64,000 nt of DNA from a virus (taxonomy: Duplodnaviria; Caudoviricetes). Location: positions 1 through 64,000 of IMG/VR virus record IMGVR_UViG_2634166464_000002; one strand, written 5' to 3'. How positions within the stretch are numbered: the stretch's first letter is position 1; each line of letters begins with the position of its first letter. Under the pieces are notes generated by a model. That model searched no databases, was not told where the DNA came from, and was given only the letters and a program-made list of their open reading frames with translations. The position numbers were made by a program, and so were the translations under genes. Positions 1 to 64,000 of this stretch are shown in pieces.

Positions 1-224
1 CCTCCTCCGCCATGGCGGCTCCGCTGAGCAGATCGCTGCTCTAGACCTGACCCTCGGCGACGTCGACACCGACCTGGCTGTGCAGGCCTGCCGCGCCCTG
101 ATCTATCCGGACTCGGTGGATAGCAGCCGGGATCATCTGCAGCAGGTGATCGACCTCGCCCGCCGCGCGCTCCGCCTGCCCGTCTAACCTGCCTGCGATT
201 GTGCAAACCCGAAAGGAATCGACC

Positions 225-1361
225 GTGAGAGTTCAGATCAAGGTCATCGAGGTGGATGAGAAAACGCTCGCTATCTCGTTTCCCTACGTCGCAACCCTCG
301 TGGCACAGGTGAAGCAACTGCCGGGAGCCAAGTTCGATGGCTCCCGGCGGGCCTGGCTGGTGTCGAAGCGCTACCGGAAGCGTGTCGACGCCTGGCTCGA
401 GCAACTCCGGGAGACGGAGAAGGAGGAGGCAGAGCGGGAGAGAGAAGCACTCAAGCAGGCTATTGCCCACGCGAATGCTCTCTTCGATGCGCTCCACGAG
501 AGAGGCGAGAAGATGTCCACCCCGCATGTAGCGGTCATGCGCCCGCGGTTCGATGGCTTGATGATGGTGCGCTGCGAGTATCAGGAGGAGGCTGTTGCCA
601 TCCTGAAGAGCCTCGGCGCCCACTGGTCAAAGGACGATCGCCGCTGGGAGATCCCGGCAACCCAGGTCGAGGCTCTGCATGCTGCAATGCCTGACCTCGA
701 GAGGCTCGTCGCTGCTGTGGTGGAGGCGCACGAGCAGGAGAAGCGCGAGCGGGAGGAGGAGCAGCGGCAGCGCAGGATCGAGCGTGACCGGCGCCGGTAT
801 CTCATCCCGCTCCGCTGGACGACGGAACTCGGCACGGGCCACCCGGTGCGGTTTCCTCAGGGTGGCGCCCCGGTGGTGATCGAGGGCTATGGCAAGGCGT
901 TCCGGTGCTCCGACGATGCCCCGTCGCTGTGGGGCAGCCATCTGCTCGGACACGAGGGCGAGATGGTCTGCTATGCCTATCACCGCCCCGCCACGGACGA
1001 CGAGGTCTCTGCGCTCGAGCAGCGGGAGATGGCAGAGAAGGCACGCGCTACCCTGCGCGCGGCAGCACGCAAGGCGGAGCAGGAACTCGTCGAGCGAATC
1101 CGCAGCGAGGGCGAGTATCCGTCCAAGGGCACACGCTATCCGCAGGGCGAGATCCTCTACGCTCACCGCCCCGACCTGCGGATCTATGGCGGCGGGCATG
1201 AGTGGATGCTCTCGGGCCAGACGCTCTGGTATCTCGAGGGGCATGGTGGGGATGGCGACGACTGGAGCGCCAACAACCTGCCCTCCACCCGGGCCTGGCG
1301 CATGCCGGCAGAGCCCGAGACCATCACAGCACTGCGACACATCGCAGATGTGTTGAAGTGA
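225..1361 (+). CDS. Phage protein with two HARP-like ssDNA-binding/annealing domains
   Basis: Two related segments 'ISFPYVATLVAQVKQLPGAKFDGSRRAWLV' and 'CEYQEEAVAILKSLGAHWSKDDRRWEIP'; GAAAGGA RBS precedes GTG at 225. Confidence 0.55.
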   Translation: MRVQIKVIEVDEKTLAISFPYVATLVAQVKQLPGAKFDGSRRAWLVSKRYRKRVDAWLEQLRETEKEEAEREREALKQAIAHANALFDALHERGEKMSTPHVAVMRPRFDGLMMVRCEYQEEAVAILKSLGAHWSKDDRRWEIPATQVEALHAAMPDLERLVAAVVEAHEQEKREREEEQRQRRIERDRRRYLIPLRWTTELGTGHPVRFPQGGAPVVIEGYGKAFRCSDDAPSLWGSHLLGHEGEMVCYAYHRPATDDEVSALEQREMAEKARATLRAAARKAEQELVERIRSEGEYPSKGTRYPQGEILYAHRPDLRIYGGGHEWMLSGQTLWYLEGHGGDGDDWSANNLPSTRAWRMPAEPETITALRHIADVLK

Positions 1362-1418
1362 AGAATCCCGTATAGCAGCAAGCAACAGCCGATCGTGGCA
1401 ACCTCAAAGGATCACATC

Positions 1419-1691
1419 ATGAAGACGAACACGCAGCTCCTCGACCTCAAGACGCTCCCCGACCATGCGTTTGTCGCGGAGTTCCTCGCCTCCAACGGGG
1501 CGATGGGCGAGGCTCTCACCGAAGAGCAGATCTGGGAATTGTATTGCATGGCCGATGGATTCGGCTGGCTCCCGGAGCCGCTCCTCGCTCGCATCGCGGA
1601 CGGCTGGGATTACGAGCACATCGAGAAGTCCAGCCCGCAGGCTCTGCGCCTCATCCGGCGCCGGATCGAGGAGATCACGCGCGCCCACTAA
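1419..1691 (+). CDS. Hypothetical protein
   Basis: AAGGA RBS before ATG 1419; codon usage like neighbours. Confidence 0.65.
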   Translation: MKTNTQLLDLKTLPDHAFVAEFLASNGAMGEALTEEQIWELYCMADGFGWLPEPLLARIADGWDYEHIEKSSPQALRLIRRRIEEITRAH

Positions 1692-1741
1692 CCAACCCGC
1701 AACCCTCGGCATCAGTGCCATCCTCACCAAAGGATTCGACC

Positions 1742-2278
1742 ATGCGAATTATGGCTCGACGCTACCAATACGAGCGGATTACCGCTCGGCAACTCTCCGA
1801 CGCGTTCAACGACGTCGGGATCAAGTCGGTTGACCAGTTCTGCCGGATCTCCGGAGCAGGCGAGCGCACCGTGCGCCGCTGGCTCGATGGCTCGGAGAAC
1901 ATCCCGCACTACGTCGCCGTGCTCTGCACGCTGCTCACCATGCCGGGAGCGATGCAGGAGGCTCGCGCCGTGTCCGAGGCCAGGCTCATCGAGAACCCCG
2001 ATGCCACGGCTCGCCGCTACCAGCACACGCGGATGACTCACCGGCAACTCTCCGCTGTTCTCAATCGGCTCGACCTCAGCATGCGCAAGTTTGCGCGCCT
2101 CACTGGGGCGGCAGAGCGCACGGTCGATCGCTGGCTGCGCGGCGTGGAGGATATCCCGCATTACGTCACCCTGCTCTGCAGCCTGCTCACCATTCCCGGG
2201 GCGATGGCGAAGGCCAAGGCGGTCGCAGATGCAATGGTCATCCCTGAGACCGACGATGAGGATGAGACCGATGCTTGA
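1742..2278 (+). CDS. Tandem-duplicated XRE-like HTH protein
   Basis: Two roughly 80-aa copies: 'RRYQ..R.T.RQLS...F.R..GA.ERTV.RWL.G.E.IPHYV..LC.LLT.PGAM'. Confidence 0.75.
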   Translation: MRIMARRYQYERITARQLSDAFNDVGIKSVDQFCRISGAGERTVRRWLDGSENIPHYVAVLCTLLTMPGAMQEARAVSEARLIENPDATARRYQHTRMTHRQLSAVLNRLDLSMRKFARLTGAAERTVDRWLRGVEDIPHYVTLLCSLLTIPGAMAKAKAVADAMVIPETDDEDETDA

Positions 2279-2552
2279 TCGTCGCTTTGCGGGTGCTTCG
2301 CTCGATGCCGTCGAGCAGGGCTGGGCTCTCGCTGCCGGGGCCCGGGAGCGCATGTTTCAGCGGGTGATGCGGCGCCGGCAGACGGTCCCCGACGCCTACC
2401 ACGAGGAAATGCTCGCCTCCCGGGAGGCCTGGCAGCGGGCAGGCCTCGACGAGCGCACTCGCCAGGTCGCCTGGGAGCTCGCCCGTGACAGCACGCTCTA
2501 CGTGGCCGCGCGTGTGCGTGCGGCCCGCACGAGGAAGCGAGGGCTCTGGTGA
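2271..2552 (+). CDS. Hypothetical protein
   Basis: ATG 2271 overlaps end of previous gene. Confidence 0.55.
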   Translation: MLDRRFAGASLDAVEQGWALAAGARERMFQRVMRRRQTVPDAYHEEMLASREAWQRAGLDERTRQVAWELARDSTLYVAARVRAARTRKRGLW

Positions 2553-2644
2553 GCACCTTCGCGATCTGCGCCCTCATTGCAGGCGCGGTCATCACGACCG
2601 GGCTCTGCGTCCTGATCAATCAACCCACAGGAGACGACGGATGA
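2549..2644 (+). CDS. Small single-TM peptide (31 aa)
   Basis: GTG overlaps previous stop and TGA overlaps next ATG; hydrophobic 'FAICALIAGAVITTGLCVLI'; below ORF-track cutoff. Confidence 0.5.
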   Translation: MSTFAICALIAGAVITTGLCVLINQPTGDDG

Positions 2645-3225
2645 GTCGCCCACCCGAGACTGCCCCCACCGATCACATGCTCCTCAATGTTGGAGCGGTC
2701 TTCCCCCATGTGCAGCCTGGGCAAGAAGGCATGAAGATCTCGATCACCGCCGGCGAGGCGCCCTCGATCATGTTCGTGGTCATGGTCGCTGGCCCGACCA
2801 ACCAGGAGGTCCGCATGGTCACAAAGGGCAAGCTGCGGCTCGGGCTGACCCCGAGCCCGCCGCTCCTGTGGTTCTCCCTGCTCGGCGAGAAGATCAGTTT
2901 CGATGCACCCTATGCGATCGGCGTCGAGCCGAAGGCTGGCGAGATCCTCAAGAGCGTGAACCAGGTGTACTTCGCTCCGCCCGAGACGAGGCTGCTCACC
3001 ACGGTCCTGCTCCTCGATGCGCGTGACTGCGTCATCCGAGGGATTCGGGCTGTGACGGTCTCGCCGCAGTGGTGGCTCGCCCTCGACACGCTCCTGGCGC
3101 GCTGTGAGGTGCCGCTGACGCAGAGCGCCTACCTGGCTGCGATGCAGAAGGACATGCAGCGCTGGCCGTCGACGGCCGCGCTGGCCCGGGACGCAGGCAT
3201 CATCGAGCATGCCGGAGCGGTGTGA
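2641..3225 (+). CDS. Hypothetical protein
   Basis: AGGAG RBS, ATG 2641, globular composition. Confidence 0.65.
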   Translation: MSRPPETAPTDHMLLNVGAVFPHVQPGQEGMKISITAGEAPSIMFVVMVAGPTNQEVRMVTKGKLRLGLTPSPPLLWFSLLGEKISFDAPYAIGVEPKAGEILKSVNQVYFAPPETRLLTTVLLLDARDCVIRGIRAVTVSPQWWLALDTLLARCEVPLTQSAYLAAMQKDMQRWPSTAALARDAGIIEHAGAV

Positions 3226-3647
3226 TGGCGTCACCGTACTGCCGCTGCTGCGGCAAGGCCCTCACAGACCCCGTCTCACGGGAGGCTGGCTTCGGCCCCG
3301 TGTGCCGGATCCAGAACAAGTTCAACCAGGCGAACGAAAGGACACAGGACATGTTCGCACCACCGCGGGCTGACTACGAGGTCAGCCTCATCCAGGGCGT
3401 TGTCTGCATCGTCGACCACGACAACGGCAAGAGCGTCACGAACGACGCTGAACTCGTCATCCAAGATCTGCAGGAGCGCCGGCTCCTCGTCGGTCCCTTC
3501 AGTGAGCCCCGCCGTGTCATCTACAGGGACACGATGGGCGTGTGGGACGAGATCCTCCACGAGAACGGCAAGTTCGCGGGCTTCCGGCCCGTGCAGGAGA
3601 AGGATCGCGCAGCGGCCCTCGCGAAGATCAAAGGAGGCCAGTCATGA
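3222..3647 (+). CDS. Zinc-finger protein (DUF6011-like N-terminus)
   Basis: 'CRCCGKALTDPVSREAGFGPVC' motif. Confidence 0.7.
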   Translation: MMASPYCRCCGKALTDPVSREAGFGPVCRIQNKFNQANERTQDMFAPPRADYEVSLIQGVVCIVDHDNGKSVTNDAELVIQDLQERRLLVGPFSEPRRVIYRDTMGVWDEILHENGKFAGFRPVQEKDRAAALAKIKGGQS

Positions 3648-3862
3648 GCGCGCAGAAAGAACTCATGAAGCTGTTCGAGATCGTCCGCGTGATCCGCGAC
3701 GAGCAGACCAGCAACGAGATCTTCGGGGGTGAAGGGACGGAGAAGAAGCGGGAAGCGTCGCGCGTCTATGCTGTCCGCATCATGGAGCAGGCGAAGCAGA
3801 TCGACGGCACCCTCGAGGCGATCGAGCAAGCGCTCGAGGCAGAGGGCAAGCAGGGGCAGTGA
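3644..3862 (+). CDS. Hypothetical protein
   Basis: GGAGG RBS, ATGA overlap with previous gene. Confidence 0.65.
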   Translation: MSAQKELMKLFEIVRVIRDEQTSNEIFGGEGTEKKREASRVYAVRIMEQAKQIDGTLEAIEQALEAEGKQGQ

Positions 3863-3938
3863 CGGAGACGCCCTCCAGCCCCGTGCGTGTCACGGGGCTC
3901 AGGGGATTCTTCCCGCACAACCAACAAAGGCGTCATCC

Positions 3939-4274
3939 ATGAGACCACAATCCGTCGTCAATGCTGCGCACCTCATACCCACCAAGGTGCAGCTGGCTGT
4001 CGGTCGCCCGACCAACGACTGGGAGAGCCAGCGCTTCCAGGTCCATTTCGCGGACGAGAGCGGTGAGGTGAAACTTGTCCTCGAGCTCACCAAGGCGCAG
4101 GTCGATCAGATGCCGCGCATGGTCAGCACCTTCATCCAGGAGGTGCGGGAGGAGGCATCCTGGAGGGACTCGATGTCCGATCCCGGGTTCCGTGAGCGGG
4201 TAGGCTTGCCCCCTGCCGCGGCGCCCGAGGAGGAGCCCGACGACTGTCTCTTCGGCACCTCGCGCGGGAGGTGA
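3939..4274 (+). CDS. Hypothetical protein
   Basis: ORF with normal codon usage, coupled to next gene. Confidence 0.6.
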   Translation: MRPQSVVNAAHLIPTKVQLAVGRPTNDWESQRFQVHFADESGEVKLVLELTKAQVDQMPRMVSTFIQEVREEASWRDSMSDPGFRERVGLPPAAAPEEEPDDCLFGTSRGR

Positions 4275-5071
4275 GCGAGATGGGCACACGATCGAAGAGC
4301 GGCGAGGTCGTGCCGTTCGGCAAATACAAGGATCAGCCCGTCGAGGTGATGATCAGCGACCAGGAATACTGCACATGGCTGCTCGCGCAGCCGTGGTTCG
4401 CTGAGCGCTGGCGGGATCTCTACCAGTCCGTCGTGAACGCAGGCGGCAAGACGGACGACACGCCCGAGCACAACAGGCTGCAGGCGCGGTTTCTCGACGA
4501 GGAGTTCTGCCGCGCGCTAGCGCTCTGCGTCGAGCCCAAATGGGCTGACCCACGGGCCGTATGCCTGAGCCTGGCAACGACGGAGGTCGAGGATCTCCAG
4601 GAGAGCGCTCGGCGACAAGGAGAGGAGGCGGAACTCGGAGACCCGGAGTTCCAAGGCGCGGAGATCACGATCTCACACCTCGTGTTCGAGTCGGCCGGCT
4701 GGGATGTCACGTTCAACGCAACCCTCGACGGGAAGGTTCTGATCGACGGGCGCGAGAACTTCCGGACGCATGGCCTCCACGGGGCTAGAGACTTGGATGC
4801 CGTGATGCGGTGTTCCGAGCGGTTGTGGCTCCACGTCGAGTGCAAGCCAGTGGTCGGCGACGACTATCCGAGCGTCCTCCGTCAGATCAAGAACTACGCC
4901 TGCGACAGGCACACGACGCGCATTGCGCTCCTCGAGCGGTTCGAGGCTGCCGGCGCGACGCTCGAGCAGCTCCGCAAGATCTACGCATCGAGCGGCATCC
5001 AGGTGGTCATGGTCAGCGAGGTCGAGGAGGCCGCAGCGCTGCTCGCGGCGGAGGAGAGACAACATGGCTGA
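4271..5071 (+). CDS. Putative PD-(D/E)XK nuclease with N-terminal 'PFGKYK' module
   Basis: 'VPFGKYKDQPVE...YCTWL' small domain; 'GWDV...HVECKP..GDDYPSVLRQIKNY' resembles the D-ExK and QxxxY motifs of restriction-like nucleases. Confidence 0.55.
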   Translation: MSEMGTRSKSGEVVPFGKYKDQPVEVMISDQEYCTWLLAQPWFAERWRDLYQSVVNAGGKTDDTPEHNRLQARFLDEEFCRALALCVEPKWADPRAVCLSLATTEVEDLQESARRQGEEAELGDPEFQGAEITISHLVFESAGWDVTFNATLDGKVLIDGRENFRTHGLHGARDLDAVMRCSERLWLHVECKPVVGDDYPSVLRQIKNYACDRHTTRIALLERFEAAGATLEQLRKIYASSGIQVVMVSEVEEAAALLAAEERQHG

Positions 5072-5366
5072 GCAGGACGACGGCTTACCAGAGTCGAACG
5101 TGATCTCGTTCAAGCGTCGCCCGCTCACGCCCGAGGAGATCAACCGGCGTGACGCCCTAGAACTACTGCGGAACAGGGACGAGCACGCGCGCGAGCGGAT
5201 CGAGGTGATGGCACGCGCGATGTGGCTGCGGATGCTCGACGACCGCTACCCGCCCAAGACAGCAGAGGACTGGGACGGGGAAACCAGCATCACGAAAGAA
5301 TTCGCGCGCGATCTCGCGAAGGCTGCAGCAGAAGCGCTCGAGGCGCACGAGCAGAGGGGGCAGTAG
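5064..5366 (+). CDS. Hypothetical protein
   Basis: GGAGGAG RBS, ATG 5064. Confidence 0.6.
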   Translation: MAEQDDGLPESNVISFKRRPLTPEEINRRDALELLRNRDEHARERIEVMARAMWLRMLDDRYPPKTAEDWDGETSITKEFARDLAKAAAEALEAHEQRGQ

Positions 5367-5590
5367 TGAAGCTCAAGATAGAGATCTCGGATGAGCAGGC
5401 GCAGACGATCCAGCGCATCCTGGACAGCGTGAATGATGGTCGCGAGTTCCCGGGCACGCACGGGAAGCTCACGATCGAGGGGCTCATCCAGATGCTCCTC
5501 GCCGATGTCGAGATGGTTCACACCCGCCCGGGATCCTGGGAGGGCGCGAACATGGCACAGGTGCTGACGAGCCATGGCTATGAATACTGA
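5366..5590 (+). CDS. Hypothetical phage protein
   Basis: GTG 5366 overlaps previous stop; 'RPGSWEG' motif. Confidence 0.6.
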   Translation: MKLKIEISDEQAQTIQRILDSVNDGREFPGTHGKLTIEGLIQMLLADVEMVHTRPGSWEGANMAQVLTSHGYEY

Positions 5591-5852
5591 CCCCGCCGGC
5601 TTCGTCATCACGTGGTGCCTCGGCGCGCGGGTCTCCAACAAAGGCCGGCAGATCCTGGGCTCCAGCGAGTATTACGAGATCTGGCGCGACGTTCGGCGGG
5701 TCTTTTGGAAGTTGCGCATCGACGGTTGGGACTATGCCAGCGGGCAGGCTTCCAGCGTCGATGTGGTCGTCCCGAACTGCCAGCGCCTGGTCGCCGAGTA
5801 CCGCGCCAGGTATGGCGAGCCGGAACTGGATCCGGCTGCGAGGTCTAAATGA
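5574..5852 (+). CDS. Hypothetical protein
   Basis: Overlaps neighbours in operon. Confidence 0.5.
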   Translation: MAMNTDPAGFVITWCLGARVSNKGRQILGSSEYYEIWRDVRRVFWKLRIDGWDYASGQASSVDVVVPNCQRLVAEYRARYGEPELDPAARSK

Positions 5853-6178
5853 CTGAGAAAAGCTGGAAGACCTTCATCGACGACCTCGTCGAGGCTGGCG
5901 CGAAGACCATGGGCGATACTGTCATCCACAACCCGGGCAATCAGCTGCTCCGGATCGACGAGGTCTATGCCTTTGTTTCGGTCGACGAGCAGGGCAACGA
6001 GGGCCTCTGCGCGGCGACCATAGGCGGCGTCCCTATGCCGCTCATCGCCGCCGATGCCGATCGGCTGCGCTCCCTCGTCCCGGTCGCCGAGCAACTCGCC
6101 CGAGCCACGGGCATGACTATCAAGCTCATTCGGCTAAAGACCCGTGAGGAGCTGCGGACGATTCGAGGGGGGCACTGA
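5849..6178 (+). CDS. Hypothetical phage protein
   Basis: ATGA-coupled ORF with normal codon usage. Confidence 0.65.
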   Translation: MTEKSWKTFIDDLVEAGAKTMGDTVIHNPGNQLLRIDEVYAFVSVDEQGNEGLCAATIGGVPMPLIAADADRLRSLVPVAEQLARATGMTIKLIRLKTREELRTIRGGH

Positions 6179-6591
6179 TGTCCGAGAAGGATTACCTGAT
6201 CTGGTCGCGAGTGCATCAGCGCTTCTGGAGGGGTGGCTTCGGCTACACGACCAGGACCGACAAAGCCGGCCGTTTCAGCAAGGAGCAGGCGGAGCGGATC
6301 GTCGAGCGCGGGAACGCCTACCTGTGGCCTGACGAGCCCCCGAGGCAGCTGATGTTCCCTGCTCCCGCGGTCCAGGCCGTCCTCGAGGAGCACCGGGCGA
6401 TCTGGAGCCGAGATGAGATGGCAACCCAGGTCGACGAGGCCATGATCACTCTGGACAGGGTTGCGGAGGCCATTCTCGCGCTCAAGGAGCACGGGATCCT
6501 CGATCCCCGGGAGGATGACACCCCGGAACAGGCGGAGGCCCGTGCGCGGGCCTTGCGTTACGTGACACCCACACAGGAAGACGAGTCGTGA
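6178..6591 (+). CDS. Hypothetical phage protein
   Basis: 'YLIWS..H..FWR..GFGYT....AGRFS' N-terminal module seen in small phage proteins. Confidence 0.65.
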   Translation: MSEKDYLIWSRVHQRFWRGGFGYTTRTDKAGRFSKEQAERIVERGNAYLWPDEPPRQLMFPAPAVQAVLEEHRAIWSRDEMATQVDEAMITLDRVAEAILALKEHGILDPREDDTPEQAEARARALRYVTPTQEDES

Positions 6592-6938
6592 AGAAGATAC
6601 TCATTGCGCTGGCGCTACTCGCTGCCGGCCCCGCCACCGCTGACTCCGTGACGCTCGACAGCGCAAACCTCGCCTGTGCGAATTACTCCGACGCGCGCAA
6701 GCTTTCGACGCTGGCAGGGGACGTCGAAGCGTTCGGGAAATTCATGCGCCAGAAGAAGAGAAGCGGCGACTGCAAGGAGATCCAATCCGGCGTCGAGCTT
6801 TTCCTCGACAAATACGTCGGTCACCTCCACTGCATCCGGCCCCGAGGCGAGATCGAGTGCTGGTGGGCGTCGCTCGGTGGGAGCGATGCCGAGAAGCTCC
6901 GCCACGAATGCCGCATGGCGGGCCGCTGCCCCCTCTAG
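6588..6938 (+). CDS. Secreted/periplasmic cysteine-rich protein
   Basis: Signal peptide 'MKKILIALALLAAGPATA'; six Cys in mature part. Confidence 0.7.
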   Translation: MKKILIALALLAAGPATADSVTLDSANLACANYSDARKLSTLAGDVEAFGKFMRQKKRSGDCKEIQSGVELFLDKYVGHLHCIRPRGEIECWWASLGGSDAEKLRHECRMAGRCPL

Positions 6939-6949
6939 GCCCGTCTCGC

Positions 6950-7183
6950 ATGAGCCTCATCCACAATGAGCGGGTCAAGCTTTCGGCCTCGGCGTTGAAC
7001 GGCGTCGGCGTCGCGATGATTGCCGCAGGCTTCGTGACGCCGCTTGTCGCCATGACCTTCGATGTGCCCGGTTCCGCTGCCAGAGGAGCCCTCGTCACGA
7101 CCCTGGCCGCGCTCGCTTGGCTTGTCGCCGGGGTCAGCCTACATTTGCTGGCGAGAAGGCTCCTCGGAGGGCTCCAAGAATGA
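6950..7183 (+). CDS. Small two-TM membrane protein
   Basis: 'MSLIHNERVKLSASALNGVGVA' followed by two hydrophobic helices; type common in alphaproteobacteria. Confidence 0.7.
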   Translation: MSLIHNERVKLSASALNGVGVAMIAAGFVTPLVAMTFDVPGSAARGALVTTLAALAWLVAGVSLHLLARRLLGGLQE

Positions 7184-7293
7184 CCGGAACGGATATCTAT
7201 CTGATGTTCCTCGGCCCAGTCCTCGGGTTGGTCGCCGGTCTGGTGATCTATGCCATTGCCCGCCGGCAGAGCCAGAAAACCCACACCCGATGA
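7180..7293 (+). CDS. Small single-TM peptide (37 aa)
   Basis: ATGA overlap; 'IYLMFLGPVLGLVAGLVIYAIA' then basic tail. Confidence 0.6.
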   Translation: MTGTDIYLMFLGPVLGLVAGLVIYAIARRQSQKTHTR

Positions 7294-7295
7294 GA

Positions 7296-8165
7296 CTAGG
7301 CCTGCTCGGCCCGGTGGAGGACCGCGTTCACCTCGCGCCCGAAAGCGTTGTCCTCCCCGATTCCCCAGTAGGCGCCGGCCCCATCCAGGGCCCGCTTGAA
7401 CATCGCAGCCACCACCCGCTCGTGCTCGCCGCCCTCCGTGGCGAGCTCCCTGTAGGTGCGCTGCAGGTAGATCACCTCTAACAACAGCCCGTGCATGTCC
7501 CGGCCGAGCCACTGGCGCAGGAAGTGGTCAGTGCGCTGGGCATCGAGGCGCGCATCCGACACGCCCGGGAGCGTGGAGGTGTCGACGCCTGGCTCATAGC
7601 GTGGCGCCGGAATCAGGCCGGCATGCACCTTGTGGAAGTGCTCCTCGAGCTTCGACCAGGTCAGGATGCGCGCATCCGTGCGATCGACCTGCCGCTTGAA
7701 GCACGAGTCGAAGTGACTGACGCTCGCGCGCAACGTCGGCCCCAGCGACGCCAGGTGGAACTGGCGCTGCCCGTTGGCGGTACGCGGATCCCAGTCGACA
7801 CCCGCCGCCGAGAAATGCTTGCGCCGTGACTCGATCTCGGCGCGCTGCAACCGCTGGCGCTTCTCGCGTTCCTTCTGCTGCTTCGGCGTCAGTGCTCTCG
7901 GCGCCGGCCGCGCCGCGGGAGCCCGCGCCTCGAGGGCTTCCCTGATCCGGAGGATCTTCGTCAGGCGCCGCACCTCCTTCTGCCACTGGCTCGCCAGCCG
8001 CTTGGCACGCTCGCCGAGCTCGTTCGCGCGCCGCTCCTTCTCGCCCTCGCCGCGGTTCTTGCAGCGGTCGGCCCTTGCGAAGTGGGCTTCCATCTGGCCG
8101 CGATAGCGCTCCACCCGCATCTGTGCCTGGGTGAGCCTCTCCGGGACGTCTCGGTGCTTGCCCAT
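7296..8165 (-). CDS. Putative late-gene activator/antiterminator (Q-position protein with C-terminal HTH)
   Basis: Last gene of early operon; C-terminal 'LLLEVIYLQRTYRELATEGG...VVAAMFKRALD..AYWG' resembles a sigma region 4-like HTH. Confidence 0.5.
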   Translation of the reverse strand: MGKHRDVPERLTQAQMRVERYRGQMEAHFARADRCKNRGEGEKERRANELGERAKRLASQWQKEVRRLTKILRIREALEARAPAARPAPRALTPKQQKEREKRQRLQRAEIESRRKHFSAAGVDWDPRTANGQRQFHLASLGPTLRASVSHFDSCFKRQVDRTDARILTWSKLEEHFHKVHAGLIPAPRYEPGVDTSTLPGVSDARLDAQRTDHFLRQWLGRDMHGLLLEVIYLQRTYRELATEGGEHERVVAAMFKRALDGAGAYWGIGEDNAFGREVNAVLHRAEQA

Positions 8166-8167
8166 GG

Positions 8168-9979
8168 TCAGCCCGTCAGTTCCGGCATGAAGACGTACCA
8201 TTCGCCCTCAGCCTCGCCGCGCGTCCAGTAGGCGATGCCCTCCCTCTGCAGAGTCAGCACTGCGGTCGAGAACTTCGTCTCGATCTGCTTCTCCGTGAAC
8301 CCGGGCCCGAGATCGTCGGCGAACTTGCTGCGCGCGATCTCCACGGGCACCAGGCGCGTGCTCTTCTTTAACCTGCGGTCCTCACGGCGCTGCCAATCGC
8401 TCGGGTTCACTGCATGCTGACTCGAGGTTGCGCTGCGGATTGCCCCGAGTGCAGCCGACACCTCGGGGTTGAACCGCTTCTGCTTCTCCTTCCGCTCCCG
8501 CTCGGGCAGCGGCTCGATCTCCCGCTCCCACGGCTCGTTGAGGAACTTCGTGACGTCCGCGTCGAACCCGAGCACGACGCTCGCTTCCGGACCATGCCGG
8601 TTTTTCCCGACGATCACCTCGGCGATGCCGCACGCTCGCTGCATCGCGCGCTCGTAGTTGAGCCGTGCCTCCGTGCCATCCGGAGGCGCCTTCATTTTCC
8701 GCAGGTAATACTCCTCGCGATACACGAACATCACGATGTCCGCGTCCTGCTCGATCGAGCCGGACTCGCGCAGATCGGCCAGCATCGGACGCTTGTCATC
8801 ACGCTCTTCGACCTTGCGGGACAGCTGCGAGAGCGCGATGACTGGTACCTCGAGTTCTTTGGCGAGCGCTTTGAGACCGGTGGTAATCTCGGTTACCTCC
8901 TGGACTCTGTTGTCGTTGGCTCTCGAGGATCCTTTCAACAGTTGCAGGTAGTCGACGATCAGCAACGAGAGACCTTTGCGCTTCTTCAAGGCTTTCGCTC
9001 GCAGACGCAAAGCCGCGATGCTCAGTTCCCCCGTCTGATCGATCTCGAGGGGCAGGCCACGGAGTTCCCTCTGTGCAAGGATGAAGCGCTCCATCTCCTC
9101 TTCGGTCGCAAAGCCCCTGCGCACCTTCCAGAGCGGCACGCCCGATTGCTCGGAGATAATCCGCTTGGTGAGCTGCTCGGATGACATCTCGAGAGAGTTA
9201 AAGCCCACCACACCGGTACGCTCGCCGGCATTCCGCTTTCCCTTCAGCATGCGTCCGACATTGAAAGCGATGTTCGTGGCGAGGGCCGTCTTTCCCATGC
9301 CGGGACGGCCCGCGAGGATGATGAGGTCGGTGTCCTGCAAGCCCCCGAGCGCATCGTCGAGGCGCGGCAGGCCTGTCGAGAGACCGACCAGCGCACCGCC
9401 GGCCTTGTAGGCCTCCTGGGCCGAGATGACAGCCCTGTCCGAGGCGGTATCGAAGGCTTCGAAATCCGAGTGCTCGCCAGGGTCGGCGCGCAGGTTCACG
9501 AGGCGGTCGACAGCCGCGTAGACCAGACTCTTGGAGGTCGCGGCGGGCGGCGCATTGTAGGCGACATCAAGCATGTCCTCGGCGACTGAGATCATCTGCC
9601 GCCTGACGTGCAGGTCGTTCAGGATCATCGCATACTCCCGCGCTTGCGAGGGCAGTGCGGCTTCCGACTGCAGGCGGAACAAATATTGCCCGAGCGTCAG
9701 TCCCCCGAGATCGACGTCGGCGAGGAATGACTTGAGCGTGATCGCGTTGGCCGTCTTGCCCTGCGCGAGAAGCGCGGACGTGACCTCAAAGATCTTGCGA
9801 TGCAAGTCTTCGAAAAAACACTCGGGCGTGAGGATGTCCGCGCACTTGCCATAAGCGTCGTTGTTGAGGAGGAGCGAGCCCAGCACCGCAGCCTCGACCT
9901 CGAGGTTGTGCGGCATCACGCGTTCTTCTGGCAGACCGAGAGCGGCCCTGGCTGTGCGTCGTTGTTCCCCCGCCATCAT
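8168..9979 (-). CDS. dnaB: Replicative DNA helicase DnaB with C-terminal extension
   Basis: 'PHNLEVEAAVLGSLL', Walker A 'AGRPGMGKT', 'SLEMS', 'IVDYLQL', 'LSQLSR', 'DLRESGSIEQDAD', 'KNRHG'; start set at ATG overlapping VUT stop. Confidence 0.95.
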   Translation of the reverse strand: MMAGEQRRTARAALGLPEERVMPHNLEVEAAVLGSLLLNNDAYGKCADILTPECFFEDLHRKIFEVTSALLAQGKTANAITLKSFLADVDLGGLTLGQYLFRLQSEAALPSQAREYAMILNDLHVRRQMISVAEDMLDVAYNAPPAATSKSLVYAAVDRLVNLRADPGEHSDFEAFDTASDRAVISAQEAYKAGGALVGLSTGLPRLDDALGGLQDTDLIILAGRPGMGKTALATNIAFNVGRMLKGKRNAGERTGVVGFNSLEMSSEQLTKRIISEQSGVPLWKVRRGFATEEEMERFILAQRELRGLPLEIDQTGELSIAALRLRAKALKKRKGLSLLIVDYLQLLKGSSRANDNRVQEVTEITTGLKALAKELEVPVIALSQLSRKVEERDDKRPMLADLRESGSIEQDADIVMFVYREEYYLRKMKAPPDGTEARLNYERAMQRACGIAEVIVGKNRHGPEASVVLGFDADVTKFLNEPWEREIEPLPERERKEKQKRFNPEVSAALGAIRSATSSQHAVNPSDWQRREDRRLKKSTRLVPVEIARSKFADDLGPGFTEKQIETKFSTAVLTLQREGIAYWTRGEAEGEWYVFMPELTG

Positions 9980-10500
9980 GCGGTCCTCGGCGCCGACGCC
10001 ATCTGGCGGATGATCAGGGCCGCGAGCAGCGACATCCAGACCTTTCCGATCGTCTGGCCGGCGAGGTAGGACAGGTCGCCAAAGGCGAGCCAGAGGAAGA
10101 CAAGCGAGTCGACCAGCGCGCCGACTGCGCCACTGGCGAAGACAGCCATGGCGGGGCGTAGGGGACGCAGGCGCCCATAGACCAACAGATCGACGGTCTC
10201 GGACACGAGAAACGCGGCAGCCGAGGCAAAGGCCAGGATCGGCGACGCCAGGATTCCCGACAGGGCGGCGCCGACCAGGATAGCGGCAAACGCCACACGG
10301 CTTCCGAAGAAGCGATGCACCAGGTCTCGCAGCACCAGGCCCAGCCCGATGATGAGAACCCCGCTCGGCGCCAGGATCCCGAAGCCGACCGGCACAACAC
10401 ACGGGCCCGCGGAGCAGTCGCCGACATTCTCGATGAACCAATTGCTCAGCGGTACCGTGAGCAGGAATGCGGCGAGGCTCGCATAGGCCAGCGCTTTCAT
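9976..10500 (-). CDS. VUT family (YhhQ-like) queuosine-precursor transporter
   Basis: Multi-TM; 'VPVGFGILAPSGV...LVLRDLVH', 'AFLVSETVDLLVY..LR', 'S..VGALVDSLVFLWLAFG...GQ.IGK'. Confidence 0.85.
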   Translation of the reverse strand: MKALAYASLAAFLLTVPLSNWFIENVGDCSAGPCVVPVGFGILAPSGVLIIGLGLVLRDLVHRFFGSRVAFAAILVGAALSGILASPILAFASAAAFLVSETVDLLVYGRLRPLRPAMAVFASGAVGALVDSLVFLWLAFGDLSYLAGQTIGKVWMSLLAALIIRQMASAPRTA

Positions 10501-11423
10501 TCGGCAGCCTCCTGAAGCAGCGGCAATGACATCTGCCAGTGGGTCTCGGTGAGATCAGCGACGGATTCGACCTCCTCGACGAAGGCCGCGGCCTCGCGCC
10601 AGTCGTTTGCTGAGCGAGGCTTGATGCCCCGGGACCGGAGGATCTCGCGCGCTTCCCGGGCCGTGAGCTTGCGCCCGAGTTCCTCCTCGAGCGCGACCCT
10701 CTCCTCGATCGCATGCTTGAACGCGTGCAGGCTCCACGCCATCGAGTCGGCCGAATAGAGCAGCGCCCGCACGCACGGGTCTTTCAAGGCCGTCTTCTTC
10801 AAGCCGAAGCCGTGCAATCGCAGATCGGGCCTAAACCCCTTGATGCCGGCGAGAATGTGGATGACGTCCGCTACAGAGCCATTGCGCTTGCAGACGCTTC
10901 CCACGCCCACCCACATGCTCGTTGTGAGGCGACACCCATACATCCGAATGTGACGCTGATAATCTTCCGGGTTGTATCCCTGCAGAACGGGGATCACCGC
11001 GAAAGGGATCCGCCCTTCGAACAGATCCTCGAGGGCGGCGAGCAATAGGTCATAGCGCTCGATCGTCAGTTGCTGGTGATGGCGCACCATCTCGGCGTGA
11101 CGCTTCGCCGTGAGATCCTTCTCGTCGACCTGCAAGAGCTTCGCGACGACGGAGCGCTCGCACATGTAGTCCTGGGCCGACGCCGCCACGATGCGGGCCG
11201 TCCCTTGCGTGTGCAGCTCCCACAGCCTGCGGGCATAAGCTTCGACCGGATGCGGGTATCCGCCGTGCTGGTCGAGCGTCGAGAACGCGCCCGAGTCGAT
11301 AAATACCTGGCGGGCGCCGAGCGGCTTGCGGCGCGTCATCAACCGGTGGATCGAGATGCACACGCGGTGGAACCGGTGCGCATCGCTCGGCTGATGGATC
11401 CCGACATAGAAGTCCACGCTCAT
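10497..11423 (-). CDS. DpdA-like (TGT-fold) DNA guanine transglycosylase for 7-deazaguanine insertion
   Basis: TGT-type motifs 'FIDSGAFS', 'QDYMCE', 'IPVLQG', 'VGVGSVCKR', 'LHGFGLK', 'SADSMAWS'. Confidence 0.8.
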   Translation of the reverse strand: MSVDFYVGIHQPSDAHRFHRVCISIHRLMTRRKPLGARQVFIDSGAFSTLDQHGGYPHPVEAYARRLWELHTQGTARIVAASAQDYMCERSVVAKLLQVDEKDLTAKRHAEMVRHHQQLTIERYDLLLAALEDLFEGRIPFAVIPVLQGYNPEDYQRHIRMYGCRLTTSMWVGVGSVCKRNGSVADVIHILAGIKGFRPDLRLHGFGLKKTALKDPCVRALLYSADSMAWSLHAFKHAIEERVALEEELGRKLTAREAREILRSRGIKPRSANDWREAAAFVEEVESVADLTETHWQMSLPLLQEAAE

Positions 11424-12010
11424 GCCGCGGCCTCGAACATGTCGAGCTCATCCCCGAAGGAATGCCAGCCGGGGCGCCTGGTGCGCGCAAAGACATCCGC
11501 GCGCCGCGTCAACTGCGTGCAGCGCTCGTCGACCATCTCGTAGAAGCTTTCAGGCTTCTGGGAGTGCTTCCGCCGGATGCCTTTGAACAGGCCCGGGAGC
11601 GCCGCATGCTTCGGCTCGCCGCGCGTGGCGACAATGACGGGCTCCGCCATAGACCGCACGCGGTAGCCCGTGCCGATCGCCGGCCTGCCCGACAGGAAGA
11701 TCTTCTCCCAGTAAAGCAGGGTCTTGTATTCGTAGCCCCAGGCTTTGACGCACTCGATCTGCTTGTCGAGGAGTGGCGCGGTCGCCCAACACAACAGCAG
11801 GCAGTCGGGATCGGCGAGATCTCCGATCGGAAAGCGCCAGAATATCTCTTCGACTGGGTAGCAGCGGTAGTGCTTCGATGCGCTTTTCTCGCCACCACGC
11901 TCGCTGCGGGTCCGAAAGCGCCAGGGCGGATCCGCGACCACAAGGGAGTAGTAGTGCGGGCGCAGATCCCCGAACTGCCATGCCTCGAGAGGCGCGAAGA
12001 GTCCCCTCAT
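11420..12010 (-). CDS. MT-A70 family N6-adenine methyltransferase
   Basis: 'VVADPPWRF', 'LLCWAT', 'WGYEYKT..YW.K', 'GTGYRVRS..E', 'HSQKPE', 'FART.RPGW..FG.E'. Confidence 0.9.
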   Translation of the reverse strand: MRGLFAPLEAWQFGDLRPHYYSLVVADPPWRFRTRSERGGEKSASKHYRCYPVEEIFWRFPIGDLADPDCLLLCWATAPLLDKQIECVKAWGYEYKTLLYWEKIFLSGRPAIGTGYRVRSMAEPVIVATRGEPKHAALPGLFKGIRRKHSQKPESFYEMVDERCTQLTRRADVFARTRRPGWHSFGDELDMFEAAA

Positions 12011-12951
12011 CCCCCGATGCCTCGGAGCCTGACGAGTTCCTTGTTGAGGAAGATCACGTCGATGCCGACGGATTGCAGGGTCGGCGTCGCCTCGATCAGC
12101 GCACGGTGAAACGCCGGGATGCTCGGCCAGCCGCCGTCGTCGGTGAGCGTGCGCAGCGAATAGGGATATCCGTCGTACGTGCGCTTCAGTGACCGCGCGA
12201 GTTGGCTCAGGATCTCGACCGCGCCCCGCGGGCCGTTGATCCGCACAGTCTCGGGACTGTCTGCAATCGGCTCAGGCGCAGGCTCTTCCGCGCGATCATT
12301 TTCGGCAGCTGTTTCGAGGGGGGCAGCCGGCGCCGGCTCGGGCTCCCCCGCGATCGATGCCAACCCCTCGCCCGTGTTGAACGCCGTGAAGCGCTGGCAC
12401 ACGATCTCCCGGATGGTGGCGGGAGTCTCGGGAGCCGCTGGCGGTTCGGGGTCAGGAGGAGTCCCCTCCCCGCCAGCGTCGCTCCCGGCCGACACGGCTT
12501 CAGTGGATTCGGGCTCATTCCCGACCTGCACCTGGCCAGTGCTTTCTTCCTCCGATTGCTGTTGGCTCGCCGACAAGCCTACCTCCACGCTCCGATCGGA
12601 GGCGTCTTTGCCCGGGGCGCGGCTCATCCGCCGGGAGGCGTGCGTGGAGGATCTGTCACGTTGGGAGATGGCGCGCGGATCGCCGGCCTCGCGGGCCTCA
12701 GCGATATGCGTGCGGACCCAACGATCACCGTGCCCGAAGCACTCTCCGATCTCCTCCTGGGAGAGATCGGTACGCGACCAGAGGACCAGTACCTCGTCGC
12801 GCAGGCTCAGCGTCGCCCGCGCAACATCGGGCTGCAGGTTGAGAAGCATTCCCATGCAGCCGGCGACACGGTTGTTGAGGTGCGCGAGCTCGCGCGAGAT
12901 GTCGACCAGTTCACCAATAACCTCGTCGCGTGCCGCGCGCTTACTCTTCAT
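12007..12951 (-). CDS. HTH-containing protein with disordered central linker
   Basis: 'LSQEEIGECFGHGDRWVRTHI' HTH, Pro/Glu/Ser-rich linker, possible C-terminal winged helix. Confidence 0.55.
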   Translation of the reverse strand: MKSKRAARDEVIGELVDISRELAHLNNRVAGCMGMLLNLQPDVARATLSLRDEVLVLWSRTDLSQEEIGECFGHGDRWVRTHIAEAREAGDPRAISQRDRSSTHASRRMSRAPGKDASDRSVEVGLSASQQQSEEESTGQVQVGNEPESTEAVSAGSDAGGEGTPPDPEPPAAPETPATIREIVCQRFTAFNTGEGLASIAGEPEPAPAAPLETAAENDRAEEPAPEPIADSPETVRINGPRGAVEILSQLARSLKRTYDGYPYSLRTLTDDGGWPSIPAFHRALIEATPTLQSVGIDVIFLNKELVRLRGIGG

Positions 12952-13168
12952 GATCGGACCCGTACCGTTTGGCGTAGGAGCGAGCCGCGAAGCGCAGTTC
13001 CGGAGACGCGCACATGCGGCAGTAGATCTTTCCGCGGTCACCCCACGACGGATTGGCGGGGTCACCGCAGTCGGAGCACAAAGGCTCCTGCGGAGGCGGA
13101 GGCGGCGGTTTCGCGGGCCGCGCTGCGGGCAGTGGCTCGAAGAAGTCCTTGCCCTTCAGCGCCATCAC
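12941..13168 (-). CDS. Small zinc-finger protein
   Basis: 'CSDCG...YCRMC' with poly-Pro. Confidence 0.55.
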   Translation of the reverse strand: MMALKGKDFFEPLPAARPAKPPPPPPQEPLCSDCGDPANPSWGDRGKIYCRMCASPELRFAARSYAKRYGSDHEE

Positions 13169-13773
13169 CCTGCCCCTGCGAGGCGAGCGACGCCGATCGG
13201 CACGCGCTGGCCGAACATGATCTCGTAGGGAGGCGTCCAGCGCCCGTGCGTGCGTTGCGCCCAGTGCCAGATCGCCACCGCATCAGCGCGGTTGTCGTCG
13301 GTGCAGTAGAACGGGAGGTAGCCCCATTCCTTGCAGCGGTTCAGGACAGCCTTCTTGGTGTCCCTGCGCTCGCCGGCATTCGCCTTGTCGATGAACTTCG
13401 CGCGGACGGTCGCGGGCCAGACCTTCTCGATCGGGATCCTTTCCTTCTGGGCCTTGAGGCGCAGCGTCGTGACGAGGGCGATCGGAAGCCATAGCTCCAG
13501 CGCCCCGCGGGGGCGCCCGTCCCGCGGCTTCGCGGTCGGGTTGAGCGGCGCCTCAAAGACGATCCTGTCGGGCCAATCCTCTTTCCACCCGAGACGATGG
13601 TCGAGGAACGTCTCGAGGTTCTCGCACATGTGCGCGATGTCCTCGTCGACATCCTCGTACTTGCGCTTGCGCAAGCTGACCGTCATCGAGTTCAGGCGCG
13701 ACAGGTCATCCTTGGGAGGACGACCCATCGCAACGCCTGTCTTGATCGAGAGATCAAACGCCCAGACGTTCAT
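13165..13773 (-). CDS. RuvC-like Holliday junction resolvase
   Basis: 'WAFDLSIKTGVA', 'IVFEAP', 'DDNRADAVAIW' acidic catalytic pattern. Confidence 0.8.
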   Translation of the reverse strand: MNVWAFDLSIKTGVAMGRPPKDDLSRLNSMTVSLRKRKYEDVDEDIAHMCENLETFLDHRLGWKEDWPDRIVFEAPLNPTAKPRDGRPRGALELWLPIALVTTLRLKAQKERIPIEKVWPATVRAKFIDKANAGERRDTKKAVLNRCKEWGYLPFYCTDDNRADAVAIWHWAQRTHGRWTPPYEIMFGQRVPIGVARLAGAG

Positions 13774-13782
13774 GGCGCGCGA

Positions 13783-14406
13783 TCAGTTCAGGATCGTGTA
13801 GCTGCCGTCTGCCTTCGCGGGCTTGCGCCGCTCGCGCCGCGGCGCAGCACTGTCGTCGTTCGACGCGAGCTGCGCGGAGACCTCGCGGATATGCGCGTCG
13901 CCTTTCGCGATCTCGGACCTCATGGACTCGCGAAACGACTCGACGCTGTCGGACGCCTCGGTCTTCTTGCGCCGGCCGCGGGCCCGCTTCTCAGCCTTGG
14001 CATCGACCTCCTCGGGAGCCGGCGCCAGGTGAGCATTGGCCTCGAATGCCTTCTCAGCCTCCTCGAGGGGCATGCCGCCGTTCGCGGGAGCGGGCTCGTC
14101 TTCCTCTTTCGCCTGCGCGGCCAGGTCACCGTAGTGGGAGTTCCGGCTCCACTTCTCGGCGCGCATGATGCCGACGTAAGCCTCGAGGTTGTCGAGGTAC
14201 TCTTCGCGTTTCAGTTCATCCATGCGGTCGAGCCGCTTGATGAGGTTGAAGACTCCGGTGTGGAGGTTGGAGTTTTCCTTGTGATGAAGGACGCGCTCGC
14301 CGTGCGCGCCCCTGATCTCCGCAATTTTGGAGACCACGTTGTTGCCTTCGTTGACCAGCGCGACGAGAACCTTGCTGGCAATCATCCTCTCTGACGTCTC
14401 ACCCAT
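13783..14406 (-). CDS. GapR (DUF2312)-like DNA-binding protein with acidic/basic tail
   Basis: 'HKENSNLHTGVFNLIKRLDRMDELKREEYLDNLEAYVGIM' parallels the GapR C-terminal helix pattern. Confidence 0.4.
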   Translation of the reverse strand: MGETSERMIASKVLVALVNEGNNVVSKIAEIRGAHGERVLHHKENSNLHTGVFNLIKRLDRMDELKREEYLDNLEAYVGIMRAEKWSRNSHYGDLAAQAKEEDEPAPANGGMPLEEAEKAFEANAHLAPAPEEVDAKAEKRARGRRKKTEASDSVESFRESMRSEIAKGDAHIREVSAQLASNDDSAAPRRERRKPAKADGSYTILN

Positions 14407-14494
14407 TACGCATTACTCCGGGGCGGTTAACGGTGCCGGTGCAGGCTCGACACCGGGGACTCTCCAGGCCTGCTCTGGAGTTTTCCGGGGACGC

Positions 14495-15067
14495 TTACGC
14501 CCTCGCGGCGCGCTTGGAGATCCAAGGCACCAGCGGTTCATTGTCGGGACACGACAGCGCGTCACCGCGCGCGAGCAGATCCTGGATGGCTTCGATCACG
14601 AGCCCGAGCCCTCTGTGCTGCTGAAGCAGGTACTCGAGATGCGCTCTCCACTCTGCGCGTGTGGCCTCCTGGGCCGGCACGAAGGAGATATCGCTGACGT
14701 TGCCATCGACCGGAACCGACAGGGCGGGCGGCAACCGTTCCGTCAGGTGCTTGCTCATTCCGGGGAGCACCAGCTGACGCTCCCCTTTATCCTTCACGGC
14801 TGCCCACGAGCTCGCGACCTTCGCGGCCATATCGTGCAGCGCGCGGGTGATCAGATCCTGCTCGAGCACCGCGACGAGGTCTGGATGCGCGTCGCTCACA
14901 AACGCGACGACGTCCGACACACGGGCGCGGCGTCCGTATTTGTAGAAGTTGCGATACTCGGTCTGCATCGCCTCGCGCAGCCTGGTGCGGGCCTCGCGCG
15001 GCGTGAGTTCGTCGTCGGTCTCGTTCTGAGACAGTGAGAGCGATGCGTTCTGCCGCTCAGGCTGCAT
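14495..15067 (-). CDS. Hypothetical protein
   Basis: GGAGG RBS, overlaps upstream gene. Confidence 0.65.
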   Translation of the reverse strand: MQPERQNASLSLSQNETDDELTPREARTRLREAMQTEYRNFYKYGRRARVSDVVAFVSDAHPDLVAVLEQDLITRALHDMAAKVASSWAAVKDKGERQLVLPGMSKHLTERLPPALSVPVDGNVSDISFVPAQEATRAEWRAHLEYLLQQHRGLGLVIEAIQDLLARGDALSCPDNEPLVPWISKRAARA

Positions 15068-15974
15068 TGCGACGCCTCCAGGCTTGCTCGAGATCGCGGA
15101 TGAAGGGTGCAAGACGGTCGATGAGCGGGCCGAAGACGATGTCGGAGTCAGGCGTCACGCAGTCGAGCGCTTCCTCGGGCGTCAGCCCAAGCCCCAGGAT
15201 GGCACGCATGCCGCCGCAGAGTTGCAGGTACAGATCGCCCTGGCGGCGCTCCTCGTCGGTTGCATCCGTGTGAAACTTGCCGTCCCGGCCGAGCGTCGGG
15301 TTGCCTGTCTCGGCAGCGATCTTCCGAGCATCCTGTTTGGTCGGGAGGCTCTTGCGGAACTCCACCACAGCGGCCTTGGCATCGCCGGCCTGCTTGATCA
15401 GCTCCGCCTGCTTCTCGGGCGCCTGCTTGGCGAATTCTGCGGCCGGCTTGATCGCGACCTTGCCCTCGTCGACAGCCGCCACGAGCTCCGGAGCGCCCTT
15501 GGCGACAACGGTCTTCGCGTTCTCGTAAGTCTTGCCGCTTCCGAGGCCGACCCGCTCGGCAACCAGGTCACGGGTATGCCCTTTCACAAACCCCGGAACC
15601 GGTTCCACGGTTTTCGTCGTCGGACGTCCCTGCCGTCCCTCGAGCTCTTTCTCGATCGCGCGAGCAAGCGCGACACGCTCGGAGACCGTGAACTCCTTGC
15701 GGGTTTCGTTCTCGTCGAACTCACCCTCGAGGATCGACTCGATGTCGAGCACCCGGGCAGGAATCGTCTCGCGCCCGAGATGCTTGAAGGCTTCGATGCG
15801 CCGCTCGCCGAAGATGAGCCTACGGTCCTGTGTGACACCAATCGGCTGCAGAAGCCCGAGACGCTCGATGCTCTCAGCGAGCAGCACGATGTCGCCGAGA
15901 TCTTTGCGAAAGCGCTCGCCGACCACGATGTCGGCGATCGGGAGTTCCTGGACGGGAGCCGATTGCGTAGCCAT
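15057..15974 (-). CDS. ParB/Srx N-terminal domain protein with HTH
   Basis: 'IVVGERFRKDLGDI..LAESIERLGLLQPIGV...LIFGERRIEA', 'ENETRKEFT', HTH 'TRDLVAERVGLGSGKTYE'. Confidence 0.85.
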   Translation of the reverse strand: MATQSAPVQELPIADIVVGERFRKDLGDIVLLAESIERLGLLQPIGVTQDRRLIFGERRIEAFKHLGRETIPARVLDIESILEGEFDENETRKEFTVSERVALARAIEKELEGRQGRPTTKTVEPVPGFVKGHTRDLVAERVGLGSGKTYENAKTVVAKGAPELVAAVDEGKVAIKPAAEFAKQAPEKQAELIKQAGDAKAAVVEFRKSLPTKQDARKIAAETGNPTLGRDGKFHTDATDEERRQGDLYLQLCGGMRAILGLGLTPEEALDCVTPDSDIVFGPLIDRLAPFIRDLEQAWRRRNAA

Positions 15975-15986
15975 CGCGTGCCTCCA

Positions 15987-16214
15987 TCACGCCGCGTCGG
16001 CGCGCATGGCAGCGATGTGCTCGCGCAGAAACGCCTCGAGGCGCTGGCCCTTTTCGATCGTGAAGTTTTCGCCGTCCCGCAGGCGCCGGATGAAACGCTT
16101 GTCGCCTCCAAACACTGCCCGTGAGATCCCGGGATCGCTGAGCCCGGTGAGGGCATGGACTTCGTCGGCGAGGCGGAGGAGTTCAGCGCGATAGGCGTCG
16201 GTGGCGGGTGTCAT
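15987..16214 (-). CDS. Cro-like repressor
   Basis: Small HTH 'GLSDPGISRAVFGGDKRFIRRLRDG', divergent from cI. Confidence 0.75.
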   Translation of the reverse strand: MTPATDAYRAELLRLADEVHALTGLSDPGISRAVFGGDKRFIRRLRDGENFTIEKGQRLEAFLREHIAAMRADAA

Positions 16215-16225
16215 GCCCTCCAAAG

Positions 16226-16318
16226 TGGAGAAGACTTTCCCCACCGTCAACCAGATTTTGGGGCACGACTCAGCCGATCGGACGATCCCTAGAGGAGGGT
16301 TGGGCTATAGATTCCCCA
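16226..16318. promoter_or_regulatory. OR region: two 18-bp operators (16226-16243, 16301-16318) and PR-like promoter
   Basis: TGGAGAA-GACT-TTCCCCA and TGGGCTA-TAGA-TTCCCCA; minus-strand TTGACG at 16250-16245 abuts the first operator. Confidence 0.7.
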
Positions 16319-16379
16319 CCCCGTTTCGGGTAGAACGGAAGACACGAATGGCAAGTGTGCAACCGGGCAGCAGGCGCAG

Positions 16380-17162
16380 ATGACCGACATCGTAAGGGAA
16401 CGGATCCGGCAGAGGTTAAATGATCTGGGGATCTCAGCGAACCGTGCCTCCGACAGCTCAGGCCTCGATAGATCAGTTCTTAATAAATTCCTAAGAGGCG
16501 CAGTCAAAGAGCTAAAGGATTCAAATCTAAGACTAATAGCCGAAGCATTAGATTGTGACGCAAGTTTTCTAAGAGGCGAGAGCGATGAACTCCGCCCACC
16601 AACTTGGGTTCGTAGTGTGCGTAGATTACCCAATAGCCTCGATGTTCCTATTGTTGGCGAGGCAGAAGCAGGGGCGTGGCATCCGTCGCATTGGTTCGAC
16701 GACGCGGACCTGGGGGTTATATTGTCTGGCTACAATCCAAACTACCGTGAGCACAAGCAGTATGGATTCGTGGTCCGTTGCGACTCGATGGACTTAGCCG
16801 GCCTCACCAAGGGCGATCAGGTAGTGTGCATCAATCCCTGGCTCGCTGAGGTCGCACTCGCGACGGGTGATTGGGTAGTCGTCGAAAGCCGCGACGCGAC
16901 CGGAAAGATCGAACTAAGCATCAAGGAATTCCGGATCACTTCTGAGGGCTTTGAGCTTGTGCCACATTCGACGAGCCGCAAGCACAGGCCCTACGTGCTC
17001 GAGCGCGATACCGACCTGCGTAAGGGTAGCATCCGGATCGTCGGCGTGATCATCAGCCACATAAAGCCGCGCCCAGCACTAAACTTCCAGCAGCACCACA
17101 GCGCCTCGAGTCCTACAGCGCGGGGCGAGTCCTCCGCGAGGTCAGCTAGGCTCATGGCCTGA
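16380..17162 (+). CDS. CI-like repressor (XRE HTH plus S24 autopeptidase)
   Basis: N-terminal HTH, Ala-Gly site 'GEAEAG', Ser in 'VRCDSM', Lys in 'SIKEF'. Confidence 0.9.
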   Translation: MTDIVRERIRQRLNDLGISANRASDSSGLDRSVLNKFLRGAVKELKDSNLRLIAEALDCDASFLRGESDELRPPTWVRSVRRLPNSLDVPIVGEAEAGAWHPSHWFDDADLGVILSGYNPNYREHKQYGFVVRCDSMDLAGLTKGDQVVCINPWLAEVALATGDWVVVESRDATGKIELSIKEFRITSEGFELVPHSTSRKHRPYVLERDTDLRKGSIRIVGVIISHIKPRPALNFQQHHSASSPTARGESSARSARLMA

Positions 17163-17559
17163 ATCCTTCGCGCGCGGATACACTAACCTGGTACCGGAGT
17201 AAGGATTCTTGTTTGAAGGAATGGGTGCCTAGTACGTCGATGTAGCGCTCTACGATTCAGGTACTAGCGCTACCTGGATACAGCGTAGTGGCTCACCCCG
17301 CGCGTGCGCGCGAGCTCCCCCCTACCCCCCAACCCGGCTTGTGTCGGGGAGGCCACACAGCCACAAGATGTTGTGGCTGCACGGAACGGCAACGCTCATT
17401 GTGCGTTGCACCGTCGCCAATCGGGGGATCTCCATGCCGAGCACGTTACCCGATTGAGGCCCCTCGCGCCCGCATGCAGGCCGAGGGGCTTTCCATTTGT
17501 GGCGCAGCAGCTCGCCGCAGGCAAGGCCGCGGGGCCCTGAATTTTGCCGCCCTCCCCGC

Positions 17560-17589
17560 TTGACGGGGAACGCTTGCCCCAAATACCCT
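17560..17589 (+). promoter_or_regulatory. PL-like promoter with 18-bp operator (17564-17581)
   Basis: TTGACG at 17560 overlapped by CGGGGAA-CGCT-TGCCCCA, the same 7-4-7 consensus as the OR sites. Confidence 0.7.
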
Positions 17590-17612
17590 AACGGAAAGTT
17601 TAGGGGGGTCAC

Positions 17613-17900
17613 ATGCGCGCTTCGACCAGAAGGGACGTTCCCATCCCGGCATCTACCCGCTCCAGCCCGACATCGCACCCGCTCTTTCAGGCGGTGATCC
17701 GAGAGATCGAGGACATGTGCGAGTGCAAGGGACGGCTCGCAGCAGCGAACCATTGCGAAGACATCTGGGACACCATTCAGGCACTCGCCGAGATCGCGCG
17801 CGAGCAGCCGTCGTGGTTTCGTGCGGAGCCCGAGGAACTGCAGGCGTTTGCTGACTGGCTGCGCCGTCGTGCAGGCGAGTTGCGCCGTTCGGTTGCATGA
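17613..17900 (+). CDS. Hypothetical protein, first gene of recombination operon
   Basis: ATG after G-rich RBS downstream of PL. Confidence 0.55.
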   Translation: MRASTRRDVPIPASTRSSPTSHPLFQAVIREIEDMCECKGRLAAANHCEDIWDTIQALAEIAREQPSWFRAEPEELQAFADWLRRRAGELRRSVA

Positions 17901-17901
17901 C

Positions 17902-18249
17902 ATGCCAACACTCGAGGTCGTCAATGCGGCCGAACCGGTCTCCACCGAGGCTGCGCTCGCCGAACTGCTCGCGAAGAGCGACGTCGATCTCGGTGATGAG
18001 CAGGCCGTGCTTGCCGTTCTCGCCGGCCATGGGATTCGGCCCTGGCAGGTCACCCTGCGTTCGCTCGGGCCCATTCTCGCCGAAGCGCACAATATCCGGA
18101 CCTGGAGCAAGATGATGCGCGCCATGGCGGCGCGGGCCCTGGTCCTGATCGCTCTCCTGCTCGGCACGATTGGTCTCATTTCGAGTCTCGCGTCGGGACC
18201 ACTCGCGGCCGAGCACGGAGCCCTCACGCTTCTCGACGGAGGCTGGTGA
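17902..18249 (+). CDS. Hypothetical membrane protein
   Basis: C-terminal hydrophobic helix. Confidence 0.55.
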   Translation: MPTLEVVNAAEPVSTEAALAELLAKSDVDLGDEQAVLAVLAGHGIRPWQVTLRSLGPILAEAHNIRTWSKMMRAMAARALVLIALLLGTIGLISSLASGPLAAEHGALTLLDGGW

Positions 18250-18632
18250 TGACGACGATCACGCCAGGTCGCGACGCAGCGCAACGCATGCTCGCGCGCC
18301 TGGATGAAGAGATCGAGAGGCAAGTCGCGCTCGGTGCCCCGCCGCACTCGATCGAGGTCACGCGGGCGCTCATGCGCGCCACGCTGACGAGCCTTGGCGA
18401 CATGATCGATCGGGAAGCCGATGTCCCCGAGATGATGGCAGCTTTCGAGATCGCCTTTACGGAAGCGATCACGACGATGCTGCGAACCGTGCTCGCTCAA
18501 CAGGCGGTCATGACGCCAGATGCCGCTGCTCCTGTCCTGCTGCTGCATATCCTGCGCGGCGTCGAAAGGCGGCTCGAGGGCGAGCCGTGGGGCGCGGAAG
18601 CCATCCACTACCCGGAGATAGGCCACGCATGA
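18246..18632 (+). CDS. Hypothetical protein
   Basis: GGAGG RBS, coupled ORF. Confidence 0.65.
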   Translation: MMTTITPGRDAAQRMLARLDEEIERQVALGAPPHSIEVTRALMRATLTSLGDMIDREADVPEMMAAFEIAFTEAITTMLRTVLAQQAVMTPDAAAPVLLLHILRGVERRLEGEPWGAEAIHYPEIGHA

Positions 18633-19549
18633 GCGCTGGAGCCGCCGTTGCCCACAAGGAATGGGACTATTGGATCTCCGCGTTGCGCGGCGAGCCGCTG
18701 GAGCTCACGGTTGGCAAAGCCGAATGGGGATTCTACCGACACCGCACGCGCAGCGGCCAGATGATCCCGCTGCAGATCTGGCGGGACGAATGCGGGCTCC
18801 GCGTGAAATGGGGCCCGAACCGGCCGACGACCGTGCTCGACGAGGAGGAATTTTGCGAGAGGGTCTTCTGCTACTGTTGCAGGCACCCGGTCACGGCAGA
18901 GTGGTATGATTACTGGCTGAAGGCCTATGCCGAAGAAGGCGCCGGCCGCTGGCCCGACGAAGCTCCTCCTCCCGCGGTCTCGAAATCGAACCTGCCGGCG
19001 GATCCATTCGAAGCGCTGAAAGTCGAGGTCGAGAGCGAGCTCGCCGAGCTCGAGGCAGCGCTCAAGCCCGGGATCGCCGACGATGTGGGCGCAACTCGAT
19101 TCGGCAACTGGCGCCTGCGGTTTGCCCAGGCCTGGAAGCGCCTCGAGGAACTCCGGAAGACGGAGAAGAAACCGCACGACGACGCTGCTCGCGCGATCCA
19201 GGAGAAGTACCTGCCGGTCCAGGCGCTCGCGAAGAAAGGCGAGGATCTCATCAAGGGAGCGCTCACGAAGCACCTGCAGCTGCAGGCGAAGCTCGCACGC
19301 GAGGCGATGCCCTCCCCCGCCAATGATGAGCCGGCGCCGAAGCCGGCTGTGCAGACGGTCGCACGCAGGGTCTCGCTCACCACCACCTGGCGCGCGGAGA
19401 TCGTCGATTACCACGCGGCGCTCGCGGCCCTGCGGGACCACCCCGACGTGAAGGCAACCGTGCAGCGAATTGCCGATGCCGCCGCGCGATCGAAGGAGAA
19501 GCAGCCGATTCCCGGCGTCACCTTCGTCGAAAGCTCATCCGCCCGCTGA
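18629..19549 (+). CDS. Recombination-module coiled-coil protein (Gam/Gp157-like C-terminus)
   Basis: 'LEELRKTEKKPH', 'SLTTTWRAEIVDY', 'IPGVTF'; directly upstream of RecT. Confidence 0.5.
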   Translation: MSAGAAVAHKEWDYWISALRGEPLELTVGKAEWGFYRHRTRSGQMIPLQIWRDECGLRVKWGPNRPTTVLDEEEFCERVFCYCCRHPVTAEWYDYWLKAYAEEGAGRWPDEAPPPAVSKSNLPADPFEALKVEVESELAELEAALKPGIADDVGATRFGNWRLRFAQAWKRLEELRKTEKKPHDDAARAIQEKYLPVQALAKKGEDLIKGALTKHLQLQAKLAREAMPSPANDEPAPKPAVQTVARRVSLTTTWRAEIVDYHAALAALRDHPDVKATVQRIADAAARSKEKQPIPGVTFVESSSAR

Positions 19550-19557
19550 GAGGTCAA

Positions 19558-20916
19558 ATGAACGCACCGATGGTCGTCGAGCCTGCGCACCCGAACGTCG
19601 CAACCCTCACCGCATCAAGCACCGTGCATGCGATCGTGCCGCAGACGTTTGATGACGTCTGGCGCATGGCGCAGCTCCTCGCCAAGAGCGGGCTCGTGCC
19701 GTACGGGATGAACACTCCGGAGAAGCTCGCCGTCGCGATCATGCACGGGCTCGAGCTCGGCGTGAAACCGCTCCAGGCGATTCAAGGCATTGCGGTCATC
19801 AATGGCATGCCTCGGATATGGGGCGACCTGGCGCTCGCCGTCGTACGCTCGTCGCGTGAGCTCGAGCGGTTCAAGGAATGGCATGAGGGGCCTGAGCCAC
19901 AGGATTGGGAGCGCCCGCAAGGCGACGAGCTCAACTACAAAGCCCTGTGCCTGGTGAAGCGCAAAGGCGAGGAAGAGATCGTCGCCGAGTTCTCGATCCG
20001 GGACGCGCAGATTGCAAAACTGTGGATGAAGCGCGGAGGCCAGGCCGGCGACAAAGATACGCCTTGGGTGACAAACCCCAAGCGGATGCTCAAGATGAGA
20101 GCGCGAGGCTTCGCGCTGCGCGACACCTTCGCGGACGTGCTCAAGGGCATGTTGATCGCGGAGGAACTGATTGGCTCGGAAGAAGAGGTGGACTATACGC
20201 CCGTCAACACCGAGCCTCCGCGCCCGCCGCGGATCGCACTCGCGGAAACGCAAACCGAGATCGCTGCAACAACTGCCCCTGTTGCAGCGGTGGACGACGC
20301 CGGGGTCGGTTCACCAGCCCCCCAGCCAATGAAGGCCCCGGCGTCGGCCCCTTCTCCCGAGCCCGAGGATGAGTTCGATCCCGAGGCTGCCCTGACGGAG
20401 ATCGAGGAGCACTGCGCCGCAGCGCAAACCGCGAAGGACGTCGAAGAGATCCGCGACTTGTTCTCGGACGACTGGGAGCGCTTCACCCGCACGCAGCAGG
20501 AGAAGGCCGATTACCTCCTCGAAGAGGCGCTGAAGCGCATCACCAAGCCGAAGCGCGAGTCCCGCAGGAAGACCGCGGCCGAGCGCGAGGAGGGCCGCAA
20601 GCGTGTCGAGTCTGCCGGCGGGAAAGGCGCCCGCGAATATCTCGATGACGATCGCGCCGACGACGACCTGGCCCAGAGCGTCGAGCAGGATCCGTTCGCG
20701 ATCGTCGAGACCTTCGATAACGAGGAGGCCTGGGCCGCGCATATCCGCCGTGCCATCGCTGCCGCCTCGAGCGTGGAGCACATCGAGAAGCTGAAAGCCG
20801 TCTGGAACGCTACGAAGGCCTTCCGGCAGGCTGCGGTCTCCCCTCCCCTGCGCACGGAGGTGCAGAAGGAGGCGGTCGCGAAGATGGACGAGATCGCGCA
20901 AGCCGCGGATGGCTAG
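19558..20916 (+). CDS. recT: RecT/Red-beta family ssDNA annealing protein
   Basis: 'LAKSGLVP', 'AIMHGLELGVKPLQAIQGIAVING.P.IWGD', 'PWVTNPKRMLKMRARGFALRDTFADVLKG'. Confidence 0.85.
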   Translation: MNAPMVVEPAHPNVATLTASSTVHAIVPQTFDDVWRMAQLLAKSGLVPYGMNTPEKLAVAIMHGLELGVKPLQAIQGIAVINGMPRIWGDLALAVVRSSRELERFKEWHEGPEPQDWERPQGDELNYKALCLVKRKGEEEIVAEFSIRDAQIAKLWMKRGGQAGDKDTPWVTNPKRMLKMRARGFALRDTFADVLKGMLIAEELIGSEEEVDYTPVNTEPPRPPRIALAETQTEIAATTAPVAAVDDAGVGSPAPQPMKAPASAPSPEPEDEFDPEAALTEIEEHCAAAQTAKDVEEIRDLFSDDWERFTRTQQEKADYLLEEALKRITKPKRESRRKTAAEREEGRKRVESAGGKGAREYLDDDRADDDLAQSVEQDPFAIVETFDNEEAWAAHIRRAIAAASSVEHIEKLKAVWNATKAFRQAAVSPPLRTEVQKEAVAKMDEIAQAADG

Positions 20917-21367
20917 GCGCCGATCCGAGACTGAGCGCACGACCGTGTGGCTGGTGAGACAGCCGCACGGGCTCGTCGCCGCGAGCGCTTTGGACCTCGA
21001 GGTGATCGAGCGTTATCGGATCGGTGCCAGGCTCACCTGCTATATCGAGCCACAGCGTCGGGACGAGGTACTCTACCGACGCTACCGCGCGATCGTCTCC
21101 AAGGTCGCAAAGGCCTTCGGCATCGACCACGATTCCCTGCATTGGCGCCTGCGTCTCAAATGCGGGTTGCACCGGGAGCTGCGCGAGCTCGACGGCGCGG
21201 TCTCGATCATCCCGCGCTCGACGACCGAACTCCAGGACGATGAGTTCAGGGCGTATTTCGATCGCGCCATGGTCGTCCTCATCGACGAGCTCGGAGTTCC
21301 CCCGGAGGAGATCTACGGGCCCGACACCTGGCACCAGGCCGGCATCAAGCACACGCTCGAGGACTGA
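20909..21367 (+). CDS. NinB/DUF1367-like recombination accessory protein
   Basis: 'LHWRLRLKCG...IIPRST.ELQDDEF..YFDRA' and position after RecT. Confidence 0.55.
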   Translation: MARRRSETERTTVWLVRQPHGLVAASALDLEVIERYRIGARLTCYIEPQRRDEVLYRRYRAIVSKVAKAFGIDHDSLHWRLRLKCGLHRELRELDGAVSIIPRSTTELQDDEFRAYFDRAMVVLIDELGVPPEEIYGPDTWHQAGIKHTLED

Positions 21368-21376
21368 GGAGACCGC

Positions 21377-21655
21377 ATGATTCCGCTCATGTTCATCGGG
21401 ATTACCGTTGGCGCGCTCACGATCGCGCTGATGCCGACGGAGTGGCTCTTCGCCATCGTGGCGGCTCCGATGGTCGCGTCGTTGGCAGTGCTCGCGGTCG
21501 GCGGATTCCTAGCGCTCTTCGGGCTCAGTAGCAGTCCGGACAGCCGTCGCAATACTGGCCGCACTGCCAGCAATATCGTTCCTCTGGCGGAGTATCGTCC
21601 TCGAGGCGATCGGCGGCCGAAGCCGCGACGAGATCGAGAAACATACCCTCGGTGA
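21377..21655 (+). CDS. Two-TM membrane protein
   Basis: Hydrophobic N-terminal half, GAGGAG RBS. Confidence 0.6.
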   Translation: MIPLMFIGITVGALTIALMPTEWLFAIVAAPMVASLAVLAVGGFLALFGLSSSPDSRRNTGRTASNIVPLAEYRPRGDRRPKPRRDRETYPR

Positions 21656-21715
21656 TCTGCACGGCTCCGTGCTCCAGGATCGCTGCAGCCAGCGCCCTGC
21701 CCCGCTCAACCCGCG

Positions 21716-22066
21716 TCACTGGACGAGCCGCAGCCTCGGCCTGAGCCTCTCGACTGTCGCCGCGTGACCCCTCTCCGCTTGTTCCCATGTCGAGTACCTC
21801 TCAACGTAGCCGTTCTCGGGATGGTCATCGTCGGCGAAGACCATCGTTTCGAAGAGTAGCGGCGGGCCATCCATGAACCCGTGGTCGAGCCCGAGGAAGA
21901 CGGTCGACACCTCGATGTCAGGGCCGACCTTCGTCTTCGCCACAACCCGGTTCTCGAAACTCTGATGCCACTCCGCCCACTGGAGGAGCGACGGCTCGTC
22001 GTTCGCCAGGGGCCTCGGTACCTTGTCGATCAGGATCCAGTAAAAGGGACGACGTCTGGGTGACAT
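21716..22066 (-). CDS. Conserved hypothetical phage protein
   Basis: 'VSTVFLGLDH...PPLLFETMVF...RYSTWEQAE.GH' motif common in phages. Confidence 0.75.
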   Translation of the reverse strand: MSPRRRPFYWILIDKVPRPLANDEPSLLQWAEWHQSFENRVVAKTKVGPDIEVSTVFLGLDHGFMDGPPLLFETMVFADDDHPENGYVERYSTWEQAERGHAATVERLRPRLRLVQ

Positions 22067-22139
22067 GAGCCCCTTTTAGCACGGCAGAACCGACGAAAGG
22101 AAACCGGCCGCGCGACTAGCTCGCCCCCTCCCCTTCCCC

Positions 22140-22919
22140 TCATGGTCGCCGAACTGGCGTGTAGAAGCGGGCGAACCGCCCTGCCCGCAAGGCCTCGGCC
22201 GACAAAGGTTTGACAGGCGCGACCGCGATCACCGGCATCGGAGGATCGGCCGCGGGCTTCGGCTCAAATCGCCCATAAGCAACCAAGGGTTTTCTTGTGG
22301 GTTTTTCCATTGACGGGAGTGTAACCACAATCGTCTCAGGAACAGTCTCCAATAACCCCTTCGAAGAAAACCCCCGGTTGCTTATGGGTGATTTGCGAAC
22401 CGCCGAATCGCGGCGCTTGCAGGGCCGGGTATTGGCTGCCGAGAAGATTGCCTCCAGCTCAGGCGCAAAGCGATACCAAGCCACCCGGCGCCGGATGCCA
22501 TCCTCGCCTCGGACATGCCCGCTGTCGGGGTTCAGGCGAACGATGATGCCAGCTTCCACCAGCGTCTTGATGGCTCCGCGGATCTGGGCCTCGGTCTGGC
22601 CGAGCTCGGCGCAGTCCTTCAAGCCCCCGAGACTCCCGAGCCCCTTGCGATCCTGTGTGCGGCGCACGATCGGGAACGGCTCTCCGAGCTTCTTCGGACT
22701 CGACCAGTAGCGCGCCAGGAATCGCAGGAGCGCGGCAGCCTCGGCGCGGTTGCCCCTTTTCTCCAGGAGCGGTGCGATGAACTCGATCGCCTCGTGCGGG
22801 ATCCGATAGGGACCACACGTGCGGCTGACGTGGAAGGCTCGCCCAAGCGGGCGCCGCCCGCGGCGCACCGGCAGCGGGCTGACGGCTGCGGATGCAGCCT
22901 TGGCATAGTTGATGGGCAT
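22140..22919 (-). CDS. Putative plasmid replication initiator (winged HTH)
   Basis: 'ELGQTEAQIRGAIKTLVEAGIIVR...WYRF' wHTH; A/T-tract-rich internal stretch about 22270-22400; ctRNA-like element upstream; par module nearby. Confidence 0.55.
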   Translation of the reverse strand: MPINYAKAASAAVSPLPVRRGRRPLGRAFHVSRTCGPYRIPHEAIEFIAPLLEKRGNRAEAAALLRFLARYWSSPKKLGEPFPIVRRTQDRKGLGSLGGLKDCAELGQTEAQIRGAIKTLVEAGIIVRLNPDSGHVRGEDGIRRRVAWYRFAPELEAIFSAANTRPCKRRDSAVRKSPISNRGFSSKGLLETVPETIVVTLPSMEKPTRKPLVAYGRFEPKPAADPPMPVIAVAPVKPLSAEALRAGRFARFYTPVRRP

Positions 22920-22978
22920 CGGTCCTTCAGGACCGCTTCACGCAGGCAATGGGGAACCGTTCGGAGAGAAGATCTCCG

Positions 22979-23083
22979 TTGACTCGACCAGCGATGTCAG
23001 GGATGATCGCCATTGCAGCGGGGCGACCAACCCTACGGAATTCGGGCCTTCGAAGTTACCAGCTTCGGAGGCCTTTCCATTTT
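22979..23083 (+). ncRNA. Countertranscribed antisense RNA (repC-type ctRNA-like) with promoter and terminator
   Basis: TTGACT(22979)-17bp-GATGAT; 11-bp stem GGCCTTCGAAG/CTTCGGAGGCC (23045-23073) followed by TTTCCATTTT; antisense to rep leader. Confidence 0.6.
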
Positions 23084-23228
23084 CAGCGTCTCGCGGCTAT
23101 CCCGCCTCCTCTGAAAGTTTCGAATCGTCCTGCGCGGATTCGCGCAGGCGTCGCCCATGAGGGCTCACGTTGGGGAAACGGTCAAGCCCATTGTCCCCAG
23201 CAATTTGAGATGATCACGCGCGGAGTCG

Positions 23229-23244
23229 TTAAGAAACCCGTAAC
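23229..23244. promoter_or_regulatory. CtrA-like binding site upstream of rep
   Basis: TTAA-N7-GTAAC, one mismatch to TTAA-N7-TTAAC; adjacent GANTC at 23223. Confidence 0.4.
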
Positions 23245-23251
23245 GATCGGG

Positions 23252-23503
23252 TCAGCAGGCCTCGTAACCGCGCTTGATTTTGCGACGGGCGAGCAGCTCC
23301 AGCGCTTCGGTCGCAGCCTCTTCGGTCGGGTGCTCGTCGATCTTGCGCTGCCCCTCCCCTCCCCTGCCCAGTCGCCCCCAGCGCCGCTCGACCAAGTGGT
23401 AGCCGAACAAATCGAGATGCACCGAGATCTCGTAGAACCGGTTCATGTTCCGCTCGGGATCGATGCGGCGGAGGTAGACGGAGTGGCGGGGCTCTTCTGA
23501 CAT
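23252..23503 (-). CDS. WGR domain protein
   Basis: 'LRRIDPERNMNRFY....DLFG...RRWGRLGR.G...K.KRGY'. Confidence 0.9.
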   Translation of the reverse strand: MSEEPRHSVYLRRIDPERNMNRFYEISVHLDLFGYHLVERRWGRLGRGGEGQRKIDEHPTEEAATEALELLARRKIKRGYEAC

Positions 23504-23586
23504 GGCGCCAGAAGACTCCCGGCTGGATTCGGCGTCAAGAACCGGCCTGGGCCCCGGCTACGACGTCTGTGAATGACCGTAATCCC

Positions 23587-23986
23587 TGCAATCAGATCAC
23601 TGCACCCATTGAGATCACTGCGGTGATCTCGGTGACTGCCTTGACCGACAAGGCCTTAGTCACCGCAGCCAATCAGATCACTGCAGTGAAGTCGTGCTGT
23701 GATCTCGGTAACTGAGGTCAGGTAAGGGACTGCAGTCACCGACATGATGGCAGTGTCAGCTGTGACCTGAGCCAAGGCAGCCAAGGCAGCCAAGGCAGCC
23801 AAGTCAGTGGCCGCAGCCAATGGCGTGACTGCATTCAATGACGTCAATGAATTCATTGGCTTCAATCCGGTCATGCCAGCCACTGCGGTCACGGCAGTGA
23901 TGCCTTTACCTGATGTTAAGAACCTCATGGCATTGGTCGACCTCACCGCAGTAACGGCAAGGAGGTCGTTCATGGCAGTAATTCCG
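23587..23986. repeat. Degenerate 9-bp-period array (about 44 units), candidate centromere and par operator
   Basis: 32 units in one phase (23699-23986) and 12 in a phase shifted by 4 bp (23587-23694); best cores TGCATTCA-a-TGACGTCA-a-TGAATTCA-t-TGGCTTCA; includes (GCCAAGGCA)x3. Confidence 0.8.
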
Positions 23987-24661
23987 TTTGTTTCCAGCAA
24001 GGGCGGGGCCGGCAAATCGACCTCTGCCCTGATCCTCGCCACCCAGCTAGCCGCCCGTGGCAGCAAGGTGACGGTCCTCGACTGCGATCAGAACCAGCAC
24101 TGCGCTGAGTGGTACGCCGAGGCCAAGAACAAGAGCGTCGCAGTCGTGGGGGACATCACCTACAAGACCGTGGTCGAGGAGATCGAAAAGGCCCATCAGG
24201 TGTCCGACGTCGTGATCGTCGATCTGCAGGGTAGCCAGAACATGACCGCGTCCCGCGCGATCTCCCGCGCCACGATGGTATTGATTCCGCTCGGGGCTAC
24301 CCACCTGGACGCGAAGGAAGCCACGAAATCGGTCGGCCTCGTGCAGGACGAGGAGGTCGTGCTGCGGCGGGCCGTTCCCTACCGTGCTTTCTTCACAAAG
24401 TGCCGCCCGAAGCCCACGATCGAGGAACGGAAGATCAAGGACAACCTGTTGGGCCTCGGCGTTCCGATGCTCCAGACCCGTCTTCTGAGCCGCGTGGCTT
24501 ACGAGAACCTGTTCAGTTACGCAGTCTCGCTGTCGGACTATGCCGACCAAGGCGTCGGGGTCAGCGGCGTTGAGGAGGCGATCAGGAACGCGGACGAATT
24601 CGTGGACGACGTCGTGGCGGCGCTGAACGACCTCGACGGAGACGCGAGGGCCGCAGCATGA
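23972..24661 (+). CDS. parA: ParA Walker-type partition ATPase (type Ib, no N-terminal HTH)
   Basis: 'SSKGGAGKST', 'VLDCDQNQ', 'VIVDLQG'; AAGGAGG RBS before ATG 23972. Confidence 0.92.
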   Translation: MAVIPFVSSKGGAGKSTSALILATQLAARGSKVTVLDCDQNQHCAEWYAEAKNKSVAVVGDITYKTVVEEIEKAHQVSDVVIVDLQGSQNMTASRAISRATMVLIPLGATHLDAKEATKSVGLVQDEEVVLRRAVPYRAFFTKCRPKPTIEERKIKDNLLGLGVPMLQTRLLSRVAYENLFSYAVSLSDYADQGVGVSGVEEAIRNADEFVDDVVAALNDLDGDARAAA

Positions 24662-25083
24662 GCGAGAATGCGGAGAGGAAGGTTCTGGCCATTCCGAGGA
24701 AGCGAGAACTCCCGCCACCCGCCCAGTTGGAGGTCGTCGACCAGGTCGCAATCGAGAGCGGCTGGGGGCAGGGCGCAATGGGGGAGGGGGAGCCCCCTCC
24801 CGCTTCCCGGCCAGAGCCGCCCGTGGCGCCGACAGCGGCCCCGAAGAAGCCGAGAGCCCAGAGACCTGCCCAAGAGCAGCCTGCGGCCCCGGTAGCGCCT
24901 CTCGTCGCCATGCCAATGCGGCGCCGGAAGCAGGTCGATGAACCGACGATGAGCTTCACGGCCCGCGTTTCGATCCGCTCCGGTAACGCCTTCATCGAGT
25001 GGTGCCACGAGGAGAGGATCTCCTACCGCGAGGGGTTCGATTACCTGATGGATCTGCTCGCGAAGGAGCGGGCAGGGCAGTGA
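24658..25083 (+). CDS. RHH centromere-binding protein (ParG-like)
   Basis: Disordered Pro-rich N-terminus with basic patch; C-terminal 'PTMSFTARVS...FIEWCHEERISYREGFDYLMD'; coupled to parA. Confidence 0.7.
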   Translation: MSENAERKVLAIPRKRELPPPAQLEVVDQVAIESGWGQGAMGEGEPPPASRPEPPVAPTAAPKKPRAQRPAQEQPAAPVAPLVAMPMRRRKQVDEPTMSFTARVSIRSGNAFIEWCHEERISYREGFDYLMDLLAKERAGQ

Positions 25084-25142
25084 CATCAGCCAATGAAGTC
25101 AATGCATTCAATGACGCCAATGAAGTCGTGGAATTCAGGGCA
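25080..25142. repeat. Second short 9-bp-period array
   Basis: TGAAGTCA-a-TGCATTCA-a-TGACGCCA-a-TGAAGTCG-t-GGAATTCA; 21 of 22 bp identical to 23830-23851. Confidence 0.8.
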
Positions 25143-25514
25143 ATGGCAGATCAACAGTCTCAGGGGGTAGAGCCCAAGGCCGTGCCAAGGCGCAATCGCG
25201 GGACGCCTGAGCAGGTCCACAACTTCACGATGCGCCTGCATCGGGATGATGTGGAGAAGTTCATTCGCTTCTGCGAGCACAAGCGTCTTAGCTACAGGGA
25301 GGGGTTCGCGCTCCTCCTTGAGCGGATGCGCGAGGCGCACAGCCGCGACGCGCAGGAGCGCATCTACAAGAATGACCTGTCGGAGGAGCCGACCGTTCCG
25401 CTCTCGATCCGACCGCCGCTGAGTGTCGCGAACCGCTTCGTAGCGTACTGCAAGGCGAACCGGCTCGCATACTGGGAAGGGCTCTCAGAGCTCATGGACA
25501 AGGCTAAGGTATAA
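25143..25514 (+). CDS. Tandem RHH protein paralogous to the centromere-binding protein
   Basis: Two copies of the motif: 'FIRFCEHKRLSYREGF' and 'FVAYCKANRLAYWEGL'; alternative GTG start at 25080. Confidence 0.7.
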   Translation: MADQQSQGVEPKAVPRRNRGTPEQVHNFTMRLHRDDVEKFIRFCEHKRLSYREGFALLLERMREAHSRDAQERIYKNDLSEEPTVPLSIRPPLSVANRFVAYCKANRLAYWEGLSELMDKAKV

Positions 25515-25527
25515 GGGAGGAGCCTCA

Positions 25528-25746
25528 ATGATGGTGCCGCAAAGGACAATCACGGACATCGATCTGCTGTTCGACGTCCCGATGTATGATGCCCTTAAGC
25601 TACTGGCGAAGGATGCCACGGATCCGGAGGTCAAGGCCGCCGCGAAGCTGCTCCGCGCGAAGCTCGTGCCGAATGACTCCAGCGCCTCCAGCGTTCTCGC
25701 CGCGATAAGGCCGAGGGTCCACTTCAGCACGCAGATCTCATACTGA
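25528..25746 (+). CDS. Hypothetical protein
   Basis: GGAGGAG RBS. Confidence 0.55.
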   Translation: MMVPQRTITDIDLLFDVPMYDALKLLAKDATDPEVKAAAKLLRAKLVPNDSSASSVLAAIRPRVHFSTQISY

Positions 25747-25750
25747 GGGG

Positions 25751-25777
25751 AGGGGGCTTCGGGCCCCCTTTTCCTTT
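25751..25777 (+). terminator. Intrinsic terminator of par operon
   Basis: AGGGGGC-TTCGG-GCCCCCT hairpin then TTTT. Confidence 0.65.
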
Positions 25778-25804
25778 GGGGCGGTCTGTGCGAACCGGCT
25801 CCCC

Positions 25805-26125
25805 ATGACCAGAACCGCAGACCTCGACGAACTCGTCTACATGACCTGGCTCCTGGCCGAGGGGCACACGGACGTCAGACCTCTTCCGGACGGCAGGCGA
25901 TGGGCCGGGATCCGGCCGCTCATGTTCACCCACGCCATCTTCGTCGGGCAGATCGGCGACAAGGTGGGCTACGACGACCGGTGGTGCTATCATAGCTACC
26001 AGGACGCCAAGCAGGCGCTGGAGGCCTGGACCGGTGAGGGGGAGCCCTCAGGCTGGCACAGGAATCCCCGCAGCGGCCGGCGCCGGCCAGACGGTGATCC
26101 GGCGCAGGAATACGTCGACTGGTGA
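25805..26125 (+). CDS. Conserved hypothetical phage protein
   Basis: 'GYDDRWCY...A..AL.AW.G.GEP.GWHR...GRRRPDGD'. Confidence 0.7.
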   Translation: MTRTADLDELVYMTWLLAEGHTDVRPLPDGRRWAGIRPLMFTHAIFVGQIGDKVGYDDRWCYHSYQDAKQALEAWTGEGEPSGWHRNPRSGRRRPDGDPAQEYVDW

Positions 26126-26129
26126 CGTC

Positions 26130-26564
26130 ATGGACGACGCGAAATACGACGAGATCCACTCGCTGCTCAGGCAGATCCTCGAGGATCTGAACGCGCACAA
26201 TGCGCGGATGCGGGAGTGCTCGCGCATCTGGGCCGAGAAGGACCGCCTCCGCGAGGAGCACGCGCGCCTGAGCCCCGAGGAGCAGCGGAAGCGCTGGCCG
26301 AGCCTCCACGCACAGCTCACCGCGCTCAACGCGAAGATGTCTGCTGTGCTCGACGCGAAGCCGCCGCAGCGCGAGGAGCCCGCACAGCAGGGCAGGGGGC
26401 TCGACCAGGCCGTCGCCGCGGCCATGGCGGAACTCTCCAGGCAGAGCCGCGAGGGGCCGAGGAATTTCTACGTCTACGGCGCCGAGGATCCGGGGCGCTT
26501 CGGTGTCGACGGCGAGCTCGACGTCGTCGCCCTGGTGCGCGCGATCCTGCCCAGTTCCCCTTAG
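26130..26564 (+). CDS. Hypothetical protein
   Basis: Helical ORF with normal codon usage. Confidence 0.6.
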   Translation: MDDAKYDEIHSLLRQILEDLNAHNARMRECSRIWAEKDRLREEHARLSPEEQRKRWPSLHAQLTALNAKMSAVLDAKPPQREEPAQQGRGLDQAVAAAMAELSRQSREGPRNFYVYGAEDPGRFGVDGELDVVALVRAILPSSP

Positions 26565-26774
26565 TTTGGGCCAGTTTCTCCACATGACCGTGGGGCATCA
26601 GCCGATTGGCCGATCTCCCCTCTTGTCCTCGGGGTTTAACCCGGGATAATACATTACCCAATATCGCCGCAATTCGCAGCCGGCCAATGAGCTGCCGCAT
26701 AGACTGCTTATGTCTAGACGAGGCGATGAATATGGGTCGGAAGAATTTCGATCAGGTATAGTGGAGGATGAAGA

Positions 26775-28007
26775 GTGGGAAGATTTGCACGTCCTTTTGA
26801 GATCGAAGTCACCCGTCAGGGTAATATAGCCTGCCAGTACAGGGTTAAACTACAGTGTTGTAGGTGCCCAAGGCACGAGACTTTCCGGTCGCGGAACCAT
26901 CCTGCTGATGACTGGGTGCTCAAGAGGTTCAAAGAGTGGGGATGGGTGGTCGCCAAATCCCCACGGGATCACATCTGCCCCACCTGCGCGGGTACCGACC
27001 AGACCGAGAACCGCCTGGCCGACCACTTCAAAGTCGTGACAGGGGAGGGGAGGGTGCCCTCGCGCGGCGAGCTCGCCGACCAGGTCGCCAAAGAGCGCCG
27101 CATCCTGGATGAACAGACCGCTATTCTCCTCGAGCGCCACAACCTTGGGACATCCCAGACAGTGAAGAAGTCCAAGATCCCTGACGGCCCGATCCTCGTG
27201 AATGGCTCCGTCGAGGTAAAACATCCCGCCCACATCCACGAGGCGCTATCGACCATAGCTTCCGAGACGGCAAACAACCGAGCCGCAGTGGAACTGATGA
27301 TCGACCAATTCACGAAGTGCCAACAGCTTCTGAATCAGCAAATCACCGCGCTTGGGAATATGACTGCGATGCTGGCGCGCGTCGGTGATGGGATCCACAA
27401 CGGATTGCGCGAACTAAGCCAGAACCTCAATGAGAACACGAGGCAGGTCGAGGCAACGAACCAGCACCTGCTCGAGAACACCGAAGTCATCCGCCAGGTT
27501 CACGCGAAGCTTTCTATCCGGGACGGCTCCGTCCCCGCGACTGTCGAGCCGGTGTCAGAGCCGATCGTCGCTGAGCCGGTCTCCAGCGAGACTGCCCCTG
27601 AGAGCACCCTGCCCGCTGACCTGCTCTCGATGCTCATGCCGGAACAGGCGCAACAGCCCGAGCCCGAACCTGAGCCCGTCGCGACTATTCCCGCCGACCT
27701 GCCGGCCGAGCCGCCCTCCTCCTTGCCAATACCTCTGTCGGCCCAGATCCGTGCTGCCCGCCAGGCGAAGCGGATGACGCAGCAGCAGATCGCTGACAAA
27801 CTCGGTGTCTCAGGCTCTGCCGTCACCCAGTGGGAGAGTGGCACGCATGCCCCGAGGGCCGAGACGCTGCCGGCCCTCTGCAAGCTGTTGGGGATCAAGC
27901 TGTCGGCTGCACCCCGCCCGTCTACAGCTCAGAAGAAGAGCGTCGTTGAGCTCAAGAAGCGCGCAGCTCCGGCGAGCAGGTCTCGGGCGAAGAAGCTCGC
28001 GGCCTGA
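26775..28007 (+). CDS. Multidomain regulator: N-terminal Zn finger, coiled coil, C-terminal XRE HTH
   Basis: 'CCRC...HICPTC'; 'IRAARQAKRMTQQQIADKLGVSGSAVTQWESG..P'. Confidence 0.75.
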   Translation: MGRFARPFEIEVTRQGNIACQYRVKLQCCRCPRHETFRSRNHPADDWVLKRFKEWGWVVAKSPRDHICPTCAGTDQTENRLADHFKVVTGEGRVPSRGELADQVAKERRILDEQTAILLERHNLGTSQTVKKSKIPDGPILVNGSVEVKHPAHIHEALSTIASETANNRAAVELMIDQFTKCQQLLNQQITALGNMTAMLARVGDGIHNGLRELSQNLNENTRQVEATNQHLLENTEVIRQVHAKLSIRDGSVPATVEPVSEPIVAEPVSSETAPESTLPADLLSMLMPEQAQQPEPEPEPVATIPADLPAEPPSSLPIPLSAQIRAARQAKRMTQQQIADKLGVSGSAVTQWESGTHAPRAETLPALCKLLGIKLSAAPRPSTAQKKSVVELKKRAAPASRSRAKKLAA

Positions 28008-28025
28008 CCACGATCGGATGAGACG

Positions 28026-28370
28026 ATGGGTGAAGCCAAGCGCAAGCGGGAGAAGATGACCCCTTACGAGATCGAGATGCAGAAGCTCCAGCGCGACCTG
28101 GCCGACAAGGGGCGCGTGATCGAGGCCGGCTGGGTGGCCCTACGGGCACTCGCAATTCCTCAAGAGGCCTCGGAGCAGCAGGTTCAGGATATGCGCGCCG
28201 CCTACATGTCGGGAGCGCAGCACCTGTTCGCGTCGATCATGGGGATTTTGGATCCCGGCGAGGAGCCTACCGACGCCGATCTCCGCCGCATGGACCTGAT
28301 CGACAAGGAGTTGCGGGACTTCGCGCGCGAGTGGGAGCTCAGGTTCCACAAGGCGAAAGGAAGCGCGTGA
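28026..28370 (+). CDS. Hypothetical phage protein
   Basis: 'MGEAKRKR' start; 'QVQDMRAAYMSGAQHLFASI'. Confidence 0.7.
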   Translation: MGEAKRKREKMTPYEIEMQKLQRDLADKGRVIEAGWVALRALAIPQEASEQQVQDMRAAYMSGAQHLFASIMGILDPGEEPTDADLRRMDLIDKELRDFAREWELRFHKAKGSA

Positions 28371-28585
28371 TGACCCGGGCAGAGCATCTCGACTGGTGCA
28401 AGGCGAGGGCGCGGGAGTACCTCGAGACCGGCGACCTCGCCCAGGCCGTCGCGTCGATGACCTCGGACATGCGCAAGCACCCGGAGACCGAGCGGAGCAT
28501 GGACCCGCTGATCGCGATGCTCGGGATGCAAGAGACGCTGAAGGGCAGGGATGCCGTGAGGCGCTGGATCGAGGGGTTCCAGTGA
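28370..28585 (+). CDS. Hypothetical phage protein
   Basis: 'EHLDWCKARA.EYL..GD...AVASM.SD..KHPET...WIEGF'. Confidence 0.7.
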   Translation: MTRAEHLDWCKARAREYLETGDLAQAVASMTSDMRKHPETERSMDPLIAMLGMQETLKGRDAVRRWIEGFQ

Positions 28586-28595
28586 GGAGCGCGAT

Positions 28596-28859
28596 ATGAC
28601 CGATTACGGCAAGGTCGAGGTGCATGTGCCGTCCCTCGACGAGAAGCGGATCTCGCTCATGGAGCGGGACCACTACTTCGGCATGCGAGACATGGCCGCG
28701 CAGGGAATCAGCAAGTTCGGCCTGGAGGTCGGTGGCGGGATTGCGCTGTCGGGCGTGGCGCGCGAGCTGCGCCGCCATCTCACGCTGGAACAAGTGCAAG
28801 AGGTGTTCCGCCAGTTCGCCGAGACGATGCCGCAGGCGGCTGCAGGAGACGAGCCGTGA
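28596..28859 (+). CDS. Hypothetical protein
   Basis: GAGGAG RBS. Confidence 0.6.
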   Translation: MTDYGKVEVHVPSLDEKRISLMERDHYFGMRDMAAQGISKFGLEVGGGIALSGVARELRRHLTLEQVQEVFRQFAETMPQAAAGDEP

Positions 28860-29047
28860 AGGATGGTGACGCCGTCGAGGTCTCGGAATCTGACGCTCTG
28901 AAGGAGCGGGTAGCGTTCCTCGAGCAAGCGCTTGAAGACATCGAGCACCTGGCCGAGCGCGCCTGGAGCACCACCGCAAACGACAGAGCGTTGAAATCGA
29001 TCGCGCAGATGGCGCGAGACGCGCGGAGCCCTCATGAAGACCGGTGA
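28856..29047 (+). CDS. Hypothetical protein
   Basis: Coupled small coiled-coil ORF. Confidence 0.5.
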   Translation: MKDGDAVEVSESDALKERVAFLEQALEDIEHLAERAWSTTANDRALKSIAQMARDARSPHEDR

Positions 29048-29255
29048 CCGCGTGACACTGATCGCCGACGAGCGCGAGGTCGAGGCCACGGTCATCCTTG
29101 CGAGTCAGAACGGCCGGAGCCTCATGCTCTCGTTCGAAGCGATCATCTTCGGCGCCGTCGGCATGATGCCGGTGCTGAAGGAAGACGACGGCTCGTGGGT
29201 CGCGGTCATGGCTGGACAGCCGGTTGAGATCAGGCCTATGGTTAATCCGCGCTAA
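29034..29255 (+). CDS. Hypothetical protein
   Basis: Coupled ORF. Confidence 0.6.
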   Translation: MKTGDRVTLIADEREVEATVILASQNGRSLMLSFEAIIFGAVGMMPVLKEDDGSWVAVMAGQPVEIRPMVNPR

Positions 29256-29325
29256 GTGTATGGTTAATAAGCGCTTTCAGGTTCCATAATGTTTGTTCTG
29301 CGAATCCGCGCTGGAGGTGTTTACC

Positions 29326-29544
29326 ATGAGCGACAACCGGGATTTGCTCACCGAGATCCGTGATGGTGTCCACAGCATGGACCGCCGGCAGGCTGCGCAG
29401 ATGGAGACGCTGACCGGACTCGTGCGCGACATCCATTCGCTGCTGACTCAGACCGCAGAGACGCTGACCGACCACAACCGGCGGCTCGCGAACCTTGAAG
29501 CGCGCATGGACCGCCTGGAGAGCGCGCGACGGAGCGGAACCTGA
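29326..29544 (+). CDS. Small coiled-coil protein with its own AT-rich promoter (moron-like)
   Basis: GGAGGT RBS; AT-rich upstream region with TATGGTTAAT twice. Confidence 0.65.
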   Translation: MSDNRDLLTEIRDGVHSMDRRQAAQMETLTGLVRDIHSLLTQTAETLTDHNRRLANLEARMDRLESARRSGT

Positions 29545-29547
29545 CAC

Positions 29548-29584
29548 AAAAGGAGCCCGAGGCCTCCGACACGACCTCGGGCTC
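29548..29584 (-). terminator. Terminator at end of late operon
   Basis: GAGCCCGAGG...CCTCGGGCTC stem with AAAA on the plus-strand 5' side. Confidence 0.6.
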
Positions 29585-29633
29585 AGAGAAGGAAGGATGA
29601 GGCAAGCAGCGGCTGGTTTGCTCACCTCGCGAG

Positions 29634-30026
29634 CTACATAGTACGGTTCCTGTCCTGCGACCAGCCTGATCTACCGCGCCCGACAATGGCAGCGATCTCG
29701 TCGATGCTGCGCCGCATGCGCGTGAGTTCCTCGCAGGCGATATTCCATTTCTCCAGACTCGCGGCCTGAACGCGCGCTCCGTCGAAATGCGCCTCCGCCA
29801 GACGGTCGACCGATGCGGTCAGGCGCTGCACCTCCGTGACATACATGTCGACCGATGTCTTGGTCGCAATCGCTCCGGCGACGCCCTGCAACTGCCCTGC
29901 CCTCGCGGCCTCGGCCATCTGCTTCGCGCGATCCATCTCGGCCCTCCTATACATGAAGAACGCTGCGATGGCGGGCAACAAGACGCCCAGAAGCGGCGCG
30001 ATGTCTTTGAGGATCTGCAGGATCAT
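29634..30026 (-). CDS. Lysis-cassette membrane protein (single TM plus coiled coil)
   Basis: 'IAPLLGVLLPAIAAFFMY' then helical domain. Confidence 0.6.
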   Translation of the reverse strand: MILQILKDIAPLLGVLLPAIAAFFMYRRAEMDRAKQMAEAARAGQLQGVAGAIATKTSVDMYVTEVQRLTASVDRLAEAHFDGARVQAASLEKWNIACEELTRMRRSIDEIAAIVGRGRSGWSQDRNRTM

Positions 30027-30475
30027 TCGCGCGCTCTCAACCAAGCCTTCTCACGCCAGCGGAAAGAGTCTTGGGCGAACAAGTCGGTCCCTCCCCTCAA
30101 ACCGGCGAAGATTTCGAACACGAAAGCGGTCGCAGCGACCGCGAGCAGCAGCGGCGGGCCGAGACCATCCGGATGTGTGCGCTCGATGAGCACTTCGATC
30201 ACGATCGCGAAGACGAGCGACAGCCAGTAGCCGCTGCCGATGCAGCATCCCACGAGACGCCAGATCGGCGCGTTGCGGTTCTGTTCACTCCGAAGGATCG
30301 CCCACCAGCGCACCAGGCCGATGATGAGAAGCGCGAACCCGCCCCACGGCTCGTTGATCCAGCGCTTCATGACTGCGTAGTGCGGCAGGAGAAACGTGTC
30401 CCCGGGCCACATCAGGGTGATGCCGCACGTCACCATGAGCGTCGCGAGCATCATCTCGAGGGCATGGGTTTTCAT
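30023..30475 (-). CDS. Lysis-cassette four-TM membrane protein
   Basis: Four hydrophobic segments; ATGA-coupled. Confidence 0.65.
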   Translation of the reverse strand: MKTHALEMMLATLMVTCGITLMWPGDTFLLPHYAVMKRWINEPWGGFALLIIGLVRWWAILRSEQNRNAPIWRLVGCCIGSGYWLSLVFAIVIEVLIERTHPDGLGPPLLLAVAATAFVFEIFAGLRGGTDLFAQDSFRWREKAWLRARE

Positions 30476-30945
30476 GACCGCACGGGCTCCGCAGCAGCCG
30501 ATGGCGGAGGCGCGTTGGTAGCGGCGAGCACGCCGATCTTCGCCTCGAGCTTCTCGCGGATCGATTCCGGCGTGAGATCGAAATGCTTGAGCGCATCGGG
30601 CGCGGCTTTGAGCACATACTCGACGGCTTCCGCCAGGAGCACCGAGCGCACATCGAGGCGCAGGCCCGTCGCGGCTGTTCCGGCCCGTGCCACGATCAGG
30701 CCGGCGGCATTCGTCAGCGAGGTCTGCAGCGCCTCTCGGTGCTTGGCTTCGATCTCCAGGCCGAATTTGCAACGGAGGAGATTCCACAACCAGGTGAGAG
30801 CAATCGCGATGAGGACTGTGATCATCTCGGTGAGGAGCGGCTGCAGTGCACCGAAGATACTTCCGACGTCGACTGTGGTGTCCTGAGCGAAAGCGGCAGT
30901 CGGCGCCAGCAGGATCGCCGCGCCGTGCGTGAGACCTTGGAGCAT
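30472..30945 (-). CDS. Holin-like membrane protein
   Basis: TM segment then 'IEAKHREALQTSLTNAAG...AVEYVLK..PDALKHF'; follows endolysin. Confidence 0.6.
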   Translation of the reverse strand: MLQGLTHGAAILLAPTAAFAQDTTVDVGSIFGALQPLLTEMITVLIAIALTWLWNLLRCKFGLEIEAKHREALQTSLTNAAGLIVARAGTAATGLRLDVRSVLLAEAVEYVLKAAPDALKHFDLTPESIREKLEAKIGVLAATNAPPPSAAAEPVRS

Positions 30946-30964
30946 GTCGTGGCCTTTCATGCGG

Positions 30965-31666
30965 TCAGGAGGAGGGGGTGGATCCGCCGGGGATGAGCGC
31001 GCGGAGATCCTCGGGCTTGGCACCGAGGGCGAGGGCGAGGGCGACGACTGACGAGACGGCGTCGGTCGCGAGCGCAGTGATCGTGGTGTCGGACTCGACC
31101 ACGGGCGCGGGTACGGGCAGGCCGAGGCAGGCGCGTAGGTCGCTCCCGATGTCGAGCCGCTTCGCGCTTCCCCAATCGATGGCGCCGGTCGACTTGACCT
31201 TCGTGTATTCGAGGATAGTGCCGTCGTGGCTCCACAGGCCGTCGAAGAACAGGCGGCATTCCTTCTCGCGGCGCTCGACGATGGACGCAGGCTTGTTCCA
31301 TGTCAGGAAGGATTTGCGCGCAGCCTCATGGTCGCCGGCCCTCACTTGCTTGACCCACGTCGCCCTTTTGATCCCGCCCGTGTTGAAGTGAAATGAAACC
31401 GCCGCAGCGAACTGGGCTTGGGTGAGGGTGTGCCCCTCGAATGCCTGTCGCACGTCCTCTGCGTAACGCTCCAGCGCCCAGACGTAGATCCGCAGGCAAT
31501 GGTCGAGCGGCTGTGGGCTGTTGATGTATCGCTCGACGCGGTGACCGCTCGCAGAGGTGATCCCGATTGACCAGGTCCAGACATCGCCGGGATTCTTGTA
31601 GGCTTGGCGACACAGAGCTTCGTGCGAGGCGAGTTCCATCGCCACGTCGTAATCGACCTGATTCAT
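30965..31666 (-). CDS. Endolysin, T4/GH24-type lysozyme
   Basis: 'HEALCRQAYKNPGDVWTWSIGIT', 'QAQFAAAVSFHFNTG', 'RREKECRLF'. Confidence 0.85.
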   Translation of the reverse strand: MNQVDYDVAMELASHEALCRQAYKNPGDVWTWSIGITSASGHRVERYINSPQPLDHCLRIYVWALERYAEDVRQAFEGHTLTQAQFAAAVSFHFNTGGIKRATWVKQVRAGDHEAARKSFLTWNKPASIVERREKECRLFFDGLWSHDGTILEYTKVKSTGAIDWGSAKRLDIGSDLRACLGLPVPAPVVESDTTITALATDAVSSVVALALALGAKPEDLRALIPGGSTPSS

Positions 31667-31672
31667 GAGCCC

Positions 31673-32944
31673 CTACCCTACTCTCATCCGGTATGCGCCC
31701 CCTGACCTGTAGAGCCCGCCGAGCGGAACTCCGCCGCTCGCTGCCTCGAGATCGTCGGCGTAGCTCTCGTGCAGGTAGATCGGACCCGACGCGGACCTGC
31801 CGATCGTATTGATTCCGATCGCAGCGCAGCTCCGAGCCGGGGAGCCGACGAACGACCGCACATAGCGCCACATCACCCCGCCATCCGAGGCGCTCGCGAC
31901 CATGTGCGTCGGTGGCGCGAAGCCCGTCACACCAGCCCGGGTCGAGACGTAGATGTGCAGGCCTGCGAGCCGGTAGATGCCGTTCGATGCAATCCACTCG
32001 CCCGGTGTCCACGGCAGGTAGGCGACGCCGGCCGTGCGGATCGCGTTGAACTGTGTCGCGATCTCCTGATCGTCGTCGAGGACATTGCCGGTGACGGTGT
32101 TGTGCTGTCCCGTCCCGCCGAAGTTGGCCGAGATCCCGATCCCGGCCCATTTGCCGCCCTCCCGGCCATTGCCGATGCAGGCGTTGCCCGCGGCGACGTT
32201 GTGGGATCCCCAGAGCCAGAGCCCCGCGCGCATGTTCCGGTAGCAGACATTGTCTCCGACCGTGTTGCGGTAGCCCGTGACCGAGATCCCGTTGTCGCCC
32301 GTGTTCTCCGCGTGGTTGCCGAGGATGCGGTTGAGGTAAGCGTCGTGCGTGACGCCCACCAACTCGATAGCGTTGGCGAGCGTGGTGTTGGCCTCGACGA
32401 GGTTGCGGTTAGCGCCCTCCCCCAGCCGCACGCCGAACCCGGAGTAGCGCATGATCAGATTGCGGGTGATCTCGTTGTTCGCTGCTCCGGAGATCCCGAT
32501 CGCCGTCGACTCGCCGTCGAGCATCTCGTTGGCGTCGACCTGGTTGAAGCGCGTCTCGGCGCCGGTCAGCAGGATCGAGCCCGCTGGGGCTCCGGGGCAG
32601 CCGAGGAATCGGCTCTGCCTGATCGAGCAGCGCCGCGCGCCATTGCGGAGCGTGATGATGCTCTCGCTCGGCGAGAGCCCGATGTCGCCCTCGATCGCGA
32701 GGCCGACGATATGCGCGTCCTCGCACCCGTCGAAATCGAACGCGGTGCCTGTCGTGAGGCAGTCCATCAGGATGCGCGGGCGACCGTTCCCGGCGCGGAT
32801 GGTGAAGCCGCTCGGCATCTTGAAGGTGCCGTGCATCCGGTAGGGGCGCTCGCCCTCGTCGAGAACGACCGTCCTGAAACCGGATGCGATGGTATAGTCG
32901 AGAGCGGACTTCAGATCCTCTTGCCACCGCGGATCGAAGGCCAT
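31673..32944 (-). CDS. Right-handed beta-helix (pectin lyase-like) depolymerase/tailspike
   Basis: Repeating 'N.I..N' / 'GI...G..N.V..N' beta-helix pattern; C-terminal 'YADD..A..GGVPLGGLYR' motif. Confidence 0.75.
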   Translation of the reverse strand: MAFDPRWQEDLKSALDYTIASGFRTVVLDEGERPYRMHGTFKMPSGFTIRAGNGRPRILMDCLTTGTAFDFDGCEDAHIVGLAIEGDIGLSPSESIITLRNGARRCSIRQSRFLGCPGAPAGSILLTGAETRFNQVDANEMLDGESTAIGISGAANNEITRNLIMRYSGFGVRLGEGANRNLVEANTTLANAIELVGVTHDAYLNRILGNHAENTGDNGISVTGYRNTVGDNVCYRNMRAGLWLWGSHNVAAGNACIGNGREGGKWAGIGISANFGGTGQHNTVTGNVLDDDQEIATQFNAIRTAGVAYLPWTPGEWIASNGIYRLAGLHIYVSTRAGVTGFAPPTHMVASASDGGVMWRYVRSFVGSPARSCAAIGINTIGRSASGPIYLHESYADDLEAASGGVPLGGLYRSGGAYRMRVG

Positions 32945-32963
32945 GCTCGCGCGTCAGAGCCGG

Positions 32964-33293
32964 TCAGGCTGCAACGCCTGCTGCGAATGCGTTCGCCCGC
33001 GCGTCCCAGATCGTGCTCAACACGAACTCGATATCGGCGTCGGGGATCGCGCTCTCGCCGACCTCCTCGAGCCCGCCTGCGATCACGTTGTTCGCCGCCG
33101 CGATGTGCAGGGCCAGCAACAGGGCTTTGTCCTCACCGCGCAGCACGCGGTTTGCGTAGGCGAGCCTGTTTGCGTGGTTGGGCGTTGAGGGATCCTCCGA
33201 TGCCACGTTCTGCGCCGTCTTGAGCGCGAGGAAGCTCACGCGCGTATAGAACGTCGGCTGAGATGCCGCTGCGATGATGTCACGGGTTGCCAT
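32964..33293 (-). CDS. Tail-associated hypothetical protein
   Basis: 'F..RV...LK.A..VASEDPSTPNHANRLAYA'; GAGAGG RBS. Confidence 0.65.
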   Translation of the reverse strand: MATRDIIAAASQPTFYTRVSFLALKTAQNVASEDPSTPNHANRLAYANRVLRGEDKALLLALHIAAANNVIAGGLEEVGESAIPDADIEFVLSTIWDARANAFAAGVAA

Positions 33294-33585
33294 AGTAGAC
33301 CTCTCCGAGAGTTGGCCCGCCAACCAGATCGGGCGGGGCTTGGGTGATGCGCTCGTCCAGCGATAGCTCGCGCGGCTCGACGAGCGCGGCGATGGCTTCG
33401 GGATTGCTGCCCGTGATCGGGCGCGGCGGTTTCATATGCTCGACGAAGGCGTCGAGCCGCTCGCCCGTGTAGTATTCGCCGGTCTCCAGATCGACCGGGA
33501 CGAAGAATGCATTCCAGCGCCCGTCGTCGTAGTCGACCTCGATGCGGCCCGTGTCGGGATGAAAAGACGTAATCTTGTAGGCCAT
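33280..33585 (-). CDS. Putative tail fibre assembly/adapter protein
   Basis: Small ORF after Gly-rich gene; C-terminal 'APPDLVGGPTLGEV'. Confidence 0.55.
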   Translation of the reverse strand: MAYKITSFHPDTGRIEVDYDDGRWNAFFVPVDLETGEYYTGERLDAFVEHMKPPRPITGSNPEAIAALVEPRELSLDERITQAPPDLVGGPTLGEVYYGNP

Positions 33586-33587
33586 GC

Positions 33588-34325
33588 TCAGACTCCCCAC
33601 TCGATCAGGACGCGCCCATTCGCGCCGTTGCCCCCTGCGGAGCCGTTGTAGTAAGCGCCCGCGCCGCCGCCCCCGATGGTGATGCCAATTGTGCGGCCGT
33701 ATCCCGGCCCGAAATAGGAGTGCCCGAAACCGCCGCCGCCGCCGCCATTTCCAGAGCCCATGCCCGCGCCGCCGCCACCCGGCCAGCCACCCCCATGCCC
33801 CTGTCCGACACCGCCGCCGCCGCCATAAGGGGAGCCGCCGCCGCCGTATGCCTGACCATTCCAGTTGCCGCCGTAGCCGCCACTGAGATTTTCGGTGTTG
33901 CCGGAATAGCCGTAGCCGCCATGACCACCATTGACCCCCGCGCCGCCAACGCCGCCGGTTGCTCCGACATAGCCATGAATGACGGACCCGCCGCCATCAC
34001 CGCCGCCAAAGCCACCCCAACCGCCGCCGCCGCCCCCGCCCCAGACGCGCAATCTCAACCATGCGTGGCTCGGCACCCAGATTTCATAATAGCCGGGTCC
34101 GCCGTGATCCCATGCGCCGCCATAGGAACGGTAGGCCCCATAGAACCCGCTCATCCAGATCGGCCCGTGGTTTGGATCGATCTGGATGTTGTTGTTCTCG
34201 GGGTTGTTGCCGATGATCCCGTGGCCCTTGTAGTAGCTGTAGAGATCGTAGACGGCCTGACCGGGACGGAACTCGTCTCGGATCTCTGTGATCCAGAGTG
34301 TCGAACCCCAGCCTTTAATCGGCAT
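33588..34325 (-). CDS. Glycine-rich tail fibre tip protein
   Basis: 'VWGGGGGGG...GGGGGF...ITIGGGG...GGNGANGRVLIEW' glycine-rich domain. Confidence 0.75.
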   Translation of the reverse strand: MPIKGWGSTLWITEIRDEFRPGQAVYDLYSYYKGHGIIGNNPENNNIQIDPNHGPIWMSGFYGAYRSYGGAWDHGGPGYYEIWVPSHAWLRLRVWGGGGGGGWGGFGGGDGGGSVIHGYVGATGGVGGAGVNGGHGGYGYSGNTENLSGGYGGNWNGQAYGGGGSPYGGGGGVGQGHGGGWPGGGGAGMGSGNGGGGGGFGHSYFGPGYGRTIGITIGGGGAGAYYNGSAGGNGANGRVLIEWGV

Positions 34326-37300
34326 CAGCGCGCCTCCAGTTTCGCGGCGAGCTCCTTGATGGCCTCGATGAAGTAGCCGGCCAGGTTCCCGTAATCGACC
34401 GACAGCATCCCGTCCCTGTCCTCCCGCACGAGTTCCGGCGCGATCGGCCGCAACTGCTGCGCGATCACGCCCGCGCTGGTCTCGCCGCTCTCGATGCGGT
34501 CGAACCACACGCCCTGCATGGCGAGCACCTTGGCGAGGGCGTCGGTGATCGGCCGCACATTCTTTTTCATGCGGAGGTCGGAATAGGCCCCGACGTTGCC
34601 CGAGAAGGTCACGGTGCCGTCAGTCAGCGAGAGCTGCATCGGGTGGCGGCCATTCGGCCCGCTGTCCCATGTGTTCGCGTCGGTGCCGCCACGCAGGACG
34701 TAGAAGTAGTTGGAGTTGTTGTGGATGAACGAAGACCACTGGCCGCCCGTGATGTCGCGGAGCTTGATGGTTGGATCCTCGCCGCGGACCTCCAGCATCG
34801 GAACGCGCACTGGGGCGACGTTGAACCCGTAAACCGTGCCGTCGTAGTGGATCCAGCGGGCATCGCTGGCGGCACCGAAGAAGATCGCACCCGTGCCATT
34901 GCCGCGGCTGGCGATCAGATCCCGCGCGGTGAAGGTGCCATCGGGGTCGATCTTGACCGTGGTCTTGTAGACACCGGCCTCGCGGTTGTTGAAGGTGAGG
35001 CTCTTGGTGTCGGGATGGCGCTGGATATACCAACAGTTGTCCCAGTTGGTGCCGACTGCGACGACGCCCCAACCGTCCGTCCGGTAAGACGAAATCGCAG
35101 GCGCGATCACCTCGCTCGTGAACGTGTTGCTGCCCGACAGGCTCGCGAGTTGGTAGGTCGTGCCGTTGACGCGCGCGAAGATTCCGCCGGTCGTCGTCCA
35201 GACATCGCCGTTCGCAGGCGACGTCGGAGCCGTGCCGTGCGGCAAGTTGATCGAGGCGGTTGAGGTCGACGGCGTCGCGAAGGTTTGCCTCGCCGTCCAT
35301 GTTTGCGCCCGCTCAACAGTCGCAACCTGGCGCGTGGTCGAGCCCATCCGAAAAAAGAGTGCGTTGGATGCAAACCAAAAGTCGCCGCTGACCGGAGACG
35401 TCGGCGCTGTGCCGCTCGGGAGATTGAACCCTGCACCCTCGGCGGTCGGGGCGACCGTGGTGAGCTTGCCCTCCATCGTGTCGCCGGCCTTGTCGACCTT
35501 GGTGGTGATCGCGTCCTCAAGGCCGTCGATCTCGCTCGCCGGGTGGCGGTGCGGGGCAGGCGGAAAGGTTTCGGGCTTCTCGGCGATATCCGGCCACGCG
35601 GTCGAGATCGCGCCGATCGCGGCCTCAACATCGGTGACATTCGCCTTGGTGGCCACCTCCGCATCGAGTTCCTCGAGCGCCGCTTGGACGTTCACCGACT
35701 GCAGGTTGCCGGTCGGCGTGACCACGATGTTGGTGGCGTCGCCGGTCGAGAAATCCCTCGCCTTCTCGGCCCAGTGCCGAGCCGAATACCCGTTGGGCGC
35801 AACCGCGACATCCTCGGGCGCATTGGCCCAATCCTGCGCCAGGTTGCGCGCCGTTTCGGACGCGGCCTGCGCGGCCTCCGCATTCGCCTCCGCCGTCTCG
35901 GCTGCTTCGCGAGCGGCTTCAGCCCCGCTACGGGCCGTCTCGGCGCCCGTGCGGGCCGTTTCCGACGCCGTGCGGTCTGCGGCAACCGCGACCCGGTCAG
36001 CCTCGACCTCGTCACGCAGTCCCGTAACCGTCGCGAGATCCGTGGCGACCGCAGCACGATCGGTCGCCGTCTCATCGCGCAGGCCCTGAACCGTAGCGAG
36101 GTTCGTCGCCACCTCCGCGCGATCGGCCTCGACCCCGGCAGCCGTCGTATTGACCGTGAGCCGGTAGGCCTCCGCTTCGTCGCGTGCAAGGAACGTGGCG
36201 TCACGGGCCGCAACCGTTTCGTCCCGCGCTGCCGTGGTGACATCTCGTGCAGCCTCGGTGCCTGTAAGAGCGGCCTCGACGGCGGCGCGATCATCGGCAA
36301 CTGCGAGCCGATCGGCTTCGACCTCACCACGCAGAGTCGTGACGGTGACCAGATCGGCCCCGACTGCGGCGCGGTCTGTGCCCGTAGCGTCGCGGAGTTC
36401 CTGCACGGTCGCAAGATCCGCCGCGACCGTCGCCCGGTTCGCCTCGACCGCTGCCGCCGCCGTTGCGACCTCGGCCCGATCAGCCTCCGCCTCGTCACGC
36501 GCCGCGAACGTGGCATCGCGCGCCTCGAGCGTCACATCGCGCGCTGCGGTCGTGACATCGCGCGCCTCGATGCCGGTGTCGCGTGCGGCCTCCGACGCCG
36601 CCTGTGCAGCCTCTGCGCCAGACCTCGCGGTCTCCGCCCCCGTGCGTGCGAACTCAGCCGCGCCGGCCGAGGCTGCAGCTTCTCCAGCCCGCGTGGTTGA
36701 GATCCCGGCCTGCGCGGTGCTGGTCGCAGCGCTCGCCGCCGCATTCGACTCGCTCGTTGCCGCAGCCTGTTCCGATGCCAGACTCGCCGCAGCGCTGTTC
36801 GCACTGGCCTCGGCTGATGACGCGCTCTGCGATGCGCTCGTGGCGCTGTTGGTTTCCGAGGTCTGGCTCGCCGTCTCCGAGGCTTTCGCCGCGTTCTGGC
36901 TCGCCAGAGAGGCAGCAGCGCTGTTCGCGCTCGCGCCTGCGGAAGTGGCGCTGTTCGTCTCGCTCGTCCTTGCGGCTGCTTCGGACGCAGCCGCTGCCAG
37001 CGCCGAGGCTAACGCGTCGCTGCGATACGGCCCCAGGATGTTGTCGAGGTCGCCCTCGACCACTGCGGTCCAGATCGTCTCGCCGACCTCCCTGTATTGG
37101 ATCGAGTAGGTCTCGGGGTCGACCCGAAACTCGACCGGCGCTGCGCTCTCGCCTTTCAGGCTCTGCCCTGCCGACCAGTGACCGGTTGCATCGGAGAGCT
37201 TCGCAGAGATCAGGAAGGGATTCGTGTCGATCTGCAGGAAGGTGAAACCGCGCTTCTGGTTGTCGAAGGCTGCGCGGTCAGCCAAGGAGCCGAACGCATC

Positions 37301-37600
37301 CGGCTTGAACGGCAGGCCTTCTCGAATGCGCTTGATGAGTTCCTGCACGAGCGCATTGGTCGTGACATTGCTCGACCAGTAGGGGCTGGTCTTCATGAGC
37401 ACGAACGCGGTCTGATCCGTCGCCGTCTCCGCAGGCCAGCCATAGGCCAGCATCAGCTCCGCGCTGGAGACGACCTTGTCGATCGGGACGCTGACGCCGT
37501 TAAGATTGAAGGTATCTCCCTCCAATGCAACGAACTGCGTGTGGAAACCCGTGACCGTGCGGCTCCCGGCTGTCACCGAGACCGAGTTTTCAATCGGCAT
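34325..37600 (-). CDS. Tail fibre with Ala-rich coiled coil and C-terminal intramolecular chaperone (peptidase S74)
   Basis: Ala/Ser-rich heptads; 'YSDLRMKKNVRPI.DALAKV', 'GVIAQ', 'VDYG...FIEAIKEL'. Confidence 0.88.
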   Translation of the reverse strand: MPIENSVSVTAGSRTVTGFHTQFVALEGDTFNLNGVSVPIDKVVSSAELMLAYGWPAETATDQTAFVLMKTSPYWSSNVTTNALVQELIKRIREGLPFKPDAFGSLADRAAFDNQKRGFTFLQIDTNPFLISAKLSDATGHWSAGQSLKGESAAPVEFRVDPETYSIQYREVGETIWTAVVEGDLDNILGPYRSDALASALAAAASEAAARTSETNSATSAGASANSAAASLASQNAAKASETASQTSETNSATSASQSASSAEASANSAAASLASEQAAATSESNAAASAATSTAQAGISTTRAGEAAASAGAAEFARTGAETARSGAEAAQAASEAARDTGIEARDVTTAARDVTLEARDATFAARDEAEADRAEVATAAAAVEANRATVAADLATVQELRDATGTDRAAVGADLVTVTTLRGEVEADRLAVADDRAAVEAALTGTEAARDVTTAARDETVAARDATFLARDEAEAYRLTVNTTAAGVEADRAEVATNLATVQGLRDETATDRAAVATDLATVTGLRDEVEADRVAVAADRTASETARTGAETARSGAEAAREAAETAEANAEAAQAASETARNLAQDWANAPEDVAVAPNGYSARHWAEKARDFSTGDATNIVVTPTGNLQSVNVQAALEELDAEVATKANVTDVEAAIGAISTAWPDIAEKPETFPPAPHRHPASEIDGLEDAITTKVDKAGDTMEGKLTTVAPTAEGAGFNLPSGTAPTSPVSGDFWFASNALFFRMGSTTRQVATVERAQTWTARQTFATPSTSTASINLPHGTAPTSPANGDVWTTTGGIFARVNGTTYQLASLSGSNTFTSEVIAPAISSYRTDGWGVVAVGTNWDNCWYIQRHPDTKSLTFNNREAGVYKTTVKIDPDGTFTARDLIASRGNGTGAIFFGAASDARWIHYDGTVYGFNVAPVRVPMLEVRGEDPTIKLRDITGGQWSSFIHNNSNYFYVLRGGTDANTWDSGPNGRHPMQLSLTDGTVTFSGNVGAYSDLRMKKNVRPITDALAKVLAMQGVWFDRIESGETSAGVIAQQLRPIAPELVREDRDGMLSVDYGNLAGYFIEAIKELAAKLEAR

Positions 37601-37660
37601 GGTTGTGTTGTCCTCGCTCGGCCTGAGAAAGGTTCGTTGAGATCGGATTGTGCGGAGCGG

Positions 37661-37984
37661 CTAGGGGCGCGTGCTGAAGATGTCCGCGAGCGTCGGCCCG
37701 CCCGTGAGGTCTTGCGGCGCCGCCATGATCTGTCGGTCGATATCCACCAGTTCTTCCGGTGTCTTCTCGATCGGCACCCTGCGCTCGATGTCGATACGGT
37801 GCGTTTCCGGCTCGACGCGGACGCCGCGGATCAGCGCGAGGCCCTGATCCTCCATCTCGTCGAGCACAATGCGCTGCGTTTGACCGTGCGCGAGGATCAC
37901 GCCGGTCCCCGGATCATAGTGCGTGAATTCGATCGGTTCGAACGGATCGAGGCCCTCCGCCTCGTAGTCGGCAGGCCTTCTCAT
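37661..37984 (-). CDS. Putative tail assembly/adapter protein
   Basis: Coupled to J; 'YDPGTGVI'; C-terminal 'APQDLTGGPTLADI'. Confidence 0.55.
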   Translation of the reverse strand: MRRPADYEAEGLDPFEPIEFTHYDPGTGVILAHGQTQRIVLDEMEDQGLALIRGVRVEPETHRIDIERRVPIEKTPEELVDIDRQIMAAPQDLTGGPTLADIFSTRP

Positions 37985-40900
37985 CGTGCAGTCTCCAGAA
38001 CCGTCATCGTCACGCGGCGGCCTTGGCAGACACACCGAAAGGTATGCACGCCCTCCCAGCCTGCCACCACCATGAGCTGCGTCGTGACCGTCGGGAGCGC
38101 GTGGTAAGTAATGACGGCGGTGATCTCGCCGCCGGTCGTGGACGTCAGAACATTCGAGACGGCGCCCGGTGAGGCGATGCCGGTCTGCCACGCCTGGCCG
38201 TTGTAGTAGATGGTGCCCTCGGCATAGCCGTAGCCGCCGGAGCCCTGCACCTCGCCAGCACCGTGGATCGTCACGAGGCAGACCAGCCGTGCGCCGTAGC
38301 GGGCATAGATCCCGCATGACACGTCCGCAACGGCGGTGGCGGTCGCCATGTTGGTGACCGCACCGTTTGCGAGCCGCAGCGTGTCGATCTCCGCGACGCC
38401 GATCTTCGCGGTCGTGATCACCGCGTCGTTGATCTGCGCGGACGAGGTGATGATGTTCGAAGCAGCGAGCTTCGTGCCCCAGATCGTACCGTCCACAATC
38501 AGGTCGCCGCGCACGCCCATCGAGAACTGCACGGAGCCGTCCATCTTCCTGGCCCCGGTCAGGACGTAGCCGCCCGTCCGTCCGTCGATCTCCATGGTGA
38601 CGCCGTATTGCGCCTGGATCCCGTTGATCGACGAGCCATACTGCGTCAGCGTCGCGGTGTGCCCGTTCACGGACGTTTGTAGCGTCGAGACCTGCTCTGC
38701 CTGCGCGGAGTCGGCGGAGCTGCGCGCCGTCTGCTCTGCAACGATCGCTGCGACGTTGCCCTGGACATCCGTGCGGAGCACCTCGAGTTGCGAGGCGACT
38801 GCCTCCTCCGCTGTCGTGCGGGCTGTCCGCTCCGCCAGGATCGACGCCTGGTTCTCGCCAACGCGCGCATCGAGCGTGGTGATGCTCTGTGCGAGAGCCT
38901 CGTCCTCGGTCGCGCGGACGGTACGCTCCTCGACGAGGGAGGCCGACACCTCGCCAATCTGCGCGCCCAGCATCAGGGTCTTGGATGCCGTCGCCTCGTC
39001 CTCGTTGTAGGAGGTGACCGTTTCTTCCGAGGTGATGTTGCCGAGCACCTCGATACGCTCTTCCAGCCGCTTGAGCGCGTTGCGGGTCGCCTCCTCGCCC
39101 ATGCGCGCGACGGCATCGACGGCCTCGCGGACCTGCTCCTGCAAGTGCTGCAGGTCGATGAGCATGTTCGCGATGTCGCTGTCGATCGTCGGCTTGAACA
39201 GAGCCGCGGTGGTGTAGACGTATGCGCTCGCGACACCTTGCGCGTTGATCGCCTGCGCGCGGATCCGGAGCTCGACGTTTTCGCGATACTCGACGACGTA
39301 CGAACCCTCGGTCGCCTCACCCGCGTGGATGGCCTGCCACGGGGTATCTGGCCCGTATTGGATGTCGACGATGTAGCGCACCGCGCCGCGCGCCTGCCCG
39401 ACCGCCCAATCGAGGACAAGTGCGACCGCCTTCTGCACCACCATGCCCCTGACCCACGGCAGGATCGGCAGCAGATGGCCTTCGTTGTGAATGACCTCCT
39501 TGATGGGCGGGGCAGGCGGCACGGCTTCGCCGAGCACGGACCAGACCTCCGGGGCATCGTAGACCGCCGTCACGGCGACGCGGTTGAGGCCCTCGGGCCT
39601 CGCGGTGCGGATGATGTAGGGCTGGCTGAGTTCAGCGAGCGTCCCGATCAGCACGGTGACGGGAAGCTTGCGGCGCGTCTTGACGAACAGGCTGTTGAAC
39701 GGCTCGCCCGTGTATTGGGCGATCGTCGTCACGTCGTCGGCGTCGAGCACGATCTCGCGCGGCTTGTCCCCAGCCGTGAGCGCGACCGGTCCCCATTCCC
39801 GGCCCTTGTCCGTGCGGAACACCGCATGCGCGCCCGCCGGGATCGGGACATCGACATCGAGGGTCAGGGTGTAGCCGACGCGCTTCTCGACGCCCGCCGC
39901 CACCGGCTGATCGAGGTACCAGGTGTCGACATAGGCCGCATCGTTTCGCCCCAGGATGCGGCCCACCATCTCGGTCGTGAAGGTTCTGCTCTCCCGCCGG
40001 TAATAGGCCGAAGCGGCATACCACCGAGCGAGCATCACCGCGTGCTCGTGATTGCTGACCCCGAAGGCATTGATCCGGCGCGGCGTCAGCGTCTGCGCGC
40101 CGACCGTCACGCGCTGCTCGCCGCGCTTCTGCGGATCCCCGTTGACATAGTATTCGACGATCACGTCCGACGCGCCGTCGCTCATGTCGAGGTCGAACTC
40201 GGCACCGCTCGTGTCGCGCACGATCTGCCTGCGCGTGATGACGTGCTTGCGGAGTGAGCGCGGCTCGTCGCGGGTCATCGACCAGGTATCGCCGAGCACG
40301 AGCGGCTCGCCCCGGATGACGCCGAGGATCGTGCCCATCACCTCCGCGACCGCCGCGGGGCCGCGGATCTGGCCGTCGAAGGTGTTGTTGCGCGCGAGCG
40401 TGTAGGCGTAGTGCTCGAATGTCGGCAAGTCGATCTTGTGGTCGGGAATCGCGCCGCCATAGCGCTGGTTGCGGAGCACGTCGAGCGCGCACCAGACCGC
40501 GTTGTTCGTCGGTCGCATCACCCAAGTGCCGCCCTCGCGCACGGGCAGGATCGACTCGCACTCCACCCAGATCTCGCTGAACGAGGAGATCGAGCCGGTG
40601 TGCTTGCCCGAGCGGATCACCATCCCGATCTCGGTCACGTCGGGCCGCAGCGGCTCGTCGCCGAGATGGGCGCGCAGGCCATCCCACATCACCGTGTTGA
40701 CCTGCCTGACGCCCTGCTGCTCGAGATACCCCGTAACCGGCGGCTGCGTGTTCCAGGCACGCACGGCGTAGCGTCCCATCGGGACGTTGATGTAGCGGGT
40801 GAAGCGCAAGGGCCTCGTCGAGACCTGAAACCCGCCATCGTAATGGAGGTACTGCCACGCACCGGTCGGATTCCCGTCGTCGTCGATCGGTGCATATTCA

Positions 40901-41919
40901 AACTGGACGCCCCAGTAACCCGGCAAGTTCATCGTCTTTTTCGGGTGATTGGAGAACACGCCCTGCGGCAGCGAGTAGTCGAGTTGGATCCGGTTCGTCT
41001 GCTGCCCTTGCGGCGTGACCGGGAACGGCCCGCTCCACGGTGGGTTTGCGGGTGGGTCGTCGCCGAGGCGCGGCAGCTCGGTGCCCGCGACCTGGTCGGA
41101 GGAGTAGACGCTCGACGGCACGAGCGCGGAACGCTGCCCCGGCTCGATGAACTCGATCTGACTGCCGTCGAAAGGCGAGCGCACGCCCTGATCGCGCGTC
41201 CACATGATCGCCTGCCCGACGCGGATCGTATGAACGACATACCGGCCCAGCCCAAGCGTGAGCCGCTTGTAGAGGATCTGGTCCTCGCCCTCGTAAGCGA
41301 AGTAGTCGGGTTGCGAGAGGTCGGGATTGCTCCACACGCGCCCGTAGTTGATCGGTATCCTGTCTCCCGCGCGCGGGAGATTGCCGCCGCCCGAGACGCC
41401 GTAAACCGGTCTGTCGTCCTCCTTATTGGCTTTCGGCTTGGTGGCTTTGCTCAAGAAATAGGCTGCGCCGGCCACGATGCCGATCGCCAACACTTTGCCG
41501 AGGAGCGTGAGCGAGGTCGCGGTGCCGATCGCCGCCGTTCCGGCCGCTCCGAACAGCGAGCCGATGCCGGCGACGAGGTATGGTGCCGCGACCGCGAGCA
41601 CGATCATGGCAATCGCCGCGCCGATGGCTTTGCCGCCCCCGCCGCCTCCTCCGCCGCCTCCGCCTCCTCCGCCGAGCGGGAGATACGTTATGACGACAAC
41701 GTCATCCGGCCCGACGAGCGTGTTCCGCCACTCCTTCTTGAGCCGCACCGTCTCGTCGCTCGGCTGGAGCATCTGGCCGCGCCGATGGACCGACACGATG
41801 CACGGACGACCGGGCGTGCGTTGCTTCGCGATGGTCGACAACCGGCGGCGCCGACGCGGGAGCGCAATCGGCTCCCGCAGCGGTTCGCCAATGTCGGAGG
41901 CGTGGATGACAAGCGTCAT
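37981..41919 (-). CDS. Tail tip/host-specificity protein J with fused I-like N-terminus
   Basis: 'GDRIPINYGR', 'TNNAVWCALD.LR..RYG', 'FDG', FnIII-like region, coiled coil, 'DG.I..TK...A.I..AKI..AEI'. Confidence 0.88.
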   Translation of the reverse strand: MTLVIHASDIGEPLREPIALPRRRRRLSTIAKQRTPGRPCIVSVHRRGQMLQPSDETVRLKKEWRNTLVGPDDVVVITYLPLGGGGGGGGGGGGGGKAIGAAIAMIVLAVAAPYLVAGIGSLFGAAGTAAIGTATSLTLLGKVLAIGIVAGAAYFLSKATKPKANKEDDRPVYGVSGGGNLPRAGDRIPINYGRVWSNPDLSQPDYFAYEGEDQILYKRLTLGLGRYVVHTIRVGQAIMWTRDQGVRSPFDGSQIEFIEPGQRSALVPSSVYSSDQVAGTELPRLGDDPPANPPWSGPFPVTPQGQQTNRIQLDYSLPQGVFSNHPKKTMNLPGYWGVQFEYAPIDDDGNPTGAWQYLHYDGGFQVSTRPLRFTRYINVPMGRYAVRAWNTQPPVTGYLEQQGVRQVNTVMWDGLRAHLGDEPLRPDVTEIGMVIRSGKHTGSISSFSEIWVECESILPVREGGTWVMRPTNNAVWCALDVLRNQRYGGAIPDHKIDLPTFEHYAYTLARNNTFDGQIRGPAAVAEVMGTILGVIRGEPLVLGDTWSMTRDEPRSLRKHVITRRQIVRDTSGAEFDLDMSDGASDVIVEYYVNGDPQKRGEQRVTVGAQTLTPRRINAFGVSNHEHAVMLARWYAASAYYRRESRTFTTEMVGRILGRNDAAYVDTWYLDQPVAAGVEKRVGYTLTLDVDVPIPAGAHAVFRTDKGREWGPVALTAGDKPREIVLDADDVTTIAQYTGEPFNSLFVKTRRKLPVTVLIGTLAELSQPYIIRTARPEGLNRVAVTAVYDAPEVWSVLGEAVPPAPPIKEVIHNEGHLLPILPWVRGMVVQKAVALVLDWAVGQARGAVRYIVDIQYGPDTPWQAIHAGEATEGSYVVEYRENVELRIRAQAINAQGVASAYVYTTAALFKPTIDSDIANMLIDLQHLQEQVREAVDAVARMGEEATRNALKRLEERIEVLGNITSEETVTSYNEDEATASKTLMLGAQIGEVSASLVEERTVRATEDEALAQSITTLDARVGENQASILAERTARTTAEEAVASQLEVLRTDVQGNVAAIVAEQTARSSADSAQAEQVSTLQTSVNGHTATLTQYGSSINGIQAQYGVTMEIDGRTGGYVLTGARKMDGSVQFSMGVRGDLIVDGTIWGTKLAASNIITSSAQINDAVITTAKIGVAEIDTLRLANGAVTNMATATAVADVSCGIYARYGARLVCLVTIHGAGEVQGSGGYGYAEGTIYYNGQAWQTGIASPGAVSNVLTSTTGGEITAVITYHALPTVTTQLMVVAGWEGVHTFRCVCQGRRVTMTVLETAR

Positions 41920-41929
41920 AGCGCGAGCG

Positions 41930-42127
41930 TCAGGCCTTCCCGTCGACCTTCTCGGTCTCGGCGTCGATCTCGACGTTCTTGATCGTCAGCGCGACACCGA
42001 TCGTGCCGTCCACGATAGTGGGACCGGCGTGATGCACCGGGATCTCGACGTCACCGATACGGATGCGGCTCACGGGTCCGCCGTTCGCCTGAATGAACAC
42101 CACGCGCGTTTTCTTCTCTGCCATCAC
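41930..42127 (-). CDS. Hypothetical protein
   Basis: GAGGAG RBS; small ORF between tail genes. Confidence 0.55.
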   Translation of the reverse strand: MMAEKKTRVVFIQANGGPVSRIRIGDVEIPVHHAGPTIVDGTIGVALTIKNVEIDAETEKVDGKA

Positions 42128-42540
42128 TCACTCCTCTTTGGGACGAACCACCGCGGCACCCAGCCGCGGATCTGGAGTTCCCGCAGCGTGTCGAGCACGA
42201 CGCCGTGCGGGTGGTCGGTGTGCAGCACCCTACCCTGCTCGAGCGCGACGTAGACGCCTGCGTGCTCGAGATCATGGGGATTGCCGCCGATGCGGTGCAT
42301 TCGTGCGACCGCGCCGTGCTCCGGCGATGAGATCTCGCACCACCCGAATTGATCCGCCCCGGTCGACAGCAGGCCACGTCGCGTTGACCGGGGCGGCACC
42401 GCCCGCTCCTCCGAGAAAGGAAGCGTGCGATCGAACAGGTCTCTCTGCACCTGGCAAACGAGAGACCAACAGTGCAGTCCGCGCCGCTGCCAGGGCTGGC
42501 CGATGAGGCCCTGCAGATACGCGAGAGTCTTAGAGTCCAT
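42124..42540 (-). CDS. NlpC/P60-like tail assembly protein (gpK-like)
   Basis: 'IGQPW..RGLHCWSLV', 'HAGVYV....VLH'. Confidence 0.85.
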   Translation of the reverse strand: MDSKTLAYLQGLIGQPWQRRGLHCWSLVCQVQRDLFDRTLPFSEERAVPPRSTRRGLLSTGADQFGWCEISSPEHGAVARMHRIGGNPHDLEHAGVYVALEQGRVLHTDHPHGVVLDTLRELQIRGWVPRWFVPKRSE

Positions 42541-43036
42541 GCAGCGCCGGGTAATCGGCGAGCGAGTACGTCAGGCGAGGAAAAGCCTGTCTGTCGGCTT
42601 TGCTGGTCGTCTCAAGCGTTCCCGTCGCCGAGGTCGGCCCGAGCGAAACCTTGGACAGCATCAAGCCTCCCCTCACCTCTCCGGGGCGAGACAGGTCGCT
42701 CACGGTGTAGCCGCGATAAGTGACGTTGAGCGGCAATCCCGCTTTCACCGCTGCCTTCAAATGCGGCTGGAGCAACTTGCTCACATTGTCTACCGCCAAC
42801 TGTCCGGTCGTCGGCCCGTCGTCGTCGAAGCCCTGCAGCGTCACCTTCACGCCGCAGGCGATGAAGCGCGCTTTGAGCCCGCCGTCGTTGATTGGCAGGT
42901 CCATGTCCTGCTCGACGTTGCACACGATGCGGACGGGCTCCGCGAAGCTCGCGTGATCCAACTCGATGGTGTCAATGATGACATCATCGATGTCCGGATC
43001 GGCATACGCCTCTTGAATGGCGTCGGTGAGTGACAT
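42530..43036 (-). CDS. Minor tail protein (DUF1833-like)
   Basis: 'IDTIELDHASF..PVRIV', 'LAVDNVS', 'VTYR.Y..SDLS.P', 'FP...Y....YP.L'. Confidence 0.8.
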   Translation of the reverse strand: MSLTDAIQEAYADPDIDDVIIDTIELDHASFAEPVRIVCNVEQDMDLPINDGGLKARFIACGVKVTLQGFDDDGPTTGQLAVDNVSKLLQPHLKAAVKAGLPLNVTYRGYTVSDLSRPGEVRGGLMLSKVSLGPTSATGTLETTSKADRQAFPRLTYSLADYPALHGL

Positions 43037-43038
43037 CG

Positions 43039-43416
43039 CTACCAGTCGAACACGAGGAGTGTGAAGGACGAGGAGAAGCCCATGCCGAAGGTGTCGCTCG
43101 AAACCTTCGCCTGGTCGATCATCACGGTCTTCACCTCGTAACTGTTCGTCGCCGGCCGATAGACCGGCATGGTGAAGCGCGAGGTTCCGTCCACCAGGTC
43201 GTTCTCGATGAAGGAGCGGAAGCGCTCGAATTCGGCTGGTGTCTGGAAGACGAGCCGATACTCGATCCGCGCGCGGCGCCCGAGCCCGCTGCGCCGGCCC
43301 ATGGGCGGGCCATCTTCGAACTCCGTCCACAGCGGAGGACGCGTCATCTCAGTGATGCGGTAATTGTCCATCGTGGGCTTGAAGGTGAGCCCGCTAGGCC
43401 AGGCAGGGAGTGCCAT
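43039..43416 (-). CDS. Distal tail protein (gpM-like)
   Basis: 'LPAWPSGL...TEFEDGP..RR...F..F....L.DG...FTMP' after tape measure. Confidence 0.75.
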   Translation of the reverse strand: MALPAWPSGLTFKPTMDNYRITEMTRPPLWTEFEDGPPMGRRSGLGRRARIEYRLVFQTPAEFERFRSFIENDLVDGTSRFTMPVYRPATNSYEVKTVMIDQAKVSSDTFGMGFSSSFTLLVFDW

Positions 43417-43420
43417 CGTT

Positions 43421-46400
43421 CTATCCGATCAGGGCGCGGCCGGACTGGCGTGCGCCCATGGCTTTGACGAGGTCACCCCGACCCCGGGCCGCACGGTCGG
43501 CTTGCCAGGATTCCATCCGCTCAAAGATGATGTCGACGCTGCCGTCCTGATTGGTGCGGACCTCTGGCTGCGAGGGCGCTCCAATGACGTTGACGATCGG
43601 TTGCACCACGGTCGCCTGTTGCGACTGAGCCCCTCGGCCGCGAGCTGCTGCTACGTCGTCGCGTGAGAGAACGACCTCGCCTGTCTGCAAAATCGCCGCG
43701 CGTTCGTCGGCCGCGAGCGTCCCGCTGTGCAGGCGCGGCGCGTTCTCGAAATACGCCGGATGGACATAGCGCATCTTTCCGTGGATCCCGACCATGCCGC
43801 CGTCGTGGTAGAGCCCGCCCGCGCCAGGCGTCATGCCGAGCCCGCTGCCACCAGTGAGCCCCGACAACAGGCTGGAGAAGAAGCCGCCGCCGCCCTTCTT
43901 CGTGAAGCTGTTGAAGAGGTCGTCCATGGCGAGATCGAGCAGCTTGTCGACGACGCGGTTGAGGGCGTTCTCCAGCGCTTCCGCTCCGCTCTTGCCGGCG
44001 CGCAGGTCGGAGATGAATCCCTTCAACGCATCCTTGCCGATCGAGCCGAGTTCCTCGAGCGCAGCCTGCGCATTCTTGAGGTTCTCGGTCTCCTGCGCGA
44101 CGCGCCCATACTCCTGGGCATAGGCACGGATCCGTGCTGCCAGTTCCGGCGTGATCTGTACCTCGTTGCGCAGGAACTCGTTGCGCATCCGCTGCTCTTC
44201 GTTCGCGGCCTCGATCTGGGCCGTCGTCATGAACATCGTCTCGCGGTAGACCTGGTTGAGCCTGACCTGCTCCTGCAGCGCGGCGTTCGCATCCTCGAGG
44301 GGGCGCTGGACGAACTCGTAGATGTCGGTCTTGTTCTTGTCCGAGAACGCCTGGTTGAGGTTGGTGTCGACGTTGAGCTCGACTTTCGGCACGTCGATCT
44401 CGCGCCTCGGCAAGGTGCCAGGCGTGGTGCCGCCACCCGCGGTGCCAGGCGTCGTCGAGCCCGTCGTTGCGACGTCGCGGACGTTGCGGTTGATGCCCGC
44501 CCACGGGTTGCGGATGCCGGAATCCCTGAAGCCGTACCACTGCCCGTGGCCGTGCTTCTTCATGTAATCCAAGCTCCAATCGACCTGGCTCCGCCATGCA
44601 TACGGATTCCGGACGTCGATCCCGGCCCGCTTGGCTTCGACCCCAAGCCCGCCCATCATGTTGAGCTGCGTCACGCCCCAGGAATCTTCCTTGGGCGTCT
44701 TGGCATGGGCGAAGATGTTGAACCGGGATTCCTGGTTGAGCCCCCGCGCGATGATGTCGGGGTCCATGCCTCGCTTCACAGCCGCCGCCCGAACATAGGC
44801 CTCGACCGCAGCCTTAGAGTTGTCGCCAGTCGCAAAGGCGGTCTTTGTGGGACCGATCTCCCGCGCCGTGACGTTGCCGGGGCCACTGACCGACCTGGTG
44901 CCGCCGAGTAGCTCGCGCTGCTCCTGCAGCCACATCTCGTTCTCTTTGAGCGCGCGGCGGAGCCCCCTGAGGCCGGTAAGCTCGAGTTCCTTCCTGGCGT
45001 CGCGCGCGAAATCCTTCGCCTGCTTGTTCGCGTCAGCAATCACCCGGTTGCGGGCCATCTCGGCCTCGACCGCGGCGCGCAGCTCGTCGCCGGTCTCGCG
45101 CAAGACCTTGGTGCGGGCCCTCTCCGACTCGATCGCGGCCCGCTCCTCGAGCGTACGGGCGTTCAGCGCCGCGATCTCGAGCTTGTGGTCCTCGATCGCG
45201 AGCTCGATGGCAGACTTCCAGTTGTCGAGCATGAAGCGGGCGCGGCGGAGAGCCTCCTCGGCCTCGTCGGCGCTGTAGCCCAGCTCGCGCAGCCGCTCGG
45301 GCCCTTCCTCGAGGATCTTGCGGTTCTCGCGCAGCGTCCGGAGCCCCTCGATCTCGGGCATGAACCGGCCCATGGCGCCCTGGACGGCAGAGCGCTTCGC
45401 GAGCTCGAGTTCCTGCTCGCGCGACTTGTTGAGGCTCTCGATCGCCTTCTCGTTGCCCTGGACGAGCTTGATCTGCTCGTCGTAGCGCTTGTTGATCTCC
45501 GCCAGCCCACGCTCGTAGCTCGAGAGCCCCGAGACCTGCAGATTGAAGGTCGATTCCTTCAGGAGATCGAACGGCACCCGCCCGCCGGCTTCCTTCACCT
45601 CGATGGTCTGCTCGATCTTCTTGTTCAGCGCATCGATCTGGCGCTGCGCTTCCTCAGTGTCGAAGTCTGGGCGGCCTTCGCGCTTGAGGGTTTCGATCAG
45701 CGTGACCTGGTCGCGGAGCTTCTCGATCTCCGCATCTTCCGGGATGAGCGAGCGCTGGAGATCGTCATAGCGCTCGAGTTGCATCGCCAGGGTTTCTTCG
45801 CGACGCGCCTCGTTGATGGCGTCGATCGCCTCCTTCACGCCTTTGGCGGCACGGACCTCGTCGTCGTACTTCTTCGTGATCTCGGAGAGGGCCCGCGAGT
45901 ACTCGCTCATCCCTGCGGTCGCGAGGGCGAAGCTCGACTCCTGCCGCAGTTCGTAGGGGCGCTGCCCGCCAGCCGCGCGGATCTCGCGGATCTCCTCCGC
46001 CCGGTCCTTGGCCTCGTCGATCGCCCGCTGCGCATTCTCGATGCCCTCGATGATGACCCCATTGGGCAGCGGCGTTGCCATGAGGTTGCGGAGGATCGAG
46101 ATCTTCCGCTCGACGTCCGTGAGTTCCTGCTCGAGCGGATCGACATCACGCAACGTCTGCGCCACGAAGCTGATGTCGTAAGCCTGGATCGCCTGCTCGC
46201 GCGCCTGCGCGACCTCTTTCATTCCTTCGCCGGCATGACGCGCCTGGCGATCGAGATCGTCGTAGCGCTGCCGGATCTCCATCAGGCCGCGCGCGTAATC
46301 GTTGAGGCCGGCGGTCAGCAGCGTAAACCGGGATTCCTTACCGGCTTCGAAGCCAATCTCGCCGCCGCCTTCCATGGCCTCTGCCGTCTGGCGGGCCTGC

Positions 46401-49255
46401 TCCTGGAGGATCTCGAGATCCCGCTGCGCCTGGGCGAGCGCTTCGGCGTTGATCAGACCAGGCGCCAGGCCCTGCAGCTTCTGGATCACCCCGATCCTGG
46501 CCTGCAGCTGCTTCATCTGGTCGTTGAGCGGATGCATGCCGGCCGTCGCCTTGCCGACCAGATCCGAGAGTTGATTCGCCTGATGCTGGGCGGAGTCCCT
46601 CTCTGCCTTCTCCGCCTCCTCGCGGACCTGGCGCTCGAGCTCCGTAGCGTAGCGCCGCGCCGCCTCGGCCCGCTGTCGGTGTTTATCGACGTTCGCGGCG
46701 GGGTTGGCCTTCTCCATGCGCTCGTGGAGCGCCTCCATGGCCTCGGCATTCTTGCGCGCGGTTTCGGCGCGCGTCTCGAGGTCAGGCTCGAGCGTGCGGC
46801 CGATCGCATCGGCTCCTTCCGAGAAGGATTCCTTGAACCCCTCCCAGAAGCGACCCCACCTCGTGAGGCTCTCCTCGTGTTTCCGCAGACCGACCAGGGA
46901 GCTATCGAACATCACGCGCTGCGCCCGGTGGGCGTCGCCCTGCGCCGCCAAGCGCTTGATGTATTGCTGCGTCGTGTAGTCGAGCGTGCCGAGCTTCTTG
47001 TTGAGAGTCTCGACCCCGCGCTCGGGATCGGCAAAGGCCTCGGCGAGTTCCGCGGTTGCTTCCGGGATCTCCTGCCTCGTGGTCGCTGCGTAATCCTTCG
47101 CGGCCAAAGTCAGTTCGTGGAAGACGTCCTTGCTGATGCGTCCTGTGCCCGCAAAGGCGGCGAGCATGTCGCGCGCCTGCTTTGACGTGACGTTCCCGGC
47201 TTCGGCCGCGGCATCCGCCATGCGGTTCAGTTCGGAGGCGGTTGCGTTCGTGCCGCGCCCGACGCCGTAGAGCGAGCCCTCGAGGGCTTTAATGCTCTTG
47301 AGATAGCGGTCCCAGGAATAGGCGGCTGCGATGCCGCCCGCGACGAGTGTGCCGATGAACAGGGTCGCTGGACCAACCGCTGCCATGAGCCGTGACGCGA
47401 CGGCCTGGAGGCCTCCGGAGACGCCGCCCTGAGCACCCGCAAGTATTTGATAGACCTGACCTCCTTGCTGATAAAGTATAGTGAGGGGATTCTGCCCAGT
47501 TAATAATCCCTGGGCTACGTCTATCATTTGATACTGGAAATTAGTCCATTCATGGCTAGCCAGTTTCAGGGCGCCCGCCACGCCATCCTGGCCTGCGTCT
47601 CGTTTAATCTTCGAAAAGACGCGATCTGCCTCGTCTAGACCACGCCTATACTGTTCCGGGTTGAGGAAGCCTGCGTCCTTCATCTCCTTGAGACGGGCCT
47701 GCTGCGTCTCGAGTTGCTCGAAGCCCATGTTGACGGAATCGACCGCCCACTTGACCGCGTTAGCCTCGCGCTCGAGTTGCTGGAGCTTCTTCGCGGCCTC
47801 CTCTTCCGCCCTGATCCAATCCTGGAGTTCGCGCTCGTCCCGGCGCCACAGGACGACCTCGCCCTCGGTCTCGCGCGACTCGCGGCGGGCCTCCGCCTGC
47901 TGACGGGCCCGCTCGACGAGTTCATATTCGCGCTGGGCTTCCTGGGCGAGCCGCTGGTCGCGACGGGCCAGGATGGTCTCGTCCTCGATCCACTTGGCCT
48001 CACGCTTCGCGATCGTCTCCTGAAGACGGCGCTCCACCATCTCCTGCTGACGGCGGGCTTCGGTGGTCCGCTCGATCTCCTCGCGCAGCTCCGCCTGAAG
48101 CTTGCGCTCGTCGGCCTGCCAGAGGACTGTCTCGTCCTCGATATCCTTGCGCTCACGCCGCGCCATCGTCTCCTGGAGACGGCGCTCGACCAATTCCTGT
48201 TCGCGCCGCGCTTTGGTCGTCGCCTCGATCTCCTCACGGATCTCGCGCTCGATTTCGCGTTCGTCCGCGCGCCAGAGGATGGTCTCATCCTCGACCTCTT
48301 TGGCAGCGCGACGCGCCGTCGTCTCTTGCAGACGACGCTCGACCATTTCCTGCTCGCGCCTGGCCTGCGTTGTGGCCTCGATCTCCTTGCGGATCTCCTC
48401 CTCGAGTTGACGATCCTCCTTGCGGGCCAGGACGGTCTCGCCTTCCATCCAGCGCTTGAGGCGGCGCTCCTCGGTCGCCTCGATCGTCCGCTGGACGAGT
48501 TCCTGCTCACGCAGAGCCTGGGTGGTCTGCTCGACCTCCTGCCGGATCTCCTCCTCGAGTTCACGCGACTCCTTGCGCCACAGGATCGTCTCGTCGTCGA
48601 CCTCCTTGCGGGCGCGCTGCTCCATGGTCTGCTGCAGCCGCCGCTCGACCATCTCCTGCTCGCGCTTGGCCTGCGTGGTGCGCTCGACCTCGGCGCGCAA
48701 CTCCTCCTCAAGCTCGCGCTCTTCCTTGCGCGCGAGGATGGTCTCGTCATCGACCCACTTCTTGGACCGTCGCGCCTCAGTGGCCTCCATGGCCTTCTGG
48801 ACGAGTTCGAAATCCTGCGCTGCTTGCTTGGCTGCCGCGGCAACGCGCTCGAGTTCCTGGACCTGATCGTCCATCTGCATGTCGAGGCGCAGCGCATCGC
48901 GCATCTTGCCCCCGACCTCGGCCATCTGCCGCTGGATGCGGGCCAGCGACTGCTCGGCGGCGACCGGATCGATCAGTCCCTGCGAGAGCGCGTTCTGGGT
49001 GGTCCGATACTCCTTCGTGAGCCGCGCGAGCGCAGCCTCGAGATAGTTGGCGCGACGCTCCTGCGCCTCAAACGACTTGAGAACCGAGAGTTGCTTGCGC
49101 GACAGGTTGTCGGTCTGGATGGTCGCCGTCTGCCCCGAGCGGGCGACCGCATCCATCGCCTTCGCGACCTTGTCCTGCTGCGCAGCAAGCCGGTCCATCC
49201 CCTCCGAGATGGCCTCGACCCGGAGGCGCCTGACGGTTTCAGTCGGTGATGCCAT
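43421..49255 (-). CDS. Tail tape measure protein with internal lytic transglycosylase-like domain
   Basis: 1944-aa helical protein; 'YQMIDVAQGL.TGQNPL.I..QQGGQ' lambda-type TMP motif; 'QES.FN...GVTQL' lysozyme-like motif; 'YHDGG.V' C-terminus. Confidence 0.92.
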   Translation of the reverse strand: MASPTETVRRLRVEAISEGMDRLAAQQDKVAKAMDAVARSGQTATIQTDNLSRKQLSVLKSFEAQERRANYLEAALARLTKEYRTTQNALSQGLIDPVAAEQSLARIQRQMAEVGGKMRDALRLDMQMDDQVQELERVAAAAKQAAQDFELVQKAMEATEARRSKKWVDDETILARKEERELEEELRAEVERTTQAKREQEMVERRLQQTMEQRARKEVDDETILWRKESRELEEEIRQEVEQTTQALREQELVQRTIEATEERRLKRWMEGETVLARKEDRQLEEEIRKEIEATTQARREQEMVERRLQETTARRAAKEVEDETILWRADEREIEREIREEIEATTKARREQELVERRLQETMARRERKDIEDETVLWQADERKLQAELREEIERTTEARRQQEMVERRLQETIAKREAKWIEDETILARRDQRLAQEAQREYELVERARQQAEARRESRETEGEVVLWRRDERELQDWIRAEEEAAKKLQQLEREANAVKWAVDSVNMGFEQLETQQARLKEMKDAGFLNPEQYRRGLDEADRVFSKIKRDAGQDGVAGALKLASHEWTNFQYQMIDVAQGLLTGQNPLTILYQQGGQVYQILAGAQGGVSGGLQAVASRLMAAVGPATLFIGTLVAGGIAAAYSWDRYLKSIKALEGSLYGVGRGTNATASELNRMADAAAEAGNVTSKQARDMLAAFAGTGRISKDVFHELTLAAKDYAATTRQEIPEATAELAEAFADPERGVETLNKKLGTLDYTTQQYIKRLAAQGDAHRAQRVMFDSSLVGLRKHEESLTRWGRFWEGFKESFSEGADAIGRTLEPDLETRAETARKNAEAMEALHERMEKANPAANVDKHRQRAEAARRYATELERQVREEAEKAERDSAQHQANQLSDLVGKATAGMHPLNDQMKQLQARIGVIQKLQGLAPGLINAEALAQAQRDLEILQEQARQTAEAMEGGGEIGFEAGKESRFTLLTAGLNDYARGLMEIRQRYDDLDRQARHAGEGMKEVAQAREQAIQAYDISFVAQTLRDVDPLEQELTDVERKISILRNLMATPLPNGVIIEGIENAQRAIDEAKDRAEEIREIRAAGGQRPYELRQESSFALATAGMSEYSRALSEITKKYDDEVRAAKGVKEAIDAINEARREETLAMQLERYDDLQRSLIPEDAEIEKLRDQVTLIETLKREGRPDFDTEEAQRQIDALNKKIEQTIEVKEAGGRVPFDLLKESTFNLQVSGLSSYERGLAEINKRYDEQIKLVQGNEKAIESLNKSREQELELAKRSAVQGAMGRFMPEIEGLRTLRENRKILEEGPERLRELGYSADEAEEALRRARFMLDNWKSAIELAIEDHKLEIAALNARTLEERAAIESERARTKVLRETGDELRAAVEAEMARNRVIADANKQAKDFARDARKELELTGLRGLRRALKENEMWLQEQRELLGGTRSVSGPGNVTAREIGPTKTAFATGDNSKAAVEAYVRAAAVKRGMDPDIIARGLNQESRFNIFAHAKTPKEDSWGVTQLNMMGGLGVEAKRAGIDVRNPYAWRSQVDWSLDYMKKHGHGQWYGFRDSGIRNPWAGINRNVRDVATTGSTTPGTAGGGTTPGTLPRREIDVPKVELNVDTNLNQAFSDKNKTDIYEFVQRPLEDANAALQEQVRLNQVYRETMFMTTAQIEAANEEQRMRNEFLRNEVQITPELAARIRAYAQEYGRVAQETENLKNAQAALEELGSIGKDALKGFISDLRAGKSGAEALENALNRVVDKLLDLAMDDLFNSFTKKGGGGFFSSLLSGLTGGSGLGMTPGAGGLYHDGGMVGIHGKMRYVHPAYFENAPRLHSGTLAADERAAILQTGEVVLSRDDVAAARGRGAQSQQATVVQPIVNVIGAPSQPEVRTNQDGSVDIIFERMESWQADRAARGRGDLVKAMGARQSGRALIG
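47856..48800 (-). repeat. 153-bp (51-aa) tandem repeats within tape measure gene
   Basis: 'ET(I/V)L' anchors at 48741, 48588, 48435, 48282, 48129, 47976, then a 120-bp step to 47856. Confidence 0.9.
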
Positions 49256-49685
49256 GCGCGTCGTCCGTCTTCTCGGGGGAGTGGCGGTTGCCCAGGCGTT
49301 TCATGAGGGCGCGCACGCCCTCGACGTCAGTGGCCTCGACCTCGTCGACGAGGTTCTCGTCGTCCTGCCGCTGGCGCAGGCGCAGGTACTCGCTGTCCTG
49401 CACTTTCACGAGCGTGATGAACCGGTCGAACTCGTCGACGTCATCGATGCGGTAGCGGCGCGCGTATGCATCGATCGCCGTGAAAGGAATGGGCCCAAGA
49501 CCCATCCCGACTTGGCGATCGTTGTTGAGCCGCCAGAACGCGTCTGCATAGAGTTCCAGCCCGCGAGCGATTTCCGGCTGGTTCAGGAAAGCCGCGGGAG
49601 GCTCGCGGCCAGTCTCGCGTTGGCGCCGTTCGTAGAACTCGGCGCGAGCGCCCCACGTTATCTTCCAACGCAGGGCGGTTAGGAG
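49239..49685 (-). CDS. Tail assembly chaperone GT, -1 frameshifted extension
   Basis: Open -1 frame from the slippery site reads 'LLTALRWKITWG...AFWRL..DR..GMG.GPIPFTAI.AYA'. Confidence 0.85.
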   Translation of the reverse strand, partial: LLTALRWKITWGARAEFYERRQRETGREPPAAFLNQPEIARGLELYADAFWRLNNDRQVGMGLGPIPFTAIDAYARRYRIDDVDEFDRFITLVKVQDSEYLRLRQRQDDENLVDEVEATDVEGVRALMKRLGNRHSPEKTDDAHGITD

Positions 49686-50068
49686 TTTTTTGCGTCGGCC
49701 TCGAGGGACTGCTTGCCCTGCGCCGCAACGATGTTGCCAGCGTAATGGACCGCGCGCCGGAACACCGCGAACTCCGGATCGCTCAGGAGTTGCTTGGCGA
49801 GTTCCGGGGTATACTCGGCGTCTTCGATGCCGTGCCAGTCGACGAGGATCGTCTCGTGCAGCAACTGCGTGTCGATGGTCTCCGCGATCTCCGGATCATC
49901 CCACTTTTCCGGCGGGATGTCGGCCCGCAGCTTGGCGAGCAACCGGCGATAGTCACTGTTGAAGATGCCGCGTACCTTAACCTTTACGCCAGGAAGGTTC
50001 GGCAACTCGCCAACCCATCCCCCGGACTCGATCTTGTTGGTGACATCACGGATATCTGAGAGCTTCAT
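49679..50068 (-). CDS. Tail assembly chaperone G
   Basis: 'GGWV...VKVRG..N..YR...TILVDW.G....YT.E.A..LL' between tail tube and TMP. Confidence 0.85.
   Translation of the reverse strand: MKLSDIRDVTNKIESGGWVGELPNLPGVKVKVRGIFNSDYRRLLAKLRADIPPEKWDDPEIAETIDTQLLHETILVDWHGIEDAEYTPELAKQLLSDPEFAVFRRAVHYAGNIVAAQGKQSLEADAKNS
49685..49691 (-). other. Programmed -1 ribosomal frameshift heptamer A AAA AAC
   Basis: GCA AAA AAC TCC TAA at end of chaperone G. Confidence 0.85.
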
Positions 50069-50087
50069 CGTGGCCTAGTCTCCATAA

Positions 50088-50115
50088 GAAACCCCGGAAC
50101 CAGTTCCGGGGTTTT
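50088..50115. terminator. Bidirectional hairpin terminator after tail tube gene
   Basis: AAACCCCGGAAC-CA-GTTCCGGGGTTT. Confidence 0.75.
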
Positions 50116-50137
50116 GTTGAGTAAGATTGGGCCGGCG

Positions 50138-50620
50138 TCAGACGCCAGCGGTCGCCTTGACCTCGAACATCTGGCTGTTGACGCCGATCGAGTAAGTGCG
50201 CCTGATGACGTTGTCGTTGCCACCGATGTTGCGGCGACGGGACATCACGAGGCCGCGGAAATACTCGATCGTTCCCGTGCCCGTTGCGTTCGGCTTGTCC
50301 GGATACTCGATGCGGAACGCGAAGTTCAGGTTCGTGCCCTCGGCCGCATCCAGCGCCGTCTGGCCTTCGTCCATGGGATCGTGCGCGACGGTCAGTGCCA
50401 TCGTGCCGGCGTCACGCGCACCCTTCGCTTTGCGCACGCGAGAGTCGCCCACCGCAGCGAAGGTCACAGCGGAGGATTCGTCACCGACCTCGCCGTAGGT
50501 TTCAACGAGACCAATCTCGGTCCAGTCGGTGAGATCCTCGAATTCCTCGACGGTGTCGACGGACTCGAGAACGGAAGGCCCGATAAAGAATCGGGTACCC
50601 GACGCGGTTACAATTGGCAT
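50138..50620 (-). CDS. Major tail tube protein
   Basis: 'WTEIG.VE..GE.GD....VTF....D.RVRK.KG.RDAG.M...D.GQ..L'. Confidence 0.88.
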   Translation of the reverse strand: MPIVTASGTRFFIGPSVLESVDTVEEFEDLTDWTEIGLVETYGEVGDESSAVTFAAVGDSRVRKAKGARDAGTMALTVAHDPMDEGQTALDAAEGTNLNFAFRIEYPDKPNATGTGTIEYFRGLVMSRRRNIGGNDNVIRRTYSIGVNSQMFEVKATAGV

Positions 50621-50722
50621 GGGAGCTACCCTTTACGCAGTACACACGGCTGCCCGGGGCCGTTTCACTTCTGAACACGACCCCGTCGGGCGGGATTCGG
50701 GGTCTCTCCGGGGAGGAGGCTG

Positions 50723-50965
50723 TTAGGTGTCGGCGGCCTTGCGCACCGTGTTGTCGGCCACTGCAACACGACCGGCCTGCTTGGACCCGCGGCCTTCGAC
50801 CGAGATCGCGCCCGTGCGCAACAGCGGCTGAACGTGGACGTCATCAACGTCGAAATCGACGTTCTTCGTCTCACCGGGTCTCAAGGTGGCGCTCTTTACA
50901 GTGCCGTCCTTGGCGCGCTTGCTGATCACGACATTGACTTGGGAGTTACTCGTCACTTCTGGCAT
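50723..50965 (-). CDS. Hypothetical virion-region protein
   Basis: GGAGGA RBS. Confidence 0.6.
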   Translation of the reverse strand: MPEVTSNSQVNVVISKRAKDGTVKSATLRPGETKNVDFDVDDVHVQPLLRTGAISVEGRGSKQAGRVAVADNTVRKAADT

Positions 50966-50989
50966 TGCATCCTCCAGTGAACGTCGACC

Positions 50990-51394
50990 TCAACCCACGA
51001 AGTCGTACGTGTAGGGGACCACAACGGCCGCGGCGTAGTAGGAGCCGCGGTCGTTGTTGTCGTCGAGAAAAGGACTGTCTGGGACTTGCGTTTTCAGCCC
51101 GCCGCCGAGATTGCGGTCACGGAACAACGTCGCGAGTTCATCGCCCCATTCGAGCGCGAGATCGGTTCCGGAGCCGCGCTCGACATGGATCACGAAGCGA
51201 GCGGCACCGTCTTCCTGGTAGTAACGAGACTCGACCGCGAGCCGGCGCGTGCGGCTCAGCGGGTATTGCACGATTACAAAAGGTGTACCGTCGCTGGGAG
51301 CCTCAGACTCTTCGTTGCTCTGGTAGACCGGCGCACGGCTCCACTTGGCCGCAAGATAATCCTCGACGGCCTTGACGACGTAAGGATGCGCCAC
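50990..51394 (-). CDS. Tail terminator-like protein
   Basis: Size, position and 'I.VE.G.G...A....D.L..LFR' pattern. Confidence 0.7.
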   Translation of the reverse strand: MAHPYVVKAVEDYLAAKWSRAPVYQSNEESEAPSDGTPFVIVQYPLSRTRRLAVESRYYQEDGAARFVIHVERGSGTDLALEWGDELATLFRDRNLGGGLKTQVPDSPFLDDNNDRGSYYAAAVVVPYTYDFVG

Positions 51395-51395
51395 G

Positions 51396-51665
51396 TCAGG
51401 CCTCGAATACTGATCCGTCTTCGAAGATGATCTTGGCGACGCGCTTCATCCCGCCGTTCGCCGGGTCATGGGTGTAGAAGCCGGCCTTCCCGTTGAACGT
51501 CGCCTCGATCATCCCGATCTCAAGACGGGCCTCGACGGGCTCGCATGGGCGGAAGCGGAGATCGATCTCGGTACAGAAGGTCTGCAGTTCGATGCCGGTC
51601 TTGGCGTCGATGACCTTTGTGTCATTGGAAAGACCGGTCTCGTTGACGATGCGAACGCTTCTCAT
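51396..51665 (-). CDS. Hypothetical protein
   Basis: Fills gap in neck operon. Confidence 0.55.
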   Translation of the reverse strand: MRSVRIVNETGLSNDTKVIDAKTGIELQTFCTEIDLRFRPCEPVEARLEIGMIEATFNGKAGFYTHDPANGGMKRVAKIIFEDGSVFEA

Positions 51666-51667
51666 GG

Positions 51668-52369
51668 TCACGGCTCGATGATGATGGCGGGGTTGCGGCG
51701 CAGCCAGTCGGCGCGGCCCGCTGCGCTGCGCTGGGATTCCATGCTCGTGGTTTGAGCCCACTCATCGATCGCGCCGAACATCGGGGCTTCGTAGGTGAAG
51801 CGGATGCGCGCGAGATTGCTGAAGCGCTGGTGCGCCTTCTTCGCGACGACCTGGTAGACGCCATGCGGCGCCTGCAGCGAGAGCGGCGGTCGGTTCGGGT
51901 AGCCCTCGAGCTTGCGCGCATATGGCTGCGTGTTCACGAAAGTCGCGCGGTCGAAGGATTTGGGGAGCGGCTGAGACCCCAGTTCGAAGAACTCGTTGTC
52001 GATGAAGAACGCATGGCTCTTCTTGTAGAGCCCGGGATGGCCTGGACGCTTGTCCGTCCCCTTGCCGATCGGCGATGTCTCCTCGAGCAGGTCGCGGATG
52101 AAGAAGAACAGCTCCTCGAGCAACTCGAATTCGTAGATGACCTGGCCGTCTGGCTTCACGGAGGTCTCCGGAACGCCCTCGCGCCCGTCCACCCACCTCT
52201 CGTGCGGCGGCACGCGTCCGAGCACACGGCGGTTCTGCTCCTCGGCCTTGTGGAGTTCCTGGACCGCGAACTCGGCCAGCTGCCGGCTGCGCGCTTCAGG
52301 GCTCAGATAGTCTGGGAACACCACAAGGATGTCCCGCTCGATCGGATCGACCTTGACGCGGACAGCCAT
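51668..52369 (-). CDS. Neck/tail completion protein (HK97 gp10-like)
   Basis: 'SP...G.Y..SH', 'NTQPYARKLE', 'S.QAP.GVY'. Confidence 0.7.
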   Translation of the reverse strand: MAVRVKVDPIERDILVVFPDYLSPEARSRQLAEFAVQELHKAEEQNRRVLGRVPPHERWVDGREGVPETSVKPDGQVIYEFELLEELFFFIRDLLEETSPIGKGTDKRPGHPGLYKKSHAFFIDNEFFELGSQPLPKSFDRATFVNTQPYARKLEGYPNRPPLSLQAPHGVYQVVAKKAHQRFSNLARIRFTYEAPMFGAIDEWAQTTSMESQRSAAGRADWLRRNPAIIIEP

Positions 52370-52557
52370 CAGCGATCCCTCACGTAGTGGCGCGGGTCTC
52401 TGACGTGCTCCGCCATGATCCTCGGGCACGCCTCACGGTTGTGATCACGCTCGCCGCAGTAGGTGCAGCGCATAGCCTGACGGTTCGCGTATCCACGCCA
52501 GGTGCTCGGGCAGTTATTGACGGTATGCCGTCCTGAGCCGCAGTAGGTGCAGCGCAT
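52369..52557 (-). CDS. Double CCHC zinc-knuckle protein
   Basis: Two exact CX2CX4HX4C motifs; 1-nt overlaps with both neighbours. Confidence 0.8.
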   Translation of the reverse strand: MRCTYCGSGRHTVNNCPSTWRGYANRQAMRCTYCGERDHNREACPRIMAEHVRDPRHYVRDR

Positions 52558-53216
52558 CAGCCCGACGCCCTAATGTCGTAGACCATGAGCTCGCCCGCGA
52601 TGCGGTGCGTCGAGTCGTCGACCGAAAGCACGTTGAGCGAGCGCCCGCGCACGATGATGCGGTCATTGACCTTCGGCGGGATCGGCCAGCCTGCACGCTC
52701 GAGATCGTCGGCAGCGACGTAGACCCTGCGCTCGCCTTGCGTGATGCCGCCGATGAGCTCGTCGGGCTGATAGCCAACGACGATCGCGCGGGCGACAGCC
52801 TCGATCGCAGGAGCGTTCGGGACCACACGGCGCATCGTGACCACCTCGCCGCGGATCGAGAATTCGCGGTCGTATTGCGCGCGGCCGGGAGTGTTGTTGA
52901 GGTCGAGGCGGAGCATGCCATCGGGCCGCTCCGTGTGGAGGATGCCGGCGATCTCATAGGACTCGCCGTCGACCACCACCTGGTCGGAGGTTGTGAGGGA
53001 CCGCGCGAACGCGCTGTCGTGCAGGGTCAGGGTCGCGGTCCTGACCTGCAGCGCCAGGCCCCCGATCGTGACGTCGCGTGGGCGAGTGTCCTTGATCCCG
53101 GCCCAGACAGGATCGCCGAGCGGCTCGAACCCGCCCCGGAGCGTGCCTAGCGCTTCGGGCACGGGTGCTCGCCGCCGGAAACTCGCGCGGCGGTTGAGCA
53201 GGCCTGCAGCTGTCAT
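52557..53216 (-). CDS. Head closure/head-tail adaptor, two-domain
   Basis: N-half 'AGLLNRR..F.R...VWA.I'; C-half 'GE.VT.RR...P..NDRI.V.G..LNV'. Confidence 0.7.
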   Translation of the reverse strand: MTAAGLLNRRASFRRRAPVPEALGTLRGGFEPLGDPVWAGIKDTRPRDVTIGGLALQVRTATLTLHDSAFARSLTTSDQVVVDGESYEIAGILHTERPDGMLRLDLNNTPGRAQYDREFSIRGEVVTMRRVVPNAPAIEAVARAIVVGYQPDELIGGITQGERRVYVAADDLERAGWPIPPKVNDRIIVRGRSLNVLSVDDSTHRIAGELMVYDIRASG

Positions 53217-53836
53217 CAGGAGTGGTCGTGAGCGATCCGATAGCGCCCGCAGAGGGCTTTCAGTCCGTATTCGATCTCGCCGCCCACCGTGCGCCCCTCC
53301 GAGCCCACGGTCTCGCGGTTTTGGTACCAGTGCGCGGCCAGCATCCGGATCCCCAGCTTGATCGGGCTCGGAATGTCGGCCGCGGCGCCAAAGCCGGCCA
53401 CGAAGCGCAGGCGATAGGCGCGCGGATTGCGGATCCCCACGTAGGGCCAGGCCCGCGAGGAGACGATCCGGTGGACACGCGGGAAGACGCCCGTCGTCCC
53501 GACGAAGTAGGATTCGGGCGCCACTGGCGTGTAGGTCGCGTTGGCGAGGTAATCGAAGACGATCGCCGCGCCTTCCTTGATGGGCCGCATTGGGAGCTCG
53601 AACCCGTAGCGATCCGGCCCCGCGCTGTAGACCTCGAATTCTTCGTCGAGCAGGCAGCAATGGCCGAGCCAACCTTCAGGGCCCGACAAGTAGTCGTAAG
53701 CAGCCTCGATGAAGACTGCGATGAGTTCGTCCTCTTCCGAGTGACTGACACGGACCTGCGCTTTCACATCAGCAATCGAGACGACGGCGAGCTTCTGCTC
53801 GCGTGTCAAAGATGTTGAGATCCGGCGCAGGTCCAT
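53216..53836 (-). CDS. Head-tail connector (gp6/gp15-like)
   Basis: 'VSIADVKAQVRV.HSEED.LI...I.AA', 'F.AGFG..A.IP.PIK..I.ML.AHWY.NRE'. Confidence 0.88.
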   Translation of the reverse strand: MDLRRISTSLTREQKLAVVSIADVKAQVRVSHSEEDELIAVFIEAAYDYLSGPEGWLGHCCLLDEEFEVYSAGPDRYGFELPMRPIKEGAAIVFDYLANATYTPVAPESYFVGTTGVFPRVHRIVSSRAWPYVGIRNPRAYRLRFVAGFGAAADIPSPIKLGIRMLAAHWYQNRETVGSEGRTVGGEIEYGLKALCGRYRIAHDHS

Positions 53837-53839
53837 GCG

Positions 53840-53995
53840 TCAGTCCTTCGTGTCGTAACCGCTCCCGCGGCGCGAAGGACGCATGGCGCGGTCCTCATAG
53901 CGGCGCGGGCGACGACGCATCTGCCGAGGATCGTGCTCCTCGGCAGCGCGCTCTTCGTCACTTTTTGGCGGTTGGGGCTTTTTGGGTGTCGTCAC
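53840..53995 (-). CDS. Small basic hypothetical protein
   Basis: GTG start, Arg-rich, ends next to connector start. Confidence 0.45.
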   Translation of the reverse strand: MTTPKKPQPPKSDEERAAEEHDPRQMRRRPRRYEDRAMRPSRRGSGYDTKD

Positions 53996-54299
53996 TGGTG
54001 GTTCTCGACGTGTCGGTGCTGGTCGAAGCCGTCGACACGCGCATCGGCTTTGCATCCTGGCTCGCAGCCATGGGCTCGCCGCCGCGCTTGCTCTTCACGT
54101 CGGCGCTCGCAGGCCTGATGCGGTCGTCGACCATGTGCTCGGAGGCCAGCGGCTCGGGTTCCTGGTCCGGATCAAGCTCATGCCCGACCGGCTGGATCTG
54201 CCCCTCGGCAACAGCCTCGGCGCCCCGCTTCTCGATCTCGCTCATCTCCTTGAGGCGGTCGCGGGCCTCCGGGAGAGTTTCACTCTTCATCTTCGTCAT
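53958..54299 (-). CDS. Hypothetical disordered protein
   Basis: GAGG RBS; overlaps neighbours. Confidence 0.55.
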   Translation of the reverse strand: MTKMKSETLPEARDRLKEMSEIEKRGAEAVAEGQIQPVGHELDPDQEPEPLASEHMVDDRIRPASADVKSKRGGEPMAASQDAKPMRVSTASTSTDTSRTTSDDTQKAPTAKK

Positions 54300-54678
54300 C
54301 TTCGTTACCTCGACGCTCCAGTTCGCCCTGGATGATCAGGTCGGCTTCGGCGACGGATGAGATCACCCGCGCTCCGCCTACGAGATCCTTCGCAATGCGA
54401 ACGCGCTGCAGATGGTGGAGCGATCTCCAGTTCTCTGGGATCTCCACCGACGATGAGGCAGCGGGGATATTGCTGCGCTCAGGGGTGTCGGCCGGCACGT
54501 CCACCGGTCGACCGTCTTTCCCGACAGGAACTGCCACTTTGCGCTGGAAGAGCCTCAAGGCCTCGTCTGGAGGGAATCCCGCCAGTGCTCCTTCGTCGTA
54601 AGGGGCGAAGGAGTCGACAACTTGCATGAGCACGAGGCCCTGCTTGTTCGCGAGGCTTTCGAAGGTGTTCAATTGCAT
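54280..54678 (-). CDS. Head-associated hypothetical protein
   Basis: Follows capsid gene; 'AGF...A..L.....A' and 'IPENWR.L' modules. Confidence 0.65.
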   Translation of the reverse strand: MQLNTFESLANKQGLVLMQVVDSFAPYDEGALAGFPPDEALRLFQRKVAVPVGKDGRPVDVPADTPERSNIPAASSSVEIPENWRSLHHLQRVRIAKDLVGGARVISSVAEADLIIQGELERRGNEDDEDEE

Positions 54679-54701
54679 GGCCTGTTCCTGTCTTTTGATT
54701 C

Positions 54702-54729
54702 AAAAGACGGCCCGCCCAGAGGCGAGCCG
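54702..54729 (-). terminator. Terminator after major capsid gene
   Basis: Minus strand CGGCTCGCC-TCTG-GGCGGGCCG-TCTTTT. Confidence 0.65.
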
Positions 54730-54734
54730 CGTGA

Positions 54735-56081
54735 TCAGAACCTGATCGTCGCTTTCACGACAGCCTTCGCGAAGCGCAGGCCGAAGTCGTGCATCGACTC
54801 CGCCAAAATCGCGAACATGTTTTGCTGCCAGAGGTGGATGAGGTTCTCACCCGTGCCATCGGGATCGAGCGTCGCCTGGTCGCTCATCTTCATCGTGATG
54901 CCCTCTTCTTCACCGAAGAGCACATGCGTGAAGTCGACGAGCGCAAGCGTGGTCTCGTCGGTGGTCGCACCGCCGTTCGTGGGGAGCTGCGCGGTCACCA
55001 CGACCGGAAACCCTTTCCACGTCACGGCATTGCCGCTTCCGATTCCCTGCATCGTTGGGAATGCGAAATCGCCGTCAGAGCCTTCACCAACGCGGACATC
55101 CGCGAGGCGCATCGCCGTGCGATAGCTCATCACCCAACGCCACCGGTTGCTGGCGAAGATATTTGCGGTCGTCATCCGCAGGATCATTGCGGTGGCGAGC
55201 GCATCGAGCTCAGCGAGCGTCGGGTTGAGCGGATCCGCGAAGGTCGGCGTGATGATCTGAACGCCGGCCTTGTTGAGGATTCCCAGCGGCGATGCGCCAG
55301 CACCAGTGCCAAGCCAGCCGTTGAGATCGAGCGTCAGAGCGAGTGCGCTTCTGAGATCCTCGCGCACATACTCTTCAATGTTACCGATCGTCCACATGCG
55401 GGCTTCATTGGTCAGCGGCACAATGCCGGCCAATTTTTTGGCCCTCATGTCAATCGCGTCGAAAGTCGGCGTGGAGACTGGCTTCAGAGCGCCTTCAGCA
55501 ACGTACGCTGCCGTCGCACCGGTTGCGCCGCGGCCGACTTTGTACTGGCCGTTCACAAACTGCACCCGCGTTGGGCCCGCAGCGAGGAACGTTGACTGCA
55601 TGCGAAGCAGCGGAATGATTCCGCCAACCTGCGCCTGCGGGACGAGAATACCGCCCTCGGCCGACACGAGCGTGTTGACGGCCTTGGCCTTCGGGTCTTG
55701 CTTGAGCTCGCCCGCAAACTGGCCGTAGCCTTCGTCTTCCAAGACCTTCAGCGGGTGCTTCCCGTCTGCTTTGCCCTTGATGATCGCCGCCGCCGTGAGC
55801 GACAGGGCCATCTCGCCGCGGATCTCTTTCGGCTGCGCATGCAGGACCGTGCGCTGCTCGCCGGCCGGCTCGTTCGCGGGCCGGGAGGCCTTCGCCTCGA
55901 GCTCTTCCGCCTTCTCGAGGAGCGAGACCTTCTTCTCGATCGCCTCGATCTCCTTCAGTGCGGTCTCGAATGCATCGAGATCCTCCTGGGTGGCTTCGTC
56001 CGCAAACGCCTTGCTCTGGATGCCTGCGAGCGCGCCGTACTTCTCACGCAACTGAGCGCGCAGCTTCTCGAGTTCAGACAT
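54735..56081 (-). CDS. HK97-fold major capsid protein
   Basis: Coiled-coil delta domain, 'GGILVP', 'YVAEG', 'KKLAGIVP.TNE', 'G.G...PLGIL', 'LWQQN..AI.AE..HDF'. Confidence 0.93.
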   Translation of the reverse strand: MSELEKLRAQLREKYGALAGIQSKAFADEATQEDLDAFETALKEIEAIEKKVSLLEKAEELEAKASRPANEPAGEQRTVLHAQPKEIRGEMALSLTAAAIIKGKADGKHPLKVLEDEGYGQFAGELKQDPKAKAVNTLVSAEGGILVPQAQVGGIIPLLRMQSTFLAAGPTRVQFVNGQYKVGRGATGATAAYVAEGALKPVSTPTFDAIDMRAKKLAGIVPLTNEARMWTIGNIEEYVREDLRSALALTLDLNGWLGTGAGASPLGILNKAGVQIITPTFADPLNPTLAELDALATAMILRMTTANIFASNRWRWVMSYRTAMRLADVRVGEGSDGDFAFPTMQGIGSGNAVTWKGFPVVVTAQLPTNGGATTDETTLALVDFTHVLFGEEEGITMKMSDQATLDPDGTGENLIHLWQQNMFAILAESMHDFGLRFAKAVVKATIRF

Positions 56082-56175
56082 GAGTAATTACTCCACTCTA
56101 CTCATGGAAACGGGCGCCGTAGCGCCCGCTCATCGCCCCTACCCGCTGGGGCCAGCGTTTCGGCTGCACGCCGAG

Positions 56176-57246
56176 TTAAGCCGCGAGACCTTTTTCCCTG
56201 AGACGCGAGTCCAAAGCCTCGAGGCGTGTTTTGAGCGCTTCCTTGCGCGACGCTTCGGCGACCGTGGCTTCCGCCTCTGCAGTACGTTGCGCCTGGAGTT
56301 CCTGCTCCAGACGCGCTTGGTTCTCCTCGCCAAACGCGAGGTCGAAGATGCGCCGCAGGAACGAGCGCGCCTGCGGCTGCGTCATCTCGGGCCCGGGAGC
56401 GGCATCGTTCGCGGCGGGCGGATGGTCGGGCGCGGGATCCTGTGAACCCACACTCTCCTGCGGTTCCGGATTGGCATCAGGCTCCTTGATCGCCTTCGCG
56501 ACAGCCTCCTCGATCGCTTTCGCGTCCACCTTCTCGGCGCCGACCACGACGACGATCGTGCGGTTGCCGGAGGATTCCTTGTGCGCGGCCTCGAGCTCGG
56601 CCCTCGGGATGACCAAGCCGGTGCCCGTGCGAGTCCAGGTGTCGAGGATCTCTTCGATGAGATCGCGCGACATCTTCAGTTCGCCACGCGCGGCCTTCGC
56701 AATAGCCTCGGGCTGGGCCGGAATCGGTACGAGCGAGCACTCGATCAGTTCCGCCTCCAGGATGTCGTAGCCAGGCCAGTAGTATGTGTCCTGCTTCTCC
56801 TCGGGTACCTCGCGCTTCTTCACGCTCTTCGGCAGGAAGCCGATCGACACCGTGCGGATGCCGCCGTGTTCCAGCATCCAGGCTGCCTGGTCGATCTCGG
56901 GGATCGGCCCGCCGGCAGGATGGAGCGTCAGCGTGCCCTCGGTGCGCTTTGGCCTCCCGTTCAGGATCTTGCTGACGTCGCTCCACAGGCCGACGGGAAA
57001 CTTGGAGGAGGAGTGGAACAGCAGACCCTGCGGGTTCTTCATGAACTCCGTGAGATCGACGCCCTCCTGATGCACCACGTCGCGGTCACGATCGGGCGTC
57101 TGCGTGCTCATCACGAAGCGAGCTGAGCGCTTCTCGGGATCCCATGACGGTACGCCCTTCGCCGCCTTCATGACGGTGCCGTCTTCCGACACGAAGTTCT
57201 TCCTCGCGGCGAGGTATTCATCGACGCTGACGAGGTTGTCGCCCAT
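56176..57246 (-). CDS. HK97-family prohead protease
   Basis: 'DRDRDVV..G', 'LLFH', 'VSIGF', 'ELIECSLVPIPAQ.EA'. Confidence 0.9.
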   Translation of the reverse strand: MGDNLVSVDEYLAARKNFVSEDGTVMKAAKGVPSWDPEKRSARFVMSTQTPDRDRDVVHQEGVDLTEFMKNPQGLLFHSSSKFPVGLWSDVSKILNGRPKRTEGTLTLHPAGGPIPEIDQAAWMLEHGGIRTVSIGFLPKSVKKREVPEEKQDTYYWPGYDILEAELIECSLVPIPAQPEAIAKAARGELKMSRDLIEEILDTWTRTGTGLVIPRAELEAAHKESSGNRTIVVVVGAEKVDAKAIEEAVAKAIKEPDANPEPQESVGSQDPAPDHPPAANDAAPGPEMTQPQARSFLRRIFDLAFGEENQARLEQELQAQRTAEAEATVAEASRKEALKTRLEALDSRLREKGLAA

Positions 57247-57255
57247 TCCGATCTC

Positions 57256-57468
57256 CTACTTGCTCTCAGCCGAGGGCCTCTTGCCGCGCTCGACGAAATA
57301 CTTGGTCGCGACCACGATCACGAACGCGCCGTAAGCGTCGTGCGCCAATCCCTGGAAGTAGTCTTCCCACTTCCACTCGGACGCGATCAGCCACGCGAAC
57401 ACGCTGATTCCGAGCCACATGCCGGCAAGCACAATCGAGAGGCTGTGCTCACGCAGCCATTTCACCAA
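57256..57468 (-). CDS. Small membrane protein
   Basis: 'WLREHSLSIVL' TM and 'VVATKYF.E.G...SAESK'. Confidence 0.6.
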   Translation of the reverse strand: MVKWLREHSLSIVLAGMWLGISVFAWLIASEWKWEDYFQGLAHDAYGAFVIVVATKYFVERGKRPSAESK

Positions 57469-57471
57469 GGC

Positions 57472-57831
57472 TCAGGCGCTCCGGGAGATCCGTCGCGCGA
57501 CCTCGAGGAGGTCGACACCCATCGCCACCGCAAATCGCTGAATGGCGAGAACCGCTTCCTCTTCCAGGTAGTGGATCTCCGTGGCCGGCGTGTTCGTGAC
57601 GACGTCCCGCAGCGTCGGCGACCATGGCAGCCCGAGCCAATAGGCGAGCAACGCATGGGTGAGATCGTGCTCGCGGTTCATAGCCTCGACACTCGAATAA
57701 CCGAGCCTCGCAGCGGTTTCGGCCTGGTCGGCGTGGCCGCTGTGACGGGCGTGCAGCTGCCGCCCATCCGGAAACGTCGTGACCGTATAGTCGTCCTGAA
57801 CTTCGACCGTGACGGCGCCGATCTGGAACAT
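57472..57831 (-). CDS. Hypothetical protein
   Basis: Coupled to portal; 'REHDLTHALLA' His-rich motif. Confidence 0.65.
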   Translation of the reverse strand: MFQIGAVTVEVQDDYTVTTFPDGRQLHARHSGHADQAETAARLGYSSVEAMNREHDLTHALLAYWLGLPWSPTLRDVVTNTPATEIHYLEEEAVLAIQRFAVAMGVDLLEVARRISRSA

Positions 57832-59231
57832 CAGTCGTTGTTCACCGCCAGGCGGAGAGAGCGCTCGCGCGCCGCGCGCTGCTCGTCCTCATCCTCGTTC
57901 TGACCGCCCTGCCCTGTGCCCTGGTTTTGACCCGTGGCCGCTTGCTGGATGACGTTCCCCTGCCTGTCGACGATCGCGAAGTTGACCGGCACCAGGCGCA
58001 CGTCGCCACCCTGCTCGAGCGGAGAGAGCCCGAGCGGCAGACGCTCGCGAGCCTCGTTGACCTCGATGAGACCGTCTTTCACCGCCTTATCGATGACATC
58101 CATCAACGTTTTCGGATCGCCGGCCAGGAGCGACATGCGATCGAATTCAGGCCAGTGATCGTCCCACTCGTCCTCGGGGAGCAGTTCGTTCCTAAACTTC
58201 TCTTCGATGTTGTCCGCGATCGGGATCAAGGAGTCGTTGGCGTAGGCGTTGTTCGCGGCAGCCTGGTTGTCGTACTTGCTACCGTCGCCGTAATGATGAA
58301 CCTTGTGCGGCGGCACTTCCATCAGGCCGCAGATCCTCATCACCATCTGATTGTAGGACTCGGTGGTCAGGGCGTCGCGCGCGTTGACGGCAATCGCCTT
58401 GGCCTTGAGCCCCGCCTCCAAGAGAATCGGGTCGCCGTGCGTGCGTGCCTTGCGGGTGCGCTCGGTCAGCTGCTCCTTCAGGCGCCGGAACGCGGCATCG
58501 GCGAGCTCCGCATTGCCGAAGTCCCGGTCGGTTTCGAACACGAGGGGTTGCTTGCCATCGGAGCCGAAGAGGCTTGTCTGGTAGCTCGAGATCGCGCCGA
58601 GCAGTTCGAACACCGGATGCCCGAGCCTCGCGTTGCTCAGGCCTTCCAGCCCATCGAGCAACTTGCCGCGCAAATGAATGATCCGTTCGGCCGGGACAAT
58701 GATGACACTCTCGCCGAGCTGCGCACGCTCGAACTCGGTGGCTGCATTGATCTCGTAGAACAGGCGCCCGGTATCGCTGATGCGTGGGCGGCAGCGCGCC
58801 GGCTGCAGAGGCAAGAGCTCGAGGACGTCACCGAGCCGCGTGACGCGCTTCAAAATGTACGAATTCTGGGCGAGCTCGAGATGGATTATCACCATCCTCC
58901 AGAACTCGCCCCAGGAGTGGATGCTATTGGGCTTGCGCGCCAGCATCCGCGCAAACCAGTGCGCGCCTGGCTCGACCTCGGTCCAGCGTCGTCCCTGCCG
59001 GCGCCAGAGCTTCATGCCGGCCTTTGCAATGTCCCGCGCTTTGACCGCGGCGCACTGAACCGCCAACGCCAGCCCGACGCTCTCCAAGCGGCGCGGATCC
59101 GGGACATTCCACCCGAAGGATGGCCAGAAATCGGGGCTCAGCCCGATCTCCTGCCAGAACTCGGGATCGATGGTCGACGCGACGGGGACCACGTCCGAGG
59201 CCTTCGCGGAGAGGTCCAGGATGTCTCTCAT
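57831..59231 (-). CDS. HK97-family portal protein
   Basis: 'KPN....EFW...L.L..N.Y', 'IIHLR....G.S', 'ILLE.G', 'I......VPP', 'NEAR....L.P...GD'. Confidence 0.92.
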   Translation of the reverse strand: MRDILDLSAKASDVVPVASTIDPEFWQEIGLSPDFWPSFGWNVPDPRRLESVGLALAVQCAAVKARDIAKAGMKLWRRQGRRWTEVEPGAHWFARMLARKPNSIHSWGEFWRMVIIHLELAQNSYILKRVTRLGDVLELLPLQPARCRPRISDTGRLFYEINAATEFERAQLGESVIIVPAERIIHLRGKLLDGLEGLSNARLGHPVFELLGAISSYQTSLFGSDGKQPLVFETDRDFGNAELADAAFRRLKEQLTERTRKARTHGDPILLEAGLKAKAIAVNARDALTTESYNQMVMRICGLMEVPPHKVHHYGDGSKYDNQAAANNAYANDSLIPIADNIEEKFRNELLPEDEWDDHWPEFDRMSLLAGDPKTLMDVIDKAVKDGLIEVNEARERLPLGLSPLEQGGDVRLVPVNFAIVDRQGNVIQQAATGQNQGTGQGGQNEDEDEQRAARERSLRLAVNND

Positions 59232-61081
59232 GCTGCCTGTCCTGCGAGCCCGCGGGCGAGATAGGGGTTCGGCTTCTCACGCTCGCGCCGATCCATGCCC
59301 AGCACGCCGGCTTCGTGATCGAGGCGGATGACGTTGCCGATGATCGTCGCGTCAATGCCGTCGATGTTCGCCTTCGAATCCTTCGTCTCCTTTTTGGGGA
59401 GCACGTTGGAGTTGGCGTCGTAGTAGCCCACAACGTTGCCGGCGCACCAAGCCGTGACGGGGTTGCCGTCATGCTCCAGAAGCTCCGTATTGCCCACGCG
59501 GGCGATCAGGTCTTCCGTAGCCGGCGTCAGTGACCGGGCGTTCTTCTGGACGATGAACGTGGGATGGCCGGCGAGCTCGATTTCCGACGCCATAAGGTTC
59601 GCCTGGTAGTCGTCCAGGCCAACGCCGATCACGATGTGGCCCTCGAGCATGTCGAGCACGCGCTTCAAGATGATCTTGTAGTCGACGAAGGTGCCGCCAT
59701 GCGCGTCGGTGAGCTCGAGCCAGCCTTCCTGGGCCCAGGCCGCAAAGGCATCCGCGAAGCGATCGTCGGTCATGCGCGGGCAGTTGCGGCCGAGCCAATA
59801 CTTCGCGACGGTGTAGAGGCGGTCGCCGACTTTCACCAGGAAGGCAGCCGCATTGAGGTCGTTCCGGCTCGCGAGGTCGAGGCCGACGTACATCGGATAG
59901 CCGCGGAACGCATCGAGGTTGAGCGCTGGGTTCGCGCACGCGTTCCAATCGTCCACCGAGATGAGATTGCCGGCGGCGCGCGACCAGACGTTAAGGCGAG
60001 TCCGGAGGTACTCGTTGAGCTTCGCGGGGCTCTTGCGTGCTTCCGCGATCTCCTCCTCGATCGCCGCCTTGGTGAGCGAGACACCCCAGAGCGGATTGAC
60101 CTTCTCGACCACCTTGAGGTCGAATCGCTTGTCGGTGTCCTCTTTGCTCCCGGCATAGATGACCGTGAAGAGCCGATCATTGCGCATCCGGCCCTTGAGC
60201 ACCGCAAGGCTCGCCTTCCAGTCGTCATAGGCTGGCGAATTGGTGTCGCGGCCGGCTGTCGAGATCGACAGGAACAACGGGTTGCGGCGTGAGCCCATCG
60301 CCGTCTTCAAGACGCCAATCACCGCCTGGCTCTGTGCGTGCAGCTCCTCGGCGAGGACCAGGTGCGGGTTGTAGCCGTCCAAGTTTTCCGCTTTGCTCGT
60401 CGCGAGGGTTATCTTCGATCCCGTGGCGCGGAACTCCGTGTAATCGCGGGTGTCGTGTGCCTGATACAGGTCGACGAGGTCTGGCTCCTTCTTGAGCGTC
60501 TCGCGGATCACGTTGTACGGGATCGCGGCTTGCTTCTCGGAGCCTGCCGAGATCGTGACCTCGGCGCCTGGCTCGTTCTCGCAGTTAGCGCAGTACAACA
60601 CGATCCCCGTCGACAGCGTCGTCTTCGTGTTCTTGCGCGGTACCCACAACGATGCCGAGCGGACCCATCTGAGCCCCGTGCCACGTTCCCGGAAGCCAAA
60701 TATGCCGGCGACCCACCAGCACTGCACCGGCTCGAGCACGATCGTGCCCTCGAACGCTTTGACGTGTGGGAGAAGCTCGATGAAGGCACATGGATCTACG
60801 ACGTGTGCGTCCGACCAGAAGTATTCTGCGCGTCCGCTGAGGGCGAGCCGTCGCATGTCCAGGAAGCGGCGGCAGGCCTGGATTTCTTCTTCACAGGCGG
60901 GCACTCGACCAGCTGAGACTTCTTCGCAGTACCAAACCGCCATGCCTGGGTAGTCCGGGTAGGACTGCCCTTCGACCTCGATGAGCGGGAAGCGCTTATC
61001 GGCGGCGGCACGCGAAACCTGCCCGCGCGAACTTGTTGATCGGCGCTGATTCCGGCGCGGCGATCGGCTTGTCGAGGTCAT
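59228..61081 (-). CDS. terL: Terminase large subunit (start uncertain)
   Basis: 'L.PVQ......IFG', 'VPRKNTKT', 'EELH', 'ISTAG', 'VGLDLASRND', 'IDGIDA'. Confidence 0.93.
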   Translation of the reverse strand: MTSTSRSPRRNQRRSTSSRGQVSRAAADKRFPLIEVEGQSYPDYPGMAVWYCEEVSAGRVPACEEEIQACRRFLDMRRLALSGRAEYFWSDAHVVDPCAFIELLPHVKAFEGTIVLEPVQCWWVAGIFGFRERGTGLRWVRSASLWVPRKNTKTTLSTGIVLYCANCENEPGAEVTISAGSEKQAAIPYNVIRETLKKEPDLVDLYQAHDTRDYTEFRATGSKITLATSKAENLDGYNPHLVLAEELHAQSQAVIGVLKTAMGSRRNPLFLSISTAGRDTNSPAYDDWKASLAVLKGRMRNDRLFTVIYAGSKEDTDKRFDLKVVEKVNPLWGVSLTKAAIEEEIAEARKSPAKLNEYLRTRLNVWSRAAGNLISVDDWNACANPALNLDAFRGYPMYVGLDLASRNDLNAAAFLVKVGDRLYTVAKYWLGRNCPRMTDDRFADAFAAWAQEGWLELTDAHGGTFVDYKIILKRVLDMLEGHIVIGVGLDDYQANLMASEIELAGHPTFIVQKNARSLTPATEDLIARVGNTELLEHDGNPVTAWCAGNVVGYYDANSNVLPKKETKDSKANIDGIDATIIGNVIRLDHEAGVLGMDRREREKPNPYLARGLAGQAA

Positions 61082-61385
61082 CGAGTCCTAACGCAGCCCG
61101 AGCCTTGTCCATCTGGACAAAGGTACTGGCTCTGATCTGCTTCCCGTCAGCCACGGCACGATGGACGTTGTCGAACTGCGCGACATACGACGAGAGCGAG
61201 CGATGCTTGTCGGCCGTGAGATGGCCGGCGTCGTAGAGGAGGCGCGCGAGCGTGTCATATTCCTTGCGCGCTGCCTCGGTGAACAGAGGAAACAGGCAGT
61301 CGGGAATCGCCCGGTAGGATGGGTGGGCGAGGACATTCGGATCCCCGCGGCCAGCCTGCGCGAGCGTCTGACGCTTGGGCCTCAT
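60996..61385 (-). CDS. terS: Terminase small subunit (P27-like)
   Basis: Directly upstream of terL; 'ARKEY..L...L..AG.LT..D...L..Y...LGL'. Confidence 0.7.
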   Translation of the reverse strand: MRPKRQTLAQAGRGDPNVLAHPSYRAIPDCLFPLFTEAARKEYDTLARLLYDAGHLTADKHRSLSSYVAQFDNVHRAVADGKQIRASTFVQMDKARAALGLDDLDKPIAAPESAPINKFARAGFACRRR

Positions 61386-62077
61386 GCTGCACGTTTGATT
61401 TCCGTGGCGATGCAGGCCTCACCATGTCGGGTGAGCAACCTGTCGAGCACCTTTAGGGACATCCAGGCACGCCCGTTCTGGCCCCAACTGCCCGACCAAG
61501 AATTCAGGATCCGGATCGCACCCGTGCTGCCATCAGGGCACGGCTTCTTCCGATTGGCGCCGATCGCGAGATACGCGTGACCACCAAACGACTCGCCCTC
61601 GTCCCAGATAAACCCATACGGGTCGGGGTCGAACATGCGCTCGGTCCAGTCGGTACCAAGGACCATGGGGCCCGTCATGAGCAGATGCCCCATCACCATC
61701 TCGGCGTTCCAGGCCCAGCGATACTCGGTGATGAAGCCGTCGCGCTTCAGCACCTTAAACAGAGCGCGGACGCTGGTGCCCTCATAATCAGGCTCTTCGC
61801 CTGGCCACTCGTCGAGACGCTGGCACTCTAGGTAGAGTTGGTGCGGCATCAGATGGGGCACGTTCACGACCGGATGCGTGGTCAGGTAACGCGTACCAGC
61901 ATACGCAACACACTGGCTGGTGTAGCCCTGATCGAGCGGCCCTCCCCTACACAGCCAATACTTGCTGGTCCGCGTCGGAGGAACCGAGACGCGCTGCAGC
62001 GCAAAGCGGCGATCACGATCATCAAACGCCGGCCGGCGACCAAGCCGGCGTGGATCGGGTTCAACGCCGCGCGTCAT
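61382..62077 (-). CDS. Papain-like (C1) cysteine protease
   Basis: 'DQGYTSQCVAYA' (Q, C), 'GGHAYLAIG' (H), 'ILNSWSGSWGQNG' (N). Confidence 0.88.
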   Translation of the reverse strand: MTRGVEPDPRRLGRRPAFDDRDRRFALQRVSVPPTRTSKYWLCRGGPLDQGYTSQCVAYAGTRYLTTHPVVNVPHLMPHQLYLECQRLDEWPGEEPDYEGTSVRALFKVLKRDGFITEYRWAWNAEMVMGHLLMTGPMVLGTDWTERMFDPDPYGFIWDEGESFGGHAYLAIGANRKKPCPDGSTGAIRILNSWSGSWGQNGRAWMSLKVLDRLLTRHGEACIATEIKRAA

Positions 62078-62080
62078 GGG

Positions 62081-62236
62081 TCAGAAGTGTCCGGTCACCG
62101 CGAAGATGAGGAGAAGAACGAACACCACGAGGATGATGCCTGACGGGCCGTAGCCCCAAGAGCGGCTGTAATTCCACGTCGGGAGCGCGCCGATCAGGAT
62201 CAGAATGAGGATGACAAGCAGGATCGTGGTCAGCAT
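62081..62236 (-). CDS. DUF3309-family small membrane protein
   Basis: 'ILLVILILILIGALPTW.YSRSWGYGPSG'. Confidence 0.85.
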   Translation of the reverse strand: MLTTILLVILILILIGALPTWNYSRSWGYGPSGIILVVFVLLLIFAVTGHF

Positions 62237-62240
62237 GTTC

Positions 62241-62639
62241 TCAACTCGTGTCCCCTCGAAACTTCGGTCTCTGCGTCGGGTCATCACACCAGGCGATGAT
62301 GCGATCCATCTGCCCGGTCTCACGCGCATAGCGCTCGAGCTGCGCCTTCCAACCGGAGTGGTGGTAGGTACACAGGCCCCAGTGGTTGAGCTCGTCCCAC
62401 ATCGCGCCCCCCTCGGTGATCGGCCGCTTGTGATCGACCACGCCCGTAGCACCCTCGACGATCAGCGTCGTGCGCCCGTTCTCCAGGCACCGCACACAGA
62501 ACGGGTTTCGCTGCCGGTAGCGCTTCGAATAGCGGGTCCAGCGGGCGTCATAGCCTCGTTCGGTAGGCGGGGTGCGGAACGGCTTGGAGGAGCGGGTGAG
62601 GCGCGCTCTGGGGGGCTTCTTCCCCAGTACCTTGGGCAT
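62241..62639 (-). CDS. HNH endonuclease (terminase-associated)
   Basis: 'RGYDARW..Y...NPFCVRC', 'VVDH..P', 'WDELN..GLC..HH'. Confidence 0.9.
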   Translation of the reverse strand: MPKVLGKKPPRARLTRSSKPFRTPPTERGYDARWTRYSKRYRQRNPFCVRCLENGRTTLIVEGATGVVDHKRPITEGGAMWDELNHWGLCTYHHSGWKAQLERYARETGQMDRIIAWCDDPTQRPKFRGDTS

Positions 62640-63009
62640 TCAGATTGCGGATTCTCACCTGTGCCGAAAAGCGAATCACAACCTGCACAAACGAGTCAAC
62701 TGCAAAATTGCAATGCGGCAGGCCGAGGCCTGCGCTTCGGCATTGCACAGATGCACGAATCCCCTTGATTTGATTCAAGGATTCCCCACCAGCCGATTCA
62801 ATCGGTCGCAGGGGCTCCGTCAGGCTCAGAAATCGGAGGGTTGGGGTTCCACGCCCTCCGCCAATAAAATCGAAGCAATCCAAGCGTCGATCTCGGCGCT
62901 TTCTTCGTCCATTATTATGAGCCATATGTGATGTAGTGGATGATGTGGGTGAGCGTGCGCCCCGTGCAGCATTTTTACTTCTCCCGTGAGGACGTCACGC
63001 CCTCCGCCC

Positions 63010-63153
63010 TCACACCCGCTCGGCGGCAAGTGTCAGCCAGCGTAGAACTTCAGCAACGGTGAAATGCTTCGGCTTCCGGCCCGTCGCTATTCTGAGGGCA
63101 TCGAAGCCAATACACACCGCCATCTCCATCGGCTGCCATTCCTTGGCCCTCAT
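63010..63153 (-). CDS. Small hypothetical protein
   Basis: AAGGAG RBS, ATGA coupling. Confidence 0.45.
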   Translation of the reverse strand: MRAKEWQPMEMAVCIGFDALRIATGRKPKHFTVAEVLRWLTLAAERV

Positions 63154-63392
63154 AGGGGCTCCTTGCCGTTTTCCGCCGCCCACTCGTTTACCAGATCCTT
63201 GGCGGCGCCGACCTTCTCGCCGCGCGCATAGGTCGTGATCCCCGGATCCCGCCGGTCCTTGCGGCTCCACATCTCGGTGATTCCGGTGTCGATCTCCGCT
63301 TTGTCTTTAGCTCCCCACCAGATGCCGTAAACTTGCTTGGCCGCGCCTTTGGCGCCGTCCGCGAACATCACGACTTTGCGGAAATACGGCAT
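63150..63392 (-). CDS. Hypothetical protein
   Basis: Coupled ORF. Confidence 0.6.
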   Translation of the reverse strand: MPYFRKVVMFADGAKGAAKQVYGIWWGAKDKAEIDTGITEMWSRKDRRDPGITTYARGEKVGAAKDLVNEWAAENGKEPL

Positions 63393-63922
63393 CAGGGCCC
63401 CTCGATCACGGAATAGGTGTTGTCGGGATTGCGGATCAGGGTGACGGTGAACTTCACACCCTTGCCCACGGTGATCGGCTCGGTGAGCCGCAGCGTCTTG
63501 GTCGTCACCGTCTGTCGCGAGAGCGGGCGACCGAGGAACAGGGCGTTGATGCCGCCCTCCTCTTTGAGGAACTCCACCAGCGTCGCACTTCCGATCTGCC
63601 GCTTCGCGGCCTCGCGCAGGCAGTGAGCGTACCTCGACGCGTTGGAGCGCTCCGTCCCGCTGCGCAGGTCGGCAAACACGAACCTGCAGACCAGGGTGAA
63701 CTCATCGCTGCCGTTCTCGATATAGCGTCGATTCCCAGATCGCGGTTGATCGAGGAAGAGCCGCTGCAGCTCCGCGAACTCGCTCGGATCACGGCATCGC
63801 TCGGCGAGCCGCATGCAGTGTCCCAAAAGCTCATACAGGGCGAAGCTGGAATGCCTCTTGCCGATCGGGCCCGCTTCCGCAATGCGCCGGAGCCGCTGGG
63901 CCTCCTCGACGATGCTGCTCAC
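63392..63922 (-). CDS. Hypothetical protein
   Basis: ORF with normal codon usage, coupled to next gene. Confidence 0.65.
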   Translation of the reverse strand: MSSIVEEAQRLRRIAEAGPIGKRHSSFALYELLGHCMRLAERCRDPSEFAELQRLFLDQPRSGNRRYIENGSDEFTLVCRFVFADLRSGTERSNASRYAHCLREAAKRQIGSATLVEFLKEEGGINALFLGRPLSRQTVTTKTLRLTEPITVGKGVKFTVTLIRNPDNTYSVIEGP

Positions 63923-64000
63923 TGCAGGCTCTCAGCCTTGGAGATGAAGATCGCGGTGACGATGATCGCCGCGCAGAAGTTGATCAGGCCCCCGAGATGC

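Follow-up and report, generated by a model that had tools for sequence, protein, structure and literature searches.

A candidate DpdA transglycosylase chained to MT-A70, short VUT, and DnaB genes in a probable Microvirga phage-plasmid lacking preQ0 synthesis genes

The window analyzed here comprises the first 64,000 nucleotides of a 73,638-bp virus record (IMGVR_UViG_2634166464_000002). On its minus strand, four open reading frames chained by ATGA overlaps encode an MT-A70 family DNA methyltransferase (196 aa, 11420..12010), a candidate DpdA-family DNA guanine transglycosylase (308 aa, 10497..11423), a short VUT/YhhQ-family membrane protein (174 aa, 9976..10500), and the replicative helicase DnaB (603 aa, 8168..9979, counted from the overlap ATG). 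The overlaps, read off the sequence at 11423-11420, 10500-10497, and 9979-9976, are those described in an earlier sequence-only reading; a further one at 12010-12007, absent from that reading, joins the MT-A70 gene to an upstream 352-aa ORF (12007..13065, minus strand). Runs of 4-nt overlaps are commonplace in phage operons. They point to tight co-transcription and likely translational coupling, and not to a special functional link between the genes. Neither the 352-aa ORF nor the 301-aa ORF that comes after DnaB as the last gene of the block (7296..8201, minus strand) matched a Pfam, PHROG, or NCBIfam family; homologs of the latter also come after DnaB in other loci (L031 and L041/L174). The DnaB assignment is firm (NF006606, 574.7 bits, cut-off 540), with both N- and C-terminal domains present (PF00772 and PF03796) and a C-terminal tail of ~120 aa that matches no family. 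Families had been proposed for all four chained genes, and Pfam, NCBIfam, and PHROG searches, together with a structural model for DpdA, bore these proposals out.

The same co-directional block holds a RuvC-like Holliday junction resolvase (13165..13773, minus strand; phrog_159, 1.2e-13) and, near its head, a ParB N-terminal-domain protein (15057..15974, minus strand; PF02195, 28.3 bits, cut-off 26.3; phrog_12047, 1.6e-41). A Cro/CI-type HTH regulator of 260 aa, a candidate repressor, is encoded divergently from the block (16380..17162, plus strand; PF01381 HTH_3, 28.1 bits, cut-off 23). A promoter scan gave nothing exceeding the shuffled background, so the timing of block expression is read from gene order; from the operon position, DNA would be marked only during lytic replication.

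Taken as a whole, the element is most likely a temperate phage of siphovirus type that is maintained in its Microvirga host as a circular plasmid. Rotating a stand-alone contig from a Microvirga isolate assembly reproduces the record exactly, and both an ORF and the gene order of the head module continue across the joined ends of this contig (CheckV completeness 86%). It encodes terminase, portal, capsid, tape-measure, tail, and endolysin proteins, as well as partition proteins, the ParB-like one and a ParA-like ATPase of the kind used in plasmid maintenance (23807..24661, plus strand; phrog_164, 2.8e-26; NF041546, 108.7 bits, below the cut-off of 180). Searches of the element with PF00589, PF00239, and PF16684 found no integrase, resolvase, or protelomerase. 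The partition genes, the divergent regulator, these absences, and the stand-alone contig all agree with the temperate phage-plasmid that had been proposed.

Enzymes of the DpdA kind replace guanine in DNA with a 7-deazaguanine base. The 308-aa protein matches PF23859 at 103.6 bits (cut-off 27) and phrog_1279 at 3.1e-56, with the tRNA TGT model PF01702 absent from the matches listed at E <= 0.01. Its AlphaFold2 model (pLDDT 91.2) has the TGT-type TIM-barrel fold, and a Foldseek search of the PDB placed 7UI4, “DNA preQ0 insertase DpdA”, first (E 6.5e-7, TM 0.51 on the query), ahead of bacterial, archaeal, and eukaryotic TGTs, with 202 matches at E <= 0.001. The two profile matches and the model support the DpdA call. 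All six motifs quoted from the sequence were found (DSGAF 43-47, QDYMCE 84-89, PVLQG 145-149, GSVCKR 175-180, LHGFG 203-207, and SADS 224-227), and their key residues, D43, D85, and D226 among them, do not vary in 25 of 25 aligned homologs of about 50-70% identity; nor do G173 and G175. The order and similar spacing of D43, D85, D226, Q148-G149, and the Gly-rich loop 173-175 recall D95, D130, D256, H181-G182, and G206-G207 of the Salmonella Montevideo DpdA (7UI4; PMC10164549), where three aspartates are catalytic or base-binding, acting as general acid/base, in base recognition, and as nucleophile; this mapping was made by inference and not by alignment. No match between the two proteins could be found at the sequence level. 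The Salmonella enzyme is also longer (413 aa), needs the DpdB ATPase, and sits in a restriction-modification island (PMC10164549). Gp20 of Mycobacterium phage Orion belongs to the same DpdA subfamily as the window protein (33% identity over 242 aa, E 5e-28), with all motifs retained.

The 174-aa protein matches PF02592 at 43.1 bits (cut-off 27.2) over its C-terminal half only (residues 86-162 on profile positions 65-143 of 152) and phrog_4899 at 3.2e-33, the PHROG function entry being unknown; a crude hydropathy scan gave four to five hydrophobic segments. Because it scores below the NCBIfam “queuosine precursor transporter” equivalog cut-off (TIGR00697, 42.4 bits against 50.95) and that of NF008406 (21.9 bits against 252), we filed it as a short VUT-family protein and not as a YhhQ equivalog. 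It is a candidate importer of 7-deazaguanine precursors through its relatives and their neighborhoods. One homolog is gp41 of Escherichia phage CAjan, a “putative preQ0 transporter” of 159 aa (36% identity over 95 aa; 1.9e-21 with the VUT family HMM), which lies inside a characterized 7-deazaguanine cluster. The short-VUT family retrieved 80 viral loci, and in 79 of them a small same-strand gene lies directly upstream of the VUT; in the 80th, the VUT is at the contig end. This partner is, in 70 of the 80, a 226-aa family matching phrog_887, “queuine tRNA-ribosyltransferase” (2e-39), and related to the CAjan DpdA (hhalign probability 92.4%); in nine others it belongs to phrog_15826, a family with no assigned function, with an hhalign probability of 16.7% to the 226-aa family. 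A third DpdA type, that of the window, is paired with a short VUT here, in Sinorhizobium phage phiLM21, and in one further locus (L008). Seen from the side of this DpdA type, an adjacent VUT is rare (3/80 viral loci and 2/79 genome loci).

The methyltransferase (PF05063, 83.8 bits, cut-off 23.9; phrog_359 “DNA methyltransferase”, 1.2e-52) carries a DPPW motif at residues 27-30, with D27 and W30 invariant in nine of nine aligned homologs. This canonical motif fits an ordinary N6-adenine enzyme, and an orphan DNA methylase acting on adenine N6 is the most likely identity of the protein. In Rhizobium phage RHph_TM3_3_3, the gene immediately preceding dpdA encodes an “adenine methylase” that shares 41% identity with it. 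A survey of co-occurrence, which the sequence-only reading had called for, showed MT-A70 to be an inconstant neighbor of this DpdA type, found within 8 kb of it in 9/80 viral loci and 0/79 genome loci.

It had been noted that folE, queD, queE, and queC are absent from the window, and that their presence elsewhere in the phage genome would count against reliance on salvage. The absence extends to the whole 73,638-bp record, where six-frame HMM searches found no QueC, PTPS/QueD, GTP cyclohydrolase I, QueF, or DUF3109/DpdM. A radical-SAM-like ORF outside the window (66774-67841) was rejected as a QueE candidate because it scores 19.5 bits to PF04055 (cut-off 29.5), falls in phrog_9298, and matches no NCBIfam QueE model. 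In 160 viral loci, the CAjan FolE, QueD, and QueE proteins matched none and QueC matched one. The draft assembly of the Microvirga host (G001) encodes TGT (517 bits) and QueF (107 bits) as well as a chromosomal VUT, while its best QueC score is 33 bits (cut-off 150) and the best of three QueE models reaches 31 (cut-off 300); across the genus, QueC was detected in just 5 of 26 genomes. Two VUT genes are already present in the host, where a chromosomal member of the short-VUT family has no DpdA-like partner, and a search around the host VUT, QueF, and TGT genes gave no preQ1 riboswitch. Since neither the element nor the host, with QueC and QueE absent from its draft assembly, has precursor synthesis, the base would have to be imported, which strengthens the salvage logic; the retention of QueF, TGT, and VUT genes suggests that the host meets the precursor in nature. 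Host QueF could yield preQ1 from imported preQ0.

The layout of this cassette is not new. Phages that encode DpdA and lack genes for making preQ0 or G+ form group 3, “DpdA-only”, of Hutinet et al. 2019, which includes Orion and Salmonella phage 7-11; the authors propose that these phages depend on uptake or on preQ0 from the host, and mention YhhQ homologs in some phages (PMC6884629). According to the same paper, Salmonella phage 7-11 DNA contains 50 dADG per million nucleotides and Orion DNA is unmodified (<6 deazaguanines per million nucleotides), which is attributed there to a lack of precursor, the same starting condition as in the Microvirga host. The window element differs from this group in the likely translational coupling of its VUT to DpdA and in a host that lacks QueC and QueE and retains QueF, TGT, and VUT, whereas Mycobacterium is described as having none of these genes (PMC6884629). 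A close arrangement is that of phiLM21 (NC_029046), a temperate alphaproteobacterial phage. In its early rightward operon (gp25-gp26-gp27 ... gp31), a DpdA 46% identical to ours is directly followed by a 175-aa short VUT 55% identical to ours (gp26), and then by a DNA methyltransferase and a DnaB-like helicase, with three small ORFs between these two. However, the phiLM21 methylase is unrelated to MT-A70 and comes after the DpdA/VUT pair, whereas the MT-A70 gene of the window precedes it, and the phiLM21 annotation includes a prophage repressor and HNH genes, whereas our element carries genes for partition and lacks an integrase. The placement of dpdA among replication genes was already seen in CAjan, where it lies together with the short yhhQ (PMC7544227). 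Unlike our element, CAjan produces preQ0 itself, through folE, queD, queE, and queC, and its DpdA is only remotely related to that of the window (hhalign 38.8%).

On the strength of the gene order, the family memberships, the fold, the absence of synthesis genes from element and host, and the conserved pairing of DpdA-like and VUT genes, we favor, at a probability of roughly 55%, the reading that the block is an early-operon cassette for modification with a salvaged base. Within the early replication operon of this temperate siphovirus-type phage in Microvirga, DpdA would exchange guanines in the phage DNA, after replication, for an externally sourced 7-deazaguanine, presumably preQ0 or preQ1. 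The short VUT, translated together with DpdA, would boost import during phage development and supply it, MT-A70 would add N6-methyladenine independently of DpdA, and both marks may jointly shield the replicating DNA against restriction. Several observations sit uneasily with this mechanism, among them the unmodified DNA of Orion, the one phage with a DpdA of this subfamily known to have been assayed, the unchanged modification of CAjan after deletion of yhhQ (PMC7544227), the two VUT genes already present in the host, and the rarity of VUT beside this DpdA.

It is possible, though we consider it doubtful, that the DpdA/VUT pair mostly has no measurable effect, the DNA being unmodified or modified in traces unless the environment supplies the base, or that another base is inserted or the activity has been lost. 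Orion, with its pathway-less host, and the scant dADG reported for the DpdA-only phage 7-11 (PMC6884629) would fit such an outcome, as would a host without QueC and QueE. However, the invariance of the catalytic-motif residues among the 25 homologs argues for selection on activity, the host genes retained for the precursor speak for its availability, and the element brings its own putative importer, while Orion is not among the 20 isolated-phage records matched by the window VUT. We find it unlikely that the short VUT instead handles another small molecule, exports, or has a membrane role such as superinfection exclusion. Its score under the equivalog cut-off, its half-length alignment, the unknown function of its PHROG family, and the host member that lacks a DpdA-like partner could be read that way. 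Moreover, deletion of yhhQ from CAjan had no phenotype and left the modification unchanged (PMC7544227), so that any role of a phage VUT is putative. Against this stands the upstream position of a CAjan-DpdA relative in most short-VUT loci, with a phrog_15826 partner in nine more and the third DpdA type in three; a shared substrate is favored because the fidelity of VUT pairing across different partner families is otherwise hard to explain.

The sequence-only reading had also suggested that MT-A70 methylates the aminomethyl group of a preQ1 inserted by DpdA, giving mdPreQ1 without DpdM. A methylated 7-deazaguanine in DNA is itself already described: mdPreQ1 is the product of DpdM, a DUF3109 metal-binding protein and not an MT-A70 (PMC10516641), and no other described route to such a base in DNA is known. 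A route through MT-A70 would still be new, and we found no paper naming both “DpdA” and “MT-A70”. The shared ATGA overlap, the absence of DUF3109/DpdM from the element, and the possible supply of preQ1 by host QueF are compatible with it, and so are the MT-A70 genes that 5 of 159 other loci have within 1 kb of a DpdA of this type, the directly upstream gene in RHph_TM3_3_3, and the long DpdA homologs fused, in both domain orders, to amino-methyltransferase domains (PF02086 in 12/21, PF01555 in 1/21). However, five unrelated families are represented among the methylases beside or fused to this DpdA type, and some of these are C5-cytosine enzymes unable to act on an amine, an unrelated methylase holds the equivalent place in phiLM21, and the DPPW motif fits adenine. 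The phage ranges differ as well: the 464 phage records with MT-A70 homologs are headed by Vibrio, Stx-converting, and enterobacterial phages, whereas 398 of the 406 with this DpdA type are mycobacteriophages, and RHph_TM3_3_3 is the only phage shared among the top matches of each. Given this inconstant company, the proposal finds no support in our survey and appears highly improbable. A broader idea, that DpdA and amino-group DNA methyltransferases form a functional pair and are not chance neighbors, also strikes us as quite improbable; it draws on the fusions to D12-class or N6_N4 domains in both orders, on the likely translational coupling to MT-A70 in the window, and on the adjacency of MT-A70 and DpdA in a small alphaproteobacterial phage clade.

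The most interesting feature of the cassette is that neither the phage nor its host appears able to make the base. If DpdA and the methylases were a functional pair, the methylase might mark an adenine beside the exchanged guanine and create a doubly modified site or, alternatively, inserted preQ1 might be methylated without DpdM. In a host without preQ0 synthesis, the strength of the protection would then be set by the environmental supply of the base.

The cassette belongs to a chain of five minus-strand ORFs in which each join is a 4-nt ATGA overlap. An ORF of unknown function coding for 352 aa (12007-13065) overlaps the MT-A70 methylase gene (11420-12010) at 12010-12007, which in turn overlaps the gene for the DpdA-like protein (10497-11423) at 11423-11420. 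The latter is joined at 10500-10497 to a gene coding for a 174-aa VUT protein (9976-10500), and this one at 9979-9976 to dnaB (8168-9979), the last of the five. Re-reading the ORFs and overlaps from the sequence showed that the coordinates, overlaps, and motifs previously given for the last four genes were all correct. The chain is contained in a longer co-directional block, running from about 16250 down to 7296, that also encodes a ParB-N-domain protein and a RuvC-like resolvase and has at its head a divergent Cro/CI-type HTH gene (16380-17162). A scan of 6800-18200 gave one promoter-like site, where 1.1 would be expected, and the minus strand showed no convincing terminator. The DnaB assignment is supported by a score exceeding the equivalog cut-off of NF006606. 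Its C-terminal extension of about 120 residues (~482-603; window 8168-8530) has no family match, and a 301-aa ORF (7296-8201) that overlaps the end of dnaB by 34 nt accompanies this gene in two related loci, L031 and L041/L174.

A scan of the genome collection identified a locus 100% identical over DpdA (L166), located on a stand-alone contig of a Microvirga isolate (G001:C24). The element record is an exact rotation of this contig, with an offset of 16,175 bases and 0 mismatches. The contig ends join at window 57463|57464, within the head module, between the gene that follows the portal and the one that precedes the protease. The ORF at 57256-57468 starts across these joined ends; the ORF before it has its stop at 57472, 4 nt ahead of this start. 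The element is classed as linear by IMG/VR and as 86% complete by CheckV; the rotation and the ORF across the joined ends indicate that it is probably a complete circle. It encodes a terminase, portal, protease-like protein, capsid, adaptor, 1944-aa tape measure, and tail and fiber proteins, as well as an endolysin, RecT, an exonuclease, ParA, a ParB-like protein, and HTH regulators, and no tyrosine integrase, serine recombinase, or protelomerase was found in it. The ParA, ParB-like, and HTH genes, the lack of an integrase, and the stand-alone contig support, short of proof, the proposal that this is a temperate phage-plasmid. phrog_21315 matches both the ParB-like protein (15057-15974; profile 17-213) and MT-A70 (11420-12010; profile 239-409), so that elsewhere the two form a single fusion protein, and the ParB-like gene may be linked to the methylase and not to plasmid partition.

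The sequence-only reading had taken the second cassette gene to encode a DpdA-like transglycosylase, and both HMM and structure comparisons agree with this. The protein matches PF23859 (103.6 bits) and phrog_1279, and the Pfam search gave no match to the tRNA TGT model. Solved relatives were reached by fold search only, as HMMER searches with the single sequence (phmmer) and with a 25-sequence profile retrieved no solved TGT or DpdA chain at E ≤ 10. The best PDB match to the AlphaFold2 model (pLDDT 91.2) is 7UI4, the Salmonella "DNA preQ0 insertase DpdA", and tRNA-guanine transglycosylases from all domains rank after it. The motif residues noted earlier are invariant in 25/25 aligned homologs. 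Residues D43, D85, Q148-G149, G173/G175, and D226 match in order and spacing D95, D130, H181-G182, G206-G207, and D256 of Salmonella DpdA, which PMC10164549 shows or proposes to be acid/base, base-recognition, and nucleophile residues. The two sets are predicted to be equivalent, on order and spacing rather than on a residue-level superposition. A helical insertion of about 35 residues (~238-272; window 10603-10710) follows the nucleophile motif in 8 of the 25 aligned homologs, including that of the window, and another, of about 13 residues (98-112), is shared by the window protein with 3 of the 25.

Modification of phage DNA with 7-deazaguanines protects it against many restriction enzymes. 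The kind of cassette described here, a DpdA without synthesis genes and with a VUT protein, is already known. According to Hutinet et al. 2019 (PMC6884629), a third group of 76 phages, the largest, encodes DpdA without synthesis genes; host preQ0 or uptake is suggested there as the source of the base, and YhhQ homologs are reported in some phages "with no correlation". In the same text, two members of the DpdA-only group were analyzed: Orion was unmodified, and 7-11 contained 50 dADG per million nucleotides. The window DpdA has only remote relatives among the characterized proteins, namely, the DpdAs of Rosebush and CAjan. Rosebush DpdA was considered as a close characterized relative and rejected, as the match (E 0.001) covers 79 aa only. 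Orion gp20 falls in the same subfamily as the window DpdA (33% identity, E 5e-28). As Orion is unmodified and the characterized DpdAs are only remote kin, no DpdA of this subfamily has been shown to be active.

Six-frame HMM searches of the whole 73,638-bp record, of which the window makes up the first 64 kb, found no QueC, QueD/PTPS, FolE, QueF, or DUF3109, so that the absence of precursor-synthesis genes, first noticed in the window, extends to the entire element. A radical-SAM-like ORF outside the window (66774-67841 of the whole record, minus strand; L001:1093-2160) was examined as a hidden QueE and rejected: it matches phrog_9298, has no QueE model match, and shows a faint match to MiaB only. 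This 355-aa protein carries a CxxxCxxC motif, matches phrog_9298 ("radical SAM domain protein") at 3e-50, falls below the Pfam cut-off, and is a phage enzyme of unknown role.

In the 9.2-Mb host assembly (G001; loci L246-L264), we found TGT (517 bits), QueF (107 bits), a chromosomal VUT, and two PTPS genes, one of which adjoins FolE. Neither QueC (top scores 26 bits with PF06508 and 33 with TIGR00364; cut-off 150) nor QueE (top score 31 over three models; cut-off 300) was found in this assembly. QueC is present in only 5 of the 26 genomes of the host genus, so that the lack of this gene reflects the lineage rather than a gap in the assembly. The host appears to be a preQ0 salvager and its genus a lineage of queuosine-precursor salvagers. 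With QueC and QueE found in neither element nor host, any deazaguanine written in the element DNA must be imported. The proposal that the phage imports or scavenges its base is thus reasonable and somewhat strengthened by the host gene content, QueC and QueE not being found and QueF, TGT, and VUT being present. No preQ1 riboswitch was detected near the host VUT, QueF, and TGT genes at E ≤ 0.1. The host has two VUT genes in all, the second being a short VUT without a DpdA-like neighbor. The chromosomal member of the short-VUT family at L252 (G001:C1 ~349.5-350.4 kb; family HMM 262 bits) has no DpdA-like partner and is preceded by about 900 apparently non-coding bases, with no Rfam riboswitch there at E ≤ 0.1.

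The VUT protein of the cassette passes the Pfam cut-off of PF02592, with an alignment that covers only the C-terminal half of the model, and is below the NCBIfam equivalog cut-off for the queuosine-precursor transporter. It is part of a large family of short proteins (~170-200 aa; 2322 matches at E ≤ 0.001), shares 55% identity with Sinorhizobium phage phiLM21 gp26, and is homologous to CAjan gp41 (36% over 95 aa; family HMM 1.9e-21), a 159-aa "putative preQ0 transporter" within the characterized 7-deazaguanine cluster of CAjan. Deletion of yhhQ in CAjan left the modification unchanged (PMC7544227).

Among 80 viral loci collected with a short-VUT alignment (L085-L164), none contains the window type of DpdA, and 79 have a small same-strand gene directly upstream of the VUT; the 80th VUT lies at a contig end. 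In 70 of the 80 loci, this gene codes for a 226-aa protein (e.g., L121:7315-7995) that matches phrog_887, "queuine tRNA-ribosyltransferase", at 2e-39, and in nine for a protein of about 200 aa (e.g., L107:7387-8001) that matches phrog_15826, of unknown function, and has similar motifs. No Pfam or NCBIfam model matches either family. By hhalign, the 226-aa family is related to CAjan DpdA (92.4%, E 5e-7), with the DNGAF/DSGAF and DS motifs aligned, and reaches only 4.7% with the window DpdA family. The phrog_15826 family gives 16.7% with the 226-aa family and 0.5% with the window DpdA family. The fold search was uninformative (model pLDDT only 71.8; generic TIM barrels in Foldseek, none at E ≤ 0.001), so the DpdA kinship of the 226-aa partner rests on phrog_887 and the hhalign match to CAjan DpdA. 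As judged from these gene neighborhoods, small putative DpdA-like proteins accompany the short phage VUT faithfully, with kinship to DpdA demonstrable in 70 loci, and the fidelity of this pairing is the best argument that VUT handles their substrate. This gives a testable general rule, by which a short phage VUT nearly always has a small gene immediately upstream.

Around the window type of DpdA, the other cassette genes are far less constant. A single-protein query recovered no relatives among viral contigs, and a multiple-alignment query was needed; the loci collected with it numbered 80 viral and 80 genome loci, one of the latter being the element itself, which leaves 79. Within 8 kb of DpdA, a short VUT was found in 3/80 viral and 2/79 genome loci, MT-A70 in 9/80 and 0/79, and a DnaB homolog in 11/80 and 6/79, and no other locus among these contains all four genes in the arrangement of the window. 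Among the nearest are L031, which has MT-A70, DpdA, DnaB, and the 301-aa ORF but lacks VUT, and phiLM21, which has DpdA, VUT, a methylase unrelated to MT-A70, and then DnaB; phiLM21 is not named in the main texts of PMC6884629 and PMC10516641. Queries with CAjan FolE, QueD, and QueE matched none of the 160 viral loci (80 DpdA and 80 VUT) and QueC only one, and the pair without synthesis genes is therefore the rule in this set.

It had also been proposed that MT-A70, if it does not add a separate m6A mark, could methylate a preQ1 inserted by DpdA, which would be an undescribed route to a methylated deazaguanine. The MT-A70 assignment itself is clear (PF05063, 83.8 bits; phrog_359; DPPW motif), and methylases do recur beside DpdA: of the 159 other DpdA loci, 34 had a match to one of eight methylase queries at up to 8 kb, and 12 had one at up to 1 kb. 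These 12 belong to MT-A70 (5), N6_N4 (3), C5 (2), D12 (1), and the phiLM21 gp27 type (1). Homologs of MT-A70 are present in 464 phage records, the majority from Vibrio, Stx-converting, and enterobacterial phages, and the window type of DpdA in 406, of which 398 are mycobacteriophages; among the matches listed, only RHph_TM3_3_3 is common to both.

A search for long hits gave 21 longer homologs of the window DpdA. A D12-class N6-adenine methyltransferase domain is present in 12 of them, accompanied by a C5 domain in one of the 12; another homolog has an N6_N4 domain, and yet another has a DNA polymerase A domain. In most, DpdA makes up the N-terminal part; it lies at the C-terminus of P0258 and in the middle of P0259, and at least one of these "long" homologs, P0242, looks like a gene-calling run-on. 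Among the DpdA fusion proteins as a whole (P0245-P0259, P0249, P0243, and P0021), a nucleoside 2-deoxyribosyltransferase domain also occurs as a partner. C5 methylases are unable to act on an amine. As the adjoining or fused methylases are recurrent but interchangeable across families, including C5 enzymes, coupled methylation by MT-A70 is unsupported, and the neighboring methylases are best read as putative makers of independent DNA modifications brought together in a single early module. The product is not new either: methylated preQ1 in DNA is already known and made by DpdM (DUF3109; PMC10516641). Our literature search found no paper mentioning both DpdA and MT-A70 and no description of DpdA-methyltransferase fusions, which makes the latter a lead.

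From a biological perspective, the DpdA-only group is the largest catalogued group of DpdA phages and also the least understood. Three results are worth keeping: a cultured host in which salvage is obligate, the almost constant association of the short VUT with a small upstream gene, in most cases a demonstrable DpdA relative, and the DpdA-methyltransferase fusions. This host has been isolated in culture, and the element forms a separate contig in it. As QueC and QueE are absent from both phage and host and the host keeps QueF, TGT, and VUT, how much preQ0 or preQ1 the medium supplies is the one variable left to an experiment, and nature provides in this element a clean system in which to decide whether "import and insert" works.

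What the first reader, a model, noticed from the sequence alone, without database searches (positions are those of the whole stretch)
22140..25777. Plasmid replicon and partition module in place of integrase: a phage-plasmid with an unfamiliar Rep
Seen: between the RecT operon and the end of the lysis operon, where lambdoid phages carry int/att, are a wHTH gene, a ctRNA-like element, a WGR gene, a repeat array, parA and RHH genes; no recombinase or protelomerase appears in the window. Inference: the prophage is maintained as a low-copy plasmid using a Rep I cannot place in the RepA, RepB or RepC families, while DnaB serves lytic replication.
Basis: partly seen in the sequence, partly recalled or inferred. 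Interest (0 to 1): 0.75.

Follow-up and report, generated by a model that had tools for sequence, protein, structure and literature searches.

The report
Phage-plasmid with RepC-like antisense-controlled replicon
A 73.6-kb tailed phage that has no integrase and closes into a circle carries a plasmid partition system and a small DNA-binding gene with its own antisense RNA, a pair also found on small plasmids of Methylobacterium-type bacteria, so it most likely lives in its host as a plasmid using a replicon type nobody has yet studied.

Summary
The winged-helix gene (22140-22919, -) belongs to an unnamed family found almost only on small Methylobacterium, Microvirga and Enterovirga plasmids and in two other phage contigs. 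A profile comparison places it as a remote, shortened relative of the N-terminal DNA-binding domain of RepC (hhalign 87%, E 3.9e-6). It does not pass Pfam's RepC threshold and lacks the RepC C-terminal domain.

The "ctRNA-like element" is real. An antisense promoter plus terminator, giving an RNA of about 70 nt, lies upstream of the gene here and in 17 of 27 relatives (0.54 expected).

New here: a conserved hairpin-forming inverted repeat inside the 3' third of the gene, kept by selection on the nucleic-acid sequence. It is a candidate origin.

The rest of the region holds a small ParA, ParG-like ribbon-helix-helix genes and two arrays with a 9-bp period.

The whole 73,638-bp record has no integrase, serine recombinase, protelomerase or rve transposase. 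Its two ends join inside one gene, so it is a closed circle without host flanks.

Verdict: a phage-plasmid. The replicon is a new variant of the repC-plus-antisense-RNA kind. Initiator function is inferred, not shown.

The parts
22140..22919 (-). 259-aa winged-helix protein, the candidate replication initiator. It is a remote, shortened relative of the RepC N-terminal domain.
22265..22395 (.). Inverted repeat inside the gene. The arms are 22265-22296 and 22364-22395, 32 nt each and 91% complementary. The 67-nt spacer lies in the most A+T-rich stretch of the region. This is the candidate origin or initiator site. The core motif is shared with the family-wide element TCGCCCA(A/T)AAGCA ... TGATTATGGGYGA.
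22921..22934 (-). Small hairpin GGTCC-TGAA-GGACC directly before the start codon, overlapping the likely ribosome-binding site.
   Evidence: Read directly from the sequence; conservation not tested.
22979..23007 (+). Promoter of the countertranscript (TTGACT, 17 nt, GATGAT). The -35 box is conserved in 15 of 15 aligned loci.
23012..23084 (+). Countertranscript (ctRNA) of about 70 nt, antisense to the leader of the winged-helix gene. The terminator hairpin is at 23044-23074, followed by a T-rich tail.
23252..23503 (-). 83-aa WGR-domain protein, upstream of and co-directional with the winged-helix gene. Its role is unknown.
23570..23985 (.). Array of about 46 units with a 9-bp period, between the WGR gene and parA and running up to the parA start codon. 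Candidate centromere and operator.
23972..24661 (+). Small Walker-type ParA partition ATPase, 229 aa.
24658..25083 (+). 141-aa protein with a proline-rich tail and a C-terminal RHH-like motif. Candidate centromere-binding protein, ParG-like. Its start codon overlaps the parA stop codon.
25077..25145 (.). Second array with a 9-bp period, 7-8 units (nnnYCAATG).
25143..25514 (+). 123-aa protein with two RHH-like repeats in one chain. The start could instead be 25080, as in a 144-aa database record.
25528..25746 (+). 72-aa protein of unknown function, the last gene of the partition operon. It is followed by a G+C-rich hairpin and a T run at about 25750-25777.
   Evidence: the hairpin was read from the sequence and was not flagged

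Best explanation
The record is a temperate tailed phage that is kept in its host, probably a member of the Methylobacteriaceae, as a circular low-copy plasmid. Two cassettes at 22.1-25.8 kb do this.

Replication cassette (inferred). The 259-aa winged-helix protein is a shortened relative of the RepC DNA-binding domain. It acts as the plasmid-mode initiator. Its most likely site of action is the hairpin-forming inverted repeat with an A+T-rich centre that lies inside the 3' third of its own gene, as with the origins inside repC and P1 repL. Its synthesis is held down by a countertranscript of about 70 nt. This RNA is made from its own promoter, pairs with the mRNA leader and sets copy number and incompatibility.

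Partition cassette. A small ParA ATPase and a ParG-like ribbon-helix-helix protein act on the two 9-bp-period arrays that flank them. The upstream array also covers the parA promoter and probably serves as an operator.

Shown here: the genes, the RNA signals, the repeats, their conservation, the circle and the absence of recombinases. Inferred: initiator function, the origin site and the extrachromosomal state.
For: Phage identity, closure and absence of recombinases
- The phage genes are identified.
- The record closes on itself. The 3'-open last ORF plus the first 184 nt equal P0151, 179 aa, 61/61 identical over the start piece, on record on a 73,638-bp contig.
- No tyrosine or serine recombinase, protelomerase or rve transposase is found in the whole record.

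The winged-helix family is a plasmid backbone gene
- tblastn found 9 plasmid records (8 Methylobacterium, 1 Microvirga), all non-mobilizable. No phage record matched.
- 22 genome loci were found: 18 Methylobacterium, 2 Microvirga, 1 Enterovirga and 1 MAG. Most are on contigs of 5.7-46 kb, and some genomes hold several.
- Two of these contigs are closed circles of about 5.6 and 8.1 kb (terminal overlaps of 99 and 95 nt).
- In the six ORFs scanned on the 5.6-kb circle, the only Pfam hits are a resolvase with its HTH region; four of them, including the family member, had none.
- ParA lies within four genes in 11 of 27 related copies.
- Five complete plasmids have no Rep_3, RPA or full RepC. In 4 of the 5 the only RP-C signal is this gene, at 16.5-21.7 bits against a cut-off of 24.4.

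Link to RepC and to other initiators
- hhalign against 8 RepC proteins gives probability 87%, E 3.9e-6, over 90 columns that span the winged helix. The controls score at most 24.1 against 49.7.
- 3 of 70 family members hit Pfam RP-C.
- The nearest Atlas clusters are HTH_36, P1 RepL, RepA_N and DnaD_N (a lead only).

The ctRNA
- An antisense terminator lies 60-230 nt upstream of the start in 17 of 27 related copies, against 0.54 expected from the density in those loci.
- All 15 aligned copies have a -35 TTG(A/C)(C/G)N box, a 16-18 nt spacer, a -10-like hexamer and a 73-83 nt RNA. The RNA has a small 5' hairpin in most copies and, in all, a long terminator hairpin whose sequence differs between copies.

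The internal element
- The motif pair occurs in 25 of 28 genes.
- Gln codons inside the element are CAA 52 to CAG 1; elsewhere in the same genes they are 32 to 107.
- The codon before ATG-GG is ATT or CTT in all 23 counted, whereas ATT makes up 9 of 125 Ile codons elsewhere.
- In the window the motif sits in a different reading frame.
- The window's version folds at -41.1 kcal/mol as DNA, z -8.7.

Other phage contexts and precedent
- The two other viral contigs with the gene carry tape-measure genes nearby.
- RepC is sufficient for replication, its origin lies within repC and a ctRNA controls repC (PMC3155836, abstract). repC-family replicons have a ctRNA upstream of repC (PMC10194956, passages).
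Against: - No experiment or read data show the element as a plasmid; no sequencing run was listed.
- The window's own protein does not hit RP-C at E <= 1. It has one winged helix and no RepC C-terminal domain.
- Fold searches give only generic winged-helix matches. Foldseek has none at E <= 0.001 and the best VIA Z is 6.6. Transcription factors rank alongside replication proteins.
- Several of the plasmids that carry the gene also encode a primase-helicase, prim-pol or toprim plus RepA-helicase pair. These could be the real replication proteins.
- Four of the six ORFs scanned on the 5.6-kb circle (218, 241, 137 and 193 aa) remain unidentified, and any of them could be its Rep.
- The related loci were fetched through this gene, so its presence in all of them is by construction. 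Many copies are close kin, so the counts of 17 of 27 and 25 of 28 overstate the number of independent cases.
- Rfam holds no match to known ctRNA families at E <= 5.
- No iterons and no DnaA-box enrichment were found near the gene.
- The long form of the inverted repeat (arms of 14 nt or more) occurs only in the window and in L008.
- MAFFT-based consensus folding of the ctRNA alignment found only 3 pairs.
- CheckV rates the record 86% complete and IMG/VR calls it linear.
Confidence: 0.6

Rival explanations
1. The element is a phage-plasmid, but the winged-helix protein is only a regulator (of copy number, partition or immunity). Replication in both modes uses the phage's own DnaB module with an unrecognised initiator.
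For: - The fold is a generic winged helix shared with MarR, ArsR and TFE regulators.
- The phage has an 848-aa DnaB with an unexplained 266-aa N-terminal part and several unassigned neighbours.
- Many plasmids that carry the gene also carry primase or helicase genes.
Against: - The 5.6-kb circular plasmid has no primase or helicase.
- Five complete plasmids lack any other known initiator family among the three tested.
- Antisense-RNA control and a strongly constrained cis element inside the gene are typical of rep genes.
- The only sequence-level kinship found is to RepC.
Confidence: 0.2
2. The 9-bp-period arrays are iterons of the origin, bound by the winged-helix protein, rather than centromeres. 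The inverted repeat inside the gene is then an RNA or regulatory structure.
For: - The large array lies between the replication and partition genes.
- No classical iterons lie next to the winged-helix gene.
- The spacer of the internal element forms mini-hairpins with compensatory changes, which would also fit an RNA-level role.
Against: - The arrays flank parA and the 141-aa gene and run into the parA start codon. A second array follows the 141-aa gene, which is the usual layout of small-ParA/RHH partition systems (my knowledge of TP228 parFGH and pSM19035 delta-omega).
- Relatives of the winged-helix gene keep the ctRNA and the internal element but carry different or no par cassettes. No homologue of the RHH genes was found in any related locus.
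Confidence: 0.1
3. The phage is not maintained as a plasmid. It may be virulent or integrate by an unrecognised enzyme. In that case the cassette serves another end, such as displacing resident plasmids of the same family through ctRNA or initiator incompatibility, or supporting a transient carrier state.
For: - Circular assembly is also expected for any cos or permuted phage.
- Hosts often hold several plasmids of this family.
- A ctRNA expressed in trans causes loss of the parental plasmid in repABC systems (PMC10194956, passage).
Against: - A full partition operon with two arrays, a CI-like HTH protein next to it and the absence of any recombinase in a closed circle fit stable plasmid prophage life best.
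Confidence: 0.08

Closest known systems
repC-family and repABC replicons of Alphaproteobacteria (p42d, pRmeGR4a, pTi)
   Same: - Alphaproteobacterial host range.
- The initiator's DNA-binding winged helix aligns with the RepC N-terminal domain.
- A short countertranscript with its own promoter and terminator lies upstream of the gene on the opposite strand (PMC10194956 passages).
- The candidate origin is A+T-rich and lies inside the gene (PMC3155836 abstract).
- No iterons or DnaA boxes, as reported for p42d repC (PMC3155836 abstract).
   Different: - The protein is 259 aa, against the 386-429 aa of the eight RepC proteins aligned, and lacks the RepC C-terminal domain.
- It fails the Pfam RP-C cut-off.
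- The ctRNA matches no Rfam ctRNA family and is about 70-83 nt, against 55-59 nt for the known ones.
- The internal element is a conserved hairpin-forming inverted repeat, which is not described for repC.
- The partition genes are a small ParA plus RHH proteins, not RepA/RepB.
Phage-plasmids, such as pLM21S1 of Sinorhizobium (RepC-like system), the Tritonibacter/Roseobacter phage-plasmids and P1
   Same: - A tailed-phage genome without integrase, with plasmid partition and replication genes.
- pLM21S1 is reported to carry a RepC-like system (PMC5537653, passage).
- Roseobacter elements carry ParABS or RepABC (PMC10090143, passage).
- P1's lytic initiator RepL has its origin inside its own gene (my knowledge). 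RepL clusters are among the nearest Atlas neighbours.
   Different: - No close relative was found among 50,697 phage or 72,556 plasmid records; the large terminase is at most about 32% identical.
- The replicon is the short RepC-like family and not a full RepC.
Small-ParA/ribbon-helix-helix partition systems (TP228 ParF-ParG, pSM19035 delta-omega)
   Same: - A small Walker ParA without an N-terminal DNA-binding domain.
- A downstream small protein with a flexible tail and a C-terminal RHH-like motif.
- Arrays of short repeats at the promoter.
   Different: - The repeat period is 9 bp.
- There are two arrays.
- There is an extra protein with two RHH-like repeats in one chain.
- None of the RHH proteins passes a curated family threshold.

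Membership tests
RepC initiators (Pfam RP-C PF03428 plus the C-terminal RepC domain) | N-terminal RP-C domain above Pfam's cut-off | tested here: not met
   The window's protein has no hit at E <= 0.1 or E <= 1. Homologues score 16.5-21.7 bits against a cut-off of 24.4. The profile-profile match is 87%, E 3.9e-6, which points to remote kinship only.
RepC initiators (Pfam RP-C PF03428 plus the C-terminal RepC domain) | C-terminal RepC domain, total length about 400 aa | tested here: not met
   The protein is 259 aa. After residue about 175 the model is disordered except for one short helix. There is no Pfam hit. The eight RepC proteins aligned here are 386-429 aa.
RepC initiators (Pfam RP-C PF03428 plus the C-terminal RepC domain) | Countertranscript upstream of the gene on the opposite strand | tested here: met
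   (17 of 27 against 0.54 expected). It is not a member of any Rfam ctRNA family.
RepC initiators (Pfam RP-C PF03428 plus the C-terminal RepC domain) | Origin inside the coding sequence, in an A+T-rich region | tested here: inconclusive
   The most A+T-rich stretch of the gene and its intergenic neighbourhood, and a conserved inverted repeat, lie inside the gene. Origin activity cannot be tested with these tools.
Phage-plasmid | Complete set of virion and lysis genes | tested here: met
   Large terminase, portal, protease/capsid, tail fibre, J-like tail protein and endolysin. The tape measure is inferred from the 1944-aa ORF at 43421-49255 and was not scanned.
Phage-plasmid | Plasmid partition and/or replication genes and no integration enzyme | tested here: met
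   ParA. No integrase, resolvase, protelomerase or rve in the closed 73,638-bp circle.
Phage-plasmid | Extrachromosomal maintenance in a lysogen | not testable with these tools
   No sequencing run was listed and no host genome is held.
Iteron-type initiators (Rep_3, RepA, pi, RepE) | Two winged-helix domains and directly repeated iterons beside the gene | tested here: not met
   There is one winged helix. No direct-repeat family of note lies in 22080-23260. Five related plasmids have no Rep3_N hit.
Small-ParA/RHH (type Ib) partition systems | Small deviant-Walker ParA, RHH centromere-binding protein and repeat array at the promoter | tested here: inconclusive
   The ParA and the arrays are clear. 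The RHH fold is supported only weakly.

The most novel reading that the evidence does not exclude
The short winged-helix gene, its countertranscript and the hairpin-forming inverted repeat inside the gene together form a self-contained replicon of about 1.2 kb of a new type. In it a single-domain descendant of RepC initiates at a cruciform within its own coding sequence. This cassette moves between small plasmids and tailed phages of the Methylobacteriaceae and turns phages into plasmids.
Probability: 0.4. Interest if true: 0.75.

Novelty: new variant of a known kind. Interest (0 to 1): 0.62.

Why it matters
- It would define the replicon of a whole set of Methylobacterium, Microvirga and Enterovirga plasmids that current typing leaves without a replication gene.
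- It would give a compact vector backbone for these plant-associated methylotrophs.
- It would show how a tailed phage becomes a plasmid by picking up a small portable cassette.
- The internal element is an unusually clear case of a cis-acting nucleic-acid signal overriding codon choice inside a gene. It makes the idea of an origin inside the initiator gene directly testable outside RepC and RepL.

Tried and rejected
Searches that found little or nothing
- The word-based protein search found only the protein itself.
- The sequence search of solved structures found nothing.
- Foldseek and VIA-align gave only generic winged-helix matches and cannot tell an initiator from a regulator.
- Single-protein pattern scans of viral contigs found no relative. 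The 70-sequence alignment was too diverse to make patterns, so a 16-sequence alignment was used instead.
- Relatives cannot be drawn for a virus record.
- Rfam at E <= 5 gave only chance-level rows.
- DnaA boxes are not enriched and none lies in the replication cassette.
- No sequencing run was listed, so expression and physical state could not be examined.

Analyses that failed or stayed weak
- RNAalifold on the MAFFT alignment of the ctRNAs found only 3 pairs, because hairpin lengths differ. Per-sequence folds were used instead and no covariance model was built.
- The AlphaFold2 model of the 123-aa protein had pTM 0.31 and did not form the beta ribbon. No fold search was run on it.
- Long inverted repeats with arms of 14 nt or more were found only in the window and L008.

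Readings rejected
- An integrated prophage with integrase outside the window is rejected because the record closes on itself.
- A rolling-circle Rep was not pursued; I saw no HUH-type motif among the conserved columns listed, and this was not formally tested.

Literature
- Searches for this family found nothing: 'phage-plasmid' + 'Methylobacterium'; 'phage-plasmids' + 'repABC'; 'Methylobacterium' + 'cryptic plasmid' + 'replication initiation'; 'Methylobacterium' + 'ctRNA'; 'RepC' + 'winged-helix' + 'N-terminal domain' + 'repABC'.
- Subscription journals and supplementary files were not visible. The supplementary ctRNA alignments of PMC10194956 could bear on how similar the RNAs are.

Full report
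WHAT THE RECORD IS

The window is bases 1-64000 of a single 73,638-bp virus record. IMG/VR classes it as linear and CheckV estimates it at 86% complete. It is a tailed phage.
- Structural and lysis genes: large terminase 59228-61081, portal 57831-59231, protease/capsid genes 54735-57246, J-like tail protein 37981-41919, tail fibre 34325-37600 and endolysin 30965-31666. A 1944-aa ORF at 43421-49255 is taken to be the tape measure from its size and position; it was not scanned.
- Early genes: DnaB 8168-10714, a ParB-like nuclease, a methyltransferase, RuvC, RecT 19558-20916 and NinB.
- No close relative exists among 50,697 phage or 72,556 plasmid records. The terminase is at most about 32% identical to any.

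IS IT CIRCULAR AND FREE OF HOST FLANKS?

The last ORF runs off the 3' end. Read on into the first bases of the record, it continues in frame and stops at nt 184, just before the next gene. A database protein of 179 aa (P0151), recorded on a contig of 73,638 bp, is 100% identical to the end piece (81% of the query). Its residues 119-179 are 61/61 identical to the translation of nt 2-184. The two ends are therefore neighbours in the real molecule, so the sequence is a closed circle with no host DNA.

Six-frame searches of the whole record found no tyrosine recombinase, serine recombinase, protelomerase or rve transposase at E <= 1. Each of these four models found matches in between 3 and 14 of the 14 control genomes. 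No tRNA gene lies in the window. A circular assembly alone does not prove plasmid life, because cos or permuted phages also assemble as circles.

THE OBSERVATION

Three refinements follow.
- The ORF from 23807 is parA (start 23972, MAVIPFVSSKGGAGKST) extended upstream by read-through of the repeat array.
- The array has a strict 9-bp period. Lag-9, lag-18 and lag-27 autocorrelations are 0.45, 0.49 and 0.45, against 0.14-0.25 at the other printed lags that are not multiples of 9. It holds about 46 units.
- A second array of 7-8 units lies between the 141-aa and 123-aa genes.

The 141-aa and 123-aa proteins share one motif three times (strand, helix, R(I/L)SYREGF, helix). The nearest Atlas clusters are ParG/RHH at 0.91-0.92. 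The Pfam RHH_10 hit is only E 0.052, and the model of the 123-aa protein is poor (pTM 0.31). "RHH" is therefore likely but not proven.

THE WINGED-HELIX PROTEIN

It has no curated family. An exhaustive search found 161 cluster representatives at E <= 0.001 (51 at <= 1e-10), mostly of 190-260 aa and matching residues about 15-180.

I aligned 70 of the 150 listed. I left out 80 rows, among them the short or partial ones and the weakest matches. The alignment shows a conserved core: GPYRLP .. RNR .. ALA.FLARFWS.P.RL .. FPIDRRAL .. LGLTEARVRGAI.TLE.VGFL.R .. G..RKPI.F.FG.

AlphaFold2 gives one winged helix (mean pLDDT 73.6, over 90 in the core), a disordered tail and one short C-terminal helix. 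Fold searches return only generic winged helices. TFE, MarR and Fur rank beside ORC/Cdc6, DnaD, a staphylococcal plasmid initiator (4pta, Z 5.8) and pi (2nra, Z 5.3). This does not decide function.

WHERE THE FAMILY LIVES

- tblastn found 9 plasmids (8 Methylobacterium, 1 Microvirga; 9.8-66 kb; all non-mobilizable and with no replicon type given by PLSDB). It found no phage.
- A pattern scan of one genome per species found 22 loci: 18 Methylobacterium, 2 Microvirga, 1 Enterovirga and 1 MAG. Most are on small contigs, and one genome holds three.
- Two of these contigs have terminal overlaps of 99 and 95 nt, meaning circles of about 5.6 and 8.1 kb.
- Six ORFs of the 5.6-kb circle were scanned. 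They comprise the family member (no Pfam hit), a resolvase with its HTH region, and four unidentified ORFs of 218, 241, 137 and 193 aa. The 8.1-kb circle has ParA divergent from the gene.
- ParA lies within four genes in 11 of 27 related copies.
- Five complete plasmids have no Rep_3, no RPA and no full RepC.
- Against this, four of those five also carry a primase-helicase, a prim-pol or a toprim plus RepA-helicase pair.
- All these loci were retrieved through the gene itself, so its universal presence is by construction.

KINSHIP WITH RepC

- 3 of 70 members hit Pfam RP-C weakly (best E 4.5e-5).
- The RP-C model hits the homologues on 4 of 5 complete plasmids at 16.5-21.7 bits (cut-off 24.4), over model positions 77-140.
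- I took eight RepC proteins from genomes that hold relatives and compared profiles. hhalign gives probability 87%, E 3.9e-6, score 49.7, over 90 columns that cover the whole winged helix. The reversed RepC alignment scores 21.9, and 20 column-shuffled versions score at most 24.1.
- The window's own protein gives no RP-C hit, and the C-terminal RepC domain is absent.
- The protein is therefore a remote, shortened relative and not a member.
- Atlas neighbours by language-model features are HTH_36, P1 RepL, RepA_N and DnaD_N clusters. This is a lead only.

THE COUNTERTRANSCRIPT

In the window a + strand promoter-like site (22979-23007) is followed 37 nt later by a 14-pair hairpin and a T-rich tail (23044-23084). 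Both are antisense to the leader of the gene. The RNA folds at -30.9 kcal/mol, z -4.0.

In the related loci, a terminator-like hairpin with a stem of 10 or more pairs lies on the antisense strand 60-230 nt upstream of the start in 17 of 27 copies. The density of such sites in the same loci (79 in 667,160 strand-bases) predicts 0.54.

I aligned the window with 14 of those 17 copies. The three left out (L013, L024, L025) have the same hairpin as L009 or L018. All 15 aligned copies have a -35 box TTG(A/C)(C/G)N, a spacer of 16-18 nt, a -10-like hexamer and an RNA of 73-83 nt. The RNA has a small 5' hairpin in most copies and, in all, a long terminator hairpin whose sequence differs between copies while the structure stays.

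There are caveats. Many copies are close kin. Consensus folding on the MAFFT alignment failed (3 pairs). Rfam's ctRNA families do not match. Ten of the 27 copies did not meet my criteria.

A CONSERVED ELEMENT INSIDE THE GENE (NEW)

The most A+T-rich part of the winged-helix gene and its intergenic neighbourhood (22261-22400) lies in the 3' third of the gene. It is bracketed by a 32-nt inverted repeat that is 91% complementary, with arms at 22265-22296 and 22364-22395. Its 13-nt core occurs perfectly only at these two places in the window. The 151-nt stretch folds as DNA at -41.1 kcal/mol, z -8.7.

The same core, TCGCCCA(A/T)AAGCA .. about 20 nt .. TGATTATGGGYGA, is present at the equivalent place in 25 of 28 genes. 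It is held by selection on the nucleic-acid sequence.
- Inside the element Gln is CAA 52 times and CAG once; elsewhere in the same 24 genes it is CAA 32 and CAG 107.
- The codon before ATG-GG is ATT (18) or CTT (5), while ATT makes up only 9 of 125 Ile codons elsewhere.
- In the window the motif sits in another reading frame (AYG instead of I/L-M-G).
- The short spacers form mini-hairpins with compensatory changes.

The long-armed form exists only in the window and in L008.

By analogy with the origin inside repC (PMC3155836, abstract) and oriL inside P1 repL (my knowledge), I read this element as the likeliest origin or initiator site. This is an inference, and an RNA-level role is not excluded.

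MECHANISM PROPOSED

In plasmid mode the gene is transcribed from the region upstream of the ctRNA terminator. A TTGACC box lies at 23181-23186 (read, not tested). The ctRNA pairs with the leader and limits initiator synthesis. A small hairpin over the ribosome-binding site lies directly before the ATG. The protein, probably as a dimer, binds the inverted repeat inside its own gene, and the A+T-rich centre opens. A helicase, either the host's or the phage's DnaB, is then loaded.

The ParA ATPase and the 141-aa protein segregate copies by acting on the two arrays. The upstream array covers the parA promoter and should give autoregulation. The roles of the WGR protein, the two-repeat 123-aa protein and the 72-aa protein are open. 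WGR genes also lie near the family member on Microvirga plasmid pR24_3.

COMPARISON AND NOVELTY

Phage-plasmids are known, including one in Sinorhizobium with a RepC-like system (PMC5537653, passage) and Roseobacter elements with ParABS or RepABC (PMC10090143, passage). repC replicons controlled by a ctRNA are also known (PMC10194956, passages; PMC3155836, abstract).

Three things are not described in the library I could search: this short single-domain family, its ctRNA and its internal element. Two other viral contigs carry the gene beside tape-measure genes. Two earlier notes of this scan describe what looks like the same kind of cassette in other phages. Those notes are unchecked leads, and I did not compare their sequences.

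VERDICT

The phage-plasmid reading is supported. The "unfamiliar Rep" is best described as a remote, shortened RepC relative under antisense control, with a candidate origin inside its gene. Initiator function and the extrachromosomal state remain to be shown at the bench.

Noticed in passing
window 8168-10714 (-): The DnaB helicase has 848 aa. Its first 266 or so residues match no Pfam family and could be a loader or initiator-contact domain.
   Followed up: no
window 26775-28007 (+): A 410-aa protein with a Cro/C1-type HTH only at its C-terminal end (residues 325-376, E 3.6e-14) lies close downstream of the partition operon, with two small ORFs between. It is a candidate prophage repressor of unusual length.
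   Followed up: no
window 25143-25514 (+): This protein has two RHH-like repeats in one chain, which could form a single-chain pseudo-dimer. Database relatives include one two-repeat form and four one-repeat forms of 87-94 aa.
   Followed up: partly
window 33861-34060: A second stretch of the window has 9-nt periodicity (lag-9 identity about 0.5). It lies near small tail-region ORFs and is probably a coding repeat.
   Followed up: no
L026 6740-7618 (-): The 8.1-kb circular Enterovirga plasmid that carries the family member also encodes a protein with a Thoeris ThsA Macro domain (E 5.5e-49).
   Followed up: no
L040 6774-7841 (-) = record 66774-67841: The phage encodes a radical-SAM protein (PHROG 9298, E 3e-50). 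The stretch 67.8-71.1 kb has few ORFs with normal codon-position G+C.
   Followed up: no
window 11420-15974 (-): A ParB-like nuclease, a RuvC-like resolvase and a DNA methyltransferase are clustered upstream of DnaB. This ParB_N protein is separate from the partition operon.
   Followed up: no
L006 and L007 (IMG/VR contigs): In both contigs the winged-helix gene lies a few kb from a tape-measure gene, and in L006 it lies directly after parA. This suggests further phage-plasmids with the same cassette.
   Followed up: partly
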